Of a DNA stretch of 64,000 nucleotides, positions 1-64,000 are shown piece after piece. Location of the stretch: the NCBI GenBank assembly GCA_045047115.1, contig JASFYR010000010.1, positions 64,001-128,000 of the forward strand. The letters are read 5' to 3'. The notes under the pieces were generated by a model. That model ran no database searches and was not told the DNA's origin. It saw only the letters and a list, made by a program, of their open reading frames with translations. Position numbers and translations under genes: made by a program. The DNA is from Sulfurospirillum sp. (GTDB taxonomy: Bacteria; Campylobacterota; Campylobacteria; Campylobacterales; Sulfurospirillaceae). Positions within the stretch are counted from its first letter, which is position 1, and each line of letters opens with the position of its first letter.

Positions 1-1004
1 AAAAGCATATTTATCCATATGCCAAAATTATCACCCAAAGCTTTTTTTGTCGCATATAGAGTTGTGTATCTCTTTGGAAGCTCAAAAAGTATCTTGATAT
101 TTTTCTTTGAAAATTTAGTTTTAACACTACCTGTTATGATATTACAAAACTCCCCTATTCCATCACTTATCTCATCTAAATTTAATTTATCTATACTCTC
201 GCCAAGCATTGCTTCTATTGACTTTGCGGCTAGCTCTCTTGGAAATATTAAAACAAAACTACCAGATACATCACCTTTAAAGCTCATAATTGCGCTAACT
301 ATATCAGAGGCTAGAGTCACATTAAATTTTTGAACATTATGAGAAGTTTTTACAGCTTTTTTTGAAGTAAGTGTCTCCAAGTTAAAGACAGCTGTATCTA
401 CAAACAATGGAAGATTGACAATCACAGTTTTCGAAAGCTTTAAATATGGAATTTCTTCAGGTCTCTTCTTTTTAATAATATTTAATTTAGTTTGAGAAAC
501 AGCAAAATCCATACCGCCCTTATCCACGAGCTCTAAAAAGTTTTGTTGATCTTTTGAGAACAGAATCGTATGTCCAAACTTTGATAAAAGCAATGAGATA
601 TTTTCCATATTATTCTCATCAGCATCATTACAAACAACTATCTTCAACTTTTTTTTAAATGATTCCGGTCTCAATAAAAGCTTGGCTATTTTCTCATTTT
701 TAAATAATTTTATTGGTGTTTGTGCAGTTAACTTACATAAGATTTTATATAATTTTACTGAATAATTCCCAAGAACAATTGGAATTGATAGTTTACTGCC
801 TGCCTTGTTAACCTCATATATAAAATCGTTCACAGAAGAGATATCAAAAGATATATCCTTCAAAGAGATAAAGAAACCTCTCAAATCTCTCTCCTCTATA
901 ACATCTTCAAGCTCCAGAATATTTTGCAACAAAAGTCTTGTACTCTTTGGTTCAAACAAACCTTCATATTCTAAAAATACAATCTTATCTCTTATACTTC
1001 TCAT
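1..1004 (-). CDS. CheX-domain chemotaxis phosphatase-like protein (3' end runs off window)
   Basis: Not in the ORF track. Manual translation from ATG at 1004 (MRSIRDKIVFLEYEG...) stays open to position 1. C-terminal part IVSAIMSFKGDVSGSFVLIFPRELA...DGIGEFCNIITG matches the CheX/CheC E-x-x-N signature. Confidence 0.75.
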   Translation of the reverse strand, partial: MRSIRDKIVFLEYEGLFEPKSTRLLLQNILELEDVIEERDLRGFFISLKDISFDISSVNDFIYEVNKAGSKLSIPIVLGNYSVKLYKILCKLTAQTPIKLFKNEKIAKLLLRPESFKKKLKIVVCNDADENNMENISLLLSKFGHTILFSKDQQNFLELVDKGGMDFAVSQTKLNIIKKKRPEEIPYLKLSKTVIVNLPLFVDTAVFNLETLTSKKAVKTSHNVQKFNVTLASDIVSAIMSFKGDVSGSFVLIFPRELAAKSIEAMLGESIDKLNLDEISDGIGEFCNIITGSVKTKFSKKNIKILFELPKRYTTLYATKKALGDNFGIWINML

Positions 1005-1104
1005 ATAAAATTTATCACCCTATTGTTTTCATTTTCAATCAAGAAGTATATTATATTGAAATAAATATTAATATATATAGAGTTTGAGCTTTAAAAGTAA
1101 ATAT

Positions 1105-1130
1105 GGTGCATTATTTCCAAACAATGCACC
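1105..1130 (-). terminator. Hairpin downstream of batD-like gene
   Basis: GGTGCATT-N10-AATGCACC inverted repeat just past the stop codon; no strong U-tract. Confidence 0.4.
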
Positions 1131-1144
1131 TGTTATTACTCTAG

Positions 1145-2656
1145 TTAATCTAAATCTAAAAAGTGTTGTATTATCTCTTTTTTATCTATCCTGCTTTTTT
1201 TAGCCCCATAGATATTCTCCTCCAGCCTTTCAAGAGTTGTTTTTATAAAATCATCATCTTTACCATAAGGTAGCAAAATTTCAAAAAGCTCCTTGTCGCC
1301 CTTTGTTTTTTTGATTTTTTTGATTATCGGAGTCTCAACTTTCGATATTTTTACCTTTGTAAATTTTACATATCCCATACTTGCCAAAATGCCTAACAAA
1401 ATTCCTACAAAAAGGTATAAATAGCCATTTGTATTTTGGGTTATCAATGTATTTACAGGTGTTGCCCCAGTCTGTTTATTGTCACTTTTAAAACTTTGTG
1501 AAGTCGAAATTTTTGGTGTTATTTCAGCCCTGTTTCCACCCTTGATTTTTATATATACAGGTTTTGTCTCTTTTGTAACCAACTTTTTCAAATCTTTATC
1601 AAAGTAGCTAAATTTTATGGGCGGTATTGTGAAATCTTTATCAGCTATAAGAGCCACCTTTTGAGTAAACACACCTCCATAAACTCCACCGTTCAATCCT
1701 GCTCTTATCTTTGGTTCATCACTGTAAGCAACTACATTATCGATATCTAAAGAGAACTTTTTTATATCATCTATGTTACCGACGCCATCTATCTTAATAG
1801 TCAGGTTTACAGGTTTATTGGCTTTGACTTCTGTTTTATCTACACTTGCATTTATGTTATACTTTCCATATACTTCCAGGTTATTTGGCAAAGGCTTTAC
1901 ATGCACGAAAAGTTTATTTGAAATGATTTTTCTCCACTCCAAAGTTTGATCAAAGGCATCAAAAAATGGATCATTGAAAAAATTTCCGCCTCTGTTTCTA
2001 CGACTAAACATGCCAATATTTACCTCAATGGGCTTTATCTCAAAATCACCCTGTTTTTGTGGAAAGATTAGATAGTGATATGTTTGTACTACTGTATCAC
2101 CCTGCTCAGTTTTACTTGGCTTCTTAGTGCTTTTTATCCAAAAATCGCTAATCTTAAGAGGTGTTATCATGATCTTATCAGCCTGAGCATCCAACCTATA
2201 TTTAAAAATTACATCTACTTTTATAGGTTCACCCACAAATACATCGTTTTTGTCCATCTTCATACTCACTGCAAACTTACTTCCACTTTTTGCCTGAGAT
2301 GGTTTGACTATGGTAACTTTTATCTCATCTGTCTTATACTCTTTTCCATCAACCTTAACCTTGTATGAGGGTATAATCAAGCTTCTAGTCGGTGCAAAGG
2401 AGTATGTTTTTGAAATTGTACTCTTATAATTTCCATTTATAACATTTACACTTTGGGATGTCGATACACCCATCACTCCATATCCTGCTATCGTATTTAG
2501 ATTTGGAAACTTGGGATTCTTACCTTCAGCACTAATCGTATAGTTTACAACATCACCGCTATATATCGCATCCTTATCAACACTTGCGCTAACTCCTGCA
2601 AAGAGTGAACTTGCGAGTAGCAAAAGAGCTATCACTCTACCAAGGATTTTCTTCAT
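1145..2656 (-). CDS. batD: BatD family protein
   Basis: Signal peptide, repeated Ig-like BatD segments (SQSVNVINGNYKS, GVGNI), C-terminal TM helix; last gene of MoxR/VWA operon. Confidence 0.85.
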   Translation of the reverse strand: MKKILGRVIALLLLASSLFAGVSASVDKDAIYSGDVVNYTISAEGKNPKFPNLNTIAGYGVMGVSTSQSVNVINGNYKSTISKTYSFAPTRSLIIPSYKVKVDGKEYKTDEIKVTIVKPSQAKSGSKFAVSMKMDKNDVFVGEPIKVDVIFKYRLDAQADKIMITPLKISDFWIKSTKKPSKTEQGDTVVQTYHYLIFPQKQGDFEIKPIEVNIGMFSRRNRGGNFFNDPFFDAFDQTLEWRKIISNKLFVHVKPLPNNLEVYGKYNINASVDKTEVKANKPVNLTIKIDGVGNIDDIKKFSLDIDNVVAYSDEPKIRAGLNGGVYGGVFTQKVALIADKDFTIPPIKFSYFDKDLKKLVTKETKPVYIKIKGGNRAEITPKISTSQSFKSDNKQTGATPVNTLITQNTNGYLYLFVGILLGILASMGYVKFTKVKISKVETPIIKKIKKTKGDKELFEILLPYGKDDDFIKTTLERLEENIYGAKKSRIDKKEIIQHFLDLD

Positions 2657-3407
2657 TTCTCTTTTCTCCTTTTGTGCTAAGTGGCAACATGAGGGTATTT
2701 ATACCTCTTTGATTCAACATTTTTTTATATTTTCTCTCTTCCATGTCACTTATAGGTTGTACTTTTTTCTTTTTCTGAGCAAGATTTTCCTTCTCTTTTT
2801 TTCCTCGCTCTTTTTTCTTATTCTGCTGGCTCTTTTTTTCTTTTTGTTTCTTGTTTTTATTTTGAGACTGTTTTTGCCTGTTGCCTTGTGATTTTTGATC
2901 TTTTTTATTCTGTTTTTTATTTTTCTGGTTTTTCTTATTTTTCTGGTTTTTCTGGTTTTTTTTCTTGTTTTTCTTGTTTTTCTTGTTTTTCTTGTTTTTC
3001 TTGTTTTGTTTCTTTTGTTTCTTTTTCTTTTTCAATAAGTCAAGATTATACTGCGTATCTTTGTCTTTTTTAATTTTTAGAGCCTCTTCATAGCTCTTTA
3101 TCGCATCATTAACCTTGCCTAAATGTGCATAGGTATTTCCCATATTGTGTAACTTTTTAAATTTAAGCTTGGGATCACTAACTTTCTCATACTCACTCAA
3201 AGCTTTTTTATACTCTTTTGCTTTATAGTAACTGTTTGCCAGATCATAGCTGGCACCGATTTTGCTTTTAACTTTTTGATACTCACTGATAGCCTCTTTA
3301 TAGTTACCTTTACTATAACTCTCTTGAGCCTTACTTATATCTCTAAAATCAAGAAGTCCTGCATAAAGAAAGATAGAGCAAAAAATCAATAATAGAACTT
3401 TTTTCAA
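2637..3407 (-). CDS. TPR protein with K/N/Q low-complexity linker (BatC-like)
   Basis: YDLANSYYK and HNMGNTYAHLG TPR motifs, TQYNLDLLK, long Lys/Asn/Gln tract, C-terminal NPW; bat operon context. Confidence 0.8.
   Translation of the reverse strand: MKKVLLLIFCSIFLYAGLLDFRDISKAQESYSKGNYKEAISEYQKVKSKIGASYDLANSYYKAKEYKKALSEYEKVSDPKLKFKKLHNMGNTYAHLGKVNDAIKSYEEALKIKKDKDTQYNLDLLKKKKKQKKQNKKNKKNKKNKKNKKKNQKNQKNKKNQKNKKQNKKDQKSQGNRQKQSQNKNKKQKEKKSQQNKKKERGKKEKENLAQKKKKVQPISDMEERKYKKMLNQRGINTLMLPLSTKGEKRNEENPW
2962..3006. repeat. 9-bp tandem repeat (TTCTTGTTT x5) encoding KNK repeats
   Basis: Five exact copies read directly; degenerate copies continue leftward to about 2920. Confidence 0.9.
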
Positions 3408-4369
3408 TCTCTTTTCCCCCTTAAAGAAAAATTTGCCATAAAAAACAGAAGTATCGCCAAGCTCAACGGATAATAAAAAAGTTCTCTCTTCTCTTTTATG
3501 CTGTTTATTTCACTTCCTTTTGCCTTAAATCTTGCTTTTACAGCATCACTCAGCATCTTTATATCTCTATTTGACAGAGTTGAGCGCATATATGCTCCAC
3601 CTGTTCCCAATGCTAGTTTTTTAATATTTTCATTTATCTTTACTACCACAATATTTCCATTTTTATCTTTTAAAGCTCCATTTTTTGTCTCTATAACGCC
3701 ACCTTTGTCTGTTCCTATTGCATAAACAAAAATTACGATTTTATGCTTTTTTGCATACTCTATCTCTTTGGTAAAACTACTCTGATCTCCACCATCGGTA
3801 AAGATCAAAAATGCCTTCTTCTGATCTGTCTGGTAGAGATCATTTGCAGCCTCTAGGGCACTCATAAAGTCAGTCCCTCTTAGACTCATGCTAGCAGTAC
3901 TCAGGTTTTTAACTAAAAAATCCAAAGAGTGGTAATCTTCACTAAGAGGGGCTACTAAAAAGGATCGTGAGCTAAAGCCCACAACTCCGACTCTAGCACT
4001 TTTCATATCCTTTAAGAACTCATAAAATTTCTTTTTTGCCAAAGCAAATCTACTAGGATAAACATCATTTACAAACATAGAGTTGGATATATCAAGCCCT
4101 ACTACAACATTAATGAAGCTTGATTTTACTTTGATCTCACCTTTATCTATATATGGACGGGCAAGTGCTATAATCATAAAAAAAGCAGAGGCTATCAAAA
4201 GGACATTTCTCACTCTTTTGCTAAAACCTCTGTTTTTAACCCTGATTTTTTCCAGTATATCTTTGGCGAAAAGTGCCTCATAGGATTTTTTGTTGTATTT
4301 TAAAAAGTAAAACAGAGGCAAAAGTAAAACTATAAGCCAAAGAAGTTCACTATGTACGAAATCTATCAT
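3404..4369 (-). CDS. VWA domain protein (BatB-like)
   Basis: N-terminal TM, ALARP, MIDAS DISNSM, FTDGGD, AIGTDKGG. Confidence 0.85.
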   Translation of the reverse strand: MIDFVHSELLWLIVLLLPLFYFLKYNKKSYEALFAKDILEKIRVKNRGFSKRVRNVLLIASAFFMIIALARPYIDKGEIKVKSSFINVVVGLDISNSMFVNDVYPSRFALAKKKFYEFLKDMKSARVGVVGFSSRSFLVAPLSEDYHSLDFLVKNLSTASMSLRGTDFMSALEAANDLYQTDQKKAFLIFTDGGDQSSFTKEIEYAKKHKIVIFVYAIGTDKGGVIETKNGALKDKNGNIVVVKINENIKKLALGTGGAYMRSTLSNRDIKMLSDAVKARFKAKGSEINSIKEKRELFYYPLSLAILLFFMANFSLRGKRD

Positions 4370-5262
4370 GCCAACTCCCTGTTTTTTCTAAAAAATAAAA
4401 GCATACTCAAAAATAGTGCCAAACCCAGAGGATAGGCAAAAAGATACCTTTTCTTCACATATTTGTTTGCTTTTATCTTACTCTTCTCCAATTTGTCAAT
4501 GGTATCGTAAATCTCTTTTAATTTTTGTTTGCTGTTTGCCTGAAAAAATTCTCCACCACTTTCTTGGGCTATTTTTCTAAGAACATTTGGATCAAAATCA
4601 CCCGGACCTCCGATTCCGACCGTATAGACTTTTATGCCATACTTTTTGACTGTTTTTATAGCAACATCAAGCGGTATATTGTTCACATTATTCATACCGT
4701 CAGTCAATAAAATAGCTATCTTTTTCTTTGCATGTGAATTCTTAAAGAGGTTTGAGCTTAAGAAAAGTGCTTCATACAGAGCTGTTCTTCTACTTCCTGC
4801 AACTCCAACCTGTAGTCTGCTTAGTAGCCTTTTTATGCTTTTTTTATCATAAGTCAAAGGAACTGCAACATAGGCAAAATCAGCAAATATGCTAAGCCCC
4901 ACTTTATCATGTACTCTTTTGGTTAAAAAATCCCCGACAATCTCTTTTACTATGTCAAATTTGTTATTTTGTGCCATAGAACCACTTGCGTCAACTATCA
5001 AAGATATCTCATAACCTTTGTCATTTTGTATAGTCACCTCATCTCTTATAATCGGACTGGTTAGCGCTGTACTTAAAAACAAAACTATCAAAACTTTAAG
5101 GCTGTTTTCCAAAAGCATACTCTTTTTTGTAGCCTTTTTTAAAAATTTCATAGTCGGAAAAAATAGAGCATCCATCTTTGGCTTGCAAAAATACAGACAT
5201 ATCACAAACGGGACAATAATCAAAAAAGCCAAAGGGTACTCAAAAACTATTTGGTTTAGCAC
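4366..5262 (-). CDS. VWA domain protein (BatA-like)
   Basis: MIDAS DASGSM, VPLTYD, TALYEAL, LLTDG, VYTVGIG; TM at both ends. Confidence 0.85.
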   Translation of the reverse strand: MLNQIVFEYPLAFLIIVPFVICLYFCKPKMDALFFPTMKFLKKATKKSMLLENSLKVLIVLFLSTALTSPIIRDEVTIQNDKGYEISLIVDASGSMAQNNKFDIVKEIVGDFLTKRVHDKVGLSIFADFAYVAVPLTYDKKSIKRLLSRLQVGVAGSRRTALYEALFLSSNLFKNSHAKKKIAILLTDGMNNVNNIPLDVAIKTVKKYGIKVYTVGIGGPGDFDPNVLRKIAQESGGEFFQANSKQKLKEIYDTIDKLEKSKIKANKYVKKRYLFAYPLGLALFLSMLLFFRKNRELA

Positions 5263-5636
5263 TATTTCAATCCTCCTATGATTTTTTTGATACTGTTTTT
5301 CAACTCTTCATCCATCCGTGGAATATATTTTTTGTATTTATATATCCTTAGTTTTTCCAGCAAACTCTCTATCTCTTTTTCATTTTGTGGCACTATAAAA
5401 AATGGTATATTTAGAGTAAATATATAGGCTAAATCTTTTGGATTACTGTAATCTATGGTTTTCAGAGCCTTTAGCGCCATCTCTTTTCTGCTTGGTTTTT
5501 TTCGTTTTCTTGGTCTTGTTAGTAGATAAAATATCGCCACAAAGAGTAAAATAGCCAAAAATATATACCCCAAAAGATAATACATAGAGTAGTCTTGAAC
5601 TTCTACAATACCTTTTATATCTCTTAGTTTTTCCAA
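5262..5636 (-). CDS. Small single-TM protein of bat operon (DUF4381-like)
   Basis: LRDIK N-terminus then TM and basic stretch, at the usual position between DUF58 and batA; TTG start. Confidence 0.7.
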   Translation of the reverse strand: MEKLRDIKGIVEVQDYSMYYLLGYIFLAILLFVAIFYLLTRPRKRKKPSRKEMALKALKTIDYSNPKDLAYIFTLNIPFFIVPQNEKEIESLLEKLRIYKYKKYIPRMDEELKNSIKKIIGGLK

Positions 5637-5639
5637 TCT

Positions 5640-6473
5640 CTATCCTTTTGTTATCTGTGATATTTTCATATATATATCATCATCCGTATATATTTTGCCA
5701 TACTTGATTTTATGTGACAAAAAGTGTTTATACAGCTTATCATCACTCTGTTTTAAAAGCCTCTTATACTCTTTGAGACTACTGCTGTCCAAACTTATAT
5801 CGTCTTCACTGAGAGTTACAGGATCAACCAAGGAGATATCGCCCGTAAACTGCGGATTTTCCTCAAATCTGTCTCGAACTATCAAAGCATATATCTCGTT
5901 TTTATGAAAGATTGTTGAGAGGTCCACATCTCCGTAAAAATCTCCAATCAAAAATATAAGCGATCTTTTTTTGATACTCGAGTTGATAAAGTGACAAAAA
6001 GCCCCATAATCAACACTTTTACCTATAGCATCAAAACTAAGTGCATATCCTAGAGTATCTTCTAAGACTCCTAATTTTTTAGTAGGTTTAAAAAGTTTTT
6101 CAAGTTTTTCATCAAAAAAAAGAGTCGTAAGATTATCACTGTTTTTAAGAGCAGAATAACTCAAAAATCCCATCGCTTCAGCCATAGCATCTTGTTTTGT
6201 CCTCTTTACTCCAAAATTTATAGAGCCGTTTAACAGATAAGCCACTATGACATTTAACTCTCTCTCTTCGTTAAAGAGATTTACTTTGACACCCAATCCT
6301 TTGGCGGTTGCTTTCCAGTTTATAGACCTTACATCGTCGCCTATGACATAATCTTTTATCTCAGAGAAATCAAGACCTGTGCCTTTAAATGTACTGAGAG
6401 TATTGCCAAGATTGCCGGTAAATACCCTTTTCTTGACTTTGAGAAGTATCTCTTTGAGTCTGTTTCTTATCAC
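5640..6473 (-). CDS. DUF58 domain protein
   Basis: GTGLDFSEIKDYVIGDDVRSINWKATAK...FNEERE signature. Confidence 0.9.
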   Translation of the reverse strand: MIRNRLKEILLKVKKRVFTGNLGNTLSTFKGTGLDFSEIKDYVIGDDVRSINWKATAKGLGVKVNLFNEERELNVIVAYLLNGSINFGVKRTKQDAMAEAMGFLSYSALKNSDNLTTLFFDEKLEKLFKPTKKLGVLEDTLGYALSFDAIGKSVDYGAFCHFINSSIKKRSLIFLIGDFYGDVDLSTIFHKNEIYALIVRDRFEENPQFTGDISLVDPVTLSEDDISLDSSSLKEYKRLLKQSDDKLYKHFLSHKIKYGKIYTDDDIYMKISQITKG

Positions 6474-6482
6474 TGCGTACTC

Positions 6483-7436
6483 CTATGGAGCTTTGATGAC
6501 ATTCATAATCTTTTGCACTACTTTGTCACTGTTAAGTCCACTTGATTCCGCTTGATAGCTGAGTATCACCCTGTGTCTGAGTATGGAGTTTACAACTTTT
6601 GCAACATCTAAAGGAGTAACAAAATCTTTTCCTCTTAAAAGTGCCATGGCTCTGCTTGCCTTATACATATCTATCGAAGCTCTGGGACTTGCACCAAATT
6701 CTATCATACCCTCAAGCTCTTCCAAACCGTATTTGGATGGGAATCTTGTGGCAAAAACTATGTTTATCATGTATCTTTGTAGTTCATCATCTACATGCAC
6801 ATTCTGAAGTTCTTCTCTAAGAGAGAGAACATCCTCTATATTTGCGACTTGCTTCACCTCTTCAAAGCCGTTTTTTGCCACTCTTTGGACTATCTCAAAC
6901 TCTTCTTGCGCAGTATTATATCCAACCATCACTTTAAGCATAAATCTATCTAATTGAGCCTCTGGAAGTCTATAAGTTCCCTCTTGTTCTACCGGATTTT
7001 CGGTAGCCATGACCAAAAATGGATCATCTAGTTTGAAAGTGGTATCTGCTATTGTTACCTGTTTTTCCTGCATCACCTCCAAAAGTGCTGATTGAACCTT
7101 TGCCGGAGCTCTGTTTATCTCATCAGCCAGAAGAAGATTTGTAAATATCGGACCTTTTCTAACAGCAAAAGAGGCATCTTTTTGATTATATACTTCAGTT
7201 CCCACAACATCACTAGGAAGAAGATCAGGGGTAAATTGTATTCTCTTAAAGTCCAAGCCCAAAGATTTTGAAAGAGCATTTATAGCTGTAGTTTTAGCGA
7301 GTCCGGGAACTCCTTCAACAAGTATATGCCCTCCGCTAATCAAACCGATAAGTAAAGAGTCAACCAAATCCTCTTGACCAACGATAATCTTGCCAATCTC
7401 TTTTTTTATCTCTTCTATTTTACTATTCATCATCAA
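6483..7436 (-). CDS. moxR: MoxR family AAA+ ATPase
   Basis: [57 protein letters not shown]. Confidence 0.95.
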
Positions 7437-7533
7437 CCTTTATAAATCAACCCTGCTAAAGAGTTGTTTTGGATATTATTTGATGAAATATTAATATTAA
7501 TTTTTAAATATATTCTTAATATTATCTAAATAG

Positions 7534-10500
7534 TCACGCTCTTCTATGATACAGAGCATAGATATTTGGTAGATAAAAGAGGTTTAATATCGTACCCCAA
7601 AGCAAACCAAAACCCAAGGACACCGCTAAAGGTTGAAATGTCACTGCCTCTCCTGTGGCAAAAAATATAAGTGATGAGAGCCCTATTATAGTAGTCACAG
7701 AGGTTAAAATTATAGGCCTAAACCTCTTGGCTGCCAAAATAGATATATCTGCTTGTCTTTTAGCTGTTTTTATGATTGAGAGCATCAATATGCCGTCATT
7801 TACGATAACACCTGCAAGTCCCAATGCTCCGACTATAGATGGCATAGAGAGATTTAATCCCATAATTTGATGTCCAAAAAGCACACCTAAAAATGACAAA
7901 GGTATAACACTCATAACTATCAAAGTCTCTCCTATAGAGTTAAAAAGATACAAAATAGATAAAAATATCAATATAATTGCCACCACTATAGCATTTAACA
8001 TATCATTTTGCAAAATTTTCTTTTGCTTGTACTCACCTCTTAACTTATATCTCAATCCACTCTTTTTTAACTCTTTCAAAACAGGCATTATCTTCATCAT
8101 CGCTTCACCGGTAGTGCTTATATCCTGGTCGATATTTGCATAAACATAAAAATTAACTTCTCCGTCATCTTTTGTAAGTTTTTCCAAAGATTGGGTGATA
8201 CTAAAATCACATATATCTTTTATCATCACAGTTTGACCATTTTTCAGCGCTATTTTCAATGTATCAAAATCTTTTACTCTATCCTTGTACTTGGAAGATA
8301 CTTTTATATCCAACATCCCCTCTTTATCTAAAATAACACCTTTTTTCTTTTCAAGATATAGGTCGGCTATATAATTTCCTAGATATTTTTGAGTAACGCC
8401 AAGCTGTTTTCCATAGGAGTTTAGATTTAGTTTAATCTCATTAGAACCAAACTTCATATTATCACCCACAAATTTTACCGCTTTTATTTTTCTAAGACTG
8501 TTTTTTAGTTTTTTTATACCCTTTATGACTTTTTTATAGTCTGTTCCTATGACACCTATCATTATATCTGCTCGCGAGTGCCCCATTCTTCTTTCTAAAG
8601 TATTTATCTCTCTTAAGTGAAATTTTCTCTTGTATTCTTTTTTTCTTAGAAATTTTCTGAGTTTTCTTGATATTTGTCTTGAATTTTCGGTTCTGATTCT
8701 CCCTTTTTTAGCATAATAAAAACTAAGATATGGAGTTATATACTTCTCTAAAAAATTTGACGGAGCTCTTTTTTGAAGATATAGAGTTACATATCCAACA
8801 TAAGGATACATCTCAGCTCCTCCTGTTGCACTTCTTCTGTATCCCGCTGTTGAACTCACATAATCTATGAAAAACTCTTTTTTATGCTTCAAAAGATCAT
8901 TTTCTATTGTTTGTACTATCTTAATAGAGTCTTGAAGGGTTGTATCTTTCGAAGCCTTATATGTGATACTTACGGATGTTGAGTCAAACGGTTCAAACAT
9001 CTTGAACCTCAAATGCTTTAGGCTGTTATACATCAAAAATGGTGTCAAAATCAAAAATATTGTCAAAAAAAGAATCTTATGCCTGATAATAATCTTGAGC
9101 ATCTTTGAGTAGAAGGCACTTATCCTTTTCCAGGAGAGTGTATGGGCATTTTTGTTGAGTATATGTGCTGAGTGTATAGGTAAAAACAGAAAAGACTCTA
9201 TCAGTGAAGCTACAACCAAAACGCTCACTGCGATTGGTATCAGCTCCATAATCTGTCCCAATCTCCCTGTTAGCATTAAAAGAGGTATAAAAGCAAATAT
9301 GGTAGTCAAAGAGGCTATAGTTACAGGTTTTGCCATCTCTTTAGTGCCTAAAAATGCCGCCTCTTTCGGTGAAAAACCCTTCTCTATATACTGCTGTATA
9401 TTTTCACTAATCACGATAGCATCATCAACTATGATACCTATAGCTATTAACACCCCTATGAGGGAATTTATATTTACACTATACCCAGTAAGGTAAAAAT
9501 ATATAGCTCCCATAACGAAAGATGTTGGAATTCCAAGTGCTATAACCATAGCCATTCTGAAATTTATAAGCAAAAATGTCATAAGAGTGATGAGAATAAT
9601 ACCCATCAAAATATTTGATATAACTATATCGAGACGATCTTTTATAACTGTTGAATGGTCATTTCTTATATCATACTCAATTTGCGGCTTTTGAAATCTC
9701 TTTATCATCTTTTTAACTTGCTTGGAAATCTCCAGTGCATTGCCTTTTGGATTTTGAGAGATAGATAGGGTTATGGCATTTTTGCCATTCATACTTGCCA
9801 GTGTCGAAGAGTCTCTGTATCTCTTTTTTATAGTTGCTACATCTTTTAGGGAAATAACTCTGTCGTCTATATTTAGAAATGTCTTTTTGAACTCTTTTAA
9901 TACATCTTTTTTATTTTCCAAAGATATATAGTATTCCTGTTTACTGCTATCTATCTTGCCTAGTGGAAATATATACGATATATTTGGTATGACATCTATA
10001 ATCTGCTTTTGAGTCAATCCGTAAGCTTCAGCTTTTTTACCGTCAATCAATACTTCATAATATATATCCGAATCTCCGAATATCGTCACATCGGATATAT
10101 CTTTTATGCCTAAAAGTTTCAATCTTAACTCTTTGGCATTTTCTATAAGCCTGTCTCTACCAAGAGTTTTGCTAAAGACCGAAACTTGCATAAGACCTCT
10201 TGCATGTGCTACCGTACTTGTTGTTAGTTCATCCATATCACTTGGCAAATCTGATTTTATAGCTGTTATGGCATCATCGATATCTTTTTGTACTTTTTGC
10301 TTGTCTGCACCCTTTCTCAACTCCAAAGTTATAGAAAATCTTCCCGGAGTTATACGAGATGATATAGTATCGATGCCATCGATATTTTGCACCTCTGCCT
10401 CTATCTCCTCTACTGCCATCTTATTTAGAGTATCAAGTGATGTACCACTGTATCCGCCTCTTATAGTTATAGAGTCCGGTTCGATAACAGGGGAAACCTC

Positions 10501-10608
10501 TTTTGGTAAAAAGATATAACTATATACACCCAGACCAAATACAAGAAAAAATAGTATATAATTTAACTTATAATTTTCAATAAAAAATTTCAACACTCTT
10601 TCAAACAA
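7534..10608 (-). CDS. RND (AcrB/AcrD/AcrF family) transporter permease
   Basis: 1024 aa with two periplasmic lobes and about 12 TM; GIIVDDAIVISENI, GVIVNDGI and RFRPIILTSVTT motifs. No MFP or TolC gene in the window. Confidence 0.9.
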   Translation of the reverse strand: MFERVLKFFIENYKLNYILFFLVFGLGVYSYIFLPKEVSPVIEPDSITIRGGYSGTSLDTLNKMAVEEIEAEVQNIDGIDTISSRITPGRFSITLELRKGADKQKVQKDIDDAITAIKSDLPSDMDELTTSTVAHARGLMQVSVFSKTLGRDRLIENAKELRLKLLGIKDISDVTIFGDSDIYYEVLIDGKKAEAYGLTQKQIIDVIPNISYIFPLGKIDSSKQEYYISLENKKDVLKEFKKTFLNIDDRVISLKDVATIKKRYRDSSTLASMNGKNAITLSISQNPKGNALEISKQVKKMIKRFQKPQIEYDIRNDHSTVIKDRLDIVISNILMGIILITLMTFLLINFRMAMVIALGIPTSFVMGAIYFYLTGYSVNINSLIGVLIAIGIIVDDAIVISENIQQYIEKGFSPKEAAFLGTKEMAKPVTIASLTTIFAFIPLLMLTGRLGQIMELIPIAVSVLVVASLIESFLFLPIHSAHILNKNAHTLSWKRISAFYSKMLKIIIRHKILFLTIFLILTPFLMYNSLKHLRFKMFEPFDSTSVSITYKASKDTTLQDSIKIVQTIENDLLKHKKEFFIDYVSSTAGYRRSATGGAEMYPYVGYVTLYLQKRAPSNFLEKYITPYLSFYYAKKGRIRTENSRQISRKLRKFLRKKEYKRKFHLREINTLERRMGHSRADIMIGVIGTDYKKVIKGIKKLKNSLRKIKAVKFVGDNMKFGSNEIKLNLNSYGKQLGVTQKYLGNYIADLYLEKKKGVILDKEGMLDIKVSSKYKDRVKDFDTLKIALKNGQTVMIKDICDFSITQSLEKLTKDDGEVNFYVYANIDQDISTTGEAMMKIMPVLKELKKSGLRYKLRGEYKQKKILQNDMLNAIVVAIILIFLSILYLFNSIGETLIVMSVIPLSFLGVLFGHQIMGLNLSMPSIVGALGLAGVIVNDGILMLSIIKTAKRQADISILAAKRFRPIILTSVTTIIGLSSLIFFATGEAVTFQPLAVSLGFGLLWGTILNLFYLPNIYALYHRRA

Positions 10609-10617
10609 TTTTACAAC

Positions 10618-11427
10618 CTATTTTTCAAGATACTCATAAGACTCATTTGCTAAAATAGCCGCACCGAAAGCTGTAGTAATTTGAGGAAATTTTGGTATAA
10701 ATATCTCTTTTGTCAACTCGTTTTCTATAGCATTTACCAAACCTATGTTTAGCGCCGGTCCACCATCGAAATAGATAGCCTCTTTTATGCCCACTCTTTT
10801 TACGAGTTTTATAACTCTTCTGGCTATAGAGTAGTGAACTCCTGCAACTATATCTTCTATACTGTAGTTATTTCCCAACAAACCGATGATTTCAGACTCC
10901 GCAAATACCGCACATGTACTGTTTATAGATAGCGGAGTGCCCTCTGATTTAAAGTGATAATCTCCTAGCTCTTCGACACCAATCTCCAATTTAAGCGCAA
11001 CTACATCCAAAAACTTTCCCGTCCCTGCAGCACATCTGTCATTCATAGCAAAATTTACCACATTTCCTTCGCTATCAAGTGAGATAGCTTTACTATCTTG
11101 TCCGCCTATGTTTATGATGGTTTTTATATCTTTTTCACCCTCAGCCATAGCAGCAGCTTTAGCTCCGATAGCATTTGCCGTGATTTCACTAATCTTCTCA
11201 TTCGCCTCCTTAAATAGTTTTCTTCCGTATCCTGTAGAGACAGTATAAGCTAAATTCTCCTCATTGACGCCCAATTCACCTAAAAGTTCGCCTAGTGCCT
11301 CTTTGGCGTATTTATAAAACATACTCCCGCTTGCATTTATCTTTTTCCCCACTAATTCCCTGTTTTCATCTATGATTGCTATCTTTATAGCGGTTGAGCC
11401 TATATCTATACCTGCAAAATATCTCAC
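10618..11427 (-). CDS. ASKHA-type ATP-dependent [4Fe-4S] activase (HgdC/BcrAD/DCCP-R family)
   Basis: GIDIGSTAIK, TGYGR, SEITA, IGGQDSK, MNDRCAAGTGKFL, STCAVFAESE. Confidence 0.93.
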   Translation of the reverse strand: MRYFAGIDIGSTAIKIAIIDENRELVGKKINASGSMFYKYAKEALGELLGELGVNEENLAYTVSTGYGRKLFKEANEKISEITANAIGAKAAAMAEGEKDIKTIINIGGQDSKAISLDSEGNVVNFAMNDRCAAGTGKFLDVVALKLEIGVEELGDYHFKSEGTPLSINSTCAVFAESEIIGLLGNNYSIEDIVAGVHYSIARRVIKLVKRVGIKEAIYFDGGPALNIGLVNAIENELTKEIFIPKFPQITTAFGAAILANESYEYLEK

Positions 11428-12692
11428 TATCTTCTTCTCCTTCTGTTTTTAAGTGACTCTATAAACGCTTCTATTCTCGTTGTTAGCTGTCCCAAATGAC
11501 TCGGACTGTAATCACTCTCGAGATATAAGATAGGAATTCCCTCTTTTTCCATAGCTTCTATAACTGATCTCTGCTCCATCTCATAAACCTGGCAACCTGC
11601 AAAAGCCTGATATACAACACCTTCCGCTTTGTACTCCTTAACCAACTCTATAACTCTTCTAACTCTATCATGATTTTTTGTGAAAATTGGACAAGTACAC
11701 CCTTTTAGGTATCTGTCCGCAACTGCATCAACCATATCATACAAAAACCACTCATCAACACTAACCATATCATTAAAAAGTCTATTTGCCGAACAGGTTT
11801 CATCTGCTACTATTATGCCGTCTGACTGCTCTATAAGTAAAGGAATTTTAAGATTTGGAAAGATTGGAGGAGAGCCCGTATATACAACTCTAGGACTATT
11901 TTTATGGGTCTTATCTTCTGTTTTTATTCTCTGCTTGCACTCTTCATACAGTCTTTGTATTGCCTCTATCCAGTCATCTATCCTGTCAAAAAAGAAGGCA
12001 TTTGTAACTAAAAACATATCTTTTCCCAAAATAGGAGGATTTGGCTCTCTTCTTAATTCATTTAGTTGATGATAAAGGTATTGGGCATAACCTATCTTTT
12101 GGATGACTTTTTTCAGTTTTGTTTTTTTTAATTTCTTGCCCAAATTCTTTGAGAGATTTTTTGTAAATTTTCTTACACTTCTTCGCCAATACTCCCTGCT
12201 CTCTTCACTCTCTTTTGTGCGTGGAAATTCCATATCATATACGAGATAACCCATATCTTCTATAACCGCACCTAATTTTGATTTTTGATCACAGGTAGTA
12301 GGAGATATGACAAAATCGGGCTTATCACTAAAGTTTTTTGAGCTAAATTGACCGATTGTAGCCTTGATTAGAGGACAAGCTTTAGACGGAGCTAAATCAC
12401 TTCCAATCTCATCATCTGTATAAAATCCATTGCAGAGCCTTATGGGAACTGCATCCAGTGCGTAAATAATCTCATAAGGAACCTGTATGCACATCGTTCC
12501 TACTTTGACACTTTTTTTATGAAGAGCCTCTCTTTTACAATAAACTCTCTCATACAAATCATAAAAATAGTCCATATTTTTAGGAGGCTCTATGAAATCG
12601 TGCCTGATTTTATCAAGCATGGATACTGCTTCCATAGCCTTATGACGATTTTGTTTATCTTTAGGAGTTTCTATATCTCTTTTGTGCCTCAT
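11427..12692 (-). CDS. 2-hydroxyacyl-CoA dehydratase superfamily protein, probably double-cubane cluster reductase (DCCP type)
   Basis: Cys68 (GTMC), Cys87 (IRLC), Cys106 (CPLIK), Cys134 (TTCDQK), then DETCSANR, GCTCP, GCQVY and the C-terminal LESDYS...GQLTTRIEAFIE. Single subunit translationally coupled to the activase. Confidence 0.8.
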   Translation of the reverse strand: MRHKRDIETPKDKQNRHKAMEAVSMLDKIRHDFIEPPKNMDYFYDLYERVYCKREALHKKSVKVGTMCIQVPYEIIYALDAVPIRLCNGFYTDDEIGSDLAPSKACPLIKATIGQFSSKNFSDKPDFVISPTTCDQKSKLGAVIEDMGYLVYDMEFPRTKESEESREYWRRSVRKFTKNLSKNLGKKLKKTKLKKVIQKIGYAQYLYHQLNELRREPNPPILGKDMFLVTNAFFFDRIDDWIEAIQRLYEECKQRIKTEDKTHKNSPRVVYTGSPPIFPNLKIPLLIEQSDGIIVADETCSANRLFNDMVSVDEWFLYDMVDAVADRYLKGCTCPIFTKNHDRVRRVIELVKEYKAEGVVYQAFAGCQVYEMEQRSVIEAMEKEGIPILYLESDYSPSHLGQLTTRIEAFIESLKNRRRRR

Positions 12693-13672
12693 TTCTTCTC
12701 TTCTCCAATCTTGTCTACTCTCATCCTCTTTGCAAATCCATCTTTTGTAGAAGTGAAAACTTTAAGTTTAAATATATCTACATGCAGAGCATCCTCTTCG
12801 GGACAGGCCGCTACACACTTCATGCAAAAGATACAGTCATCTCTGAGTATATTTTTACTATTTACATCATCTGCTATATCTTTTATCTGCATATCGCATA
12901 CATTGTAGCAATCTCCACACTTTGTGCATTTGTCTCCATCTTTTTTGAGCCTCAGCAGTGCCCAATCACTAAAGATATAGTGCATTGCACTCATAGGACA
13001 GTAGAAACAAAAAAATCTTTTTTTGATAAAAGAACCCACAAAAAACAGAACTGCAAATGTCACACCAAAAGCTGTCAAAAACAGTGTCGTACCTGTTGAA
13101 AAGTCTATTGTCCACTGCGAAAAATCACCCATAAACAGTGGCGTTATGAGTCTGCCCGGACACATCTTGCAAAATGCACCTCTCCACTGTGTATCTAGCA
13201 GTTCAAGTCCTAGCATCAATGGAAATATGATAACTATAAAAAGGAAAACATATTTGATTTTCTTTAAAAATTGATACTGAGAGCGTGTATATGTGTTATA
13301 GGGTATCTTCAAAAACTTTCTCAAACTTGTTATCCAATCTTGCATAGTTCCCAAAGGACAGGCATATCCGCACCAAGCTTTATTAAAAATTATAAACCAG
13401 GCTAAAAAAGTTAAAAAACCGCTCAAAACACCTATGCTAGCATAGCTAAAAAGCCTACTCCAAGGACGGGCAAGCTGATGTTGCAAACCCAAGAAATAAC
13501 AGTTTCCTCCTGTTTCCCTTGCATACCCACAAGAAAATATAGGCAGGCTTCTTCCCAAATCTATAGCTAAATATCCGCCATACACAAAAACTACAAAGAA
13601 AAACAGTTGCAACCAAAATCTAAATTTTCTCAAATCTCCATGATTTATAAAATCTTTTATCTTACTCATCAA
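12689..13672 (-). CDS. Membrane 4Fe-4S polyferredoxin (NapH/MauN/RdxA-like)
   Basis: WCGYACPLG, FCKMCPG, FCFYCPM, CTKCGDCYNVC, CIFCMKCVAACP; several TM helices. Confidence 0.85.
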   Translation of the reverse strand: MMSKIKDFINHGDLRKFRFWLQLFFFVVFVYGGYLAIDLGRSLPIFSCGYARETGGNCYFLGLQHQLARPWSRLFSYASIGVLSGFLTFLAWFIIFNKAWCGYACPLGTMQDWITSLRKFLKIPYNTYTRSQYQFLKKIKYVFLFIVIIFPLMLGLELLDTQWRGAFCKMCPGRLITPLFMGDFSQWTIDFSTGTTLFLTAFGVTFAVLFFVGSFIKKRFFCFYCPMSAMHYIFSDWALLRLKKDGDKCTKCGDCYNVCDMQIKDIADDVNSKNILRDDCIFCMKCVAACPEEDALHVDIFKLKVFTSTKDGFAKRMRVDKIGEEKK

Positions 13673-15974
13673 AAGTCACCTCACGAAATGGCTTTTGGAC
13701 TTTATATCTATACATAAAGACTCCCGCACTGATAAAAATAAGTAGCAACATAGCTACAATTAAAGCATAAGCAAAAGATTGATAAGCTTCTTTTGAGGGT
13801 ATATATATATCATTGTAACTCACTTTGTAAGAAATATTTTTATCTTTATATGTAGCTACTACTAAAAACTTCTCTTTAAATCTCTTGTTGAACTTATCCC
13901 ACTTTGGATTATAATCTTTTATAAGTTGAAATTTTACTATGCCGTCTCCACCCGATCTGGCACTCTTTTGCCAGCCAAATTGTGTCTTAAAACTTACTTT
14001 TGCGCCTTCAAGAGGTTTACCATCTTTTAAAACTTTAAATCTTACCTCATCCCCGCTGTGTAGCCTATAGTAAAAAGAGTCTTCGTTATCTCTTAGTCTT
14101 AATATATCAAACCCGACCTCTTTTGTAGTTTTTGAAGATATCTTATCTTTTGAAAATATCTCATCCCCTCCATGGTCAAATCTCTTATACTCGTATTTTG
14201 CAACATTGATAAATCGCTTGTTATTTTTAACATAGTACAGCGTATAGTATCCGCTTTTCGGGACTTTAAAAGTGATATTCGCACAACCCCTATCATCTCC
14301 TATCTTTGCATCTGATAAAACTCCGTCAACATTTAAGAGATAAAAAATTCCATCTGCATTTTTTACGCATTTTGGTCTTGCTAACCTCCGAGATACGAGC
14401 CAAAATGTTCGTGTTTGCACACCCTCTTTCGCTCTATTCATATACATCATGCCCATACCGCCTTTTCTTTTAGCAGTAGGATTTCTATCTGTAAAAAAGA
14501 GAGTATCTTTTGGTTTTACGACAATTGCCGCAACTTTGGACTTGCCCCCGGCATGGTGCATTTTACCCCTCTTGGCTCTACTGCCGTGCATACCGCCACT
14601 TGCTCTTGCGTATGTACTCGTGATATGCGCCCTATACTGATTTACACCAAAATAGAAGATGATAAGCATGGCTGCAAACGGAAATGCCACTATCTTTCTT
14701 AACTTATCCGCTTTTATCAATTTAAATCTTTTATATAAAATCACCAGTGCCCAGATGATAGCCACCCACTTGAAGATGTTGAATATCATCAGCCAGTCAT
14801 CACCCCTCTTTGCCAAAGGCGCTACTTTCATACTAAAACCAAAAGCCCAGGCAAAACCCTCTACTATCCTCTTGTATCCTCTTGTAAAAAATCCGCTTAA
14901 TGCATAACCTAAGGACGCAAATATAAAAAGAGGTGCATAAGAGTAGCCAAGATTGTAAAATACATCTTTAAAAGGTTTTTTGAGTATTTTTGAAGCTATA
15001 TACATTCCGACGGTTGCCGCCAAAATTGTAAACACCATAGCATAAAGATAAGCAAAAAGTCCTACCGTATCAACATCTCTCCCAAACAGAGGCTTAAATA
15101 TCTCTGCGCTCTTATACCAAATCATATCTTTAGCCGCTTTACTGCGATCTATACCGTGATGAAATGCCATAGCTATCGGTATGGATGCGAGTATCAGTAT
15201 ATATGCCCAAATCTCTACTTTTAGAGCTTTAAATTTACCAAACAAAGAGGATGACGGCTTTTTAAACTTGAAATTTACAGACTCGCATGCACTTGTACAC
15301 TCCATACATAAAGTACAATCTTCCATAGAGTTTTTTTTATCAAATGTAAAAGGCTTTAAGTTATACGGGCAAGCAGTAGCACAATCAAATGTCTTACATT
15401 CCCTACATGCACTTTTGTAAGTACCAAGCCTTGCAAAAGAAAGCTTTGAAAATGCTCTTGTTACCGTACCTATGGGACATATATATTTACAATAGCTCAT
15501 ATCTTTATACAAAAAGTAAAGCAAAAATGCCAATACACTCATAACTGTAAAAAGCATTGCCGTTCCAAGCGGAGTTCTATAGACTCCAGGATATATGTAG
15601 TAAACTCCCCACCAGCCAACTACAAGTAGAAGCAGACCGATAAAACGGTTTTGCATCCACTCTGGCATACTTTTTTTAAGACCAAATTTTGTGATATATT
15701 TACCCAAAAATCCATGAGGACAGATACCGCAAAATATCCTTCCAAATGTCGGCAGAGTTGCAACCATAAAAAAAGACCAAAACATACCCCAAAACAGAGC
15801 AAAGGTGAAGAGATTGTTTTTTGAAGTATCACTAAAACCTAAAAAAATAGCATAAAAAAACAACCCAAACACAACAACTCTTAAAGCCAATAGAAACTTT
15901 TGATTCTTAAATAAAAAACCGAGGATCTTTTTATTTAATATATCACTTTTATCTCTCTTTATAAAATCTACCAC
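13662..15974 (-). CDS. Membrane polyferredoxin fused to a Met/His-rich linker and a DUF4198-like extracytoplasmic domain
   Basis: GRIFCGICPHG, YCKYICPIG, CRECKTFDCATACP, CTLCMECTSAC; about 10 TM; then GGMHG..KMHH..GGMGMMYM, GDEVRFKVLKDGKPLEGAKV...GDGIVKF and a C-terminal TM. Confidence 0.75.
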   Translation of the reverse strand: MVDFIKRDKSDILNKKILGFLFKNQKFLLALRVVVFGLFFYAIFLGFSDTSKNNLFTFALFWGMFWSFFMVATLPTFGRIFCGICPHGFLGKYITKFGLKKSMPEWMQNRFIGLLLLVVGWWGVYYIYPGVYRTPLGTAMLFTVMSVLAFLLYFLYKDMSYCKYICPIGTVTRAFSKLSFARLGTYKSACRECKTFDCATACPYNLKPFTFDKKNSMEDCTLCMECTSACESVNFKFKKPSSSLFGKFKALKVEIWAYILILASIPIAMAFHHGIDRSKAAKDMIWYKSAEIFKPLFGRDVDTVGLFAYLYAMVFTILAATVGMYIASKILKKPFKDVFYNLGYSYAPLFIFASLGYALSGFFTRGYKRIVEGFAWAFGFSMKVAPLAKRGDDWLMIFNIFKWVAIIWALVILYKRFKLIKADKLRKIVAFPFAAMLIIFYFGVNQYRAHITSTYARASGGMHGSRAKRGKMHHAGGKSKVAAIVVKPKDTLFFTDRNPTAKRKGGMGMMYMNRAKEGVQTRTFWLVSRRLARPKCVKNADGIFYLLNVDGVLSDAKIGDDRGCANITFKVPKSGYYTLYYVKNNKRFINVAKYEYKRFDHGGDEIFSKDKISSKTTKEVGFDILRLRDNEDSFYYRLHSGDEVRFKVLKDGKPLEGAKVSFKTQFGWQKSARSGGDGIVKFQLIKDYNPKWDKFNKRFKEKFLVVATYKDKNISYKVSYNDIYIPSKEAYQSFAYALIVAMLLLIFISAGVFMYRYKVQKPFREVTFDE

Positions 15975-15984
15975 TACCCTCTCC

Positions 15985-16644
15985 TTAAAACATCAGGTTT
16001 TTATTTAGTATGCTTAAGCCTAAAACCACTAAAAACAGAGCTGTAAATCTCTCAACCCATAACTTGTATTTTGCAAATTGCACCAAAACACCCCTTATAA
16101 ATTTTGAAAAAATAAAACCATAAAAAAGTATAGAAAAAAGTACAGCCCCTATACCAAAAAATATGCCGACTCCAACAGCATCATATATAGCGTTGCTATT
16201 CATAGCAACTGCCAAAAGTGTGAGTATGGGAGCACAAGGATTTAGAGACATCATTGCTCCTATAGTAAAGAAGCCTATCTTGTTTGTTTTTTTCTTTTTA
16301 GCATTAAATGGTGTTACGCAAGAGTCCTTGTTCGCAAAACTCTTATAAAAAAGATACGCACCCATAATCATAGTAACAGTGCCCAAAAGAGTATTTGATA
16401 CAAGCGTATCATCTAAGATTTTTTTCACCCAAGAAGAGCTTAGATATGCAATCACCGCCAAAATTGTATAGCTAAAAACTCTTCCAAAACTAAAAGGCAA
16501 TATAACTCCCAAAGCTTCTTTGGTGCTATTTGAATTTGATATAAGCAGAGGTGTTAAAAACGGCATGCATGAAAACATACATGCCGTAGTGCCATAAGAT
16601 AACCCTATGATAAAAACAGAGAAAAATATTGAGTATTCAATCAT
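15985..16644 (-). CDS. DsbD_2/TauE-SafE family membrane protein with Cys motifs
   Basis: About 6 TM; CMFSCMP, FSFGRVFSY and LNPCAP motifs. Confidence 0.75.
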   Translation of the reverse strand: MIEYSIFFSVFIIGLSYGTTACMFSCMPFLTPLLISNSNSTKEALGVILPFSFGRVFSYTILAVIAYLSSSWVKKILDDTLVSNTLLGTVTMIMGAYLFYKSFANKDSCVTPFNAKKKKTNKIGFFTIGAMMSLNPCAPILTLLAVAMNSNAIYDAVGVGIFFGIGAVLFSILFYGFIFSKFIRGVLVQFAKYKLWVERFTALFLVVLGLSILNKNLMF

Positions 16645-16652
16645 GTATTCTC

Positions 16653-18827
16653 TTAAAATTTGTACTTAAATCCAACATAAAAAACACGACCCGGGTCAAC
16701 TGTGATACTTGCATCTTCCGCATCAAGTGTTCCATCTCCACTTTTGTCACTAAAGAGATAAACTGTTCTGTAATATTGTTTGTCAAGTAAGTTATCTACT
16801 CTAGCAAAAAGCTCCAAATCGCCACCTTTGATTTTTGTGTTATATTTGACCAGTAAATTTGCAACACCATATGACGGCATTTTTACAAAATTTGTCTCAT
16901 CTGCATAGTAGCTTGACTGCCAATAGTAAGATGGAACAACCATCCATTTTGGAGCAACTTTAAAATAAGTCATGAGATTTATCTTGTGATGCGGAGTTCT
17001 AGGCAGCTGATTTCCGTTTATGTCATATGTTTTATCTCCAGCAGAACGATAAAGAGGAGCCAAATCAACCGTAAAAGGCTTATGGGAGGTATAAAAAGCA
17101 TCTAAATATGTATAGGCCAATTCAAAAGCAATTTTTTTACTTTTGTCACTCTTTAGTGAAAACTCAACTCCTCTGCTTCTTGCATCACCGATATTATCAA
17201 AATACACATTTGTTCCACCCGAATAGTAAGTTCCTCCAATTTTTCCGATTATATCTTTTGTATCCAGTTGATAAATTGACAAATCATAAGATAGTTTCGT
17301 ATTTGAGACTATCTTATTTCCTCGCACACCAATCTCAATATTAAATGTTGTTTCAGTGTTTATGCCTGTATTATTTTGAGTATATCTGTCTGGATCAAAA
17401 TCATGTGCATACAGCTCATAAACCCTAGGATTTCTAAATCCTGTAGAGACATTTGAGTATAGTGTATTTTTTGCATTTAGTTGATATGTTCCGCCTGCTC
17501 TGTATGAAAAGTTTGTAAAATCCGTATTTCTAGAAGTAGTGCTATCACTCCATATAGTACCATTATAGTCATGTGCGAAAACATTATAATCAAAAGTTGT
17601 GTAGTCTGCCCTTACATTAAATACTGCCATAAATTTTTCATTTACCTTGTATTTGACCTCTCCATAAAGAGCTGAGTTTTTTTCAGATGTACTTGACTTG
17701 GAAGACTCTCCCGTATAGTACCACTTTCCTCTACTTGAATAGGTTTCAGTCTTAATCCAACTATCGTCCAAATCTCTTTGACCCAAATCCAATCCTATCA
17801 TATATGCAAGATTATTTTTTTTGCCTCTGTATTCTGATTTCACCCCATACTGTTTTATATTTTCATTATTATCACTGGTATAGCCATCATCAAGCCCATT
17901 GCCGTTTAAATCTTGAGGGGATGATAAAAAATTATACAGGTCTTGATAGTGATATGTATTTACTCTTAAATTTCCTCCATTTTCAAAATCCCTGTTGTAT
18001 GTCACAAAATATTTATCTATATCAGAATAATAATCACCATTCCAAGGCAAATCACCATCATTAGCACCTGTTGGGTTCGTTTGTGCTGCCGTAACTCCAG
18101 TGACACTTCCCCTACTGCTCTCTTCGTATTTTCTTTCTATGTTGGCACCAACTGTTACATCACTCATATCATCTATGTAGTATTGAAATTTTCCGTTTAC
18201 AGACTTATCTTCAAGTTGACTCATATCCCAGTAACCATCAGTATATCTATAATTTGCATTTATACTAACTGAATATTTATCAGTACCTCTCATCAATGAT
18301 GCCACCAAATCTTTGTAATTTTCACTACCATATTCAAATTTGATACTATTCTCATTTCTATTTTTTGGTTTTTTTGTAGTTATCATAATAGCCCCTGCCA
18401 ATGCATTTCTTCCATATAGGTAACTAGCACCGCCCTTTATAACTTTGATGGACTCTATATCATCGAGATTTAATTTCACCTTTCCTCCGTTTTGAAGAAC
18501 AGGAACACCATCTATCACGACAGCAACACCGGTATCTTCCCACATAAACTCTTGCTGACCAACACCTCTTATGTGTATCTCAACAGTCTCTCCACTTCTT
18601 ACATCAGCGGTAATGCCGGGAATTGTATTTAGAACTTCTCCTATATTTTTTGGATCTACTATTTCTATCTTCTTTTCATCTATTGTATTAACCGTAGAAA
18701 TCTCTGTTTTTTTATCTGTTGTTAAATCAGAAATAGTTGATGATTCAACATTGACAGTCCCTAAATCAGCTGCATTTGCACTCATTAATAAAACACAAAA
18801 TACAGACAAATATACCTTTTTACTCAT
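16653..18827 (-). CDS. TonB-dependent receptor
   Basis: Signal peptide; plug motifs IHIRGVG, VVIDGVP, IESIKVIKGGASYLYGRNALAGAI; NLLDKQY; terminal GFKYKF. RBS AAGGAG upstream. Confidence 0.93.
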   Translation of the reverse strand: MSKKVYLSVFCVLLMSANAADLGTVNVESSTISDLTTDKKTEISTVNTIDEKKIEIVDPKNIGEVLNTIPGITADVRSGETVEIHIRGVGQQEFMWEDTGVAVVIDGVPVLQNGGKVKLNLDDIESIKVIKGGASYLYGRNALAGAIMITTKKPKNRNENSIKFEYGSENYKDLVASLMRGTDKYSVSINANYRYTDGYWDMSQLEDKSVNGKFQYYIDDMSDVTVGANIERKYEESSRGSVTGVTAAQTNPTGANDGDLPWNGDYYSDIDKYFVTYNRDFENGGNLRVNTYHYQDLYNFLSSPQDLNGNGLDDGYTSDNNENIKQYGVKSEYRGKKNNLAYMIGLDLGQRDLDDSWIKTETYSSRGKWYYTGESSKSSTSEKNSALYGEVKYKVNEKFMAVFNVRADYTTFDYNVFAHDYNGTIWSDSTTSRNTDFTNFSYRAGGTYQLNAKNTLYSNVSTGFRNPRVYELYAHDFDPDRYTQNNTGINTETTFNIEIGVRGNKIVSNTKLSYDLSIYQLDTKDIIGKIGGTYYSGGTNVYFDNIGDARSRGVEFSLKSDKSKKIAFELAYTYLDAFYTSHKPFTVDLAPLYRSAGDKTYDINGNQLPRTPHHKINLMTYFKVAPKWMVVPSYYWQSSYYADETNFVKMPSYGVANLLVKYNTKIKGGDLELFARVDNLLDKQYYRTVYLFSDKSGDGTLDAEDASITVDPGRVFYVGFKYKF

Positions 18828-18892
18828 TGTGCCACACTCCTTTTAATAATAATTACTCCAGGACACCACTCCTGGTTTTTTGCGATAAAAGA

Positions 18893-18924
18893 AGTTTAGC
18901 AATGATCTGTTAATCATCTGTTAA
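18893..18924 (-). promoter_or_regulatory. Promoter of TBDR/double-cubane operon with TTAACA-N5-TTAACA direct repeat and extended -10
   Basis: Minus strand reads TTAACAGATGATTAACAGATCATTGCTAAACT. Confidence 0.7.
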
Positions 18925-18952
18925 ATGTTTAATTTTTTCGTCAAAAAATTCA

Positions 18953-18984
18953 TTAACACATTTTTAACACTCTATTGATAAACT
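18953..18984 (+). promoter_or_regulatory. Promoter of regulator/OprC-like operon with TTAACA-N5-TTAACA direct repeat and extended -10
   Basis: TTAACACATTTTTAACACTCTATTGATAAACT; same geometry as the divergent copy. Confidence 0.7.
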
Positions 18985-18990
18985 TCGATA

Positions 18991-19656
18991 ATGAGAAAAA
19001 AGAAAAAAGTTTTATTGCTTGAAGATAACCTTCTGTTTGCCCAGACACTACAAGAGTATTTAGAAGATAAAAATTTTATAGTTGACATCTCAATAGACGG
19101 GGAGGAAGCACTTCAAAAAAGTTACTATACAAATTATGACCTATATCTTTTGGATGTAAAGGTTCCAAAGATAAACGGTATGGATTTTTTAAAAATGCTC
19201 AGAGAGAGCGGAGATGAGAGACCTGCCATGTTCATAACTTCATATCAGGACTTAGAGACTCTTAAAAAAGGCTATATGTTGGGTTGCGATGACTATATGA
19301 AAAAACCTATCGACTTAGAGGAATTATCATATCGCATAGAAGTCCTTCTTAAAAGCAGAAACAAACTGAACACAAAAATGAGATTGAACGATAAGTACTA
19401 TTATGATTTTAAACAAAGAACTATATTTTGTGATGATATCGCTATCAAAGTCTCTATGAAAGCCATACTGTTACTGGAGATTTTTTTGGAAAACAGATCT
19501 AAAGTTGTCACAAAAGAGCAGATAGTGCAAAAGCTTTGGAGTAGTTCGGATGAATACAGTGATGGTTCTATCAGAGTATATGTCAACAAACTAAAAAGCA
19601 TAATAGGTAAAAAAAGTATTGAGAATATAAAAGGTATAGGCTATAAGTTAACTTAG
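18991..19656 (+). CDS. OmpR/PhoB family response regulator (no adjacent kinase)
   Basis: LLLED, LLDVKVP, FITS, DDYMKKP receiver motifs; winged helix IRVYVNKLKSIIG...KGIGY. Confidence 0.93.
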   Translation: MRKKKKVLLLEDNLLFAQTLQEYLEDKNFIVDISIDGEEALQKSYYTNYDLYLLDVKVPKINGMDFLKMLRESGDERPAMFITSYQDLETLKKGYMLGCDDYMKKPIDLEELSYRIEVLLKSRNKLNTKMRLNDKYYYDFKQRTIFCDDIAIKVSMKAILLLEIFLENRSKVVTKEQIVQKLWSSSDEYSDGSIRVYVNKLKSIIGKKSIENIKGIGYKLT

Positions 19657-19685
19657 AGCATAACTTAACTAAAAAGGAGAATAAG

Positions 19686-21710
19686 GTGAATAAGTATTTG
19701 GTGATTGCTATTTCGCTAGCGGCGGCAGCACATATATGTGCTGCTCAAAGTGTAGATTTAGACAAGATTACTGTACAAAGCACGGTGATAAAGACAGAGG
19801 TAACAAATGTATCAGGAGAGGATTTAAAGTCGGCTGACTTGGCAGAGGCTTTGACAAAGACAGTTCCTAGTATAACGATTCAAAGAAGAAGCGGTATAGC
19901 AAATGATATAATCTTAAGAGGACAAAGAAAAGACGATATCAATGTTATCATTGATGGAGGAAAGATATATGGAGCCTGTCCAAACAGAATGGATCCGCCT
20001 ACTTCACATATAATCACAAATAATATAAAAGATGTTGAAGTCATAGAGGGACCTTATGATGTTGAGGATTTTGGAACACTTGGTGGTGCTGTTAAAGTTA
20101 CCACAAATCAACCCACAAAAGATCCGCACGGCAATGTAAATCTCAATATGGGAAGTTGGGGGTATAAAAAAGCTTCAGCATTTATAAGTGGGGGGAATGA
20201 TAATGTGAAAGTACTTGTCGGAGCCTCAACAGAACAAAGTGACCAATATAAAGATGGCTATGGACATACTTTGGCCGAACAGTTAAAAATTGCAACGGAT
20301 GGGACACCAAATGCTCCAAAACAATACAAACCATCAGAATTTAATAGGGAAGCCTATAAAAAAACATCTTTTATGGGAAAAGTTTATATCAATATAACTG
20401 ATAATCAAGAGTTAAGACTCGGATATACAGGTAATAGAAGCGACAATATCCTCTATCCTTCAACTCCTATGGATGCCATATCGGATGACTCTAATCTTTA
20501 TAATATCCAGTATATCGCTAAAAATCTCGGAAAATACTCAGATAGACTCAATTTTAAATACTACTACTCAACCGTAGATCATCCAATGACAACTCAATAT
20601 AGACTTATGAGTGGTGGGGCAGCAGGTACAGTAGCCAATGTAATGAGTTCAACCATATATGGAGCAAAGCTGAACAATGACTTTCATATAGATGATACAA
20701 AAATCACCTATGGTATAGAAGCGAGCAAAAGAAACTGGAATGGAACATACTATAAAGACTACACAACAAATCCAATAGTACTAAATGCAAGTATCCCTGA
20801 TGTAGATACTACAAATTTTGGTCTTTTTGCAAAAGTAAAAAAGAGTTACGGAAAGTTTGATGTCAATGGTGGTTTAAGATATGACCACACTAAGATAGCG
20901 GCTGGGAACAGTGATCCTGACAGTAATTTCAATGACTTAAGCGGATATCTCTTTACATACTACAATCTAAACAATAACTTCAAATACTTTATTGGTCTTG
21001 GAAAATCAATAAGAGTACCTGATGGCAAAGAGACTCACGATAGAGGTAAAGACTTAACCGGTGCTACTGATGGGCCTCTTATAGGAAATCCCTATCTAAA
21101 AGAGACAAAAAACTACGAGACAGATCTCGGTATTGAAGGCACATTTGACAACAGCACCTTTAAAGCAAAAGTTTTCTACTCAATTTTAAAAGATTTTATT
21201 GTTTACAATGCTACTGCTACTCAGTATCAAAATACAGATGCAAAGATATACGGTATAGAGTTTAGCGGATCATACTTTGCTACTGATGATCTCTATTTTG
21301 ATTATGGCATAGCTTATCAAAGAGGCAAAAAAGATAGTCCACTAGCAGGACAGACAGATACAAACTTGCCATCCATTCCACCTGTGAAAGCAAATATAGC
21401 CGTCAATTACGATGTTGATTCAACTCTAAGTTTAAAAGCTGAGGTTGTAGCATCTGGCAAATGGAGCAGATATGATTCCGACAATGGCGAACAAGAGATC
21501 AACAGCTGGAGTGTCCTGAATTTAAAAGTAAGCAAAGATTTTTACAAAGGATTTAATATCACTTTGGGAGTCGACAATCTATTTGATAAAGCTTATGCCG
21601 TATCAAATACCTATAAAGACCTAAATCTAGTAGCCGGATCAACAGGGGATGTTATGCTTCTAAATGAACCTGGTCGCTACTTATACGCAAACTTATCATA
21701 TAAATTTTAA
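19686..21710 (+). CDS. TonB-dependent copper receptor, OprC/NosA-like
   Basis: GACPNRMDPP (CxxxM) in the plug and VDHPM (HxM) in the barrel, the OprC copper-site motifs; terminal LSYKF. Confidence 0.8.
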   Translation: MNKYLVIAISLAAAAHICAAQSVDLDKITVQSTVIKTEVTNVSGEDLKSADLAEALTKTVPSITIQRRSGIANDIILRGQRKDDINVIIDGGKIYGACPNRMDPPTSHIITNNIKDVEVIEGPYDVEDFGTLGGAVKVTTNQPTKDPHGNVNLNMGSWGYKKASAFISGGNDNVKVLVGASTEQSDQYKDGYGHTLAEQLKIATDGTPNAPKQYKPSEFNREAYKKTSFMGKVYINITDNQELRLGYTGNRSDNILYPSTPMDAISDDSNLYNIQYIAKNLGKYSDRLNFKYYYSTVDHPMTTQYRLMSGGAAGTVANVMSSTIYGAKLNNDFHIDDTKITYGIEASKRNWNGTYYKDYTTNPIVLNASIPDVDTTNFGLFAKVKKSYGKFDVNGGLRYDHTKIAAGNSDPDSNFNDLSGYLFTYYNLNNNFKYFIGLGKSIRVPDGKETHDRGKDLTGATDGPLIGNPYLKETKNYETDLGIEGTFDNSTFKAKVFYSILKDFIVYNATATQYQNTDAKIYGIEFSGSYFATDDLYFDYGIAYQRGKKDSPLAGQTDTNLPSIPPVKANIAVNYDVDSTLSLKAEVVASGKWSRYDSDNGEQEINSWSVLNLKVSKDFYKGFNITLGVDNLFDKAYAVSNTYKDLNLVAGSTGDVMLLNEPGRYLYANLSYKF

Positions 21711-21714
21711 TCGC

Positions 21715-21744
21715 AAAGGCTGACATACTTTATTGCCAGCCTTT
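21715..21744 (+). terminator. Hairpin after receptor gene
   Basis: AAAGGCTGACA...TGCCAGCCTTT followed by a short T run. Confidence 0.6.
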
Positions 21745-21762
21745 TAATTAAGGACAGATAAA

Positions 21763-22185
21763 ATGGATTTACTCTTCTTAAAAGAGATGGTTGACTATGG
21801 AATAATAGGGTTTTTGGTTTTACTTAGCATCATATCTTTGACATTTTTTATAGAGAGATTAATTTTTTATAAAAAAATAGATACTACAAAATACAAAAAT
21901 CACAAAGTGCTCGAAAACAGACTTACAAAACACTTGACTATCATAGGTTCAATTGCCTCAAATGCACCATATATTGGTCTTTTAGGCACAGTAATGGCCA
22001 TCATGATAACATTTGCCACAATCGGAAACAGCGGACTTGATGCCGCAAAAATCATGAGCTCCATTGCATTGGCTCTGAAGACTACTGCTGTCGGTCTGGT
22101 CGTAGCTATATGTTCTATGTTTTTTTACAATATTCTAGCAAGGTTTACAGAAACTATATTGGCAAATTACGATGAAGAAATTTGA
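21763..22185 (+). CDS. exbB: TonB system energizer ExbB
   Basis: IASNAPYIGLLGTV and ALALKTTAVGLVVAI motifs. Confidence 0.93.
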   Translation: MDLLFLKEMVDYGIIGFLVLLSIISLTFFIERLIFYKKIDTTKYKNHKVLENRLTKHLTIIGSIASNAPYIGLLGTVMAIMITFATIGNSGLDAAKIMSSIALALKTTAVGLVVAICSMFFYNILARFTETILANYDEEI

Positions 22186-22540
22186 CTCTATCAATGTTGT
22201 TCCTTTTATAGACATAATGTTGGTGCTGCTGGCAATTGTTCTGACAACATCAACATTTGTAGCAAAAGGCATAATACCCCTCGAACTGCCACAAGGAAAT
22301 GCTAAAAAATTGGCTAAAAACAAAAGTATTACTATCAGCATAAAAAAAGATGGCAAAATATACCTTGATCAGCAAGAACTGACAAAAAAGGGACTCGAAA
22401 ATCGTCTTGAACTTATGAGCAAAAAATCAATTATACTCATCAGGTGTGATAAAAACTCAAAATTTCAATCTTTTGTTACCGTACTAGAAGAGTTAAAAAA
22501 TCTAAATTATGAAAATATCTCTATAGTTACAAAAAAATAA
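22172..22540 (+). CDS. exbD: TonB system protein ExbD
   Basis: INVVPFIDIMLVLLAI, LELP, IRCDK. Confidence 0.93.
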   Translation: MKKFDSINVVPFIDIMLVLLAIVLTTSTFVAKGIIPLELPQGNAKKLAKNKSITISIKKDGKIYLDQQELTKKGLENRLELMSKKSIILIRCDKNSKFQSFVTVLEELKNLNYENISIVTKK

Positions 22541-22542
22541 AA

Positions 22543-23232
22543 ATGCGTTGCTTTTTCTCTCTTTTTACTTCTATAATCATACATTCGTTCATATTTATAG
22601 GTTTGATTTTCTCATATCAAACTATAAAAATGCCACAAAAAAAAGAGAGGATAATATCCATAAAAACTATCAAATTTCAAAAACCTAAACCTAAGTCTAA
22701 ACCAAAACCAAAGCCTAAACCAAAGCCTAAACCAAAGCCTAAACCAAAGCCTAAACCAAAGCCTAAACCAAAAAGAATAATAAAAAAAATTATCCATAAA
22801 CCCAAGCAAATAAAAAAAGAATTAACTTCGGTAGAGCCAAAAAAAGTTTTTCCTAAAACTATAAAAAAAGATATTTCTAAAAAGACAGTAGAAAAAGTTG
22901 AGGATAATTTAACCAAATCAACTCCAACATATCAACCAAAAATTGATTTGAAAGCTAAATATTTAAAGTATAATTACAAAAAGATACTATCCTCCATCAA
23001 AGACTCAAAATTCTATCCGAGAAGAGCAAAAAAACTCCATATACAAGGAGCTGTAAAGATAAAATTTTTACTAAAAAAAGATGGCTCTGTAGTAATCGAA
23101 GAGTTAATTTCCAAAAAAAGGTTTCTCAAAAAGGCAACTAAAAAAATTATCGAGAAAGCAAGTATCTATTTTCCTAGACCACCGGAGGATTTAAGCATAA
23201 AAATAACTCTGGTATTTAAATTACAAGATTAG
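22543..23232 (+). CDS. tonB: Energy transducer TonB
   Basis: N-terminal TM with SxxxH, (KP)n linker, YPRRAKKLHIQGAV C-terminal domain. Confidence 0.92.
   Translation: MRCFFSLFTSIIIHSFIFIGLIFSYQTIKMPQKKERIISIKTIKFQKPKPKSKPKPKPKPKPKPKPKPKPKPKPKPKRIIKKIIHKPKQIKKELTSVEPKKVFPKTIKKDISKKTVEKVEDNLTKSTPTYQPKIDLKAKYLKYNYKKILSSIKDSKFYPRRAKKLHIQGAVKIKFLLKKDGSVVIEELISKKRFLKKATKKIIEKASIYFPRPPEDLSIKITLVFKLQD
22711..22770 (+). repeat. 12-bp tandem repeat (AAGCCTAAACCA x5) encoding the TonB KP linker
   Basis: Five exact copies read directly. Confidence 0.9.
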
Positions 23233-23281
23233 AAAACTTATCTGAGTTAGCTACCATTTTTATCAGATAAGCATCGACATT

Positions 23282-23866
23282 CTATTTTTTCTTTGGTATC
23301 ACTATCTTAAGTATTCCATCTTTATACTCTGTCTTTAGATTTCCGGTATCTGCATCGCTTGGCAAACTCAAACTCCTGATAAATGTACCCTCGTACATCT
23401 CTTTTTTTATAAAATTTGGATTCTTCTGATCTTTCAAGTTTTTAGTTCTTGCCTCAATAGTAAGCACTCCATTCTTGGTATTGATTTTGATATTGTTTTT
23501 TTCACTTCCGGGGATACTCGCACTCAACTCATATCTGTCTTTATAGCTTTTCATGTTTAAAGCAGGCGATATACTCATATCTTTATTAAAAAACTTCTTA
23601 AACTCAGGCATTGCAGCAAACTGGGAATTCATAGAGTTAAATATCTTTTGCATATTTTGCTCCATCTTTTGCATCTGCTCAAACGGATTTCCTGCAAAGA
23701 TTTTATCCAAATCATCATCTTTTACGAGTGGTTGATTTAGCTGCTTAACAGGTAAAATTTTTTGACTAACGCTTGGATTATTTGTCTTGTTAACATAGAT
23801 ATAATATCCCTGCAAGCCAATCACTACCATCAATAAAAAAACTATCAAATATTGTATATTTTTCAT
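23282..23866 (-). CDS. Hsp20/alpha-crystallin protein with N-terminal membrane anchor or signal
   Basis: Start reassigned to ATG 23866 (GGAGG RBS upstream). Hydrophobic N-terminus, EMYEGTFIRSLSLP...YKDGILKIVIPK. Confidence 0.85.
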   Translation of the reverse strand: MKNIQYLIVFLLMVVIGLQGYYIYVNKTNNPSVSQKILPVKQLNQPLVKDDDLDKIFAGNPFEQMQKMEQNMQKIFNSMNSQFAAMPEFKKFFNKDMSISPALNMKSYKDRYELSASIPGSEKNNIKINTKNGVLTIEARTKNLKDQKNPNFIKKEMYEGTFIRSLSLPSDADTGNLKTEYKDGILKIVIPKKK

Positions 23867-23911
23867 AATCCACCTCCTGTGAGGCTCCACATGTAGAGCC
23901 TCTTGTATCTT

Positions 23912-24337
23912 TTATTTTACAGCTATGCTTTTTGCCTTCTTGGCTTCAACTTTTTCAAGGGTTATATACAATCTTCCATCTTCAAACTTTGCATCAACTT
24001 TATCTCTGTCTATATCATCAGGTAGCGCAAAAACTCTCGAAATCTCACCAAAATAGCTACCCATCATGTAGTAATCTTCCTCTTTTACCTCCTTTTTCAT
24101 CTCTCTTACAGCACTAACTCTCAAAAAGTTATCTTCTACTTTTATATCTATATCATTTTTATCAACGCCGGGCAAATCCACCTCTATAGTAAAAGTATCA
24201 CTATTTTTTTTCGCTAAATTTGCGAAAGGAAGATGGCTTGCTACATTTGTAAAAATCTCTTTTGTCTTTTCCAGGCCACTCTCGATACTCTTTTCCAAAT
24301 TTTCACCAACTTTTTTTGTGCTTTTTACTATATCCAT
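23912..24337 (-). CDS. Hsp20/alpha-crystallin small heat-shock protein
   Basis: IEVDLPGVDKNDIDI...FALPDDIDRDKVDAKFEDGRLYITL, C-terminal IAV motif. Confidence 0.92.
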   Translation of the reverse strand: MDIVKSTKKVGENLEKSIESGLEKTKEIFTNVASHLPFANLAKKNSDTFTIEVDLPGVDKNDIDIKVEDNFLRVSAVREMKKEVKEEDYYMMGSYFGEISRVFALPDDIDRDKVDAKFEDGRLYITLEKVEAKKAKSIAVK

Positions 24338-24347
24338 AATATCCCCC

Positions 24348-24794
24348 TTACTTGATCTCTATCTTTTTAGGTTTTGTGTCTATGTTTTTTTGCTTAGGTA
24401 TTTTCACCTCCAAAACACCATTTTTGCTGTTTGCAACTATCTTGTCTGCATCTACATCTTTTGGCAAAGTGAAACTTCTTACAAATTTTCCATATCTGCT
24501 CTCTATCTTGTAGTAGTCACTCTCTTTCGTCTCATTTTTGACTTTTCTCTCTCCAGATATACTCAAAACATTGTCTTTCACATCTATAGATATATCACTT
24601 TTTTTTACCCCGGGAAGATCAACTTCGACATAGTAGGCATCATCTGCTTCCCTACTGTTTACGATGGGAGCAAAAGAGGATATACCTGCCTCATAACCCT
24701 GCTCTTCTAAGCCTTCCACAACATTGTTTAGATACTCAAAACCTCTTCTAAGTTCTCTTAATTCTCTAAACGGTTCAAATCTTGTAAGTAACAT
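24348..24794 (-). CDS. Hsp20/alpha-crystallin small heat-shock protein
   Basis: VEVDLPGVKK...ESRYGKFVRSFTLP...NGVLEVKIPK, C-terminal IEI motif. Confidence 0.95.
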   Translation of the reverse strand: MLLTRFEPFRELRELRRGFEYLNNVVEGLEEQGYEAGISSFAPIVNSREADDAYYVEVDLPGVKKSDISIDVKDNVLSISGERKVKNETKESDYYKIESRYGKFVRSFTLPKDVDADKIVANSKNGVLEVKIPKQKNIDTKPKKIEIK

Positions 24795-24818
24795 TGCGAA
24801 CTCCTTATATAATTTTAC

Positions 24819-24835
24819 TTAGTCTAATAGACTAA
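24819..24835. promoter_or_regulatory. HAIR-like (HspR-type) operator
   Basis: TTAGT-CTAATAG-ACTAA (N7) palindrome just downstream of the predicted hsp20 -10 (TGGTAAAAT, 24855-24847 on minus). Confidence 0.55.
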
Positions 24836-24869
24836 ACTTTGATGAAATTTTACCAATAAAGGGGAAGTT

Positions 24870-24895
24870 TTTTATGCTACTTTAGTAGCATAAAA
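24870..24895. promoter_or_regulatory. Palindrome TTTTATGCTAC-TTTA-GTAGCATAAAA: Crp-type site and/or terminator of the crp gene
   Basis: Perfect 11-bp arms centred 30.5 bp upstream of the hsp20 -10 hexamer; also lies just after the stop codon of the Crp/Fnr gene. Confidence 0.5.
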
Positions 24896-24901
24896 CAAAA
24901 A

Positions 24902-25573
24902 TTATGAAGAAATTTTTAGTTTTTTGAGTAGTTTTTTCATATCTTTTATGATTATATTTTTTCTTTTAGTCTCTATCGCACCTGAGTCTTTAAGCTCATT
25001 GATATGCCTATCCACCACATGTCTAACTGTGCCTATCAAACTGGCTATTTCGCTTCTTGAGAGATTTTGCAATAGTGTTTTTACCCCTTTTCTCGGAGGC
25101 GTTAAATTTTTAAGTATTAAGTGTATCAACCTGTCTGATGTATCATAAAGTGAAAGTTCTGTACTCAGCTCTTCCATTTTTCTCATTTGGTTTGCGATAT
25201 AAGGAAAAAATATACGATTAAATGCGGGATTTGTGTCTATCCACTCTCTTACTTTTTCTATGGGCAGCCTAAGAGCTTCTCCATCTTCTATAATCTCAGT
25301 TACTACTTCATGAATTTTGCCATCGAGCAGAGTGATGGTATCAAACATATCACCCAGAGAAAGCATAAAGATAGTCTGTTCTTTTGAGTTTTCAAGACTT
25401 ATCTGATAGACCTTAATGCGTCCACTTAAAAAAATATAAAAGTACTTTGTCGCATCATAACTACTGAAAATGTATTGATTTTTTTTAAATGAGATTAGTT
25501 TTGCATATCTGTTTATCTCATTTTTTAGTGTATCGTTAAGATTCTCAAACAGTTCTATCTTGTATTTTCTCAT
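24902..25573 (-). CDS. Crp/Fnr family transcriptional regulator
   Basis: cNMP-binding fold (SGRIKVY, GDMFD) and HTH SRSEIASLIGTVRHVVDR; no FNR Cys cluster. Confidence 0.92.
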   Translation of the reverse strand: MRKYKIELFENLNDTLKNEINRYAKLISFKKNQYIFSSYDATKYFYIFLSGRIKVYQISLENSKEQTIFMLSLGDMFDTITLLDGKIHEVVTEIIEDGEALRLPIEKVREWIDTNPAFNRIFFPYIANQMRKMEELSTELSLYDTSDRLIHLILKNLTPPRKGVKTLLQNLSRSEIASLIGTVRHVVDRHINELKDSGAIETKRKNIIIKDMKKLLKKLKISS

Positions 25574-25608
25574 AATAGTATTATAGCAAAACTATGGATT
25601 GCAAGGAC

Positions 25609-25629
25609 GGTCGAGGAGATCCCTCGACC
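25609..25629 (-). terminator. Hairpin after NosL-family gene
   Basis: GGTCGAGG-AGATC-CCTCGACC. Confidence 0.55.
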
Positions 25630-25647
25630 AATTTTTGAAGAATGTGT

Positions 25648-26337
25648 TTATCTACCCGACAGGTATAGTGCAACAGCTTGGAAAGGCTTGCCTTTTATCT
25701 TTCCACACAAATTGTGCTCTTTTATATATGTTTTAGCAACAGCAGGATTACTAAATCTCTTTTCTGTCATCTTGCACTTTTTATTGTATATCTTTCTGCC
25801 CATTTTTGCCATTTTTGCCTGCTTTTTCTTTATACCCATCATCTCTTTTTTAAGATTTTTCTTTACCATTTTTTCAAGTTTTGCATACTTCATAATCTTT
25901 CCGCCAAATTTTTTGGCAAAAGCCTGAGCTGCACTTTTTGTTCCAAAAGCATACTTACTCACCATAGACATCGTTCCTGGTTTTTTTGAACCTACGACAT
26001 AAAATGCTTTTGTTGCATTTATAAACTTCAAAGTTGTATTATCAACTACTTCGGGATCAACCGGATCACCACCGTTTTTAACCGCCTCTTCTACCATACA
26101 GTGTATAGAGCAGTATTGATGAACTTTTCCATTAACTTTTGCTGCGTGATTTGTTTTGTAAAACATAGGAAGTGTCATACCACAAACCTTACAGAACATT
26201 TTGCCTTTTCCTTTTTGTACAATCTGTGCTTTTTGCATTGGAACTGCTCTAAAGTTTTTCATTTTCATATTTTTTTGCATACCGCCTGCTGATAAAAACA
26301 TAGAAAATGCCACTAAAACAAATAAGAATTTTTTCAT
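25648..26337 (-). CDS. NosL family periplasmic protein, Met-rich, with C-terminal extension
   Basis: Signal peptide, CKVCGM, QYCSIHC, AFYVVGS..PGTMS..SKYAF, FGGKI. Confidence 0.85.
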   Translation of the reverse strand: MKKFLFVLVAFSMFLSAGGMQKNMKMKNFRAVPMQKAQIVQKGKGKMFCKVCGMTLPMFYKTNHAAKVNGKVHQYCSIHCMVEEAVKNGGDPVDPEVVDNTTLKFINATKAFYVVGSKKPGTMSMVSKYAFGTKSAAQAFAKKFGGKIMKYAKLEKMVKKNLKKEMMGIKKKQAKMAKMGRKIYNKKCKMTEKRFSNPAVAKTYIKEHNLCGKIKGKPFQAVALYLSGR

Positions 26338-26363
26338 TTTTACTCTCCTTGAAATTTTTCGTA

Positions 26364-26427
26364 ATTGTATTTAATATTTGTTAAATTTGTATTAATTAAC
26401 ACAAATTTAACAAATATTTGATAATAT
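26364..26427. promoter_or_regulatory. Divergent twin promoters on a 23-bp inverted repeat with TTAAYA-N5-TTAACA boxes
   Basis: Plus: TTAACACAAATTTAACAAATATT-TGA-TAATAT (26396-26427). Minus: TTAATACAAATTTAACAAATATT-AAA-TACAAT (26395-26364). Confidence 0.7.
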
Positions 26428-26433
26428 TTCGCC

Positions 26434-27561
26434 ATGAAAAAAATATTATTATTTACATTTATCATATTTCTGTCTCATCTGTTTGCTGACTTCTCAAAAG
26501 AAACTACTATAAAACCAGAACTATTTCAAGCTGGAAGTGAAAAAAAGTGGTGTCCAATCACCGGCTTAAAGATAGCTGATTTTTACAAAACTTCATACAT
26601 AGCAAAACTAAAATCAAACGGAAGATACAGACAATACAGCTCCATAAATGCGCTAGCCATTGACATGAAAGAGAGTGGCTTGGATGCAGACTCCATAAAA
26701 GCACTGGATACCCAAAAAGAAGAGTATATAAATGCCAAAAAAGCATATTTTTTGATAAACTCAACAATCACTCCTACATTTGGCAAAAGCGCCACTCTTG
26801 CTTTTAAAAACCAAAAAGATGCGTTAAAATATAAAAAAAAATATGGAGGAGATATTGTTGATTTTCAAAAAGCTCTACATGCAGCAACCTCTGGCATAAA
26901 AGAAAACATCTCTTATATGAGAAAAATATATGAGAAAAAACTATATATCATGGGAAAGAAAATATATGAGAAAAGATGCAAAAAGATTGATTTGAGTGAC
27001 TTTATAGAGATAAATGAATTAAAAGCAGAAGTCCTAAAAGACAAGTTCTGCGGAAACTTGGATGAAAGACATTTGCAAGCGCTCGCTCTTTACCTGTGGG
27101 ATGTTAAAAGAGAAGGTGGAATCAGTAACAAAACACAAAAAGTCACAGTCAATGAAGATGAAAAGTGCCCTGTTTGCGGTATGTTTGTCTACAAATACCC
27201 AAGATGGGCAGCTCAGATATTTTATAAGCACGGAAATCATCAACACCACCTCTCGTTTGATGGCGTAAAAGACATGATGAAGTTCTACTTCAACAATAAA
27301 AAATGGGGTAAATATGATTATGCTAAAAGAAAAAATATCACCAAAATACTTGTAACAGACTATTATAAGCAGTATGCCATAGACGCAAGAGGTGCTTTTT
27401 TTGTAATTGGAAGTAATATTTATGGTCCTATGGGGAATGAACTTGTGCCTTTTTCAACACTTCAAGAAGCTAAAAACTTTAAAAATGATCATAAAGGCAC
27501 AAAAATATTGAAATTCAGTGAAATAAAGGAGAGCTTACCTTACAAACTAGATACCAAGTAA
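26434..27561 (+). CDS. Tandem NosL-domain protein
   Basis: Degenerate first domain (CPITGL, YSSINAL, YGGDIV); canonical second domain (CPVCGMFV, FDGVKDM, GSNIYGPMGNELVPF). Confidence 0.85.
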   Translation: MKKILLFTFIIFLSHLFADFSKETTIKPELFQAGSEKKWCPITGLKIADFYKTSYIAKLKSNGRYRQYSSINALAIDMKESGLDADSIKALDTQKEEYINAKKAYFLINSTITPTFGKSATLAFKNQKDALKYKKKYGGDIVDFQKALHAATSGIKENISYMRKIYEKKLYIMGKKIYEKRCKKIDLSDFIEINELKAEVLKDKFCGNLDERHLQALALYLWDVKREGGISNKTQKVTVNEDEKCPVCGMFVYKYPRWAAQIFYKHGNHQHHLSFDGVKDMMKFYFNNKKWGKYDYAKRKNITKILVTDYYKQYAIDARGAFFVIGSNIYGPMGNELVPFSTLQEAKNFKNDHKGTKILKFSEIKESLPYKLDTK

Positions 27562-27603
27562 AAAGATTTGCTATAATGCTGATAATTTTTATAAAGGGAC
27601 GCT

Positions 27604-29517
27604 ATGAATATAAAAAAATACAAACTTTCCACAATGTTCTCCATCATGTTTGCTCTGGCTTTTATAATTATCTCTACAGTTTTTTACTATTTTAGCTACA
27701 CAAAACAAGCGACTTCCCTAAAAACAAATCTCAAATCTCAAGCCAGATCTATATTGGATTTTGCAGATGTTTTGCTTGACTCAAGAAATGAAAAGTTTTT
27801 CAGCGGAGAATCTTCCGAAGTCCCACAAATCATTCAAAATTCTGTATTTGATAAATTTACAAAAATCTCTGGCGGGAAAGTATTTTTCAAAGAAGCCTCA
27901 AAAAGTCCCACAAATGCAAAAAATCTTGCAACAAAATACGAAGCCTTGACGATAGACCAGTTTGCTGAAAATAGAAAATTAAAAGAGATAGCAAAGACAG
28001 TTAAAATTGAAGGCAAAGAGTACTATATGCTTTCAAGACCCATCATAGCCGAAAAAAGATGCAAGATGTGCCATCCAGCCTGGAAAAGCGGGGATGTCAT
28101 TGCGATAGAAGATGTAAAAATTGATATGAAAGATTTTTACAGTGCATTAAAAAACAGTTTGTTTATCACTATGCTAACAGGGCTTATAAACATAGTGATT
28201 ATTTTACTACTCATACAATTTATATTTAAAAGATATGTCTCAAACCGCATAAACAAACTACTTCAAGTTATCTTCAGGGTCGAAAAAGGTAACTTTGTCA
28301 TAGATGATCTACTGGAAAATGAATCTCTAAAACAAGGAAGTACCAACAATGAAATAGACAGACTCTTTAGACACTTGAAAAGAATGGTAAATGCCTTAAA
28401 ACCTGTCATCTCAAATGTCATAGAAGCAAGCAAACACATGGCCTTTCAATCAAGCTACAGCTATACAAAAATAGACGAAACAAACCAACAGGTACAACAT
28501 CAAAATGGGCTTCTTGTAAATTCAAAAGACTTGCTAAACAGTGCTTTAAATGAGAACAGTCAAATGAAGCAATCTCTTGATTCTTTACTGGATAGTTCAA
28601 GATTATCTCAAAAAATTGTTCAGCAAAGCAAAGAAGACATAGAAAATAATCTCAAAAAAGGTGAAGAAGCAGTTGAGTCAATGGACAATACATCACAAAC
28701 TATCAGTGATTTAAAGATATTTTCCAATGAAGTTTCAAAAATGACCAGTGTAATCACAGATATCGCAGACGAAACAAATCTCATTGCTTTAAATGCTGCG
28801 ATAGAAGCAGCTCGCGCAGGAGAACACGGAAGAAGCTTCTCTGTTGTAGCAGATAAAATCAGAGAACTTGCTGAAGTTTCGCTGAAGAATGCAAGTGATA
28901 TATCTATAGTTTTGAAAAAGATTGATCAAAAAATTGACAATGTATCAAAAAGTGCAGGAAACTCAAAAAATAGTGTTCTAAATCTTGTTGAAAACTCTCA
29001 ACAGATTAACAATAGTTTTGAAAAGATAAATGAAAGCTTCCGACTAATCTCCGATTCCTTACTAGAGTTTGACAGTGATTTTACAAAAGAATCAAAAATG
29101 CTTCGAGACACAGACAGCAACCTTAACGAAGTCAAAAAATCAAGTGCGGTATTGACAGATAATGCAGAAGAGACGAAAAAGATTATGGATTCTATATCGC
29201 ATAAAAGCGCACAGCTAAAAACACTTGCTGATGGATTTGAAGTTGTGCTTAACAACAGAACAGAAAAAAGAACCGTCCAAACGCCACCTTTAAAAGCAAA
29301 AGATGAAAAAGGCAGAGATGTTTTTGTCTTTGATTTATCTACAAATGGTGTATCTTTTTATTTTTTAAATACTCAAGATAGTCTAAACAAGGGTGAAAGA
29401 ATAACCCTGTATCTTCAAGATAAACACAAAAATAGTCAAATAATAAAATGCGAAATAATATACTTAAACAATAAAAACAGTGCAAATGTATATTTTTATG
29501 GCGCTAGAAAAATCTAA
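27604..29517 (+). CDS. Methyl-accepting chemotaxis protein with periplasmic c-heme (DUF3365-like) sensor and C-terminal PilZ-like domain
   Basis: Two TMs; SPTNAKN and CKMCH in the sensor; [38 protein letters not shown]-terminal RTEKR...DLSTNG. Confidence 0.85.
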
Positions 29518-31148
29518 TGGGGCAGTTTTATCGTAAACTCTGCTCCATTTTCTATATTTTGCACATCTATGCTGCCTTTAAATTTACTCTCTATAACCAA
29601 TCTTGACATATAAAGCCCTATGCCGGTTGATGGTGTTTTCTTTTTGCTTTTGAATGGTTTGAAGATATCATCTGCCGGTTCTATTTGAATACCGCCGGCA
29701 TTATCTGAAATCTTCAGAACAATATGAGTTTTTGTATCTTTCAAGAAAATAAGGACAGTTGGATTTTGGACTTGCCTGTTTCTGATAACATCTATCATAT
29801 TTTGCAAAATTGATAAGACAACATGAGCCAAAGAGTTTGAATTTCCAAAAATTGTAATCTTTGAATCTATCTCTTTTAGCAAATTTATTTGATTTAATTT
29901 CAACAAAGACTCTACAATTTTTAAAGCTTGATTTATAGAAATTATTGGATTAAAAGTACTATTTTGAGTTACCTTGTAAAAGTTTTGAAAATTTGTGATA
30001 GTATCAGACATAAACTGTATGATATCTTCATTTTTACTCACATCTTTTGCCAGTTCATTGTCTTTTAGTTTTTTTCTTATATACATGCAGTTAAAATTTA
30101 GCTCTGCCAAAGGTTGCCTCCATTGATGGGCGATGATAGCTATCATCTCACCAAGAGCTGCAAATTTTGCCTGTTGTTGAAGGAGTTGGTCTTTTAGCTT
30201 CTCTTTTGTAATATCCTGTACATTTGCCACTATCGCTATGGATTCATTTTCTCCGCTTGTCCCAAAAGAGATTCTGATTGGAAAAATATGTCCATTTTTA
30301 TTTACCGCCTCCATCTCTCCAACCTCACCGATTTTATCAAGATTTAACCTTTTGAGAAACTCTTTTACTCCATCATCATGTAAGATTTTATACTGCCTTG
30401 GGATTATCTTGTCAAATGCAGACTGATTGAGCATTTCTTCTTTGGTGTAGCCAAAAATTCTCTGTGCCATTTTATTGTAGGTTCGTATTCTCAAATCTCT
30501 ATCTAAAGTAATTATAGCATTTGTACTTGATTCTATGACAGCATTTGAGTAGTCTTTTTGTGCAGTCAAATCTTTTGTGTCTTGCTTTATCCTTCTATTT
30601 GCCGGCATAAAGATAAAAATAGCCTCAAAAAAAAGCGTAAAAAGCGTAAATATAAATATAAAAAACTCAACCTGCTTTAGTTTATCAGTATTGTTTCTTG
30701 CTTCCAAAAGATATAAATTTACAGCTTTATCTAAGTCTTTTAGCATTGCATTTGAGTGTTGCAAAAGATATGTCAGGCTCCTTCCATCACGAGAATTATC
30801 AAATCTTTTTGCATGAAACAGATAAGTCTGAACTTTTTTATCAAGCAAGACAGGTCTATGAAAATACAATTGCTTAAGCTCTTCTGACATATTAGCACTT
30901 ACAAGCTGTTTATGCGACTCTTCCATCTCTTTTATGATGGGCTCTAACTCTTTTATCTTATAATATATAGAATAAAACGCTATCTTTTGGGCAAATATCT
31001 TTTGACGGCTACTTAAGTTTATCATCTTGCCATTATCTGCTTGAGAAGCTATCAAATGGTCAAGATTAAAATATGCCAGTGTAGAAAGAAGCGCTATAAG
31101 AGAGAGAGCAAAAACATATCTCTTAGTGAAACTAATCGTCTTAATCAT
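29514..31148 (-). CDS. PAS sensor histidine kinase with PilJ/NarX-like periplasmic domain
   Basis: [13 protein letters not shown] after TM1; PAS ([10 protein letters not shown]); H-box [14 protein letters not shown] and GIGLY boxes. Confidence 0.9.
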
Positions 31149-31204
31149 AAAAAATTCCTTAATAATTTTTATGTTATAATATTACCATACTAAAACAAAA
31201 GGTT

Positions 31205-31897
31205 ATGTTTATGGATGAAAAATATGAAATTCTTTTAAACAAAAGCTCTATCCTCTTGGCGGAAGATGAAGATAATGTAAGAGAGAGTTTCAAAAAAGTT
31301 CTTCTTCTATATGTAGATACCGTATATACGGCAAAAGACGGGGAAGTTGCTTACAATCTGTATAATAAACATCACCCAGATATAATTATAACAGATATAA
31401 AAATGCCAAAAATAAACGGCATAGAACTTATAAAAAAAATAAGGCCAAAAAACCCTGATATTCCGATTATTGTAACAAGTGCATACACGGATCAAGAGTT
31501 ACTGCTGGAGTCTATAAAACTCTCCTTAGTAGAATATGTCGTAAAACCGATCAAAGAAAAAGATCTAAACAGACTCTTAAAAGAGTGTGCACAAAAGCTT
31601 TATGAGAGTTCTGAAACTGTAGCAAGCATAGAGAAAGACAGTTCATATGATTTTGAAAATAAGATTTTCATACATAAAAACAAATCCATTCCTCTAACGC
31701 AAAAAGAGGTAGAATTTTTTGAATTGTTATTAGCCCACAAAGGTAATCTTGTTACCAAGCAAGACATAGAAGACAAGATATACATATACGAAGAGGCTCC
31801 TCCCTCAGCTCTTAAAAATCTAGTCTTCAAACTCCGAAAAAAGCTTGGCACAGACATAATAAAAACTGTCGGAAAACTCGGCTACACAATAGAATAA
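31205..31897 (+). CDS. OmpR family response regulator
   Basis: LLAEDE, ITDIKMP, TSAY, YVVKP; winged helix LKNLVFKLRKK; divergent from the kinase. Confidence 0.93.
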   Translation: MFMDEKYEILLNKSSILLAEDEDNVRESFKKVLLLYVDTVYTAKDGEVAYNLYNKHHPDIIITDIKMPKINGIELIKKIRPKNPDIPIIVTSAYTDQELLLESIKLSLVEYVVKPIKEKDLNRLLKECAQKLYESSETVASIEKDSSYDFENKIFIHKNKSIPLTQKEVEFFELLLAHKGNLVTKQDIEDKIYIYEEAPPSALKNLVFKLRKKLGTDIIKTVGKLGYTIE

Positions 31898-31913
31898 AAA
31901 AGAGGGGCTTCTT

Positions 31914-31968
31914 AGTTTCTTTTTGGTCTCTTTAACACTTTTTTAACGATAGCGACTCAAAAGAAACT
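31914..31968. promoter_or_regulatory. Composite repeat block upstream of nosZ
   Basis: AGTTTC-N5-GGTCTC (31914-31930) and inverted GCGACT-N5-GAAACT (31952-31968) flank TTAACA-N5-TTAACG (31932-31948); TAAAAT at 31979-31984. Confidence 0.5.
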
Positions 31969-32027
31969 CTACTTATAGTAAAATTCACCATAGACTATTA
32001 AAACAGTGTTAAAAAAGGTGCCGATTC

Positions 32028-32041
32028 TTGATAAGCATCAA
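32028..32041. promoter_or_regulatory. Crp/Fnr (Nss/DNR-type) box upstream of nosZ
   Basis: TTGAT-AAGC-ATCAA; centre 29.5 bp before TAAAAT (32064). Confidence 0.85.
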
Positions 32042-32105
32042 GTCTATTGGTAAATAATAACGATAAAATTTCGTTTCAAAAACAAGTTCATAAGGAGGAC
32101 ACGCG

Positions 32106-34709
32106 ATGAAGGATGTGTTTGGTAAAGCGTCAGCTTTATTAGCTACAACTGCACTACTTGCTACATTTGCTAGCGGTGCAACTGAGTTAGAAAAGGTGAT
32201 GAAGGAGAGACATTTATCTCAACAAGATCTCTTGGCAGCTGCCAAGACTTATCTACCAAGTGGCGGTAGAGATAAATACTTGGTTTTCAGCTCAACGGGT
32301 CAAGCTGGACAAATAATGGTATATGGTGTACCATCTATGAAGATACTAAAGTACATAGGTGTATTTACGCCGGAACCTTGGCAGGGCTGGGGATATGATG
32401 ATGACACCAAGAAGATTCTTGCTGAGGGAAACATAAGAGGCAAGAAGATAACTTGGGGTGATACTCACCACCCGGGACTTTCAGAAACAAATGGTAAATA
32501 TGACGGAAGATGGTTGGTTATCAACGACAAAGCAAATCCTCGTATTGCTGTTATAGATTTGAAAGACTTTGTTACAAAACAGATAGTTGTAAACCCTGTT
32601 TTCAAAAGTGATCACGGTGGGGCTTTCTTTACTCCAAACAGTGAGTATATCCTGGAAGCTTGCCAATATGCAGCTCCACTGGATAACAACTGGCACCCTA
32701 TGAGTGACTACGCTGAGACTTATCGCGGTGGTGTTACTATTTGGAAATTTAACCACAAAACCGGAAAGATCAATGTAAAAAAATCTTTTACACTTGAACT
32801 TCCTCCATATATGCAAGATTTGTCTGATGCCGGTAAAGAGGCAAGTTATGGTTGGGGTTTTACAAACAGTTTCAATTCAGAGATGTACACAGGTGGTATA
32901 GAAAAAGGTCTTCCTCCATTTGAGGCAGGATGTTCTAGAAATGATACTGACTTTTTGCAGGTATATAACTGGAAAAAACTTGCAAAACTTGCAAAAGATC
33001 CAAAAAATGTAAAAGTTATAAACGGTCATAGAGTTATTCCTATATCTGTAGCTGTTAAAAACAATGCACTGTTTTTAGTTCCTGAGCCAAAATCACCACA
33101 CGGTGTTGATGTTACTCCCGATGGTAAATATGTAGTAGTTTGCGGTAAACTAGATACTCATGCCAGCGTATATGACTTTGCAAAAATGATGAAACTTTTT
33201 AAAAATAAAGAGTTTGCAGGCAAAGATCCTTTTGGTATTCCAATTCTTGATATGAAAAAAGCTTTACACTGTCAAGCAGAGTTGGGTCTTGGACCATTGC
33301 ATAATCAAATCGGTAAACACTGGAAAAAAACTGGTGAGATTTATACTTCACTATATGTTGACAGCCAGGTTGTCAGATGGAGTTACCTAACTTGTAAAGT
33401 AAGTGACAGAATGAATGTTAACTACAACATCGGTCACCTTTGCGGTATGGAAGGTAAAACTGAAGATCCTCAGGGTGATTATATCATCGCTCTAAACAAA
33501 CTATCTATCGATAGATTTGACAGAATCGGACCTTTGCATCCACAAAACCACCAGTTGATTGATATCCGTGGCAAAAAAATGCAAATGCTTTATGACTTAC
33601 CTATAGGACTGGGTGAACCTCACCAGGCAGTTGCTATAAGAGCTAGTAAAATTCATCCTTATGTAAGATATAAGATGGGATACAATCCTTTTACAGACAA
33701 GCCGCATATCGGTAAAACTCTAGCCGGTCAAGAGAAAATTGTCAGAAAAGGCAAGCATGTATATGTTTATGGTACTATGGTAAGATCTCACATCAACCCA
33801 GAACATGTAAATGTAAATCTAGGCGATACTGTAACTTTCTATCTTACAAACCTAGAGAGAGCAGAAGATGAGACTCACGGTTTTACAGTTGACCAATACA
33901 ATGTACACGCTTCACTAGAGCCTGGTAAAACTGTAGCACTATCATTCAAAGCTGATAGAGAAGGAATTTTTCCTTACTACTGTACAGAATTTTGTTCAGC
34001 TCTTCACCTTGAAATGATGGGATACCTACTAGTTAAAGATCCGAATAAAAAGTATGCGAAAGTCGCCAGATTGAAAATGGCTAAAATGAGTCCAAAACAA
34101 CTAAAAGCAGAGTATGACAAAACAGTAGCTGTAAACAAAGCAACTGACGCTGTTATCCAAAGTGTTGTTAAGTTTTTGAAAGAGAATCACTACGAAAAAT
34201 ATCCTGTAGTTAAAAATCTTGTTGTTGATGCGCTTGACCAATACGGTAAAATTGCTAAACAAAAGAAACTTTCAAATAAAGAAGTAAAAGCCGGAAATCT
34301 AAATAAAGCAATTTTGTTTGAAAATATGATTTGGCAATATATGGTAAAAACTGCCGATGTTGGAATTAGAGCAAGAGATTTACTTGTCAAAAAAATTGCA
34401 ACTCCTATGAGTGCAGCTGCCCAAAGAGGACACGCTGCTTATCTAGAGGGCGGCTGTAACGGTTGTCATGTTATCGGAAAAGTTAGTTCTGGTCCAGACC
34501 TGGTTGGTGTTTTGGGAAGACATGAAAATGGTGCAAAATGGGTCAAAGAGTGGATATTAAATCCTGAAAAAATGTACAAAAATCCGTATATTAAATCTAT
34601 GACCAATTATTTCAACCTAAGAATGCCTAACCAAGGTATGAAGCCTCACGAAGTTGATGATATCATCGAATATCTAAAATGGATAGATAAAAACGCTAAC
34701 TTGTTTTAA
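32106..34709 (+). CDS. nosZ: Sec-dependent clade II nitrous-oxide reductase with C-terminal cytochrome c domain (cNosZ)
   Basis: CuZ His motifs DTHHP, SDHGG, SPHG, GPLH, NIGH, EPH; CuA CTEFCSALHLEM; C-terminal CNGCH; no twin-Arg in the signal peptide. Confidence 0.97.
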   Translation: MKDVFGKASALLATTALLATFASGATELEKVMKERHLSQQDLLAAAKTYLPSGGRDKYLVFSSTGQAGQIMVYGVPSMKILKYIGVFTPEPWQGWGYDDDTKKILAEGNIRGKKITWGDTHHPGLSETNGKYDGRWLVINDKANPRIAVIDLKDFVTKQIVVNPVFKSDHGGAFFTPNSEYILEACQYAAPLDNNWHPMSDYAETYRGGVTIWKFNHKTGKINVKKSFTLELPPYMQDLSDAGKEASYGWGFTNSFNSEMYTGGIEKGLPPFEAGCSRNDTDFLQVYNWKKLAKLAKDPKNVKVINGHRVIPISVAVKNNALFLVPEPKSPHGVDVTPDGKYVVVCGKLDTHASVYDFAKMMKLFKNKEFAGKDPFGIPILDMKKALHCQAELGLGPLHNQIGKHWKKTGEIYTSLYVDSQVVRWSYLTCKVSDRMNVNYNIGHLCGMEGKTEDPQGDYIIALNKLSIDRFDRIGPLHPQNHQLIDIRGKKMQMLYDLPIGLGEPHQAVAIRASKIHPYVRYKMGYNPFTDKPHIGKTLAGQEKIVRKGKHVYVYGTMVRSHINPEHVNVNLGDTVTFYLTNLERAEDETHGFTVDQYNVHASLEPGKTVALSFKADREGIFPYYCTEFCSALHLEMMGYLLVKDPNKKYAKVARLKMAKMSPKQLKAEYDKTVAVNKATDAVIQSVVKFLKENHYEKYPVVKNLVVDALDQYGKIAKQKKLSNKEVKAGNLNKAILFENMIWQYMVKTADVGIRARDLLVKKIATPMSAAAQRGHAAYLEGGCNGCHVIGKVSSGPDLVGVLGRHENGAKWVKEWILNPEKMYKNPYIKSMTNYFNLRMPNQGMKPHEVDDIIEYLKWIDKNANLF

Positions 34710-34721
34710 TCTCTCCTTTCA

Positions 34722-34754
34722 CAATGCACCGAAATCAAAGATTTCGGTGCATTG
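34722..34754 (+). terminator. 15-bp perfect hairpin after nosZ
   Basis: CAATGCACCGAAATC-AAA-GATTTCGGTGCATTG. Confidence 0.75.
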
Positions 34755-34861
34755 AACATGACTTTTACATAATAAAAACTTATTTTAATTTTATACTTAT
34801 TTAACACTTCTACTGTATAATATATAAAGTTAAAATAAGAAAAAAACATAAAGGCAGACAC

Positions 34862-35644
34862 ATGAACAGTTCTTTGATAAAATCAAGAATTTTCGCTCTA
34901 TTGGCACTTGGAATTCTACTCTATTTCTTTGTAATTCCGGTAGTTTTCACTCACAATGTTGTAGAGATGAAAAAAGAAGGTATGGGAGATAAAATCTCAC
35001 CATTAACAGCAAAAGTATGGAACTATTACAAAAAAGGCTCATATGTGAGTCCTACTGTTCCAAAGAAAATAGCAGGAGATTTAAAAAAACTCATAGATGA
35101 AGACATGGAAGTAGGAGTTGTATCGTCTCCAATTTGGTATGTTGCACTTGAAGCTCCAAACTATCCAAAAAAATCTTTTCCAAACGGTATCCCTGTTTAC
35201 TATCATTTTGACGGATTTAGCGGAGATGTGTTTGAGATGGAGACCATAAACCACTTTATCGGCATGGATCCGATGGACAGAGGCGCTCCATATCTTAGGA
35301 TGGCAGCTCCTTATGCTTTGGTATTTACTGCACTTCTCATAGTGCTGTTTATGGTATATAGATCAAAGATATTAAATCTTCTTATGCTTATACCTATATC
35401 ACTACCGCTTATCTTTATAGGGTTTTACTCTTATTGGCTATACTGGTTTGGACACCATATGCACCAATGGGGAGCATTTAAGATAAAACCGTTCACACCC
35501 ACCGTTTTTGGAGATGGAAAAGTTGCACAGTTTACAACGCATTCATACCCAACTACCGGTTTTTGGCTTTTAGTAGCAATAAGCGTGCTTTGTTTGCTTG
35601 CTGTTGTTTCAAAAAGCAAAGCACTAAAACAAGAGAGCAAGTAA
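34862..35644 (+). CDS. nosB: Clade II nos membrane protein NosB
   Basis: WYVALEAPNYP, INHFIGM, WLYWFGH, FTTHSYP; immediately after nosZ. Confidence 0.88.
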   Translation: MNSSLIKSRIFALLALGILLYFFVIPVVFTHNVVEMKKEGMGDKISPLTAKVWNYYKKGSYVSPTVPKKIAGDLKKLIDEDMEVGVVSSPIWYVALEAPNYPKKSFPNGIPVYYHFDGFSGDVFEMETINHFIGMDPMDRGAPYLRMAAPYALVFTALLIVLFMVYRSKILNLLMLIPISLPLIFIGFYSYWLYWFGHHMHQWGAFKIKPFTPTVFGDGKVAQFTTHSYPTTGFWLLVAISVLCLLAVVSKSKALKQESK

Positions 35645-35654
35645 AAGTACTATT

Positions 35655-36875
35655 ATGAGATGGTTGTATATAATTTTAATCTCCTTTTTACCGCTAATTG
35701 CAGCAAACAGATTGCAAATTGCGATAGATTTAGCGGAACCTGGTTCACTTCTTGAATTGCCTGCTGGTATATACAGGGGAAATATAGTTATAAATAAACC
35801 TCTCATAATTGATGGCAAGAATCAAAAAGCCATCATAGAAGGAAGCGGCAAAGGTACAGTTGTAAGAATCAAAAGCTCTTATGTAACTATAAAAAATCTT
35901 ATCATCAGGCATAGTGGTCAAGAGCATGAGAAACTCGCAGCCGGAATCGCTATCAAAAAAGCAAAGCATGTTAAAGTTTTAAATTGCAAAATTTTAGATG
36001 TTTTGTTTGGAATTGATTTACAACAAGTCAGCGAAAGTGATATAAGTGATAATTACATCACTTCAAAACCCTTTACTTTGGGTTTAAGAGGTGATGCCAT
36101 AAGACTTTGGTATAGCAATGACAACACGCTTAAGAACAATAGAATTATAAAATCAAGAGATTTTATAGTATGGTACAGTCATGGAAATTTGATAGAGAAA
36201 AACTACAGTGAATACTGCAGATACTCTTTGCATTTTATGTACACAGGGAAAAATATAGTAAAAAATAACACTTTTAAACACAATAGTGTGGGTATATTTT
36301 TTATGTACTCTCAAGATACCGAGGTTTATGGCAATGTGATAGAAAATTCACTTGGAACTACGGGTCTGGGCATAGGTTTAAAAGATTGTTCGAACTATAC
36401 ACTAAAAGACAATACTATGATTTACTGTGCAAGGGGACTCTATCTTGATAGATCTCCGTTTCAGCCGGGAACTCATAATTATATAGAGGAAAACAAACTG
36501 TTATACAACAGTATAGCTGTAAAATTTCACTCTTTAAGCATAGCAAATATTTTTAAGAAAAATATCATAAAAGGCAACATAGAAAATGTAGTAAACGATT
36601 CATTCAACAGAAAAGTTACGCAAAATATATGGAATGGAAATTACTGGGATAATTATCAAGGATTTGATAGAAACAATGACGGAGTCGGAGACACACCTCA
36701 CATAGAGAAATTTTATGCAGATAGAATGTGGCACTCTAATCCTGATATTAGGTTTTTTTATGGCTCACCGGTCATAACTATCATAAACTTTTTGGCTAAA
36801 CTTGCTCCTCTTTCGGAGCCGGTTATACTAGCCATAGACAAACAACCAAAGATGAGTATAGGAGGGGTCCTTTGA
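35655..36875 (+). CDS. nosD: N2O reductase maturation protein NosD
   Basis: RGDAIRLWYS, RYSLHFMY, GNYWDNYQGFDRNNDGVGD, GSP. Confidence 0.95.
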   Translation: MRWLYIILISFLPLIAANRLQIAIDLAEPGSLLELPAGIYRGNIVINKPLIIDGKNQKAIIEGSGKGTVVRIKSSYVTIKNLIIRHSGQEHEKLAAGIAIKKAKHVKVLNCKILDVLFGIDLQQVSESDISDNYITSKPFTLGLRGDAIRLWYSNDNTLKNNRIIKSRDFIVWYSHGNLIEKNYSEYCRYSLHFMYTGKNIVKNNTFKHNSVGIFFMYSQDTEVYGNVIENSLGTTGLGIGLKDCSNYTLKDNTMIYCARGLYLDRSPFQPGTHNYIEENKLLYNSIAVKFHSLSIANIFKKNIIKGNIENVVNDSFNRKVTQNIWNGNYWDNYQGFDRNNDGVGDTPHIEKFYADRMWHSNPDIRFFYGSPVITIINFLAKLAPLSEPVILAIDKQPKMSIGGVL

Positions 36876-37657
36876 ATCCTGAAGATAAAAAAAGAAGAAA
36901 ATTTATAAAGCAGATGACAGGCCTTGGTGTCTTGGGTCTTGCCAGTGGTGCCGGTATATACCTTGCACCTGAATTAAAAGCAAATGAATTAAGACTAAGA
37001 CCTCCTGGAGCAGTAGAGGAAGATCAGTTTTTAAAACTTTGCATAAAATGCGGTCAATGCCTGCAAGTATGCCCCTATGACGCCATAGAGCTAGAGGACA
37101 TAGATGGAGGAGCGAGTGTTGGTATGGCATATATCGATCCGCAAAAGCGTGGATGCTATCTGTGTGAAGCATTTCCTTGCATGTTGGCATGTCCTAGTGG
37201 AGCACTTAATCACGAACATGACAATATAAAATATGTCCAGATGGGCATTGCAGTTCTTGCAAATACGGATGGCTGTTTGGCACTTCATAACAAACCTGTT
37301 CCGAACAGTGCAGTTGATGCTATATATGAACATACAAAAGTTTTATCATCAAAGCAAAGAAAGGAACATAAAACTTTCTTAACCGGAACAGAAAAAGAGA
37401 AGGTAAAACTACAAAAACAACTTTTGATTAAATTGGATAAATTTAGAGACAAGCCTTGTACAATTTGCGCAGATATGTGTCCATATCCGACACCGGCTAA
37501 TGCGATAGGAATGATAAAAAAAGACGGCGGGTTGATACCTGAGATAAGAGATGCTTGTGTTGGGTGTGGGGCTTGTGTAGAGCTTTGTCCAACAAAAGTT
37601 CTCAAAATTATACCGGCACAAACTTATGCCAGCGTATATAAGAAAGGTAAAAAATGA
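36872..37657 (+). CDS. nosG: NapG/MauM-type polyferredoxin NosG
   Basis: Tat-like RRKFIK, LRPPGA, CIKCGQCLQVCP, CYLC..PC..ACP, CVGCGACVELCP. Confidence 0.9.
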   Translation: MNPEDKKRRKFIKQMTGLGVLGLASGAGIYLAPELKANELRLRPPGAVEEDQFLKLCIKCGQCLQVCPYDAIELEDIDGGASVGMAYIDPQKRGCYLCEAFPCMLACPSGALNHEHDNIKYVQMGIAVLANTDGCLALHNKPVPNSAVDAIYEHTKVLSSKQRKEHKTFLTGTEKEKVKLQKQLLIKLDKFRDKPCTICADMCPYPTPANAIGMIKKDGGLIPEIRDACVGCGACVELCPTKVLKIIPAQTYASVYKKGKK

Positions 37658-38250
37658 TAAGCAAAAAAGTTATATTTACTTGTATTGTTTCAGGGGTACT
37701 TTTGTTTAGCGGTTGCGGTAAAAAAGAGAAGAAACAAGAAGAGGTGAAACAAGAGGTGACTACGCCTGCTACTATAAAAGTTACCAAAAATGCTGTAAAA
37801 GAATCAACAAAAAAAGAGATTTCAAAAGAGAATGGCGGACAGTTTTATTATGCTTATAACAAAGAAGATAAATCAAAAGAGGCTAAAGAGATAGATAAGT
37901 ACAATAACGAAACTTCAAAAACAAGAACCACGATAGATGCCTATCTTAACATAAAATCTCCTTATGAGCGAGTAAGAATCACTATGATGATAAAAAGACT
38001 AAGCAAGGACTACATCATCAAGTGTGCTGCTTGTCATGATGACTATGCAAATGGTATCATAGGTCCATCATTGTTAGACAAGAATAAAGATTTCATATAT
38101 AAAAGAATTATTGCTTTTAAAACCGGTAAGAGAAAAAATGTCTTAATGAAAGAGCTGGTTAGTCAGATTGATGACAAAAAACTTGAAAGCATAGCACAAG
38201 AGATAGCAAATTTTAACAAACAAATAAGAAAAATGAGGATGAAAAGATGA
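37654..38250 (+). CDS. nosC1: Monoheme cytochrome c lipoprotein NosC1
   Basis: Lipobox FSGC, CAACH, GIIGPSL; position in clade II cluster. Confidence 0.82.
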   Translation: MISKKVIFTCIVSGVLLFSGCGKKEKKQEEVKQEVTTPATIKVTKNAVKESTKKEISKENGGQFYYAYNKEDKSKEAKEIDKYNNETSKTRTTIDAYLNIKSPYERVRITMMIKRLSKDYIIKCAACHDDYANGIIGPSLLDKNKDFIYKRIIAFKTGKRKNVLMKELVSQIDDKKLESIAQEIANFNKQIRKMRMKR

Positions 38251-38765
38251 TCAAAAATGCAATAGCAGCTGTAGCAGTAGTATTGGCACTATGGGCGAGT
38301 ATAAATATGTTTAAATCGGATATGGAAGTACACAAGTTGGCAAATATAAAAAGGCTGATAAAGAAATCCGAGATAAAAGTTCATTTGGTTAAAGAATCTA
38401 CTATCAAAAAAGAGATTCAACAAGAGCAAAAATCAAACGCAAATGATAAGAAAAACACAGAGATGGATAAAAAGTTGCAAGCGCTAAGAAACAAAGTAGG
38501 AAATATTGCGGCATTTAAAGTTTCACCTCTATATAAGAAAAACTGTTCATCTTGCCACGGCACAACCGGAGAGGGAATAATCGGACCAAAACTAAGAGGA
38601 AGAAGCAAGGATTATATACTCAAAAACCTAAAAGAGTTTAAAACGGGAAAGAGAAAAAACTATGTAATGTACGGTTTACTTGGAAACCTAAGCGACCAAC
38701 AACTTGATGATTTAGCTACTGAGATAAGTACATTTCAAGCTAAATACGATAAAGCACAAAAGTAA
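38247..38765 (+). CDS. nosC2: Monoheme cytochrome c NosC2
   Basis: N-terminal anchor, CSSCHG, GIIGPKL, NYVM. Confidence 0.82.
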   Translation: MIKNAIAAVAVVLALWASINMFKSDMEVHKLANIKRLIKKSEIKVHLVKESTIKKEIQQEQKSNANDKKNTEMDKKLQALRNKVGNIAAFKVSPLYKKNCSSCHGTTGEGIIGPKLRGRSKDYILKNLKEFKTGKRKNYVMYGLLGNLSDQQLDDLATEISTFQAKYDKAQK

Positions 38766-38775
38766 AGAGTAAAAA

Positions 38776-39687
38776 ATGAATAAATACAGTGGGAGCGTCA
38801 GGGAGCTAGTCAATGCTCCCTTTCTTTCAACATTTTTCAATAAAAACAAACAAGGACACAATAGACTCTCCTGGAGAGGCTGGAGATGGCTGAGTATCAT
38901 AATCATAAACCTACTCTTCTTTCTATCATTTCATATAGATATTCAGGTTTTAGAGGGTACGCTAAATGGCTCAAGACTTCTGGGTTTTCACCTTATAGAT
39001 CCATTTACCGCTTTGGAAATCCTTGCAAGCGATCACGGTATGCATATCAATGTCATCATCGGTAGTGTAACACTCATAATTTTCTACTTTTTTGTAGGAG
39101 GCAAGGCATACTGCTCGTGGGTATGTCCATATGGGTTGCTGAGTGAAATAGGCGAGAGAATACACCTCAAACTTGTAAGTAAAAAAATTATAAAATCCAG
39201 AAATTTTGATCCTAGAATCAGATTTTTCTTTTGGGCTGTTTTTCTTTTGGCGGCTGCAATAGATGGATATCTTGTTTTTGAAGTTATCAACCCTATTGGA
39301 ATAATCAGCAGATTCATCGCATACGGCTGGAGCTTAGCCCTTGTTTGGGTAGTTGTTATTTTACTGTTTGAGATTTTCTTTTCAAGAAGAGGTTGGTGTA
39401 AATATATATGTCCTGTTGGCACAACATACAACTTTTTAGGATGGATCGGACTTACTAGACTCAAGTGGGATATGGACAAGTGTGATCACTGTTCAGCCTG
39501 TATAGCAGTTTGTCCGGAGGATCATGTTTTGGAATTCATAAAACCAAAACACGATAAAGAAAGAGCCGCAAAAGGTAAGCATCAAGAGTATATCAAAAAC
39601 GGAGATTGCATCATGTGTGGAAGATGCGTCGATGTCTGCCATGTAGATGCTTATAAGCTTGATTTTAGATTGAAGGATTTGGTGTAG
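38776..39687 (+). CDS. nosH: NapH/MauN-type membrane ferredoxin NosH
   Basis: YCSWVCPYG, WCKYICPVG, CDHCSACIAVCP, CIMCGRCVDVC. Confidence 0.92.
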   Translation: MNKYSGSVRELVNAPFLSTFFNKNKQGHNRLSWRGWRWLSIIIINLLFFLSFHIDIQVLEGTLNGSRLLGFHLIDPFTALEILASDHGMHINVIIGSVTLIIFYFFVGGKAYCSWVCPYGLLSEIGERIHLKLVSKKIIKSRNFDPRIRFFFWAVFLLAAAIDGYLVFEVINPIGIISRFIAYGWSLALVWVVVILLFEIFFSRRGWCKYICPVGTTYNFLGWIGLTRLKWDMDKCDHCSACIAVCPEDHVLEFIKPKHDKERAAKGKHQEYIKNGDCIMCGRCVDVCHVDAYKLDFRLKDLV

Positions 39688-39688
39688 T

Positions 39689-40330
39689 ATGCTTGTATCA
39701 GCAAAAAATGTTACTAAAAAATTTTTAGGTGTAAATGTTCTTGATGGTGTAAGTTTAGATATCAATCAAGGGGACAGGGTAGCCATGATGGGTCCAAACG
39801 GTGCGGGCAAGACAACTCTTATACGAGCATTTTTGGGATTTTACCATATAGACAAAGGCACAATAGAAGTTGATGGCTTTAATCCTATAAAAGATAGAGT
39901 AAAAGTTTTACAGAAGATAAGCTTTATACCCCAGCTTCCACCTCCTATAAAATTGAGTCTTGATGAGATGATCTCTTTCATAACCAAGAGTTCAAACATC
40001 TCAAAAGAGATGATTTTTAGAGAATCCGATCGGATGGAGCTAAGCTTAGAGAAAAATCTTCATAAACAATTTTTTAAACTATCAGGCGGTATGAAGCAAA
40101 AGCTTTTGATAGCTATCGCGCTATCAAAGAAAAGTTCATTGCTTGTTTTTGATGAACCAACAGCAAATTTAGATCCAAAAGCAAGAGAACACTTTTATAG
40201 ACTTCTTCAAGAGCTTGATGCAGAGTGTTCTACTCTATTTATAACTCACAGGCTTGATGAGATTAAAGATTTGGTAAACAGACAGGTCTATATGGATTTA
40301 GGAAAAATTGTTGAAGATGAAAAAGTTTAA
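39689..40330 (+). CDS. nosF: ABC transporter ATP-binding protein NosF
   Basis: GPNGAGKT, LSGGMKQK, FDEPT, ITH. Confidence 0.9.
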   Translation: MLVSAKNVTKKFLGVNVLDGVSLDINQGDRVAMMGPNGAGKTTLIRAFLGFYHIDKGTIEVDGFNPIKDRVKVLQKISFIPQLPPPIKLSLDEMISFITKSSNISKEMIFRESDRMELSLEKNLHKQFFKLSGGMKQKLLIAIALSKKSSLLVFDEPTANLDPKAREHFYRLLQELDAECSTLFITHRLDEIKDLVNRQVYMDLGKIVEDEKV

Positions 40331-40808
40331 ACTTCTCTTTTTCCTGCTGGTAACTATCGGTCTTTTTTTCACGGGTTGTGAAAAAAAGAAGATAGGAGGA
40401 GTTGAAGAAGTTCACTGGGACAGAGATATGTGTGAAAGATGCAAAATGGCTATCAGTGAGCGAAAATTTGCATTTGAGATAGTAAATCCTAAAAATGGAA
40501 AAACATATAAATTTGATGACATTGGTTGTGCAGTTCTTTGGATGGATGAGGAAAAAATTTCTTGGAAAAACAGAGCAATACTCTGGATAACAGATGCAAA
40601 AACGGGCAAATGGATAGATGCGAGAAAGGCATTATACACTGACGACAGCATTACCCCTATGGCTTATGGATTGGCGGCATATACAAAAGATACCGTACCT
40701 AAAAATCATGAAATTATAAATTTCAAACAAGCTAAAAAGATTATATACGAGGTAGAAAAGTTGAATACAAAAAAATTAGAAGAGATGAGAAAAGAGGATA
40801 AAAAATGA
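40308..40808 (+). CDS. nosL: Copper chaperone lipoprotein NosL
   Basis: Lipobox FTGC, CERCKM, FDDIGC, TPMAYG; true start probably the second Met at 40317. Confidence 0.88.
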   Translation: MLKMKKFKLLFFLLVTIGLFFTGCEKKKIGGVEEVHWDRDMCERCKMAISERKFAFEIVNPKNGKTYKFDDIGCAVLWMDEEKISWKNRAILWITDAKTGKWIDARKALYTDDSITPMAYGLAAYTKDTVPKNHEIINFKQAKKIIYEVEKLNTKKLEEMRKEDKK

Positions 40809-41632
40809 AAAATCTATTACTTGTGGCATATTTGGATATAAAAGAGTCACTGAGATCAAAATGGTTTTATGTATATGCTCTTGTCTTTGGTGGCTTGATG
40901 GCACTATTTTTTGTCACCGGAATTTCTGATTCGGTTGTTATGGGTTTTTCCGGACTCAGTAGGTTGCTTTTGGTTTTCATACAGGTTACTATCATAATTT
41001 TACCTATATTTATATTGATTACCACTGTTAAATCTATTTCGGGCGATAGAGAAAGCAATGTTTTGGAATATATGCTCTCCTTTCCCATATCCTTAACTCA
41101 CTACTATTGGGGCAAGATGTTGGGAAGATTTTTAACTGTATTTTTACCAGTTATTCTTGCTCTTGTTATGGGTGTGGTTTTTGGAATCATAAAAGGCGGT
41201 AATCTTCCATGGGCCATGATAAGTCTATACTCTGCGCTACTCTTTGCCATGTGCTTTGTATTTTTAGGTATTGCATTTTTTATCTCAACCATGGTAAAAT
41301 CATCTGATATAGCTGTTGGCACCTCTTTTATGATATGGATAATTCTTTTGGCATTTATCGATATTGCGCTAATTGGGCTAATGTTACAAGGCAGACTCAG
41401 TGATGGTCTGATTATCTCTATAGCACTTACAAATCCTATCGAAGTTTTCAGGATCGGAGCAATTTCACTTTTTGATCCCGAACTCACAGTCATAGGTCCT
41501 GTGGCATACTATCTGCTTGATACTTTGGGAGCAAAACTGTTAATGATGTATTCGATATTTTACCCTATAATACTAGGATTGTTTTTCTCATTTATGGGAT
41601 ATATCACATTTAAGAAAAAAGATTTACTGTAA
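40805..41632 (+). CDS. nosY: ABC transporter permease NosY
   Basis: DIKESLRSKW, DRESNVLEYMLSFP, YWGK, NPIEVFR. Confidence 0.9.
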   Translation: MKNLLLVAYLDIKESLRSKWFYVYALVFGGLMALFFVTGISDSVVMGFSGLSRLLLVFIQVTIIILPIFILITTVKSISGDRESNVLEYMLSFPISLTHYYWGKMLGRFLTVFLPVILALVMGVVFGIIKGGNLPWAMISLYSALLFAMCFVFLGIAFFISTMVKSSDIAVGTSFMIWIILLAFIDIALIGLMLQGRLSDGLIISIALTNPIEVFRIGAISLFDPELTVIGPVAYYLLDTLGAKLLMMYSIFYPIILGLFFSFMGYITFKKKDLL

Positions 41633-41641
41633 GGAGTAAAA

Positions 41642-42106
41642 ATGAAAAAATTTATATTAGTAATCACTGTATTAGCACTTAGTCTGTTTGCGGGAGAGAT
41701 AAAACTCTTAAATAAAAATGCTGTGGATCCCGTATATCAACTGCCTCTTAAAAAATATCCTGCTTTTTTATGCGAAGCAACTCTAAATAACGGCAAAACT
41801 GTACAGTTTGTGTCGGTAAAGTCTATGTTTCAAGTCTATTATCATCAGGGTTACTTTATGCATAATAAATTTTTAGATACTCATATAAAAAATATGTATG
41901 TTCAAGATTATCTAACTGGCAAAAAAATCAACGCTAAAAAAGCCCTATATGTTTTTGGTAGCAGACTTATCGGACCACACGGTGATGATTTAATACCGCT
42001 AAAAGACCAGGCAAGCATTAAAATATTTGCTATCAAATTTGGTGGCACTAAAACACTTCATTTTAGCAAAATGTCTGTTGGCCTTATCAAATACCTTGAC
42101 CAATAA
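41642..42106 (+). CDS. NosL-like periplasmic protein lacking the CxxCxM motif
   Basis: DPVYQL in place of CxxCGM; FVSVKSM, YVQDY, YVFGS..IGPHGDDLIP, FGG. Confidence 0.72.
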   Translation: MKKFILVITVLALSLFAGEIKLLNKNAVDPVYQLPLKKYPAFLCEATLNNGKTVQFVSVKSMFQVYYHQGYFMHNKFLDTHIKNMYVQDYLTGKKINAKKALYVFGSRLIGPHGDDLIPLKDQASIKIFAIKFGGTKTLHFSKMSVGLIKYLDQ

Positions 42107-42128
42107 CAAATAAAGAAAGTTACAAAAA

Positions 42129-42437
42129 ATGAAATTTAAAGTTCAATTTGTACTTTTCTTTATGTTTACCGTTTTATCTCTTCTGTTTATACAAGTACTT
42201 TGTCTAAATTTAAGAGATAGTCACACAGATGAGAAAATTAGCTTTGTGAAACTCATAGGATTGCCTGATTTAGCTATATCAAATGAGACTCATTATGTGA
42301 GGCACAGGAGCCTGAGTGATACTTTCTCTATATTTAGTAATTCACCGACACTGAGTGAAAATTTTCCCTCAACTTTTGTGTATAATTACTCCAATATCCA
42401 AAAAAATCTACCATCAAGGATAGAAATTGAAAAATAA
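42129..42437 (+). CDS. Small membrane-anchored hypothetical protein
   Basis: One TM then LIGLPDLAISNETHYVRHRSL; overlaps the next gene. Confidence 0.7.
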   Translation: MKFKVQFVLFFMFTVLSLLFIQVLCLNLRDSHTDEKISFVKLIGLPDLAISNETHYVRHRSLSDTFSIFSNSPTLSENFPSTFVYNYSNIQKNLPSRIEIEK

Positions 42438-43614
42438 AATCAATCTTTTTTTATTTGATTTTTCCATATTGTCTATTTTTAGAAGAGGCAGTAAAAATAT
42501 ATTTATATTTTTTGTTTTTACCTTACTAATTTTTTTACTAAGTTCGATACTGTTCATATCAAACTCTATAAAAAGTGAACTAGACACAACACTAGATGCG
42601 CTTCCAGATATAACAGTACAGAGACTGCAAGCGGGACGAGCCATAAATACACCGCTTAGCAGAGTTGATAAGCTCTTAGCGATAGATGGCGTTAAAGCTG
42701 TTGTGCCAAGAGTTTGGGGCTACTACTATTTCGCAAATGCAGGTGTAAATTTTTCTGTGGTTGGCATAGATCAATTTGAGGATCAATATAGAAACCTATA
42801 CACTAAATTATGTGATAAATTTGATTTTGACAAACTCAAAAGTGACTCTGGTATGCTTGTCGGAAGTGGTGTCAATAAAATATTGAAGCATAGCTTCTAT
42901 CAAGGCTACTTTAATTTTATCAAGCCTGATGGAGATTTAACAAAAGTCAAGATAGATGGTGTTTTTAAAGGTGATACAAAACTAGAGTCAAACGATGTAA
43001 TTGTTATGCCAAGCAAGAGGGTTAGGGAGATATTTGGTATGAAAAATGACGAAGCAGTCGATTTTGTCATAAAGATAGCAAATCCCAAAGAGATACCTAA
43101 TATCGCAAGAAAGATAACTGAACTCTATCCTGATACAAGGGTCATAACCAAAGAGGATCTAAAGATCAGCTACCAAAATCTTTTTAACTACAAAGGTGGT
43201 CTCTTTTTGGCTCTATTTGTCATCAGTACTTTTACATTTTTTATGATTATTTACGACAAAGCAAGTGGTGTCAGCTCGGATGAAAAAAGAGAGATAGGTA
43301 TACTCAAAGCTGTCGGTTGGACGATAGATGATATACTCAAGGAGAAATTTTATGAAGCTTTTATAATCTCTTTTATCTCTTTTATCACAGCACTTTGTCT
43401 CTCGATGTTTTATGTTTATTTCCTAAACGCCCCACTCTTGAAAAATATTTTTATCGGGTATTCCAGCCTGAAACCAGCATTTGATCTCCCTTTTAGCTTT
43501 GATTTTCAGACATTTGCTATCATATTTTTCTTAACAGTTCCAATTTATATAGCAGCAACCATCATACCTTCATGGAGAGTTGCATCAATGGATGCTGACG
43601 AGGTAATGAGATGA
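42427..43614 (+). CDS. MacB/LolE-type ABC transporter permease
   Basis: TM1, large periplasmic domain, EKREIGILKAVGW, three further TMs, IIPSWRVA. Confidence 0.88.
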   Translation: MKNKINLFLFDFSILSIFRRGSKNIFIFFVFTLLIFLLSSILFISNSIKSELDTTLDALPDITVQRLQAGRAINTPLSRVDKLLAIDGVKAVVPRVWGYYYFANAGVNFSVVGIDQFEDQYRNLYTKLCDKFDFDKLKSDSGMLVGSGVNKILKHSFYQGYFNFIKPDGDLTKVKIDGVFKGDTKLESNDVIVMPSKRVREIFGMKNDEAVDFVIKIANPKEIPNIARKITELYPDTRVITKEDLKISYQNLFNYKGGLFLALFVISTFTFFMIIYDKASGVSSDEKREIGILKAVGWTIDDILKEKFYEAFIISFISFITALCLSMFYVYFLNAPLLKNIFIGYSSLKPAFDLPFSFDFQTFAIIFFLTVPIYIAATIIPSWRVASMDADEVMR

Positions 43615-44279
43615 TAGAGTTAAAAAATGTAACAAAAGAGTTTAAAGTCGGAGCAAATGACAAAGTAATTGCTCTTAAAAATATAAATCTACATGTGAAA
43701 AAAGGGGAAATAGTTCTTCTTAAAGGTCCTAGCGGGAGTGGAAAAAGTACGATTTTATCGCTCATTGCTGCACTAAACAAGCCAACAAGCGGGGAAGTGA
43801 TAGTAGATGGAAAAAGAGTTTCAAAATTGGCTGATAATTTTACATCTCTCTTTAGACGAGAAAATATAGGCTTTATATTTCAAAGATATAATCTTATACC
43901 AACTCTTAGCGCAAAAGAGAATGTGATAGTTCCGCTCATTCCTTCAAATCCTGATTCACACTGGCTAGACCTTAGAGTAAGAGAACTGTTTGAAAATTTT
44001 TCTCTACAATCCAAAATGGAAGTCATAGTTAAAAATCTCTCCGGAGGAGAACAGCAAAGAGTTGCAATTGCAAGAGCCCTTATCAACAATCCCAGCATCA
44101 TCATTGCAGATGAACCAACAGCGAATTTGGATAAAAAACTCTCTTTGGAGTTTATAGAGATTTTAAAAAAGCTAAAAAACGGACGCAACAGTATAATAGT
44201 TGCATCTCACGATCCACTATTTTTTGATTTAGACTTTATAGACAGACAGATAGATATACACAATGGAGAGATTTTATAA
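43611..44279 (+). CDS. LolD/MacB-type ABC transporter ATP-binding protein
   Basis: GPSGSGKST, IGFIFQ, LSGGEQQRVAIARAL, ADEPTANLD, SHD. Confidence 0.92.
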   Translation: MIELKNVTKEFKVGANDKVIALKNINLHVKKGEIVLLKGPSGSGKSTILSLIAALNKPTSGEVIVDGKRVSKLADNFTSLFRRENIGFIFQRYNLIPTLSAKENVIVPLIPSNPDSHWLDLRVRELFENFSLQSKMEVIVKNLSGGEQQRVAIARALINNPSIIIADEPTANLDKKLSLEFIEILKKLKNGRNSIIVASHDPLFFDLDFIDRQIDIHNGEIL

Positions 44280-45241
44280 TGCTCTTGACTCCTGAAATCA
44301 TTACTATTTTGGCGCTTGATTTTATATTTCTTTTTTTTGGCACAATCGCCTTTTTTATCAGCATAAAAATAGTAAGATTTTGGAATCTAAATGCCACAAC
44401 CAATCTACAGTACAAATTGGAAAAACAGAGTTTTTTAGTAGCTACTATCATAAAGTATATATTTATAGTCAAACTGCCTCTTTTTCTGTTTTTTATATTT
44501 ACAGCTGACAAACTCTCAGACATCATCACAGGTGCCATGTGTGGTGCAGGAGTGGTAAATTCAGTCAGTTTTGGCTCAACTATGTTCTTTTTTAAGATTT
44601 TAAATCTATATATATTTGGTTTTTGGCTTGTTCTAAACCACTTTGATCTTAAAAATGAAAATCAACCATACACCAGATACAAATTTTTGCTTTACTCTGT
44701 AGGATTTATCTTTCTACTGATTGAGTTATATCTTGATGTTGATTTTTTCTCTTCATTGGATGTAAGTAAATTAGTAAGTTGTTGCGGAACACTTTTTTCA
44801 GCTACTTCTAGCTCATCTCTATCTTTTATATTTACCGTAAATAAACTCTATTTTGTCTATATATTTTATGCCATATTTGCACTTTTGCTTATATCGTATA
44901 TATTTAAAAATGCTTTTATGATTTTGAGTCTTAATGTTATATATATATTTATCTCTATCATCTCTTTGATTGTATTTTTTGGAACTTACATCTATCAACT
45001 CCCAACTCATCACTGCCCTTTTTGTATGTTGCAAAAAGATTATGATTATATAGGATATGTTGTATATACAACTCTTTATGTCGGTACATTTTATGGCATA
45101 AGTGGAGCTATAATGTCATTTTTAGAGAAAAAAACAGAAAAGTTTTACTATAATGTATCTATAATATTTAACACCGCTTATGCGCTTATAATAAGTGCAT
45201 ATCCAATTACTTACTATATTAAAAATGGAGCTTGGTTATGA
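44279..45241 (+). CDS. Polytopic membrane protein with Cys/His motifs
   Basis: About 8 TM; GAMCGAG, VSCCG and THHCPFCM in loops. Confidence 0.8.
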   Translation: MLLTPEIITILALDFIFLFFGTIAFFISIKIVRFWNLNATTNLQYKLEKQSFLVATIIKYIFIVKLPLFLFFIFTADKLSDIITGAMCGAGVVNSVSFGSTMFFFKILNLYIFGFWLVLNHFDLKNENQPYTRYKFLLYSVGFIFLLIELYLDVDFFSSLDVSKLVSCCGTLFSATSSSSLSFIFTVNKLYFVYIFYAIFALLLISYIFKNAFMILSLNVIYIFISIISLIVFFGTYIYQLPTHHCPFCMLQKDYDYIGYVVYTTLYVGTFYGISGAIMSFLEKKTEKFYYNVSIIFNTAYALIISAYPITYYIKNGAWL

Positions 45242-45747
45242 TTAAAAAAATTGTACTTATCGTTTTTCCTGTTCTTGTAATTTTAGGACTCTTCTACTAC
45301 AAGACACAGAGCGATCAAAAAGCAGAAGATATAAAAAATACTGAAATGATACCTCTTAAAATAATTCCAAACAAGATGCAAGATCCTCAGTGTCATATGT
45401 ATCTTTCAACACAAGATTTTGCAGTTGAAGTGATAACCAAAGACTATAAAACACACTTCTTCGATGATCCGGGATGCTCAATACTTTGGATGAAAGGCAA
45501 TAAAATTGATCCTAAAAATGTAAAGATTTGGGCATATACGATGGATACCAAAAAATGGATAGATGCAAAAAAAGCATTTTACAGCATAAGTGACTTTGAA
45601 ACACCTATGCACTATGGGTTTGGCGCACACGAAAAAGATAGAAAAGGATATATTGGTTTTGACGAAATGAGATTAAGAATGTTAAGAGGTGAAAATATGA
45701 CAAACCCAAAAATCAGAAGAAAGATACTACAAGAAGAAAAGAAATAA
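45232..45747 (+). CDS. NosL-like membrane-anchored protein
   Basis: DPQCHM, FFDDPGC, WIDAKKAFY, TPMHYGFG. Confidence 0.75.
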   Translation: MVMIKKIVLIVFPVLVILGLFYYKTQSDQKAEDIKNTEMIPLKIIPNKMQDPQCHMYLSTQDFAVEVITKDYKTHFFDDPGCSILWMKGNKIDPKNVKIWAYTMDTKKWIDAKKAFYSISDFETPMHYGFGAHEKDRKGYIGFDEMRLRMLRGENMTNPKIRRKILQEEKK

Positions 45748-45976
45748 AAAAATTCTAGGCGATAGCCTAAGCTTTAGTAGAGCGTGAATTGATGAGGAAT
45801 TCACTTCCGTATAAAAAGATAAACAGTAAATTCTAAGCAAAGCCTAAGCTTTAGTGTTTGCTACTTTAGTCGGAATTCATTTCCGACGCTAAAAGTAGAT
45901 AAAAATAAAAAAATTCTAGGCGATAGCCTAAGCTTTAGTAGAGCGTGAATTGGCTAGGAATTCACTTCCTAGCCAA
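45742..45976. repeat. Cluster of three REP/MITE-like palindromic units
   Basis: 50-bp exact direct repeat (45742-45791 and 45903-45952) plus a degenerate middle copy from 45828. Each unit has a CTAGGC..GCCTAAG hairpin and a GGAATTCA(C/T)TTCC hairpin. Confidence 0.8.
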
Positions 45977-46004
45977 GATGACAATAAATAAAATAGGAGA
46001 AAAA

Positions 46005-46529
46005 ATGAAAAGACCAGAACCGATAGATAAAGAGATTATCTTAGATAACACAAAGTATATAGAATCACAAACGGATAAAAAAGGCATCATCATAGAGTGT
46101 AATGACTACTTTGCAGAGATTTCAGGCTACTCAAAAGAGGAGCTTCTTGGAGAGCCTCACAGTATTGTAAGACACCCTGATATGCCAAGAATTGCATTTA
46201 AACTTCTTTGGGAGAGAATTCAAAGTGGTCACAATCTCACTGCTGTCATCAAAAATCTTGCGAAAGATGGAAGATACTACTGGGTATTTACACATTTTGA
46301 AATCATAAGAGACATCAATACTAAAGAGATAAAGGGGTATAGGGCATACAGAAAAGCAGTCTCTAAGCATATAGCTGATATATTACTACCGCTCTATAAA
46401 AAACTTGTTGAAATAGAAAAAGATGACGGTATGGAAGCAAGCGAAAAATACTTAAATGAATTTTTAGCCGAAAAGGGCGATGATGTCACTATCGACAACC
46501 TAATGGAAGAGATACATAGATTTTATTAG
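46005..46529 (+). CDS. Stand-alone Aer/CetB-like PAS domain protein
   Basis: Start moved to ATG 46005 (AGGAGA RBS); TDKKGII..NDYF..ISGY..PHSIVRHPDMP..F..LW..KNLAKDGRYYWV. Confidence 0.88.
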   Translation: MKRPEPIDKEIILDNTKYIESQTDKKGIIIECNDYFAEISGYSKEELLGEPHSIVRHPDMPRIAFKLLWERIQSGHNLTAVIKNLAKDGRYYWVFTHFEIIRDINTKEIKGYRAYRKAVSKHIADILLPLYKKLVEIEKDDGMEASEKYLNEFLAEKGDDVTIDNLMEEIHRFY

Positions 46530-46552
46530 CAGAGCAAAAAAGGATATGATTT

Positions 46553-47197
46553 TTGAAAGATTTACTAAAACAAATTCCTATATTTGAAAGTTTTAGCGAT
46601 GATGATCTTTCTTATCTTGAAAATATTTCAACAGTAAAAATATTTGAAAAAAACAGGGTTGTCTTCTTTAAGGGAGATGACTCAAAATATCTTCACATTC
46701 TTTTAGAAGGACATATAAAGATATATAAAAACAATATAAAAGGGAATGAGGTTGTATTGAAAATTCTCGACACACCCTCTTTGGTCGCCGAATTGGCAAA
46801 TTTGGAACATATGCCATACCCATCTAGCTGTTCAACACTGATTGATTCAAAAATTTTATTGGTTGATTTTGAAAAATTTGAAAATCACTTCTTAAATAAT
46901 ACAAAATTTTTATTTATGTTTGTAAAGTCTTTGACAAAAACCATATTGATGCTGGAAAAAACAATCTCCTTGAATCTTACCCTGGACTCAACATCAAAAG
47001 TGGCAAAACACATATATGAAACGTTTCCTAACTCTTGTCATATGAATCACAAAATTACAGCTTCTACACTAAATATGACTCCGGAAACTTACTCTAGAAT
47101 TATAAGAAAGTTCAAAGATGAAAACTTGATAAAAGAAGAAAACGGTGAGTTCACTATTTTAAACGGGAGCAAGCTAAGAGAATATTTTGACATATAA
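46553..47197 (+). CDS. Crp/Fnr family regulator, NssR/DNR-like
   Basis: VAELAN..YP sensor domain; HTH MTPETYSRII with the ExxSR motif that reads TTGA-type boxes. Confidence 0.88.
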   Translation: MKDLLKQIPIFESFSDDDLSYLENISTVKIFEKNRVVFFKGDDSKYLHILLEGHIKIYKNNIKGNEVVLKILDTPSLVAELANLEHMPYPSSCSTLIDSKILLVDFEKFENHFLNNTKFLFMFVKSLTKTILMLEKTISLNLTLDSTSKVAKHIYETFPNSCHMNHKITASTLNMTPETYSRIIRKFKDENLIKEENGEFTILNGSKLREYFDI

Positions 47198-47239
47198 CTA
47201 ACCTTACGCACCGGGCACTTAACCCGGTACATACAAAAT

Positions 47240-47854
47240 CTACATTCCCAAAGAACCTATCAGAGTAGCTTTTGGGCTCACACCTTTGTCTTGTATAAAC
47301 AAGAAGTCATTTCCGGGTGCTGCCGCATGGCAAGATATACAACCCACCGGCATACCTTTTGCAACCTTGCCTGCCAACTTCATACCCTTTGGATTTTTCA
47401 TAATTATTCCATCCGGAGTATATTTAACCCAAAACCAATCTTTATCATCAGGGTCGTAACCCGGTCTTTTAGCCATAACTGTTATAGCTTTTAGGTATTT
47501 GGATCTATTTAAGGATACACTATCAATGCTAACCCCTTTTCCTCCGTAGTTTCTCTTTAAAACTATTAGATTGCCATCAATTTTACCCTCTAAAACTTCT
47601 CTGACTTTTCCATGTGGAGGACTACCGGTATAGAGCTTCGAAGCTTTAGAGTTAAAACCCATCATTTCAAGTTTATTCCAAAGATTTTGTGCATACGACA
47701 CATCATCCATGCTGCCAAATGGGGGCACCATTTTACCCATCGATTTTTTGTTGGTATTTTTGTCGCTATTTGTGCCATAATCACTGCTCATGGCACAACC
47801 CGAAATTAGAAGACCGGTGGCACTTAGTGCAACGATAAAATATTTTGTATTCAA
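47240..47854 (-). CDS. Cytochrome P460/c'-beta family lipoprotein
   Basis: Start reassigned to TTG 47854 (GAGGAG RBS); lipobox ISGC; ITVMAKRPGYDP..DWFWVKY..G; near-C-terminal CISCH...DFLF. Confidence 0.78.
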   Translation of the reverse strand: MNTKYFIVALSATGLLISGCAMSSDYGTNSDKNTNKKSMGKMVPPFGSMDDVSYAQNLWNKLEMMGFNSKASKLYTGSPPHGKVREVLEGKIDGNLIVLKRNYGGKGVSIDSVSLNRSKYLKAITVMAKRPGYDPDDKDWFWVKYTPDGIIMKNPKGMKLAGKVAKGMPVGCISCHAAAPGNDFLFIQDKGVSPKATLIGSLGM

Positions 47855-47945
47855 GATAAACTCCTCATTTTGTTTTGATAAAAGCATCTTATCTATGCTG
47901 CGTGTAATAATTGTTTAGAGTTTATTGATATAATTATTTTATTGA

Positions 47946-47959
47946 TTGACCCATATCAA
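47946..47959. promoter_or_regulatory. Crp/Fnr (Nss-type) box
   Basis: TTGAC-CCAT-ATCAA; centre 29.5 bp before TATAAT (47982). Confidence 0.8.
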
Positions 47960-48013
47960 TAAACTTTTAATAAAAGTAGTGTATAATTCCACAAAAATTA
48001 AATAGGAGTCAAT

Positions 48014-48373
48014 ATGTCTGATTTAAAAATCTCAAAACCAGATGATGCAAAAGAGATAACAGTCGAAGGTCAAACAGTACCTTTTTTTGAGTATAAGATA
48101 GGTGATACTACATATATAGAATTTGACACATCAAGATGTGGTCCACCTGAGCCTATGGTAAATGCTATGCTTGCAGTTGGACTTATAAAGGACAAAAACA
48201 CAAAGGTTATCATGATAAATCACAAAAGTCCTGCCGGATTATTACCAAAAATAAATCAAAATTACAATATCCAAGAGGCTACGACAGAAGATGGGAAAGC
48301 AAAATTGATTTTTTCATATAAAGAAGGCATGAGCGAAAAAGCTGACCTAAGTGATAAAAGTTGTGACGGATAA
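48014..48373 (+). CDS. Small TusA/DUF2249-like protein
   Basis: FDTSRCGPPEPM...MINHKSPAGLLPKI resembles the SirA/TusA-like fold; C-terminal SCDG. Confidence 0.65.
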   Translation: MSDLKISKPDDAKEITVEGQTVPFFEYKIGDTTYIEFDTSRCGPPEPMVNAMLAVGLIKDKNTKVIMINHKSPAGLLPKINQNYNIQEATTEDGKAKLIFSYKEGMSEKADLSDKSCDG

Positions 48374-48376
48374 AAA

Positions 48377-49672
48377 ATGGCAAAAAATCTAGCCACAGAT
48401 ATGGCGCCACCATTTATATTGGTGGCACACTATTTTATAGCAGGAGCTGTTTTTTATGCAATTACTGCTTTTTTACTACCTTTTTATGCAAATGAAGTAA
48501 GCGGATATTTCCTCTCATCTTCTATTGCTACCCTTATGCATCTTTACTTACTCGGTTTTGTAATGATGGTAATTTTTGGTGCCATGTACCAGCTAGTCCC
48601 TGTTGTGCTAGAAATTCCAATCTTTTCAAAAGATTTTGCCTACATACAGTTTTATATGTTTGTTGGCGGAATATTGATTTTTACATCCGGTTTAGCAGAC
48701 GAAAACTTTACTCAAATTTTACCTTATGGCGCAATGCTTATGTATCTTTCTATGCTTATATTTGTAGCCAATGTATTCTTAACATACAAAAATATAATAA
48801 GATGGGATATAGTTGCAAAATTCATATTTGTATCAAATATATTTTTAACCATAGGCGTAACCATAGGCTTTATAATAGCACTAAATCTCTTATATGGCTT
48901 TTACCCTGATATATTAGGCCTTGTACAGATGCACATAGCTACGACTATATTTGGATATGTTATTATGACTATTATGGGAATAGGTATGATTTTGCTACCT
49001 ATGTTTTCACTCTCGCACGGATTTAATCAAACAGCCATAGAAATGGCGTTTTACACCATAATCATAGGTTTGATTCTGTTTTTATTTGGAACTTTTTTTA
49101 AATTAGATATACTGAAATTTGGTGGAATCCTGTTTTTAACAGTAGCAATCTTTTTTGCACTCTACCAAATGTATCTGATATTTTCCACTAGAATAAGAAA
49201 GCAAAATGATTTTTGGGCAAAAAATATGATGGCTTCATTTGCTACACTCATCATTTCATTTTTTATACTTTTAGCAGGGGTAATAACCAAAAATGATACA
49301 TACTATCTACTTTTTGGATTTACCCTCTTCTTTGGTTTTTTTACCTTTTTTGTAGTCGGTCATATCTATAAGATACTTCCATTTTTGGTTTGGTATCAAA
49401 GATATTCTCCGTTAGTTGGAAAGATAAAAGTACCTATGTTAAACGATATGGTACATGAAAAAGTAGCAGATACCCAGTTTTGGATTACACTTACAGGACT
49501 ATTGCTGGCTATCGGCGCAATTGTCGCAAAAATTCCCTTTGTATTTCAAATAGGAACTGTGATAATGGGCATAGGAACTCTTTTGGTGATATACAATATC
49601 TATTATACCCTTATATACGGGATAGAAGAATTAGAAAATTATAATAAAGGATTAGAAAATGGCAGTAACTGA
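48377..49672 (+). CDS. 12-TM membrane protein with conserved His (NnrS / heme-copper oxidase subunit I-like)
   Basis: MHLYLLGF, GAMYQLVPV, QMHIA, LPMFSLSH, GHIYKILPFLVWY. Confidence 0.7.
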   Translation: MAKNLATDMAPPFILVAHYFIAGAVFYAITAFLLPFYANEVSGYFLSSSIATLMHLYLLGFVMMVIFGAMYQLVPVVLEIPIFSKDFAYIQFYMFVGGILIFTSGLADENFTQILPYGAMLMYLSMLIFVANVFLTYKNIIRWDIVAKFIFVSNIFLTIGVTIGFIIALNLLYGFYPDILGLVQMHIATTIFGYVIMTIMGIGMILLPMFSLSHGFNQTAIEMAFYTIIIGLILFLFGTFFKLDILKFGGILFLTVAIFFALYQMYLIFSTRIRKQNDFWAKNMMASFATLIISFFILLAGVITKNDTYYLLFGFTLFFGFFTFFVVGHIYKILPFLVWYQRYSPLVGKIKVPMLNDMVHEKVADTQFWITLTGLLLAIGAIVAKIPFVFQIGTVIMGIGTLLVIYNIYYTLIYGIEELENYNKGLENGSN

Positions 49673-49961
49673 GGAAATGGTATATGATGCTATAAAAACA
49701 GTAATAGACCCTGAGGTTGGATTTGACATCTACTCTTTGGGCTTAATTTATGGAGCAAAAGTTGAAGGAGACCATGTGCATGTAACCATGACCCTCTCAA
49801 CCAGAGGTTGTCCTTTGCATGAGATGATGAAACAGTGGACAAAAGAAGCTGTGGAAAAAATCGATGGTATAAACAGTTGTGAAGTCGAGATAGTATGGGA
49901 GCCGGCGTGGAATGTCACTATGGCAAGTGATGAAGTTAAAAAAGCATTGGGAGCATTCTGA
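49659..49961 (+). CDS. DUF59 (SufT/PaaD) metal-sulfur cluster assembly factor
   Basis: VIDPEVG..LGLIY..MTLSTRGCP..WEPAW. Confidence 0.92.
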   Translation: MAVTEEMVYDAIKTVIDPEVGFDIYSLGLIYGAKVEGDHVHVTMTLSTRGCPLHEMMKQWTKEAVEKIDGINSCEVEIVWEPAWNVTMASDEVKKALGAF

Positions 49962-50563
49962 TGGCATTTCCAAAATTTTTCGATAAAGTTCCGGGAATTA
50001 CAACATTTGACCCCTTGGCTCTGATTCTTGGAACAGTAGAAGACGGTATCATAAAATTCAGATACACCCAAATAGTAAAATCAGCAGGACACAGTTGTCC
50101 AACAGTTGCAGGCGCATATCTTATGACACTAAAAGCTCTTGATGCTCTCTATCCCGATACTCCAGCTGTTAGAGGAGATATAAAAGTTGAATTCAAAGAG
50201 GATATAGAGGATGGAGTTGCCGGTGTCATAGCAAATGTAATCTCAAACATAACGGGAGCTACAGATAAAAGTGGTTTTAAAGGATTGAACGGAAATTTTA
50301 CAAGACACTCTTTGATGAAATTCAACTCAGATATAAGCGCAAGCGCAAGATTTACTAGAACTGATACAGGAAAAAGTGTAGATGTATTCTACAATCCCGG
50401 AATAATTCCTCCTCATCCTAAAATGAAAGAGTTAATGGGGTTAGTTATCACACAAAATGCAACAGACGATCAAGTAAAAGAGTTTGGTAAACTTTGGCAA
50501 GACAGAGTCAAAAGAATACTAATAGATAATCTAAATAATGAAGAGATGATAAATATAATATAA
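49961..50563 (+). CDS. FmdE/FwdE-like protein
   Basis: AGHSCPTVAGAY, ITGAT..GFKGL..F.R. Confidence 0.7.
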   Translation: MAFPKFFDKVPGITTFDPLALILGTVEDGIIKFRYTQIVKSAGHSCPTVAGAYLMTLKALDALYPDTPAVRGDIKVEFKEDIEDGVAGVIANVISNITGATDKSGFKGLNGNFTRHSLMKFNSDISASARFTRTDTGKSVDVFYNPGIIPPHPKMKELMGLVITQNATDDQVKEFGKLWQDRVKRILIDNLNNEEMINII

Positions 50564-50565
50564 AT

Positions 50566-50579
50566 TTGACTTATGTCAA
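50566..50579. promoter_or_regulatory. Crp/Fnr (Nss-type) box upstream of nirS
   Basis: TTGAC-TTAT-GTCAA; centre 29.5 bp before TACACT (50602), which is preceded by TG. Confidence 0.85.
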
Positions 50580-50719
50580 TAATTTTTTTTACAAATTGTG
50601 TTACACTTTGAAAGGTTTTAAAAATCTAGGGTAGATTTTTAAATAATTTTATATATCAGATATATGATTATAGTTGTATAAATATGTATCTGATATTATC
50701 TTTCAAGGAGGAACAATAC

Positions 50720-52429
50720 ATGGATTTAAAAAAGTTAGCTGCTTCTAGTGCAGCTATTGCGTTTGTTGCTACAACAGGGTTACTAGCAGGCACTTCAAAT
50801 ATGAACTTTGCAAAAGTTTATGAAAAAGAGTGTCAGGGTTGTCACGGTCCGATTCACCAAGGTGGGGTTGGTGCAGATTTAAGACCAAAGGCTTTAAAGA
50901 AAAAAGAGTTTCATTCTCTCGTTGAAACTATATTAAGTGGTCGTCAGGGCACGGCTATGCCATCATGGAAAGCAACATTTTCAAAAGATGATGCAGCAGG
51001 TATGGTTAATTGGTTGATGAACTGGAAAAATACAGTTACTCTAAAACTATCTCTTGCAGATGTACACAAAAGCTGGAAAAAACTGGCAAATCGTAAAATG
51101 TTGTATAAAAAATATATGAAAGCAGCTGATGTAAAAAGTGCAAAAGATATTATGTTTGCAACAGAAAGAGATGCATCTTTGGTTGATTTTATCGACTCAA
51201 CAACAGGAAAAGTGCTATCTCGCCATAAAGCAGGATTTGCTGTGCATGTAACGGTAACAAACAAAAGAATGCCAAGATATGCATATTCAATCAGTAGATC
51301 CGGAAGACTTACAATGTTCGATCTCAATGCTCCTGGTCAACCAGCCCTTGCAAGCGTTCAAGTAGGGCAAGAGTCTCGTGGTCTTGCAGTTTCACCAGAT
51401 GGCAAATATGTCATGGCAGGAAACTACAATCCGGGCGGTGCTGTTTTATGTGATGCGAAAACATTAGAGCCATTAAAAGTCTATCCGACAGCGAGCGTAA
51501 TCGATCCGGATGGAAATATAGGACCAAGCAGAGTTGCTTACATAGCAGACACACCTTACAGACCTTATTTTACATTTGCCTTAAAAGATGGTGGACATGT
51601 ATATGTTGTTGATTATTCAAAACCAAACTTTCCGATTATAGCTGATATTGCCAATATAGGAAAGATTCTGCATGATGCTTTTGAAAATGAAGGAAAAGAC
51701 GAAGGTAGATTTGTCTATGTTGCTTCCCAGGGAAGTGACTTAATGGGTGTCATTGACCTTAAAACTTTAAAATTAGCTGCAAAAATATATACCGGACCGG
51801 GCTCTAAACCACATCCTGGACAAGGAAGCTCTTGGTACAACAAAAGATATGGTCAGTTAAATGCAACAAACAGTATAAATGTTGGTGATGTTGTTATTTG
51901 GGATATGAACAATGAAGTAGTTGCAAATGTCCTAACAGCAGGTGGAGGACTATTTGTCGGAACAAGTAAAGATACTCCTTATATCTGGTCTGATTGTGTC
52001 CTTGGCGGTGCAGCAAACTACAATAAAGTTTACTTAATCAACAAACAAACACTCGAAACTGACAGAATCATCGAAGTTGGCAAGAAAAAAGGACATCTTA
52101 TCGATGCTCATACTGGAAAAATTCTACAAACTTGGAACGCAACACAGTATAAAACTGTTAAGCACCAAGAAGTTGCCTCTAAGATTTCCAATGAGATGCT
52201 AGTTCCTTACACTGCAAAACATGGTGCAAAAGTTGCTAAGCCTGTTCAACCTAGGCTTCTTCATGCTGAACCTGCAAACCACGGCAAATGGGTTACAATC
52301 AGCGAATGGACAACAGGAAGAATTGGAATATACACTAACAAAGGTAAGTTTGTAAAATATATTTACAATCTAACTACGCCTACATTTACTTACTCTGTTG
52401 AACACAGACAAGAGATTCCAGGCGCTTAA
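50720..52429 (+). CDS. nirS: Cytochrome cd1 nitrite reductase
   Basis: Start moved to ATG 50720 (AAGGAGG RBS); CQGCHG...MPSW c domain; d1 propeller motifs GFAVH, LHD, PHPGQG; flanked by heme d1 genes. Confidence 0.9.
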   Translation: MDLKKLAASSAAIAFVATTGLLAGTSNMNFAKVYEKECQGCHGPIHQGGVGADLRPKALKKKEFHSLVETILSGRQGTAMPSWKATFSKDDAAGMVNWLMNWKNTVTLKLSLADVHKSWKKLANRKMLYKKYMKAADVKSAKDIMFATERDASLVDFIDSTTGKVLSRHKAGFAVHVTVTNKRMPRYAYSISRSGRLTMFDLNAPGQPALASVQVGQESRGLAVSPDGKYVMAGNYNPGGAVLCDAKTLEPLKVYPTASVIDPDGNIGPSRVAYIADTPYRPYFTFALKDGGHVYVVDYSKPNFPIIADIANIGKILHDAFENEGKDEGRFVYVASQGSDLMGVIDLKTLKLAAKIYTGPGSKPHPGQGSSWYNKRYGQLNATNSINVGDVVIWDMNNEVVANVLTAGGGLFVGTSKDTPYIWSDCVLGGAANYNKVYLINKQTLETDRIIEVGKKKGHLIDAHTGKILQTWNATQYKTVKHQEVASKISNEMLVPYTAKHGAKVAKPVQPRLLHAEPANHGKWVTISEWTTGRIGIYTNKGKFVKYIYNLTTPTFTYSVEHRQEIPGA

Positions 52430-52436
52430 TTTAATT

Positions 52437-52462
52437 TATCCCCTCTATACCCAGAGGGGATA
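52437..52462 (+). terminator. Hairpin after nirS
   Basis: TATCCCCTCT-ATACCC-AGAGGGGATA. Confidence 0.65.
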
Positions 52463-52483
52463 CTTCACCGACAAGGTCAAAAA

Positions 52484-53608
52484 ATGATAAAACTTTTTTT
52501 CTTTGCTCTGTTTAGTACACTTTTGTCTGCAAATTATCTCACAAATAAATCTTGTAGTGAATGTCATGAGGGAATTTATGAAGAGTTCCAAAGTTCACAA
52601 CACTCTAAGAGTTATTTCAACGATGAATTGCATAGAAAAGTGGCTCAAAAAGCTGCTGCTGAGGATAATTACGACTGCTCCACCTGCCATATGCCCTCGG
52701 CTCAAAATCAACAAGAACTAGCTAACGGTATTACAAAACCAAATTCTTCAAATCAAAGAGAAAAAGATGCCATCAGTTGTTTTTATTGTCACCAGATAGC
52801 TTATGTTAAAAAAGCTCATCTAAAAAACAAAATAATACTCACAAGACAGATAGATGGCTATAAATCTACCATATACGGTTCGCTAAAAGACCCTCAAGAT
52901 AGCGACAAGCACACTATGACACATAGTCCCATATATGATAAATATGTCTGTTCAGGCTGTCATTCACACAAAAGAAACTCACATGGAGTATTAATTTTCG
53001 ATGCCATGGGTGCCAAACTAGATAGTGTCGGATGCATAAAATGCCACATGCCTCTCATAAAAGGCAAAGTCGAAAAAATGGATAAAAAATCCCGCACAAA
53101 ACACCATGACCACAGCTTTGTCGGTATCCACGATATGAGCATGAGACAAAAAGGGATCGAGTTAAATATCGCAGTAAAGGGTAAAAAAGTTGAAGTTGAT
53201 ATCAAAAACAAGATGCCTCATCCCCTCATCATTCAAGCCGCCAGGCTAAAATACCTCAAACTAAATATAAAAAGGGGTGGAAATATAATCTGGAGAAATT
53301 ATAAAAAATCTCCGACGGAAGACAGGCAAGGGACATTTAAGATCGATTTTTTAGGAGCTGATGGAAAGCCTGTTGCTATACCGGCTTTTGCATACAAAAG
53401 GGGATTTGCAAACAATATAGAAGCAAACAAGACTAAAAAGCTGAACTATAGCGTACCTAGTTTAAAAAAAGGTGATATAATCATAGCTTCAATGTATGTT
53501 ATATTGGCAAAACCTGGTTGCTGGAAAACTCTAAATTTACAAGACTCAGACTTTAAAAAACCTATGCTCTTAAAAAGCAAAACATATATTATAAAGGCGA
53601 AAAAATGA
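52484..53608 (+). CDS. Pentaheme c-type cytochrome (c554/c-prime-like)
   Basis: Signal peptide; CSECH, CSTCH, CFYCH, CSGCH, CIKCH; C-terminal beta domain. Confidence 0.85.
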   Translation: MIKLFFFALFSTLLSANYLTNKSCSECHEGIYEEFQSSQHSKSYFNDELHRKVAQKAAAEDNYDCSTCHMPSAQNQQELANGITKPNSSNQREKDAISCFYCHQIAYVKKAHLKNKIILTRQIDGYKSTIYGSLKDPQDSDKHTMTHSPIYDKYVCSGCHSHKRNSHGVLIFDAMGAKLDSVGCIKCHMPLIKGKVEKMDKKSRTKHHDHSFVGIHDMSMRQKGIELNIAVKGKKVEVDIKNKMPHPLIIQAARLKYLKLNIKRGGNIIWRNYKKSPTEDRQGTFKIDFLGADGKPVAIPAFAYKRGFANNIEANKTKKLNYSVPSLKKGDIIIASMYVILAKPGCWKTLNLQDSDFKKPMLLKSKTYIIKAKK

Positions 53609-53928
53609 AAAAAAAGATACTTTTGTGTTTGTTGGTCTTACCACTGCTCCACTCTAGTCTCTATGCTCAAAAACAAAATGGAGAAAAACTCTTCAAGGAG
53701 TACTGCTGGGGTTGTCATCACCAAACTGCCCAAGCGTTCGGACCTTCATTTAAAAGCATTGCAAATAGACGAAACAGAGGTGAAATCATAGCTCAGATTG
53801 CTGATCCTGGCGGCACTTACAAGTCTTTAGGATATAAGATAAATTCTATGCCCTCTTTTAATGATTTGAATTCAAACGAACTTGAGGCATTGGCTGATTA
53901 CATATATAAATTTAAGGATAAAAAATGA
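53605..53928 (+). CDS. Small monoheme cytochrome c (NirC/NirM-like)
   Basis: GEKLFKEYCWGCH, FGP, SMP. Confidence 0.82.
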   Translation: MKKKILLCLLVLPLLHSSLYAQKQNGEKLFKEYCWGCHHQTAQAFGPSFKSIANRRNRGEIIAQIADPGGTYKSLGYKINSMPSFNDLNSNELEALADYIYKFKDKK

Positions 53929-55034
53929 AAAAGATACTTTTATGGGTAATAGCAACTATACTGCTTGCGGTTACGCTTCAGGCAAATGAGAAGATATTTA
54001 TAGTAGAGAGAGAAAATTCAGCACTAGCGGTGATAGATCATAACCTAAAAGTCAATGATATTAAAAATATGCACAACTTCAACCACGCTGTTGTCAAGTT
54101 TCGAGACAGTGACGGATATGTCATAACAAGAGACGGATATGTCATAAAATTTGACCCTATAAAAGAGAAGAAACTAAAAGAGTATCGCACAAGCAAAAGC
54201 GCTATAGGTTTTATCATAGGGAAAAACTTTTTAGCGGTTGCAAACTATGACAATAAAACGGTAGAGATTCTTGATCGTAACCTAAACCCGGTGCAAAGCA
54301 TAAAAACCGGCAGTAGAAATGTAGGCATCAAGCTTTATAAAAATTATCTCGTATTTGCCTGCATGGACAAAGATCAACTATGGGTTATGAAAAATACAAA
54401 TATTGGCAAAAAAACTCCACATTTTGTACTCTACAAAAAGATAAAAAACATTGGAAAAGTACCATTTGATGCTATGATAAATAAAAATCTTTATGTTGTA
54501 GGACTTTTTAATTCTCCGGATATCGGGGTCTTAAACCTTGACACAATGAAGTACAAAAAAATTCCTCTTGCGCTTGGTAAAAAAGAGAGGATTCTAAAAG
54601 TACCTCATTTTGGTTTTTGGAGCATATCAAAAGGTAGATTTTTCATTCCTGCTGTTGGAAATAAAAAAGTATTTGTGTTTGATCACAAATTTCACTTTAT
54701 AAAAGCTATCAAAACCAAGGGAAATCCTGTATTTACTGCACTAAGCCCAGATAAAAAATGGCTGGCAGTTACATTTAGCGGTAGAGATTTTCCATTTGTT
54801 CAAATCATAAATACAAAAACACTTAAGATTGCAAGAACTTTCAAATTTCCAGGTTGGATACTTCATCTTAGGTGGTCAAACCAGTCAAAAAATCTCTACT
54901 TTAGTGTAAATACAAAAAATATGGTTTTAGCGTATAATGTTTCTGACAAAGATCCTAAAAAGTGGTGGAAACACTTTGAATGGCCAGTATCTAAACCTTC
55001 AGGCATATTTTTATTTGATTACAAAGTTAAGTAA
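53925..55034 (+). CDS. nirF: Heme d1 biosynthesis/binding protein NirF
   Basis: IVERE, NHAVVKF, TRDG, PFDA, KVPHFGFW, PVF, LHLRW, PSGIF. Confidence 0.82.
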   Translation: MKKILLWVIATILLAVTLQANEKIFIVERENSALAVIDHNLKVNDIKNMHNFNHAVVKFRDSDGYVITRDGYVIKFDPIKEKKLKEYRTSKSAIGFIIGKNFLAVANYDNKTVEILDRNLNPVQSIKTGSRNVGIKLYKNYLVFACMDKDQLWVMKNTNIGKKTPHFVLYKKIKNIGKVPFDAMINKNLYVVGLFNSPDIGVLNLDTMKYKKIPLALGKKERILKVPHFGFWSISKGRFFIPAVGNKKVFVFDHKFHFIKAIKTKGNPVFTALSPDKKWLAVTFSGRDFPFVQIINTKTLKIARTFKFPGWILHLRWSNQSKNLYFSVNTKNMVLAYNVSDKDPKKWWKHFEWPVSKPSGIFLFDYKVK

Positions 55035-56158
55035 TGTTTAGACTCTCTAATCTTATAAAATCTGTCACAAATGGACAAAAAGAACGATCTTTAGATGGCT
55101 CTATCATTATCTGGAATTTTACAAATCGCTGTAACCTTGCCTGTCATCACTGTTATAGTTATGCCAATCCAAACTCAGAAGACTTTTTAACTACAGAGTT
55201 TATACTCGACTCAATAAAAGAGCTCAAAAAAGCAGGTATAAAATTTGTCATATTTTCAGGAGGAGAGCCCCTTATCAGAAAAGACATATTTAAAATTTCA
55301 CAAGCTATGAGAGAGGCAGGAATCATCACCTACCTCTCTACTAATGGTCTATATATAGATGAAAAAAATGTTGATAACATTATAAAGTATTTCAACTATA
55401 TCGGTATCAGCATAGATGGCATAGAAAAGATCCATGATGAATTTCGTGGCTTAAAAGGTGCATATAAAAAATCACTTGCTGCAATTTCACTTATACAAAA
55501 ACATGGTGGCAATGCTGGTATTCGTTTCACCATAACAAATGAGACAAAAGAGAGTTTTTATAGTATTTTTGAATTGGCCGAAGAGATAGGAGTGGATAAA
55601 ATTTATATATCTCATCTTGTTTATTCGGGTAGAGGCTTAGACAATCTCAAGATAGATATAAGCAAAGAGGAAAGAAGAGAGTTTGTAGAATTTACCATAA
55701 ACAAAGCATTTGAATATATAAAAGATGAACGAAATATAGATGTAGTAACTGGCAATATGGAGATGGATGCAATTATATTTCTAAATATATTTAACAAAAA
55801 ATATCCCCACTTAAAAGAAGAAATGAAAAAAAGACTCTCAAATTGGAGAGGAAACAGTGCTGGAGTGAAACTAGGCAATATAGACTGGCTAGGAAGAGTA
55901 AAACCTGATCCATTTTTTCCGTATTATATAGGCAATATGAGCGAAACCCCTTTTAGTAAAATTTGGCTCAACAAAAACAATGAAATGCTAAATAAATTAA
56001 GAAAGTATCCAAGAGAGATCAGCGGATACTGCAAAGATTGCGGAGTTTTGGATATCTGTAACGGAGGCTCAAGAAGCAGAGCAAAAGCAATATATGATGA
56101 TTTATGGGCTCAAGACCCATCTTGCTATCTAAACAATGATGAAAAGAGAGGTAAATAG
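55034..56158 (+). CDS. nirJ: Heme d1 biosynthesis radical SAM protein NirJ
   Basis: MFRLS start, WNFTNRCNLACHHCY, SGGEP, YSGRG, GNSAG, SPASM C..C....ICNGGSR...DPSC. Confidence 0.9.
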   Translation: MFRLSNLIKSVTNGQKERSLDGSIIIWNFTNRCNLACHHCYSYANPNSEDFLTTEFILDSIKELKKAGIKFVIFSGGEPLIRKDIFKISQAMREAGIITYLSTNGLYIDEKNVDNIIKYFNYIGISIDGIEKIHDEFRGLKGAYKKSLAAISLIQKHGGNAGIRFTITNETKESFYSIFELAEEIGVDKIYISHLVYSGRGLDNLKIDISKEERREFVEFTINKAFEYIKDERNIDVVTGNMEMDAIIFLNIFNKKYPHLKEEMKKRLSNWRGNSAGVKLGNIDWLGRVKPDPFFPYYIGNMSETPFSKIWLNKNNEMLNKLRKYPREISGYCKDCGVLDICNGGSRSRAKAIYDDLWAQDPSCYLNNDEKRGK

Positions 56159-56886
56159 TGGTATATCTAACAGGAGCAGGACCGGGAGATATGGAGCTTT
56201 TGACCTTAAAAGCTCTTAGAGTTATAAAAGATGCTGATGTAGTAATCTACGACAGACTTGCAAATCCCCAAATCCTCAAAGAGGCAAAAAACGGATGCAA
56301 ATTTATCTATGTTGGCAAGGAAGATGGTCATCACATAATGCCTCAAGACGAAATAAACGAAACGATATATCAAAGTTCACTAAAATACAACACTGTCGTT
56401 AGACTCAAAGGTGGCGATCCTTTTGTTTTTGGAAGAGGCGGTGAAGAGGGGATATATCTAAGGCAAAGAGGTGCAGAATTTGAGATAATACCAGGAATCA
56501 CTTCTGCCATCAGCGTTCCAGCTTATGCGGGAATTCCTGTAACTCACAGAGGAGTGGCAGTATCTTTTAGAGTTATAACAGGACATGAATCACCAAACAA
56601 AAAAACTTCCCAAATAGATTGGTGGAGTTTCAAAGGAGATGACACACTTGTCTTTTTAATGGGACTACATAATCTCTCAAAAATCTCTCAAAAGCTTATA
56701 GAGATAGGTAAGCCAAAAGATTTTCCTTGTGCCCTCATCTCAAGAGGAACTACAAAAGAGCAAAAAACAGTAGTCGGAACACTTGAGAACATAGTTGAAC
56801 TATCAAAAGATTTACCAACACCTGCTTTGATAATTGTCGGAAAGGTAGTAGATCTAAGAGAAGAGTTAAGGTGGTTTCACTCCTAA
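56158..56886 (+). CDS. cobA: Uroporphyrinogen-III C-methyltransferase (NirE/CobA)
   Basis: GAGPGD..LLT, YDRL, RLKGGDPFVFGRGGEE, PGITS, GIPVTHR. Confidence 0.95.
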   Translation: MVYLTGAGPGDMELLTLKALRVIKDADVVIYDRLANPQILKEAKNGCKFIYVGKEDGHHIMPQDEINETIYQSSLKYNTVVRLKGGDPFVFGRGGEEGIYLRQRGAEFEIIPGITSAISVPAYAGIPVTHRGVAVSFRVITGHESPNKKTSQIDWWSFKGDDTLVFLMGLHNLSKISQKLIEIGKPKDFPCALISRGTTKEQKTVVGTLENIVELSKDLPTPALIIVGKVVDLREELRWFHS

Positions 56887-56888
56887 AA

Positions 56889-56916
56889 TAAAAAGCTCTA
56901 CATACGGAGCTTTTTA
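56889..56916 (+). terminator. Rho-independent terminator after nirE/cobA
   Basis: TAAAAAGCTC...GAGCTTTTTA. Confidence 0.65.
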
Positions 56917-56955
56917 TGGTATAATTTCATACTTGTTTTACTAGGATAGACCACT

Positions 56956-58161
56956 TTGGATAAATTTTCAAACCACTTAAAAAATATAATACACGGTTTT
57001 TTTCTCACTATCGGCGTAACTATCGCTGAACCATCAACCATACTGCCTCTTATGGTAAATTACTTTGGTGGAAGTTCCATGATTGTAGGACTGTTTGCAA
57101 CTCTTCTAAGGGGCGGGGCTATAGTGGTTCAACTATTTGCCGCCTTTAAATCCCAGAGCTATGTCAGAATGATACCATATCTAAGACGGGTTTTTATCTT
57201 TAGATTTATCTCATGGTTTCTTATCGGAGTTGCGATAAATTTTCTTGGGAATAATCATCCTAGCCTAACTCTTGTTTGCATAGGTATTGGTCTTTTTGGC
57301 TTTTCTTTTAGTGCTGGTTTTGGGGCTATATACTTTAAAGATATAGTAGCAAAAATCTTTAGCCATAAATTTCGTGGCAAAACAATGGCTTATAGACAGT
57401 TTTTCAGTGGATTAGGAGGTCTCATAAGTGGTGCTATTACAGCCATAATGCTTGAAAAATTCAAAGCACCATATAGTTTTGGCTACCTCTTTATGCTTAG
57501 TTCATTTATAATGGCTTTAGGCTACATCGCATTTGCAACCATAAATGAACCTGCCAAACAAGACATACCGATTCGCGAAAACTCTTTCAAAAAGTTTTTA
57601 AAAAACTCTTTGAAAATTCTAAAAGGCGATAAAGATTTGCAAATTCAATTAAGCACATTTCTTTTTGCATATGGATATCTAATAGCCCTCCCTTTTATCA
57701 TCTTGCAAGCAAAAGAGACAATACATCTAAATGGTGTAGCCATTGGTAGTCTTATTACTGCCCAAATGGTAGGAGCAATGTTGAGTAATTTTTTATGGGG
57801 CAATTTAAGTGGCAGGGGACATAATAAACTTACAAGTATCATATCTATCATACTCCATATAAGCGCAATAGTGCTTGCTGTTTTCAGCTCTAGTATATAC
57901 CTGTATATGCTAGTTTTTTTTCTAATGGGCGCAGCAACTGATGGTAACAGAATAGCATCAGGTAATCTAATCTTAATTTTAGCACCGGAAAAACTAAGAC
58001 CTACTTATGTGGCTCTTCAAGTCAATATAGTCTCTTTTGGGATATTTTTCTCTGTCTTAGGCGGTGCAATCTTGCACTTTAGTAACTATGGGGTTTTATA
58101 TACCGTAACTATAGCAACTCTTGCTTTGGCTCTATTTTTATCATTTAAGCTCAAAGATTAA
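56956..58161 (+). CDS. MFS transporter
   Basis: About 12 TM in two halves (FRGK, WGNLSGRG, LAPEKLRPTY); own extended -10 TGGTATAAT at 56917-56925. Confidence 0.85.
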   Translation: MDKFSNHLKNIIHGFFLTIGVTIAEPSTILPLMVNYFGGSSMIVGLFATLLRGGAIVVQLFAAFKSQSYVRMIPYLRRVFIFRFISWFLIGVAINFLGNNHPSLTLVCIGIGLFGFSFSAGFGAIYFKDIVAKIFSHKFRGKTMAYRQFFSGLGGLISGAITAIMLEKFKAPYSFGYLFMLSSFIMALGYIAFATINEPAKQDIPIRENSFKKFLKNSLKILKGDKDLQIQLSTFLFAYGYLIALPFIILQAKETIHLNGVAIGSLITAQMVGAMLSNFLWGNLSGRGHNKLTSIISIILHISAIVLAVFSSSIYLYMLVFFLMGAATDGNRIASGNLILILAPEKLRPTYVALQVNIVSFGIFFSVLGGAILHFSNYGVLYTVTIATLALALFLSFKLKD

Positions 58162-58708
58162 AAAACTTTTTAGCTTTTTCATCAAGTATTTTCATCCTTT
58201 TTTTGCCTTTTGGAAGTGAACTTCTTAAAGCCTTCATCTCCTTTAAAAAATCTGATATACCATTTGGTATCAGCCTTGAGAGATAGATTCTTAGATACTT
58301 AGCAAGTGCAGGAGATGCACCAGAAGTTGAAATAGCGATAGTTAAATCATCTTTTTTAACATAAGAGGGAAATATAAAATCACAATAATCCACTGAATCC
58401 ACTGCATTACACAAGCAGTTATATTTTTTTGATTCGATATATATCTCTTTTTGCAGTGATATATCATCAACTGCTATAATAACAATCTTAAAACTTTCTA
58501 TATCGCCATTTTTATAAATATTTTCTCTAAAATCAAGATCATTTTTTTTTATAAGCATCATCATGTCTTCTGAAATTACTTTTGCTACTATTGTTATCTT
58601 TTTGGTAAAATCCAATAAATGCAACAGTTTTTCATAGGCAATATTTCCACCACCTACTATAAGAATTTTTTCATCATCTAATTTTATAAAAGCCGGAAAA
58701 TAAGCCAT
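58151..58708 (-). CDS. Precorrin-2 dehydrogenase/ferrochelatase (SirC/CysG-N)
   Basis: ILIVGGGNIA, NAVD...CDFIFPS, AISTSGASP. Confidence 0.92.
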   Translation of the reverse strand: MAYFPAFIKLDDEKILIVGGGNIAYEKLLHLLDFTKKITIVAKVISEDMMMLIKKNDLDFRENIYKNGDIESFKIVIIAVDDISLQKEIYIESKKYNCLCNAVDSVDYCDFIFPSYVKKDDLTIAISTSGASPALAKYLRIYLSRLIPNGISDFLKEMKALRSSLPKGKKRMKILDEKAKKFFNL

Positions 58709-58720
58709 ATTTCATCCTCA

Positions 58721-58909
58721 TTAAAAATATTTCAAAAACAGTCCACCAATCAAAGATATAGATATGGTGATTATGATAGTAAACAAATTATAGTAAAAAC
58801 TACTTAATTTACTCTTTTTATCGAAAAATTCAACGATCCTGATAGCAGGATATATCGAAAAAAAGAGCAATACAACAGAAAAAACCAATATAAAAATAAT
58901 ATCTTTCAT
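58721..58909 (-). CDS. Small two-TM hypothetical protein
   Basis: MKDIIFILVFS... with two hydrophobic helices; co-oriented 12 bp upstream of sirC-like gene; second Met chosen as start. Confidence 0.6.
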   Translation of the reverse strand: MKDIIFILVFSVVLLFFSIYPAIRIVEFFDKKSKLSSFYYNLFTIIITISISLIGGLFLKYF

Positions 58910-59018
58910 ATGCAAACCGCCAAATTTGTAAATTTTCATATGTATATTACAACAATATGATTTAATTTATCATAAGCAACCTCAACATTACAGTATTGAC
59001 GAAAAATATCTTTAAACA

Positions 59019-59032
59019 TTGATTTAAATCAA
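59019..59032. promoter_or_regulatory. Crp/Fnr (Nss-type) box upstream of nor operon
   Basis: TTGAT-TTAA-ATCAA inside the longer palindrome AAACATTGATTTAAATCAATGTTT; centre 29.5 bp before TATAAT (59055). Confidence 0.88.
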
Positions 59033-59113
59033 TGTTTTTATATCATTTCTATATTATAATATAATCAAATAATAATAGATATATTTAAGTTATATTTAAA
59101 ATAAGGAATACTT

Positions 59114-59440
59114 ATGATTGAACCGTTGTATGTTAGACCGGTTATTGCACTAAATGATTTTTTACCTATATTTGTCTCTGCTGGTCTTATTTTACTGTTT
59201 GGTTCATTTTATGCTGGTGTCACTACGCTTGTAAAAATGCAAAAACTAAAAAAAACATATATGTTTTTGGCATATATGTTTTGGGTTTTTCAACTTTACT
59301 GCACCTACTTTTTAACCACAAAAATACATAGCCAACCATTTACTGTAAAAGCTATGATTATAGCTATGATAGCCTACCTAATGGTACCGCATATCTATTA
59401 TTATCTAATAAAAAAATCTGAAGAGAGATACGAAAACTAA
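59114..59440 (+). CDS. Three-TM protein leading the nor operon
   Basis: AAGGA RBS, three hydrophobic helices, 12 bp before norC. Confidence 0.75.
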   Translation: MIEPLYVRPVIALNDFLPIFVSAGLILLFGSFYAGVTTLVKMQKLKKTYMFLAYMFWVFQLYCTYFLTTKIHSQPFTVKAMIIAMIAYLMVPHIYYYLIKKSEERYEN

Positions 59441-59452
59441 AAAGGAGGAAAG

Positions 59453-60154
59453 ATGTCTGGAAAAAAAGTATCCGTTTGGTCGGATAACCGTTTTTGGCAA
59501 AGATCTGCTACATGGGTAACAGGTTTTGCTGCACTTTTGCTAATATGGCTAACATTTGACACTATGGGACAAATATCCATGGGGAATCAAAATGATATAA
59601 ATAAGCATATCACAAAAAGAGTTCCGTCACCTACTGTAATCAATTATAAGGTTGAATACAACATGAATCAAAGAAGAGGTCATGAGGTACCGGTTATCGG
59701 TGGGGATGATGGAAAAGGAAACTCTTTGTTTAAAGTAAAAGAGATGTTCTTCGGCAGAGATGATTACTCTCAAAAAGAGGCTAACGCACTTTTGCATCTT
59801 GGTAAACTTGCTTCACAGGCCAAAAACTGTATGGATTGTCATACACTTCTTGGAAATGGGGCATATTATGCACCTGACCTTACCAAAGCATGGCTAGATC
59901 CAGCCTGGGGAAAAAATGGACCTATGCAATCAATGACAGGCAAAAGTACAAAAGAAGAAGCAATGGCAGAGTTTTTACAACATCCAGGTAAATACCCAAC
60001 ACATGCAAGAATGATGCCAAATCTTGGAATAACACCAAAAGAAGCTATAGGACTTGTAGCATTTTTAAAACATATGTCAACGATAGACACAAATGGTTTT
60101 CCAAGAGGTTTTGGAAAGATTAAGGAAGGAGTAGTTTATGCAAGGTCAAAGTAA
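59453..60154 (+). CDS. norC: Nitric oxide reductase cytochrome c subunit
   Basis: N-terminal TM, KNCMDCHTLLGNGAYYAPDLTK, RMMPNL. Confidence 0.93.
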   Translation: MSGKKVSVWSDNRFWQRSATWVTGFAALLLIWLTFDTMGQISMGNQNDINKHITKRVPSPTVINYKVEYNMNQRRGHEVPVIGGDDGKGNSLFKVKEMFFGRDDYSQKEANALLHLGKLASQAKNCMDCHTLLGNGAYYAPDLTKAWLDPAWGKNGPMQSMTGKSTKEEAMAEFLQHPGKYPTHARMMPNLGITPKEAIGLVAFLKHMSTIDTNGFPRGFGKIKEGVVYARSK

Positions 60155-61562
60155 TTTCAAATACGAATCTCAAAAACTAGGAAGTTGGTATTTTACAGTT
60201 GCTGTTATACTTTTTGGTGCTCAACTTGTTTTTGGCTTAGTATCTGCTATCCAATTTATCTATCCATCATTTTTATATGATATCCTTGACTTTTCAATCA
60301 CTAGAATAGTGCATATAAATGCACTTGTTGTTTGGATGTTATATGCTATAATTGGTTCAGTTTACTATCTTTTGCCCGACGAAACAGGCATAGAGACAGT
60401 TGGTATCGGCATAGGAAAACTACTGTTTTGGGTACTCACTTTAGCCGTTACTGTTGTAGTTTTAGTCTATATCTTTATACAGGTAGGACCTGCAAATCAA
60501 ACAACAATTTGGCTAATCACTGAGGGTAGAGAGTATATAGAGGCTCCAAGATGGGCTGATATAGGTATAGTTGTAGTAGTTGTGGGCTTTTTGGTAAACA
60601 CTTTCTTGACTTCCATTAAAGGTAGGAGAACAGGAATCATGACTGTAATCCTCTCAGACATGATAGCCCTTGCGGGTCTATATCTGGCAGGTATGTACTT
60701 TACTGACAATATCTCAATGGATCAATACTGGTGGTGGTGGGTTATACACCTTTGGGTTGAAGCTACTTGGGAAGTTATGGTTGGTGCACTTGCTGCATAT
60801 GCTCTTATAAAAGTAGTTGATGCAAAACGAGAGATAGTTGAGATGTGGCTTTGGATAGAGGTTGCCATGCTCTTTGGATCAGGAATACTGGGCTTAGGTC
60901 ACCACTACTTCTGGATAGGAACACCTGAGTATTGGTGGGAAATCGGTGCTTTATTTAGTGCACTAGAGCCATTGCCACTTATTGGTATGTTTGTACATGT
61001 ATTGTATGACTGGGGTAAAGAGAAAGGCAAAAAAGAGCATACGGGAGTTGATACATCATCGAACAATACTCCGGCTCTTATATGGTTGGTTTCAAATGGA
61101 TTCGGAAACTTCTTGGGTGCCGGTATCTGGGGATTTTTTCATACATTGCCTCAGGTAAATATCTATACTCACGGAACCCAGTTTACAGCAGCTCACGGAC
61201 ACCTTGCATTTTTCGGTGCGTATGCTACTATACTGATAGCGATGTTCTACATGGCGATTCAGGGCAAATACGGCATCAAAAAGCTAAGAGCAACATTTGA
61301 CTCAAAGATGGCAATATTTCTCATATCATTTGGCGTGATTGGGATGACAATCGCTCTGACAATCGCCGGATACGAGCAGGTTCTTATAGAAAGAGCTCAA
61401 CTAGGCGCTACCTGGAATGCATTTTTCCTAGCTCAAAACCAAACATGGATGGCGCAAGCTATGGATTGGCGACTCATCATGGGTGTAGTAACAACAGTCG
61501 GATTTTTCTATCTAGTAAAAGATTTATTAACTATCAGTAAAAATCCCAACAATGTAAGATAA
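60138..61562 (+). CDS. norB: Nitric oxide reductase large subunit (cNOR)
   Basis: RIVHIN, EGREYIE, WWVIHLWVEATWE, GLGHHYFWIG, SALEP, FFHTLPQVN..THGT..TAAHGHLAFFGAY. Confidence 0.95.
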   Translation: MQGQSNFKYESQKLGSWYFTVAVILFGAQLVFGLVSAIQFIYPSFLYDILDFSITRIVHINALVVWMLYAIIGSVYYLLPDETGIETVGIGIGKLLFWVLTLAVTVVVLVYIFIQVGPANQTTIWLITEGREYIEAPRWADIGIVVVVVGFLVNTFLTSIKGRRTGIMTVILSDMIALAGLYLAGMYFTDNISMDQYWWWWVIHLWVEATWEVMVGALAAYALIKVVDAKREIVEMWLWIEVAMLFGSGILGLGHHYFWIGTPEYWWEIGALFSALEPLPLIGMFVHVLYDWGKEKGKKEHTGVDTSSNNTPALIWLVSNGFGNFLGAGIWGFFHTLPQVNIYTHGTQFTAAHGHLAFFGAYATILIAMFYMAIQGKYGIKKLRATFDSKMAIFLISFGVIGMTIALTIAGYEQVLIERAQLGATWNAFFLAQNQTWMAQAMDWRLIMGVVTTVGFFYLVKDLLTISKNPNNVR

Positions 61563-61572
61563 AGGAGTAGAT

Positions 61573-61725
61573 ATGTTTGAAACATTTACAGATGTAAATC
61601 ATAGTTTTTTCGGATTTTTAAATCAAGGTCCGTTAACTCTGACTATTTTTCTTCATACATTGATTGTACTTCCAATGTTTTGGATATACTTTCAGGAGAA
61701 AAAGAGATTAGAGAGAGAAGACTAG
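61573..61725 (+). CDS. 50-aa single-TM protein after norB
   Basis: Below ORF-track cutoff. AAGGAG RBS; MFETFTDVNHSFFGFLNQGPLTLTIFLHTLIVLPMFWIYFQEKKRLERED*; ends just before the terminator. Confidence 0.72.
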   Translation: MFETFTDVNHSFFGFLNQGPLTLTIFLHTLIVLPMFWIYFQEKKRLERED

Positions 61726-61730
61726 AGAGA

Positions 61731-61766
61731 TTTTATGGGTGTTGGTTTACATCAACACCCATAAAA
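61731..61766. terminator. Bidirectional terminator
   Basis: TTTTATGGGTGTTG-N8-CAACACCCATAAAA between convergent genes. Confidence 0.75.
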
Positions 61767-61769
61767 AAT

Positions 61770-62141
61770 TTAAATTCCAAAGAATTTGCGTACAAAATCA
61801 ACCTGTTTTTTATTTTTCAACTTAAAAGACTTTACAATTTTTTTGTTTTTATCCCGAATAGACAATACGAAACCATCAATACTCAAATATGTTTTTCCCC
61901 ACTGCTTCTCAAGCTTGTCCAATCTCTTATAAACCATATCATTAGGAGGCTTCTCTTTTGTTCCTGTTCTTGTATCTACTATAGTTAATCCACCAAGTCT
62001 TTTTTCCAACCTATATGGCATATATGGTGCAATCAAATTCATAACTTCTCTATTTTTTGTCTCCGGCATAGCATTATTAAAAGCTACAAAACTCAAAAAA
62101 ACAAATACAAAAATCAAACCTATAAAAGTAACTCTGCTCAT
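61770..62141 (-). CDS. Membrane-anchored hypothetical protein
   Basis: AAGGA RBS, N-terminal TM, PYRLEKRLGGL..KEKP..LEKQWG. Confidence 0.72.
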   Translation of the reverse strand: MSRVTFIGLIFVFVFLSFVAFNNAMPETKNREVMNLIAPYMPYRLEKRLGGLTIVDTRTGTKEKPPNDMVYKRLDKLEKQWGKTYLSIDGFVLSIRDKNKKIVKSFKLKNKKQVDFVRKFFGI

Positions 62142-62205
62142 GAAATTCCTTTATATAAACATAAATACCAATTTTAATTATAACATAAATTTTATTTATA
62201 AAACT

Positions 62206-62219
62206 TTGATACTTGTCAA
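62206..62219. promoter_or_regulatory. Crp/Fnr (Nss-type) box between divergent genes
   Basis: TTGAT-ACTT-GTCAA; centre 29.5 bp from TAGAAT (62242, plus) and 30.5 bp from TG-t-TATAAT (62182, minus). Confidence 0.8.
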
Positions 62220-62282
62220 TGAAATTTTAGTAAAAATAGTGTAGAATAAATTAATGACTTTAAAAACAGTGGAGGTGATATT

Positions 62283-62654
62283 ATGATGAATTTTTTTGAA
62301 TTAGAGATGGGATATATAGTTATAGCTATCTTTTTTCTTGTTGTTACTGTGATTGTCACAACAAGAAGTTTTATGCCACGCATTGCTTTTAAGCGAGGTA
62401 TGACAATAGTGAGTATCATACTTATAGCATTTGTCATGCTTCACTATTACATCACCACAAAAAGGATGCATATGATATCAAATGAATTTAATAGCGGAAA
62501 AACAATTCTCTGCGAAAACAGAGGGACGCTAAAGGGGAATCAATCCGTAATCATCAGTAAAAAGGCTAGCTGGACTTTGAAAGATGGAATTTTTACAAAT
62601 CCTGATTTTTACAGAGGTTTCCATAGCGCAAGATGCGCTGTGTCTTTGAGGTAG
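62283..62654 (+). CDS. Two-TM hypothetical protein with paired Cys
   Basis: GGAGG RBS, two TMs, ILCENR...HSARC. Confidence 0.72.
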   Translation: MMNFFELEMGYIVIAIFFLVVTVIVTTRSFMPRIAFKRGMTIVSIILIAFVMLHYYITTKRMHMISNEFNSGKTILCENRGTLKGNQSVIISKKASWTLKDGIFTNPDFYRGFHSARCAVSLR

Positions 62655-62658
62655 CAAT

Positions 62659-63660
62659 ATGACTAAAGAGATACTTTCGATAATACAAAAAAACTTTCCT
62701 TTGACATCCAGACCCTTCAAAGAAATAGGAAAAAACCTAAATATAAGCGAAAATGAAGTATTAAAAATTCTACAAGAACAAAAAGAAGCAGGAATTATTC
62801 GTCAAACTTCTGGCATATTTGACACAAAAAGACTAGGATACAACTCTTCTCTTGTTGCCTTCAAAATCTCAAAAGAAAAGATTGATAAAGCTGTTGAGAT
62901 TCTAAACTCACATCCGGGCATATCTCACAATTACGAAAGAAACCATGACTTTAATATCTGGTTTACTATAGCAGTAGAGCCGGACAGTTCACTTGGTCTT
63001 AAAGGAACAGTTGAGCTTTTGGCAACTTTATGTAAAGCCCAAGACTTCATCATTTTGCCAACACTGAAGCTTTTTAAAATATCGGTTAAACTGAATATTA
63101 CAGGTAAAGACAAACAAAAAGAGAGAGTCAAAAAAGTCAAACATAAAGAGATGAAATTAACACCTCTTCATTATAAAATCATTAAAGCTCTACAATACGA
63201 CATCAAGATTATCTCTGAGCCGTTTAAAGAGATAACAGACAAACTAGATATCAGCTATGAACAACTTTTTGGGACTCTTAAAGAGTTAAAAGATACAGGA
63301 TTCATGAGAAGGTTTGCCTCAATTTTAAACCATAGAAAAGCCGGATTCAATGCAAATGCAATGGTAGTTTGGGATGTAGATGAGAGAGACAGTGAAAAGA
63401 TTGGAGATATTGCAGCTTCATTTAGCGCTGTGAGCCACTGTTACCTGCGTCCAAAATACCCTAATTGGCCGTATAATCTCTTTACAATGATTCATGGAAA
63501 AACAAAAGAAGAGACAAGTAAAACCATCAATGACATTTCCAAAGAAATCAACTCTAAATCGCACATACCTCTATACTCTACAAGAGAATTTAAAAAAGTC
63601 AGAATTGAATATTTTACTGATGCTTTCAAAATCTGGGAAAAACAATACATAAAAAATTGA
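62659..63660 (+). CDS. Siroheme decarboxylase, fused NirDL/AhbAB-type (two Lrp/AsnC-like repeats)
   Basis: FPLTSRPF..G.IR..SHNYER..FNIWFT and second repeat EPF..RRF...HRKAGF.ANAMVVW..VSHCY.RP...WPYNLFTMIHG. Confidence 0.88.
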   Translation: MTKEILSIIQKNFPLTSRPFKEIGKNLNISENEVLKILQEQKEAGIIRQTSGIFDTKRLGYNSSLVAFKISKEKIDKAVEILNSHPGISHNYERNHDFNIWFTIAVEPDSSLGLKGTVELLATLCKAQDFIILPTLKLFKISVKLNITGKDKQKERVKKVKHKEMKLTPLHYKIIKALQYDIKIISEPFKEITDKLDISYEQLFGTLKELKDTGFMRRFASILNHRKAGFNANAMVVWDVDERDSEKIGDIAASFSAVSHCYLRPKYPNWPYNLFTMIHGKTKEETSKTINDISKEINSKSHIPLYSTREFKKVRIEYFTDAFKIWEKQYIKN

Positions 63661-63670
63661 CATAAGTCAA
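63657..63670. promoter_or_regulatory. Crp/Fnr (Nss-type) box overlapping the upstream stop codon
   Basis: TTGAC-ATAA-GTCAA, the exact reverse complement of the nirS box; centre 29.5 bp before TATAAT (63693). Confidence 0.85.
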
Positions 63671-63726
63671 CAATTTTATAAAATTCTTAAGATATAATAC
63701 TTATAAATTTTATAAGGAGGACAAAT

Positions 63727-64000
63727 ATGACATTTGCGAGTTCGATAGAGTTGCTTAGGTTTCATAATGTTGCTTACACTATCTATGCATTTTTGATTAT
63801 ATCAATTATAGCATGGTTCGGGTACAACCTTACGAAAGCAAAGAAAGCTAATTCATTGGTTAGAATTCCATTTTATGCATATATTGCGTTTTTGGTTATA
63901 GGCGGTGTGGGGCATCACATCTTTACATACAATACGATACCTTGGGTATCAGAGGATATAAGTAGGGATCACATAAAAGCTGATCAAACTTTTAATTTTG
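63727..64000 (+). CDS. Probable heme-copper oxidase family subunit II, N-terminus (runs off window)
   Basis: Not in track. AAGGAGG RBS; MTFASSIELLRFHNVAYTIYAFLIISIIAWFGYNLT...FYAYIAFLVIGGVGHHIFTYNTIPWVSEDI..., two TMs then a soluble domain. Cupredoxin motifs would lie outside the window. Confidence 0.55.
   Translation, partial: MTFASSIELLRFHNVAYTIYAFLIISIIAWFGYNLTKAKKANSLVRIPFYAYIAFLVIGGVGHHIFTYNTIPWVSEDISRDHIKADQTFNF

What the first reader, a model, noticed from the sequence alone, without database searches (positions are those of the whole stretch)
7534..18827. Candidate new system: TonB receptor + membrane polyferredoxins + ATP-driven double-cubane reductase + RND transporter in one operon
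Seen: seven co-oriented genes with overlaps or gaps of 10 bp or less behind one promoter (TBDR, Cys-motif DsbD_2/TauE protein, 770-aa polyferredoxin fusion, NapH-like polyferredoxin, DCCP-like protein, ASKHA activase, RND). Known: DCCP/DCCP-R pairs (Carboxydothermus) use ATP to deliver very low-potential electrons and reduce acetylene, azide and hydrazine in vitro, and their physiological substrate is unknown. HgdAB and benzoyl-CoA reductases need paired subunits and CoA-pathway genes, which are absent here. Inference: an envelope-spanning uptake-and-reduction machine, e.g. import of a tightly bound metal chelate or mineral metal (Cu, Ni, Co) and reductive release, with the RND exporting apo-ligand or excess metal. 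It shares a promoter motif with a copper receptor and NosL genes next to nosZ, which points to copper supply for N2O respiration. I know no described pathway with this gene set.
Basis: partly seen in the sequence, partly recalled or inferred. Interest (0 to 1): 0.9.

Follow-up and report, generated by a model that had tools for sequence, protein, structure and literature searches.

The report
Copper-linked uptake operon with ATP reductase
A conserved bacterial gene cluster joins an outer-membrane importer to an ATP-powered iron-sulfur reductase whose natural job is unknown, and it appears to be regulated together with copper-supply and copper-enzyme genes, which gives that enzyme a testable role in harvesting tightly bound copper.

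Summary
The seven genes are real and tightly packed. The 421-aa protein keeps all seven cysteines of the double-cubane protein DCCP but scores just under the family cut-off (336/350 bits). The conserved core is receptor, DUF4198-like anchored domain, NapH/CcoG-like polyferredoxin, DCCP-like protein, activase and DsbD_2, in Campylobacterota and in 30 of 301 sampled gammaproteobacterial genomes. The RND pump is accessory (25 of 58 loci). Copper is the best-supported cargo. A NosL domain is fused into the long polyferredoxin in 20 of 37 relatives. The promoter repeat also precedes OprC-like receptors, nosL, tonB/exbB and ccoN in other genomes. In Gammaproteobacteria a different palindrome links the operon to oprC, ccoN, nosZ and SCO/PCuAC genes. 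The link is not specific to N2O respiration (nosZ in 27 of 49 operon genomes). What the double-cubane enzyme reduces is inferred, not shown, and the shared regulon could be redox-driven rather than copper-driven. No paper describing the system was found in the library searched. This scan noted the same operon before on other DNA (five notes).

The parts
16653..18827 (-). TonB-dependent receptor, 724 aa, own clade; plug His85 and Met95 conserved; no OprC CxxxM motif
   Evidence: Pfam; H85/M95 in >=95% of 38 clade members; nearest solved chains YncD/PqqU, E 1e-22
15985..16644 (-). DsbD_2/CcdA-fold membrane protein, 219 aa, with C22, C26, C137 invariant and C109 nearly so
13662..15974 (-). 770-aa fusion: N-terminal Fer4_5 membrane polyferredoxin + periplasmic DUF4198/NikM-like domain + C-terminal anchor; many relatives carry a NosL domain between the two parts
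12689..13672 (-). NapH/CcoG-like four-helix membrane polyferredoxin, 327 aa: two CxxxCP motifs, 2x[4Fe-4S] domain, plus invariant C48, C58, H65, C168, C171 in the loops inferred to face the periplasm
11427..12692 (-). Double-cubane (DCCP-type) protein, 421 aa; C68, C87, C106, C134, C300, C334, C367; long N-terminal extension
10618..11427 (-). ASKHA-type activase (DCCP-R-like), 269 aa
   Evidence: TIGR00241 225 bits, over cut-off; conservation
7534..10608 (-). RND permease, 1024 aa, accessory; TM4 motif DDAIVISEN
18908..18924 (-). Direct repeat TTAACA-N5-TTAACA at the -35 position of the operon promoter
18953..18969 (+). Same repeat for the divergent regulator-oprC-exbBD-tonB unit
18991..19656 (+). 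OmpR-family response regulator, candidate binder of the repeat (inferred)
   Evidence: repeat precedes 6 of 8 such regulators in related loci
19686..21710 (+). OprC-like copper receptor with GACPNRMD and HxM motifs aligned to OprC
   Evidence: PDB 6FOK, E 1e-30; TIGR01778 202 bits, under cut-off
21763..23232 (+). exbB-exbD-tonB
25648..26337 (-). Stand-alone NosL protein, 50% identical to the NosL domain fused into relatives' long polyferredoxin; repeat at 26379-26395
26434..27561 (+). Two-domain NosL protein; repeat at 26396-26412

Best explanation
The operon is a copper-scavenging module that supplies copper enzymes (cbb3 oxidase and, where present, NosZ) in sulfidic, low-oxygen habitats. The TonB receptor brings a tightly bound copper species into the periplasm. 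The anchored DUF4198-like domain and NosL (fused in many relatives, separate here) catch it. The Cys-lined polyferredoxins and the DsbD_2 protein handle the inner-membrane step. The cytoplasmic activase burns ATP to charge the double-cubane protein with very low-potential electrons, which free Cu(I) from its ligand, either by running outward through the polyferredoxin's clusters to its periplasm-side Cys/His site or by reducing a small ligand inside. Shown: genes, families, cluster ligands, synteny, NosL fusion, shared promoter motifs. Inferred: co-regulation, cargo, topology, direction of electron flow and the enzyme's substrate.
For: Core conserved in 44-47 of 47 well-flanked loci per gene and in Gammaproteobacteria. 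NosL domain in 20 of 37 full-length fusions; CGM and YCSxH motifs kept in all 20. In five other Campylobacterota genomes the repeat (42 exact sites, 11 for the reversed control) precedes an OprC-like receptor in 4 of 5, nosL twice, tonB/exbB four times, ccoN twice. In seven gammaproteobacterial genomes a different palindrome (27 matches, control 2) marks 13 loci other than the operon, 7 of them oprC, ccoN, nosZ or SCO/PCuAC. An OprC-like gene lies directly upstream, same strand, in L039, L063, L064. No excess of Fur-like (4 of 43, expected 3.8) or NikR-like (10 of 43, expected 6.1, max 13) sites (consensus patterns recalled). CcoG, a related Fer4_5 protein, is a cupric reductase and NosL a Cu(I) chaperone (PMC7558416).
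Against: The operon's own receptor lacks the OprC motif and its nearest solved relatives are YncD/PqqU. Both regulons also hold non-copper genes (multiheme cytochrome, ResB, cytochrome b, OprD, a FecI-like sigma factor), so they may answer to oxygen or redox state. The anchored domain resembles nickel-transport NikM/DUF4198. An OprC-like gene was found in only 5 of 10 operon genomes of the family. 7 of 20 gammaproteobacterial regions show no receptor. Free Cu(II) needs no ATP-driven reductant, and class I DCCP channels admit only small molecules (PMC7317905). A receptor-anchor-polyferredoxin-DsbD_2 unit also occurs without the enzyme pair (L054, L055). In Nitrosophilus labii the operon proteins are not among those changed by N2O.
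Confidence: 0.5

Rival explanations
1. Same uptake-and-reduction machine, but for another metal complex (Ni, Co or Fe), placed in a redox-controlled respiratory regulon that merely also holds copper genes.
For: DUF4198/NikM-like domain; non-copper respiratory genes and a FecI-like sigma factor share the motifs; PepSY_TM reductase genes lie beside 3 of 80 loci; Co(II), Ni(II)-tetrapyrrole and some Fe(III) chelates do need low potentials (recalled). The gammaproteobacterial palindrome resembles a RegA/RegR box (recalled, not checked).
Against: NosL fusion and repeated OprC, SCO and PCuAC partners; no Fur or NikR site excess; no riboswitch in the window or in 14 loci scanned.
Confidence: 0.18
2. 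The double-cubane pair is biosynthetic: it reduces a small molecule to make or recycle a simple copper ligand, which the RND exports and the receptor re-imports loaded.
For: Class I-like closed enzyme suited to small substrates; the RND scores better as an organic-compound exporter (NF033617 419 bits) than as CusA/CzcA (226 bits); RND adaptor genes share the gammaproteobacterial motif at 3 of 13 loci.
Against: The RND follows the operon in only 25 of 58 loci, and the gammaproteobacterial RNDs are 20-27% identical to it in their best segment; no other biosynthetic gene recurs.
Confidence: 0.13
3. The system imports and reduces a sulfur or selenium species, for example to feed selenophosphate synthesis or cluster assembly.
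For: The genome's canonical DCCP pair is in an operon with yedF and selD; HGD/activase genes lie in the selenium cluster of Slackia (PMC5322559) and DCCPs track the SAO selenoprotein locus (bioRxiv 2022.07.06.499078); most hosts are sulfur oxidisers (record titles).
Against: selD found in only 21 of 49 operon genomes, and not found in the closed chromosome of Sulfurovum sp. CS9; the operon enzyme falls in a different clade from the selD-linked copy (quick tree); no sulfur-relay gene recurs in the loci.
Confidence: 0.1
4. An ordinary 2-hydroxyacyl-CoA dehydratase or benzoyl-CoA reductase acting on an imported organic acid, as databases annotate it.
For: Source names; Pfam HGD-D.
Against: Seven DCCP cysteines and the long N-terminal extension; dehydratase and reductase models score at most 85 bits; no partner subunit or CoA-pathway gene recurs.
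Confidence: 0.04

Closest known systems
DCCP/DCCP-R of Carboxydothermus hydrogenoformans (PDB 6ENO, 7YYL; NF040772)
   Same: Seven aligned cysteines, 421-aa length with N-terminal extension, adjacent ASKHA activase.
   Different: About one-third identical, separate clade, 336 bits against a cut-off of 350, an extra conserved Cys332 beside ligand Cys334; embedded in an envelope uptake operon. The model enzyme's physiological role is stated as unknown (PMC9351452).
SAO locus with adjacent double-cubane proteins (bioRxiv 2022.07.06.499078)
   Same: Importer + efflux + double-cubane enzyme, proposed to reduce an imported metal-containing compound.
   Different: ABC importer, selenoproteins and MerB-like lyase in strict anaerobes; the term TonB does not occur in its main text; no polyferredoxins or NosL seen in the passages read.
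CcoG / ccoGHIS copper supply to cbb3 oxidase
   Same: Fer4_5 membrane protein with two [4Fe-4S] clusters and an Ig-like periplasmic domain, reduces Cu(II) (PMC7558416).
   Different: No TonB receptor or ATP-driven reductase; here extra periplasm-side Cys/His and no P1B-ATPase in the operon.
OprC/NosA + NosL copper acquisition
   Same: Co-regulated by motif; NosL fused to an operon protein in many relatives.
   Different: The operon's own receptor is not OprC; OprC needs no cytoplasmic reductase.
TonB siderophore uptake with reductive release (FoxA/FoxB, Fpv, FhuF; recalled)
   Same: Receptor + periplasmic binder + membrane reductase logic.
   Different: Heme or 2Fe-2S reductases under Fur control, no ATP-energised electrons.

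Membership tests
DCCP (NF040772, class I) | Seven-Cys motif | tested here: met
   All seven align to 6ENO cysteines; spacing 18-18-27-165-33-32, against 18-18-29-166-33-32 in the genome's canonical copy
DCCP (NF040772, class I) | Score over the curated cut-off | tested here: not met
   335.7 against 350 bits; the second copy scores 454. Filed as a sister clade, not as a member of the equivalog
DCCP (NF040772, class I) | Single subunit with adjacent ASKHA activase | tested here: met
   activase in 44 of 47 well-flanked loci
DCCP (NF040772, class I) | N-terminal helices closing the CoA channel | tested here: inconclusive
   About 60 residues precede the first Cys region as in DCCP and hold conserved positions; no model of this protein was built
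DCCP (NF040772, class I) | [8Fe-9S] cluster and ATP-dependent small-molecule reduction | not testable with these tools
   needs purified protein
2-hydroxyacyl-CoA dehydratase / benzoyl-CoA reductase | Paired alpha/beta subunits with three-Cys clusters | tested here: not met
   one subunit, seven Cys; family scores 21-85 bits
OprC/NosA (operon receptor 16653-18827) | CxxxM-HxM copper site | tested here: not met
   absent from the clade consensus; no TIGR01778 match
OprC/NosA (neighbour 19686-21710) | CxxxM-HxM copper site | tested here: met
   aligned to 6FOK; family score under cut-off
CusA/CzcA heavy-metal RND | Score over TIGR00914 cut-off; adaptor and outer-membrane genes adjacent | tested here: not met
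   226 against 701 bits; no adaptor or outer-membrane factor in this operon
CcoG/NapH Fer4_5 proteins | Two CxxxCP motifs and a 2x[4Fe-4S] domain | tested here: met
   invariant in 58 sequences; NapH models under cut-off, 72-75 bits
CcoG/NapH Fer4_5 proteins | Cupric reductase activity | not testable with these tools
   needs assay
SAO system | Nine-gene locus with selenoprotein ABC importer and SaoL | tested here: not met
   no Sao family among the NCBIfam matches shown for 65 window proteins; selD found in 21 of 49 genomes

The most novel reading that the evidence does not exclude
Bacteria of sulfidic habitats spend ATP to push nitrogenase-grade electrons outward across the inner membrane (activase to double-cubane to membrane polyferredoxin) to strip copper from otherwise inert complexes brought in by a TonB receptor, and hand Cu(I) to NosL. 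This would be a first physiological role for a double-cubane protein and a new kind of nutrient acquisition.
Probability: 0.3. Interest if true: 0.93.

Novelty: new variant of a known kind. Interest (0 to 1): 0.78.

Why it matters
The physiological job of double-cubane proteins is stated as unknown in the papers that define them. How sulfide-dwelling bacteria obtain copper for N2O reductase and oxidases is also open (bioRxiv 2025.06.28.662143 asks for the mechanism). This operon ties the two questions together. Close homologues of its long polyferredoxin occur in cultured strains (Sulfurimonas denitrificans DSM 1251, Nitrosophilus labii, N. alvini, Hydrogenimonas thermophila, Sulfurovum sp. 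CS9), so expression and enzyme tests are straightforward.

Tried and rejected
Rfam: no match in the window, and only tRNAs in 14 related loci; only chance-level matches on the conserved leader (one search covered the wrong stretch). Single-sequence fold of the receptor failed (pLDDT 33) and was not used. Sequencing runs: none was listed, so no reads were laid. Dedicated N2O role rejected on distribution. Selenium supply disfavoured. A phosphate-starvation (pho-box) reading of the repeat was dropped because no pst/pho gene appeared among genes behind it. Likeness to the H. pylori CrdR site (core AACACC-ATTT-CCACAA, bioRxiv 2026.06.29.735229) is only a lead. A Sulfurovum indicum sulfur transcriptome supplement gave no sign of the enzyme (first hits only). 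The tree is the quick version; the careful search did not finish.
Full report
Observation. Seven minus-strand ORFs fill 7534-18827, with gaps of 8, 10, -11, -4, -1 and 9 bp and then 97 bp to an unrelated moxR cluster. In order of transcription they are a TonB receptor, a DsbD_2 protein, a 770-aa Fer4_5 fusion, a 327-aa NapH-like polyferredoxin, an HGD-D protein, an ASKHA activase and an RND permease. The surroundings are a Campylobacterota denitrification region with clade II nosZ at 32106.

The enzyme. The 421-aa protein is closest to DCCP among solved chains (6ENO, E 2e-59), and its C68, C87, C106, C134, C300, C334 and C367 align with DCCP's seven cysteines. It scores 335.7 bits on NF040772 (cut-off 350) and at most 85 on dehydratase or benzoyl-CoA reductase models. 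It has the long N-terminal part that in DCCP closes the CoA channel (PMC7317905). The genome has a second, canonical copy (454 bits) in an operon with activase, yedF and selD. In a quick tree of 54 rows the window's protein lies in a 27-row clade (support 100) apart from that copy; three operon-linked gammaproteobacterial rows form a further group outside it. I file it as a DCCP-type sister clade.

Conservation. The genome scan found 231 relatives and kept the best 80. In the 47 loci with enough flank, the anchored domain or long fusion occurs in 47, the short polyferredoxin in 46, DsbD_2 in 45, a receptor in 44, the activase in 44 and tonB/exb in 28; some misses are artefacts of my ORF caller. 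The RND follows in only 25 of 58 loci. In a gammaproteobacterial order, 30 of 301 sampled genomes match. In 20 regions fetched from 19 of them the order anchor-polyferredoxin-enzyme-activase-DsbD_2 recurs; 13 show a receptor and 7 do not. The N-terminal membrane part of the 770-aa protein is also optional: many loci encode only the DUF4198-like anchored domain.

Clue 1, a fusion. Of 37 full-length fusions, 20 carry a NosL domain that keeps the CGM and YCSxH motifs. The window's version lacks it, but a stand-alone NosL at 25648-26337 is 50% identical to that domain and sits behind the same promoter repeat.

Clue 2, a Campylobacterota regulon. TTAACA-N5-TTAACA (up to 1 mismatch) lies in 39 of 43 upstream regions, mostly 8-10 bp before a -10-like hexamer; the shuffle mean is 0.7. 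The pattern was read off these regions, so that count is partly circular. Within the loci it marks 78 of 420 genes with an upstream gap: 46 of 57 receptors, 9 of 12 exbB, 7 of 19 DsbD_2, 6 of 8 regulators. In five other genomes there are 42 exact sites against 11 for the reversed pattern. I examined 41 and omitted one at a contig end. They precede OprC-like receptors in 4 of 5 genomes (truncated translations; TIGR01778 is the best match, under cut-off), the operon's receptor four times, tonB/exbB four times, nosL twice, DsbD_2 twice and ccoN twice. They also precede a multiheme cytochrome, ResB, cytochrome b, an OprD porin, sugar-metabolism genes and a regulator, and about ten have no clear gene behind them.

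Clue 3, an independent regulon. The gammaproteobacterial promoters lack the repeat and carry a palindrome, TGYGK-AWAT-MCRCA-like, in 17 of 21 regions (pattern derived from them), with sigma-54-type promoters in some. Seven genomes gave 27 matches against 2 for the control, in 23 loci, of which I dropped 3 tandem duplicates. Seven are operon or paralogue promoters. Of the other 13, three precede oprC (one full-length gene passes TIGR01778; two have a divergent tonB), two ccoN, one nosZ, one an operon with SCO and PCuAC genes (recognised by eye from recalled motifs), three RND adaptors, one a two-component operon, one a FecI-like sigma factor and one an unknown gene. Two different motifs in two phyla thus tie the operon to the same copper genes. 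Neither motif shows what signal is sensed; oxygen or redox control would give a similar list.

Distribution tests. I gave 50 of the 80 loci (long contigs; 49 genomes) to whole-genome searches. nosZ was found in 27 of 49, selD in 21 and an OprC-like gene in 38; completeness is not reported for these genomes. In the window's family (61 genomes), 10 have the operon-type enzyme; 8 of these have nosZ, against 27 of the other 51, and 5 have OprC, against 23 of 51. By locus, nosZ accompanies the NosL-fused form in 15 of 17, the fused form without NosL in 8 of 13 and the free anchored domain in 5 of 18; kin are not independent. So the system is not tied to N2O reductase, though the NosL-bearing variant leans that way.

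Expression. No sequencing run was listed. In the proteome supplement of PMC11539149, N. labii WP_187648104.1 (56% identical to the 770-aa protein) is detected with 3 unique peptides. An activase, RND, adaptor, regulator, ExbD and TonB with neighbouring accession numbers are detected too; the enzyme and the receptor were not seen. Their adjacency is inferred from accession numbers and lengths. With N2O a NosL-like protein of that run rises (log2 1.17), OprC rises (0.6) and CcoO falls; the operon proteins are not listed as changed.

Mechanism. Hydropathy and the fold model give the 327-aa protein four helices. If its ferredoxin domain is cytoplasmic, as recalled for NapH and CcoG, the invariant C48, C58, H65, C168 and C171 face the periplasm, giving metal sites on both sides. 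DsbD_2 has three invariant and one near-invariant Cys. The enzyme pair has no membrane helix. The simplest reading is copper capture with ATP-driven reductive release, needed only when the ligand holds Cu(II) very tightly (inference from redox chemistry). Whether the polyferredoxin feeds the activase or takes electrons from the enzyme is open, as is the enzyme's substrate. I put copper involvement at about 0.63 (best explanation plus the biosynthetic rival) and reductive release at about 0.5.

Literature. Ten searches were run. 'double-cubane' with 'TonB-dependent' gave no paper, and 'double-cubane' with 'copper' gave 17 listings, none describing this operon by title or abstract start. Most subscription papers are outside the library. 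Seen: PMC7317905, sections 2 (first part), 2.3, 3 and passages; passages of PMC9351452, PMC5322559, PMC7558416, PMC9927306, and bioRxiv 2022.07.06.499078, 2025.06.28.662143 and 2026.06.29.735229; PMC11539149, a term search of the main text, searches of both supplements and part 2 of the first; PMC10045233, passages and one supplement search; PMC12176620, listing only. The supplements of the SAO preprint list DCCP neighbourhoods and were not seen; they could bear on novelty. Five earlier notes of this scan report the same operon in other genomes; they are not independent evidence.

Verdict. A real, conserved and apparently undescribed system built from known families. It works like TonB uptake with reductive release, with a DCCP-type ATP-driven reductase added, most likely for copper. 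Interest 0.78.

Noticed in passing
L111:7331-11061 (own genome, contig C21): Canonical DCCP and activase in one operon with yedF and selD (selD match contains one TGA). The same adjacency appears by coordinates in G004 and G009 but not in most of the family.
   Followed up: partly
L084:3768-3885, L091:5899-6030, L098, L100, L102, L104 (twice), L231, L232: Conserved leader hairpin (CCTTGCC pairing with GGCAAGG around AGTTTGGCGAC) before the operon's receptor, followed by a short ORF. No Rfam match, little covariation (1 of 18 pairs), 2 real hits in 401 genomes; absent from the window.
   Followed up: partly
window 18860-18871 (minus strand): Small leader hairpin with a GGA loop (ACCA-GGAG-TGGT), kept in L032; resembles a CsrA site (recalled).
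   Followed up: no
G016, G021, G022, G024, G028, G033, G037, G038, G041: In one genus of the family the OprC-like receptor lies within about 4 kb of selD.
   Followed up: no
L112:5399-11827 (own genome, contig C33): The repeat precedes a small Gly/Met-rich protein, a DUF2141 protein and an RND-adaptor-outer-membrane set; a possible source of partners for the operon's lone RND.
   Followed up: partly
L054:1213-5887, L055, L149, L070: A paralogous unit of receptor, anchored domain and polyferredoxin (with DsbD_2 and tonB in L054, L055) without the enzyme pair.
   Followed up: no
L078:7208-8983, L088, L090, L100, L103, L104: A 566-592 aa protein with a TonB plug but no recognised barrel sits between the anchored domain and the polyferredoxin.
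   Followed up: no
own genome C10:60757-63819, just outside the window: RND paralogue 47% identical to the operon's RND, also without adjacent adaptor.
   Followed up: no
L045, L048: The response regulator and a short kinase are in line with nosL and a second DsbD_2 gene next to the operon.
   Followed up: no
window 23282-24794: Three tandem small heat-shock protein genes between tonB and a Crp/Fnr regulator.
   Followed up: no
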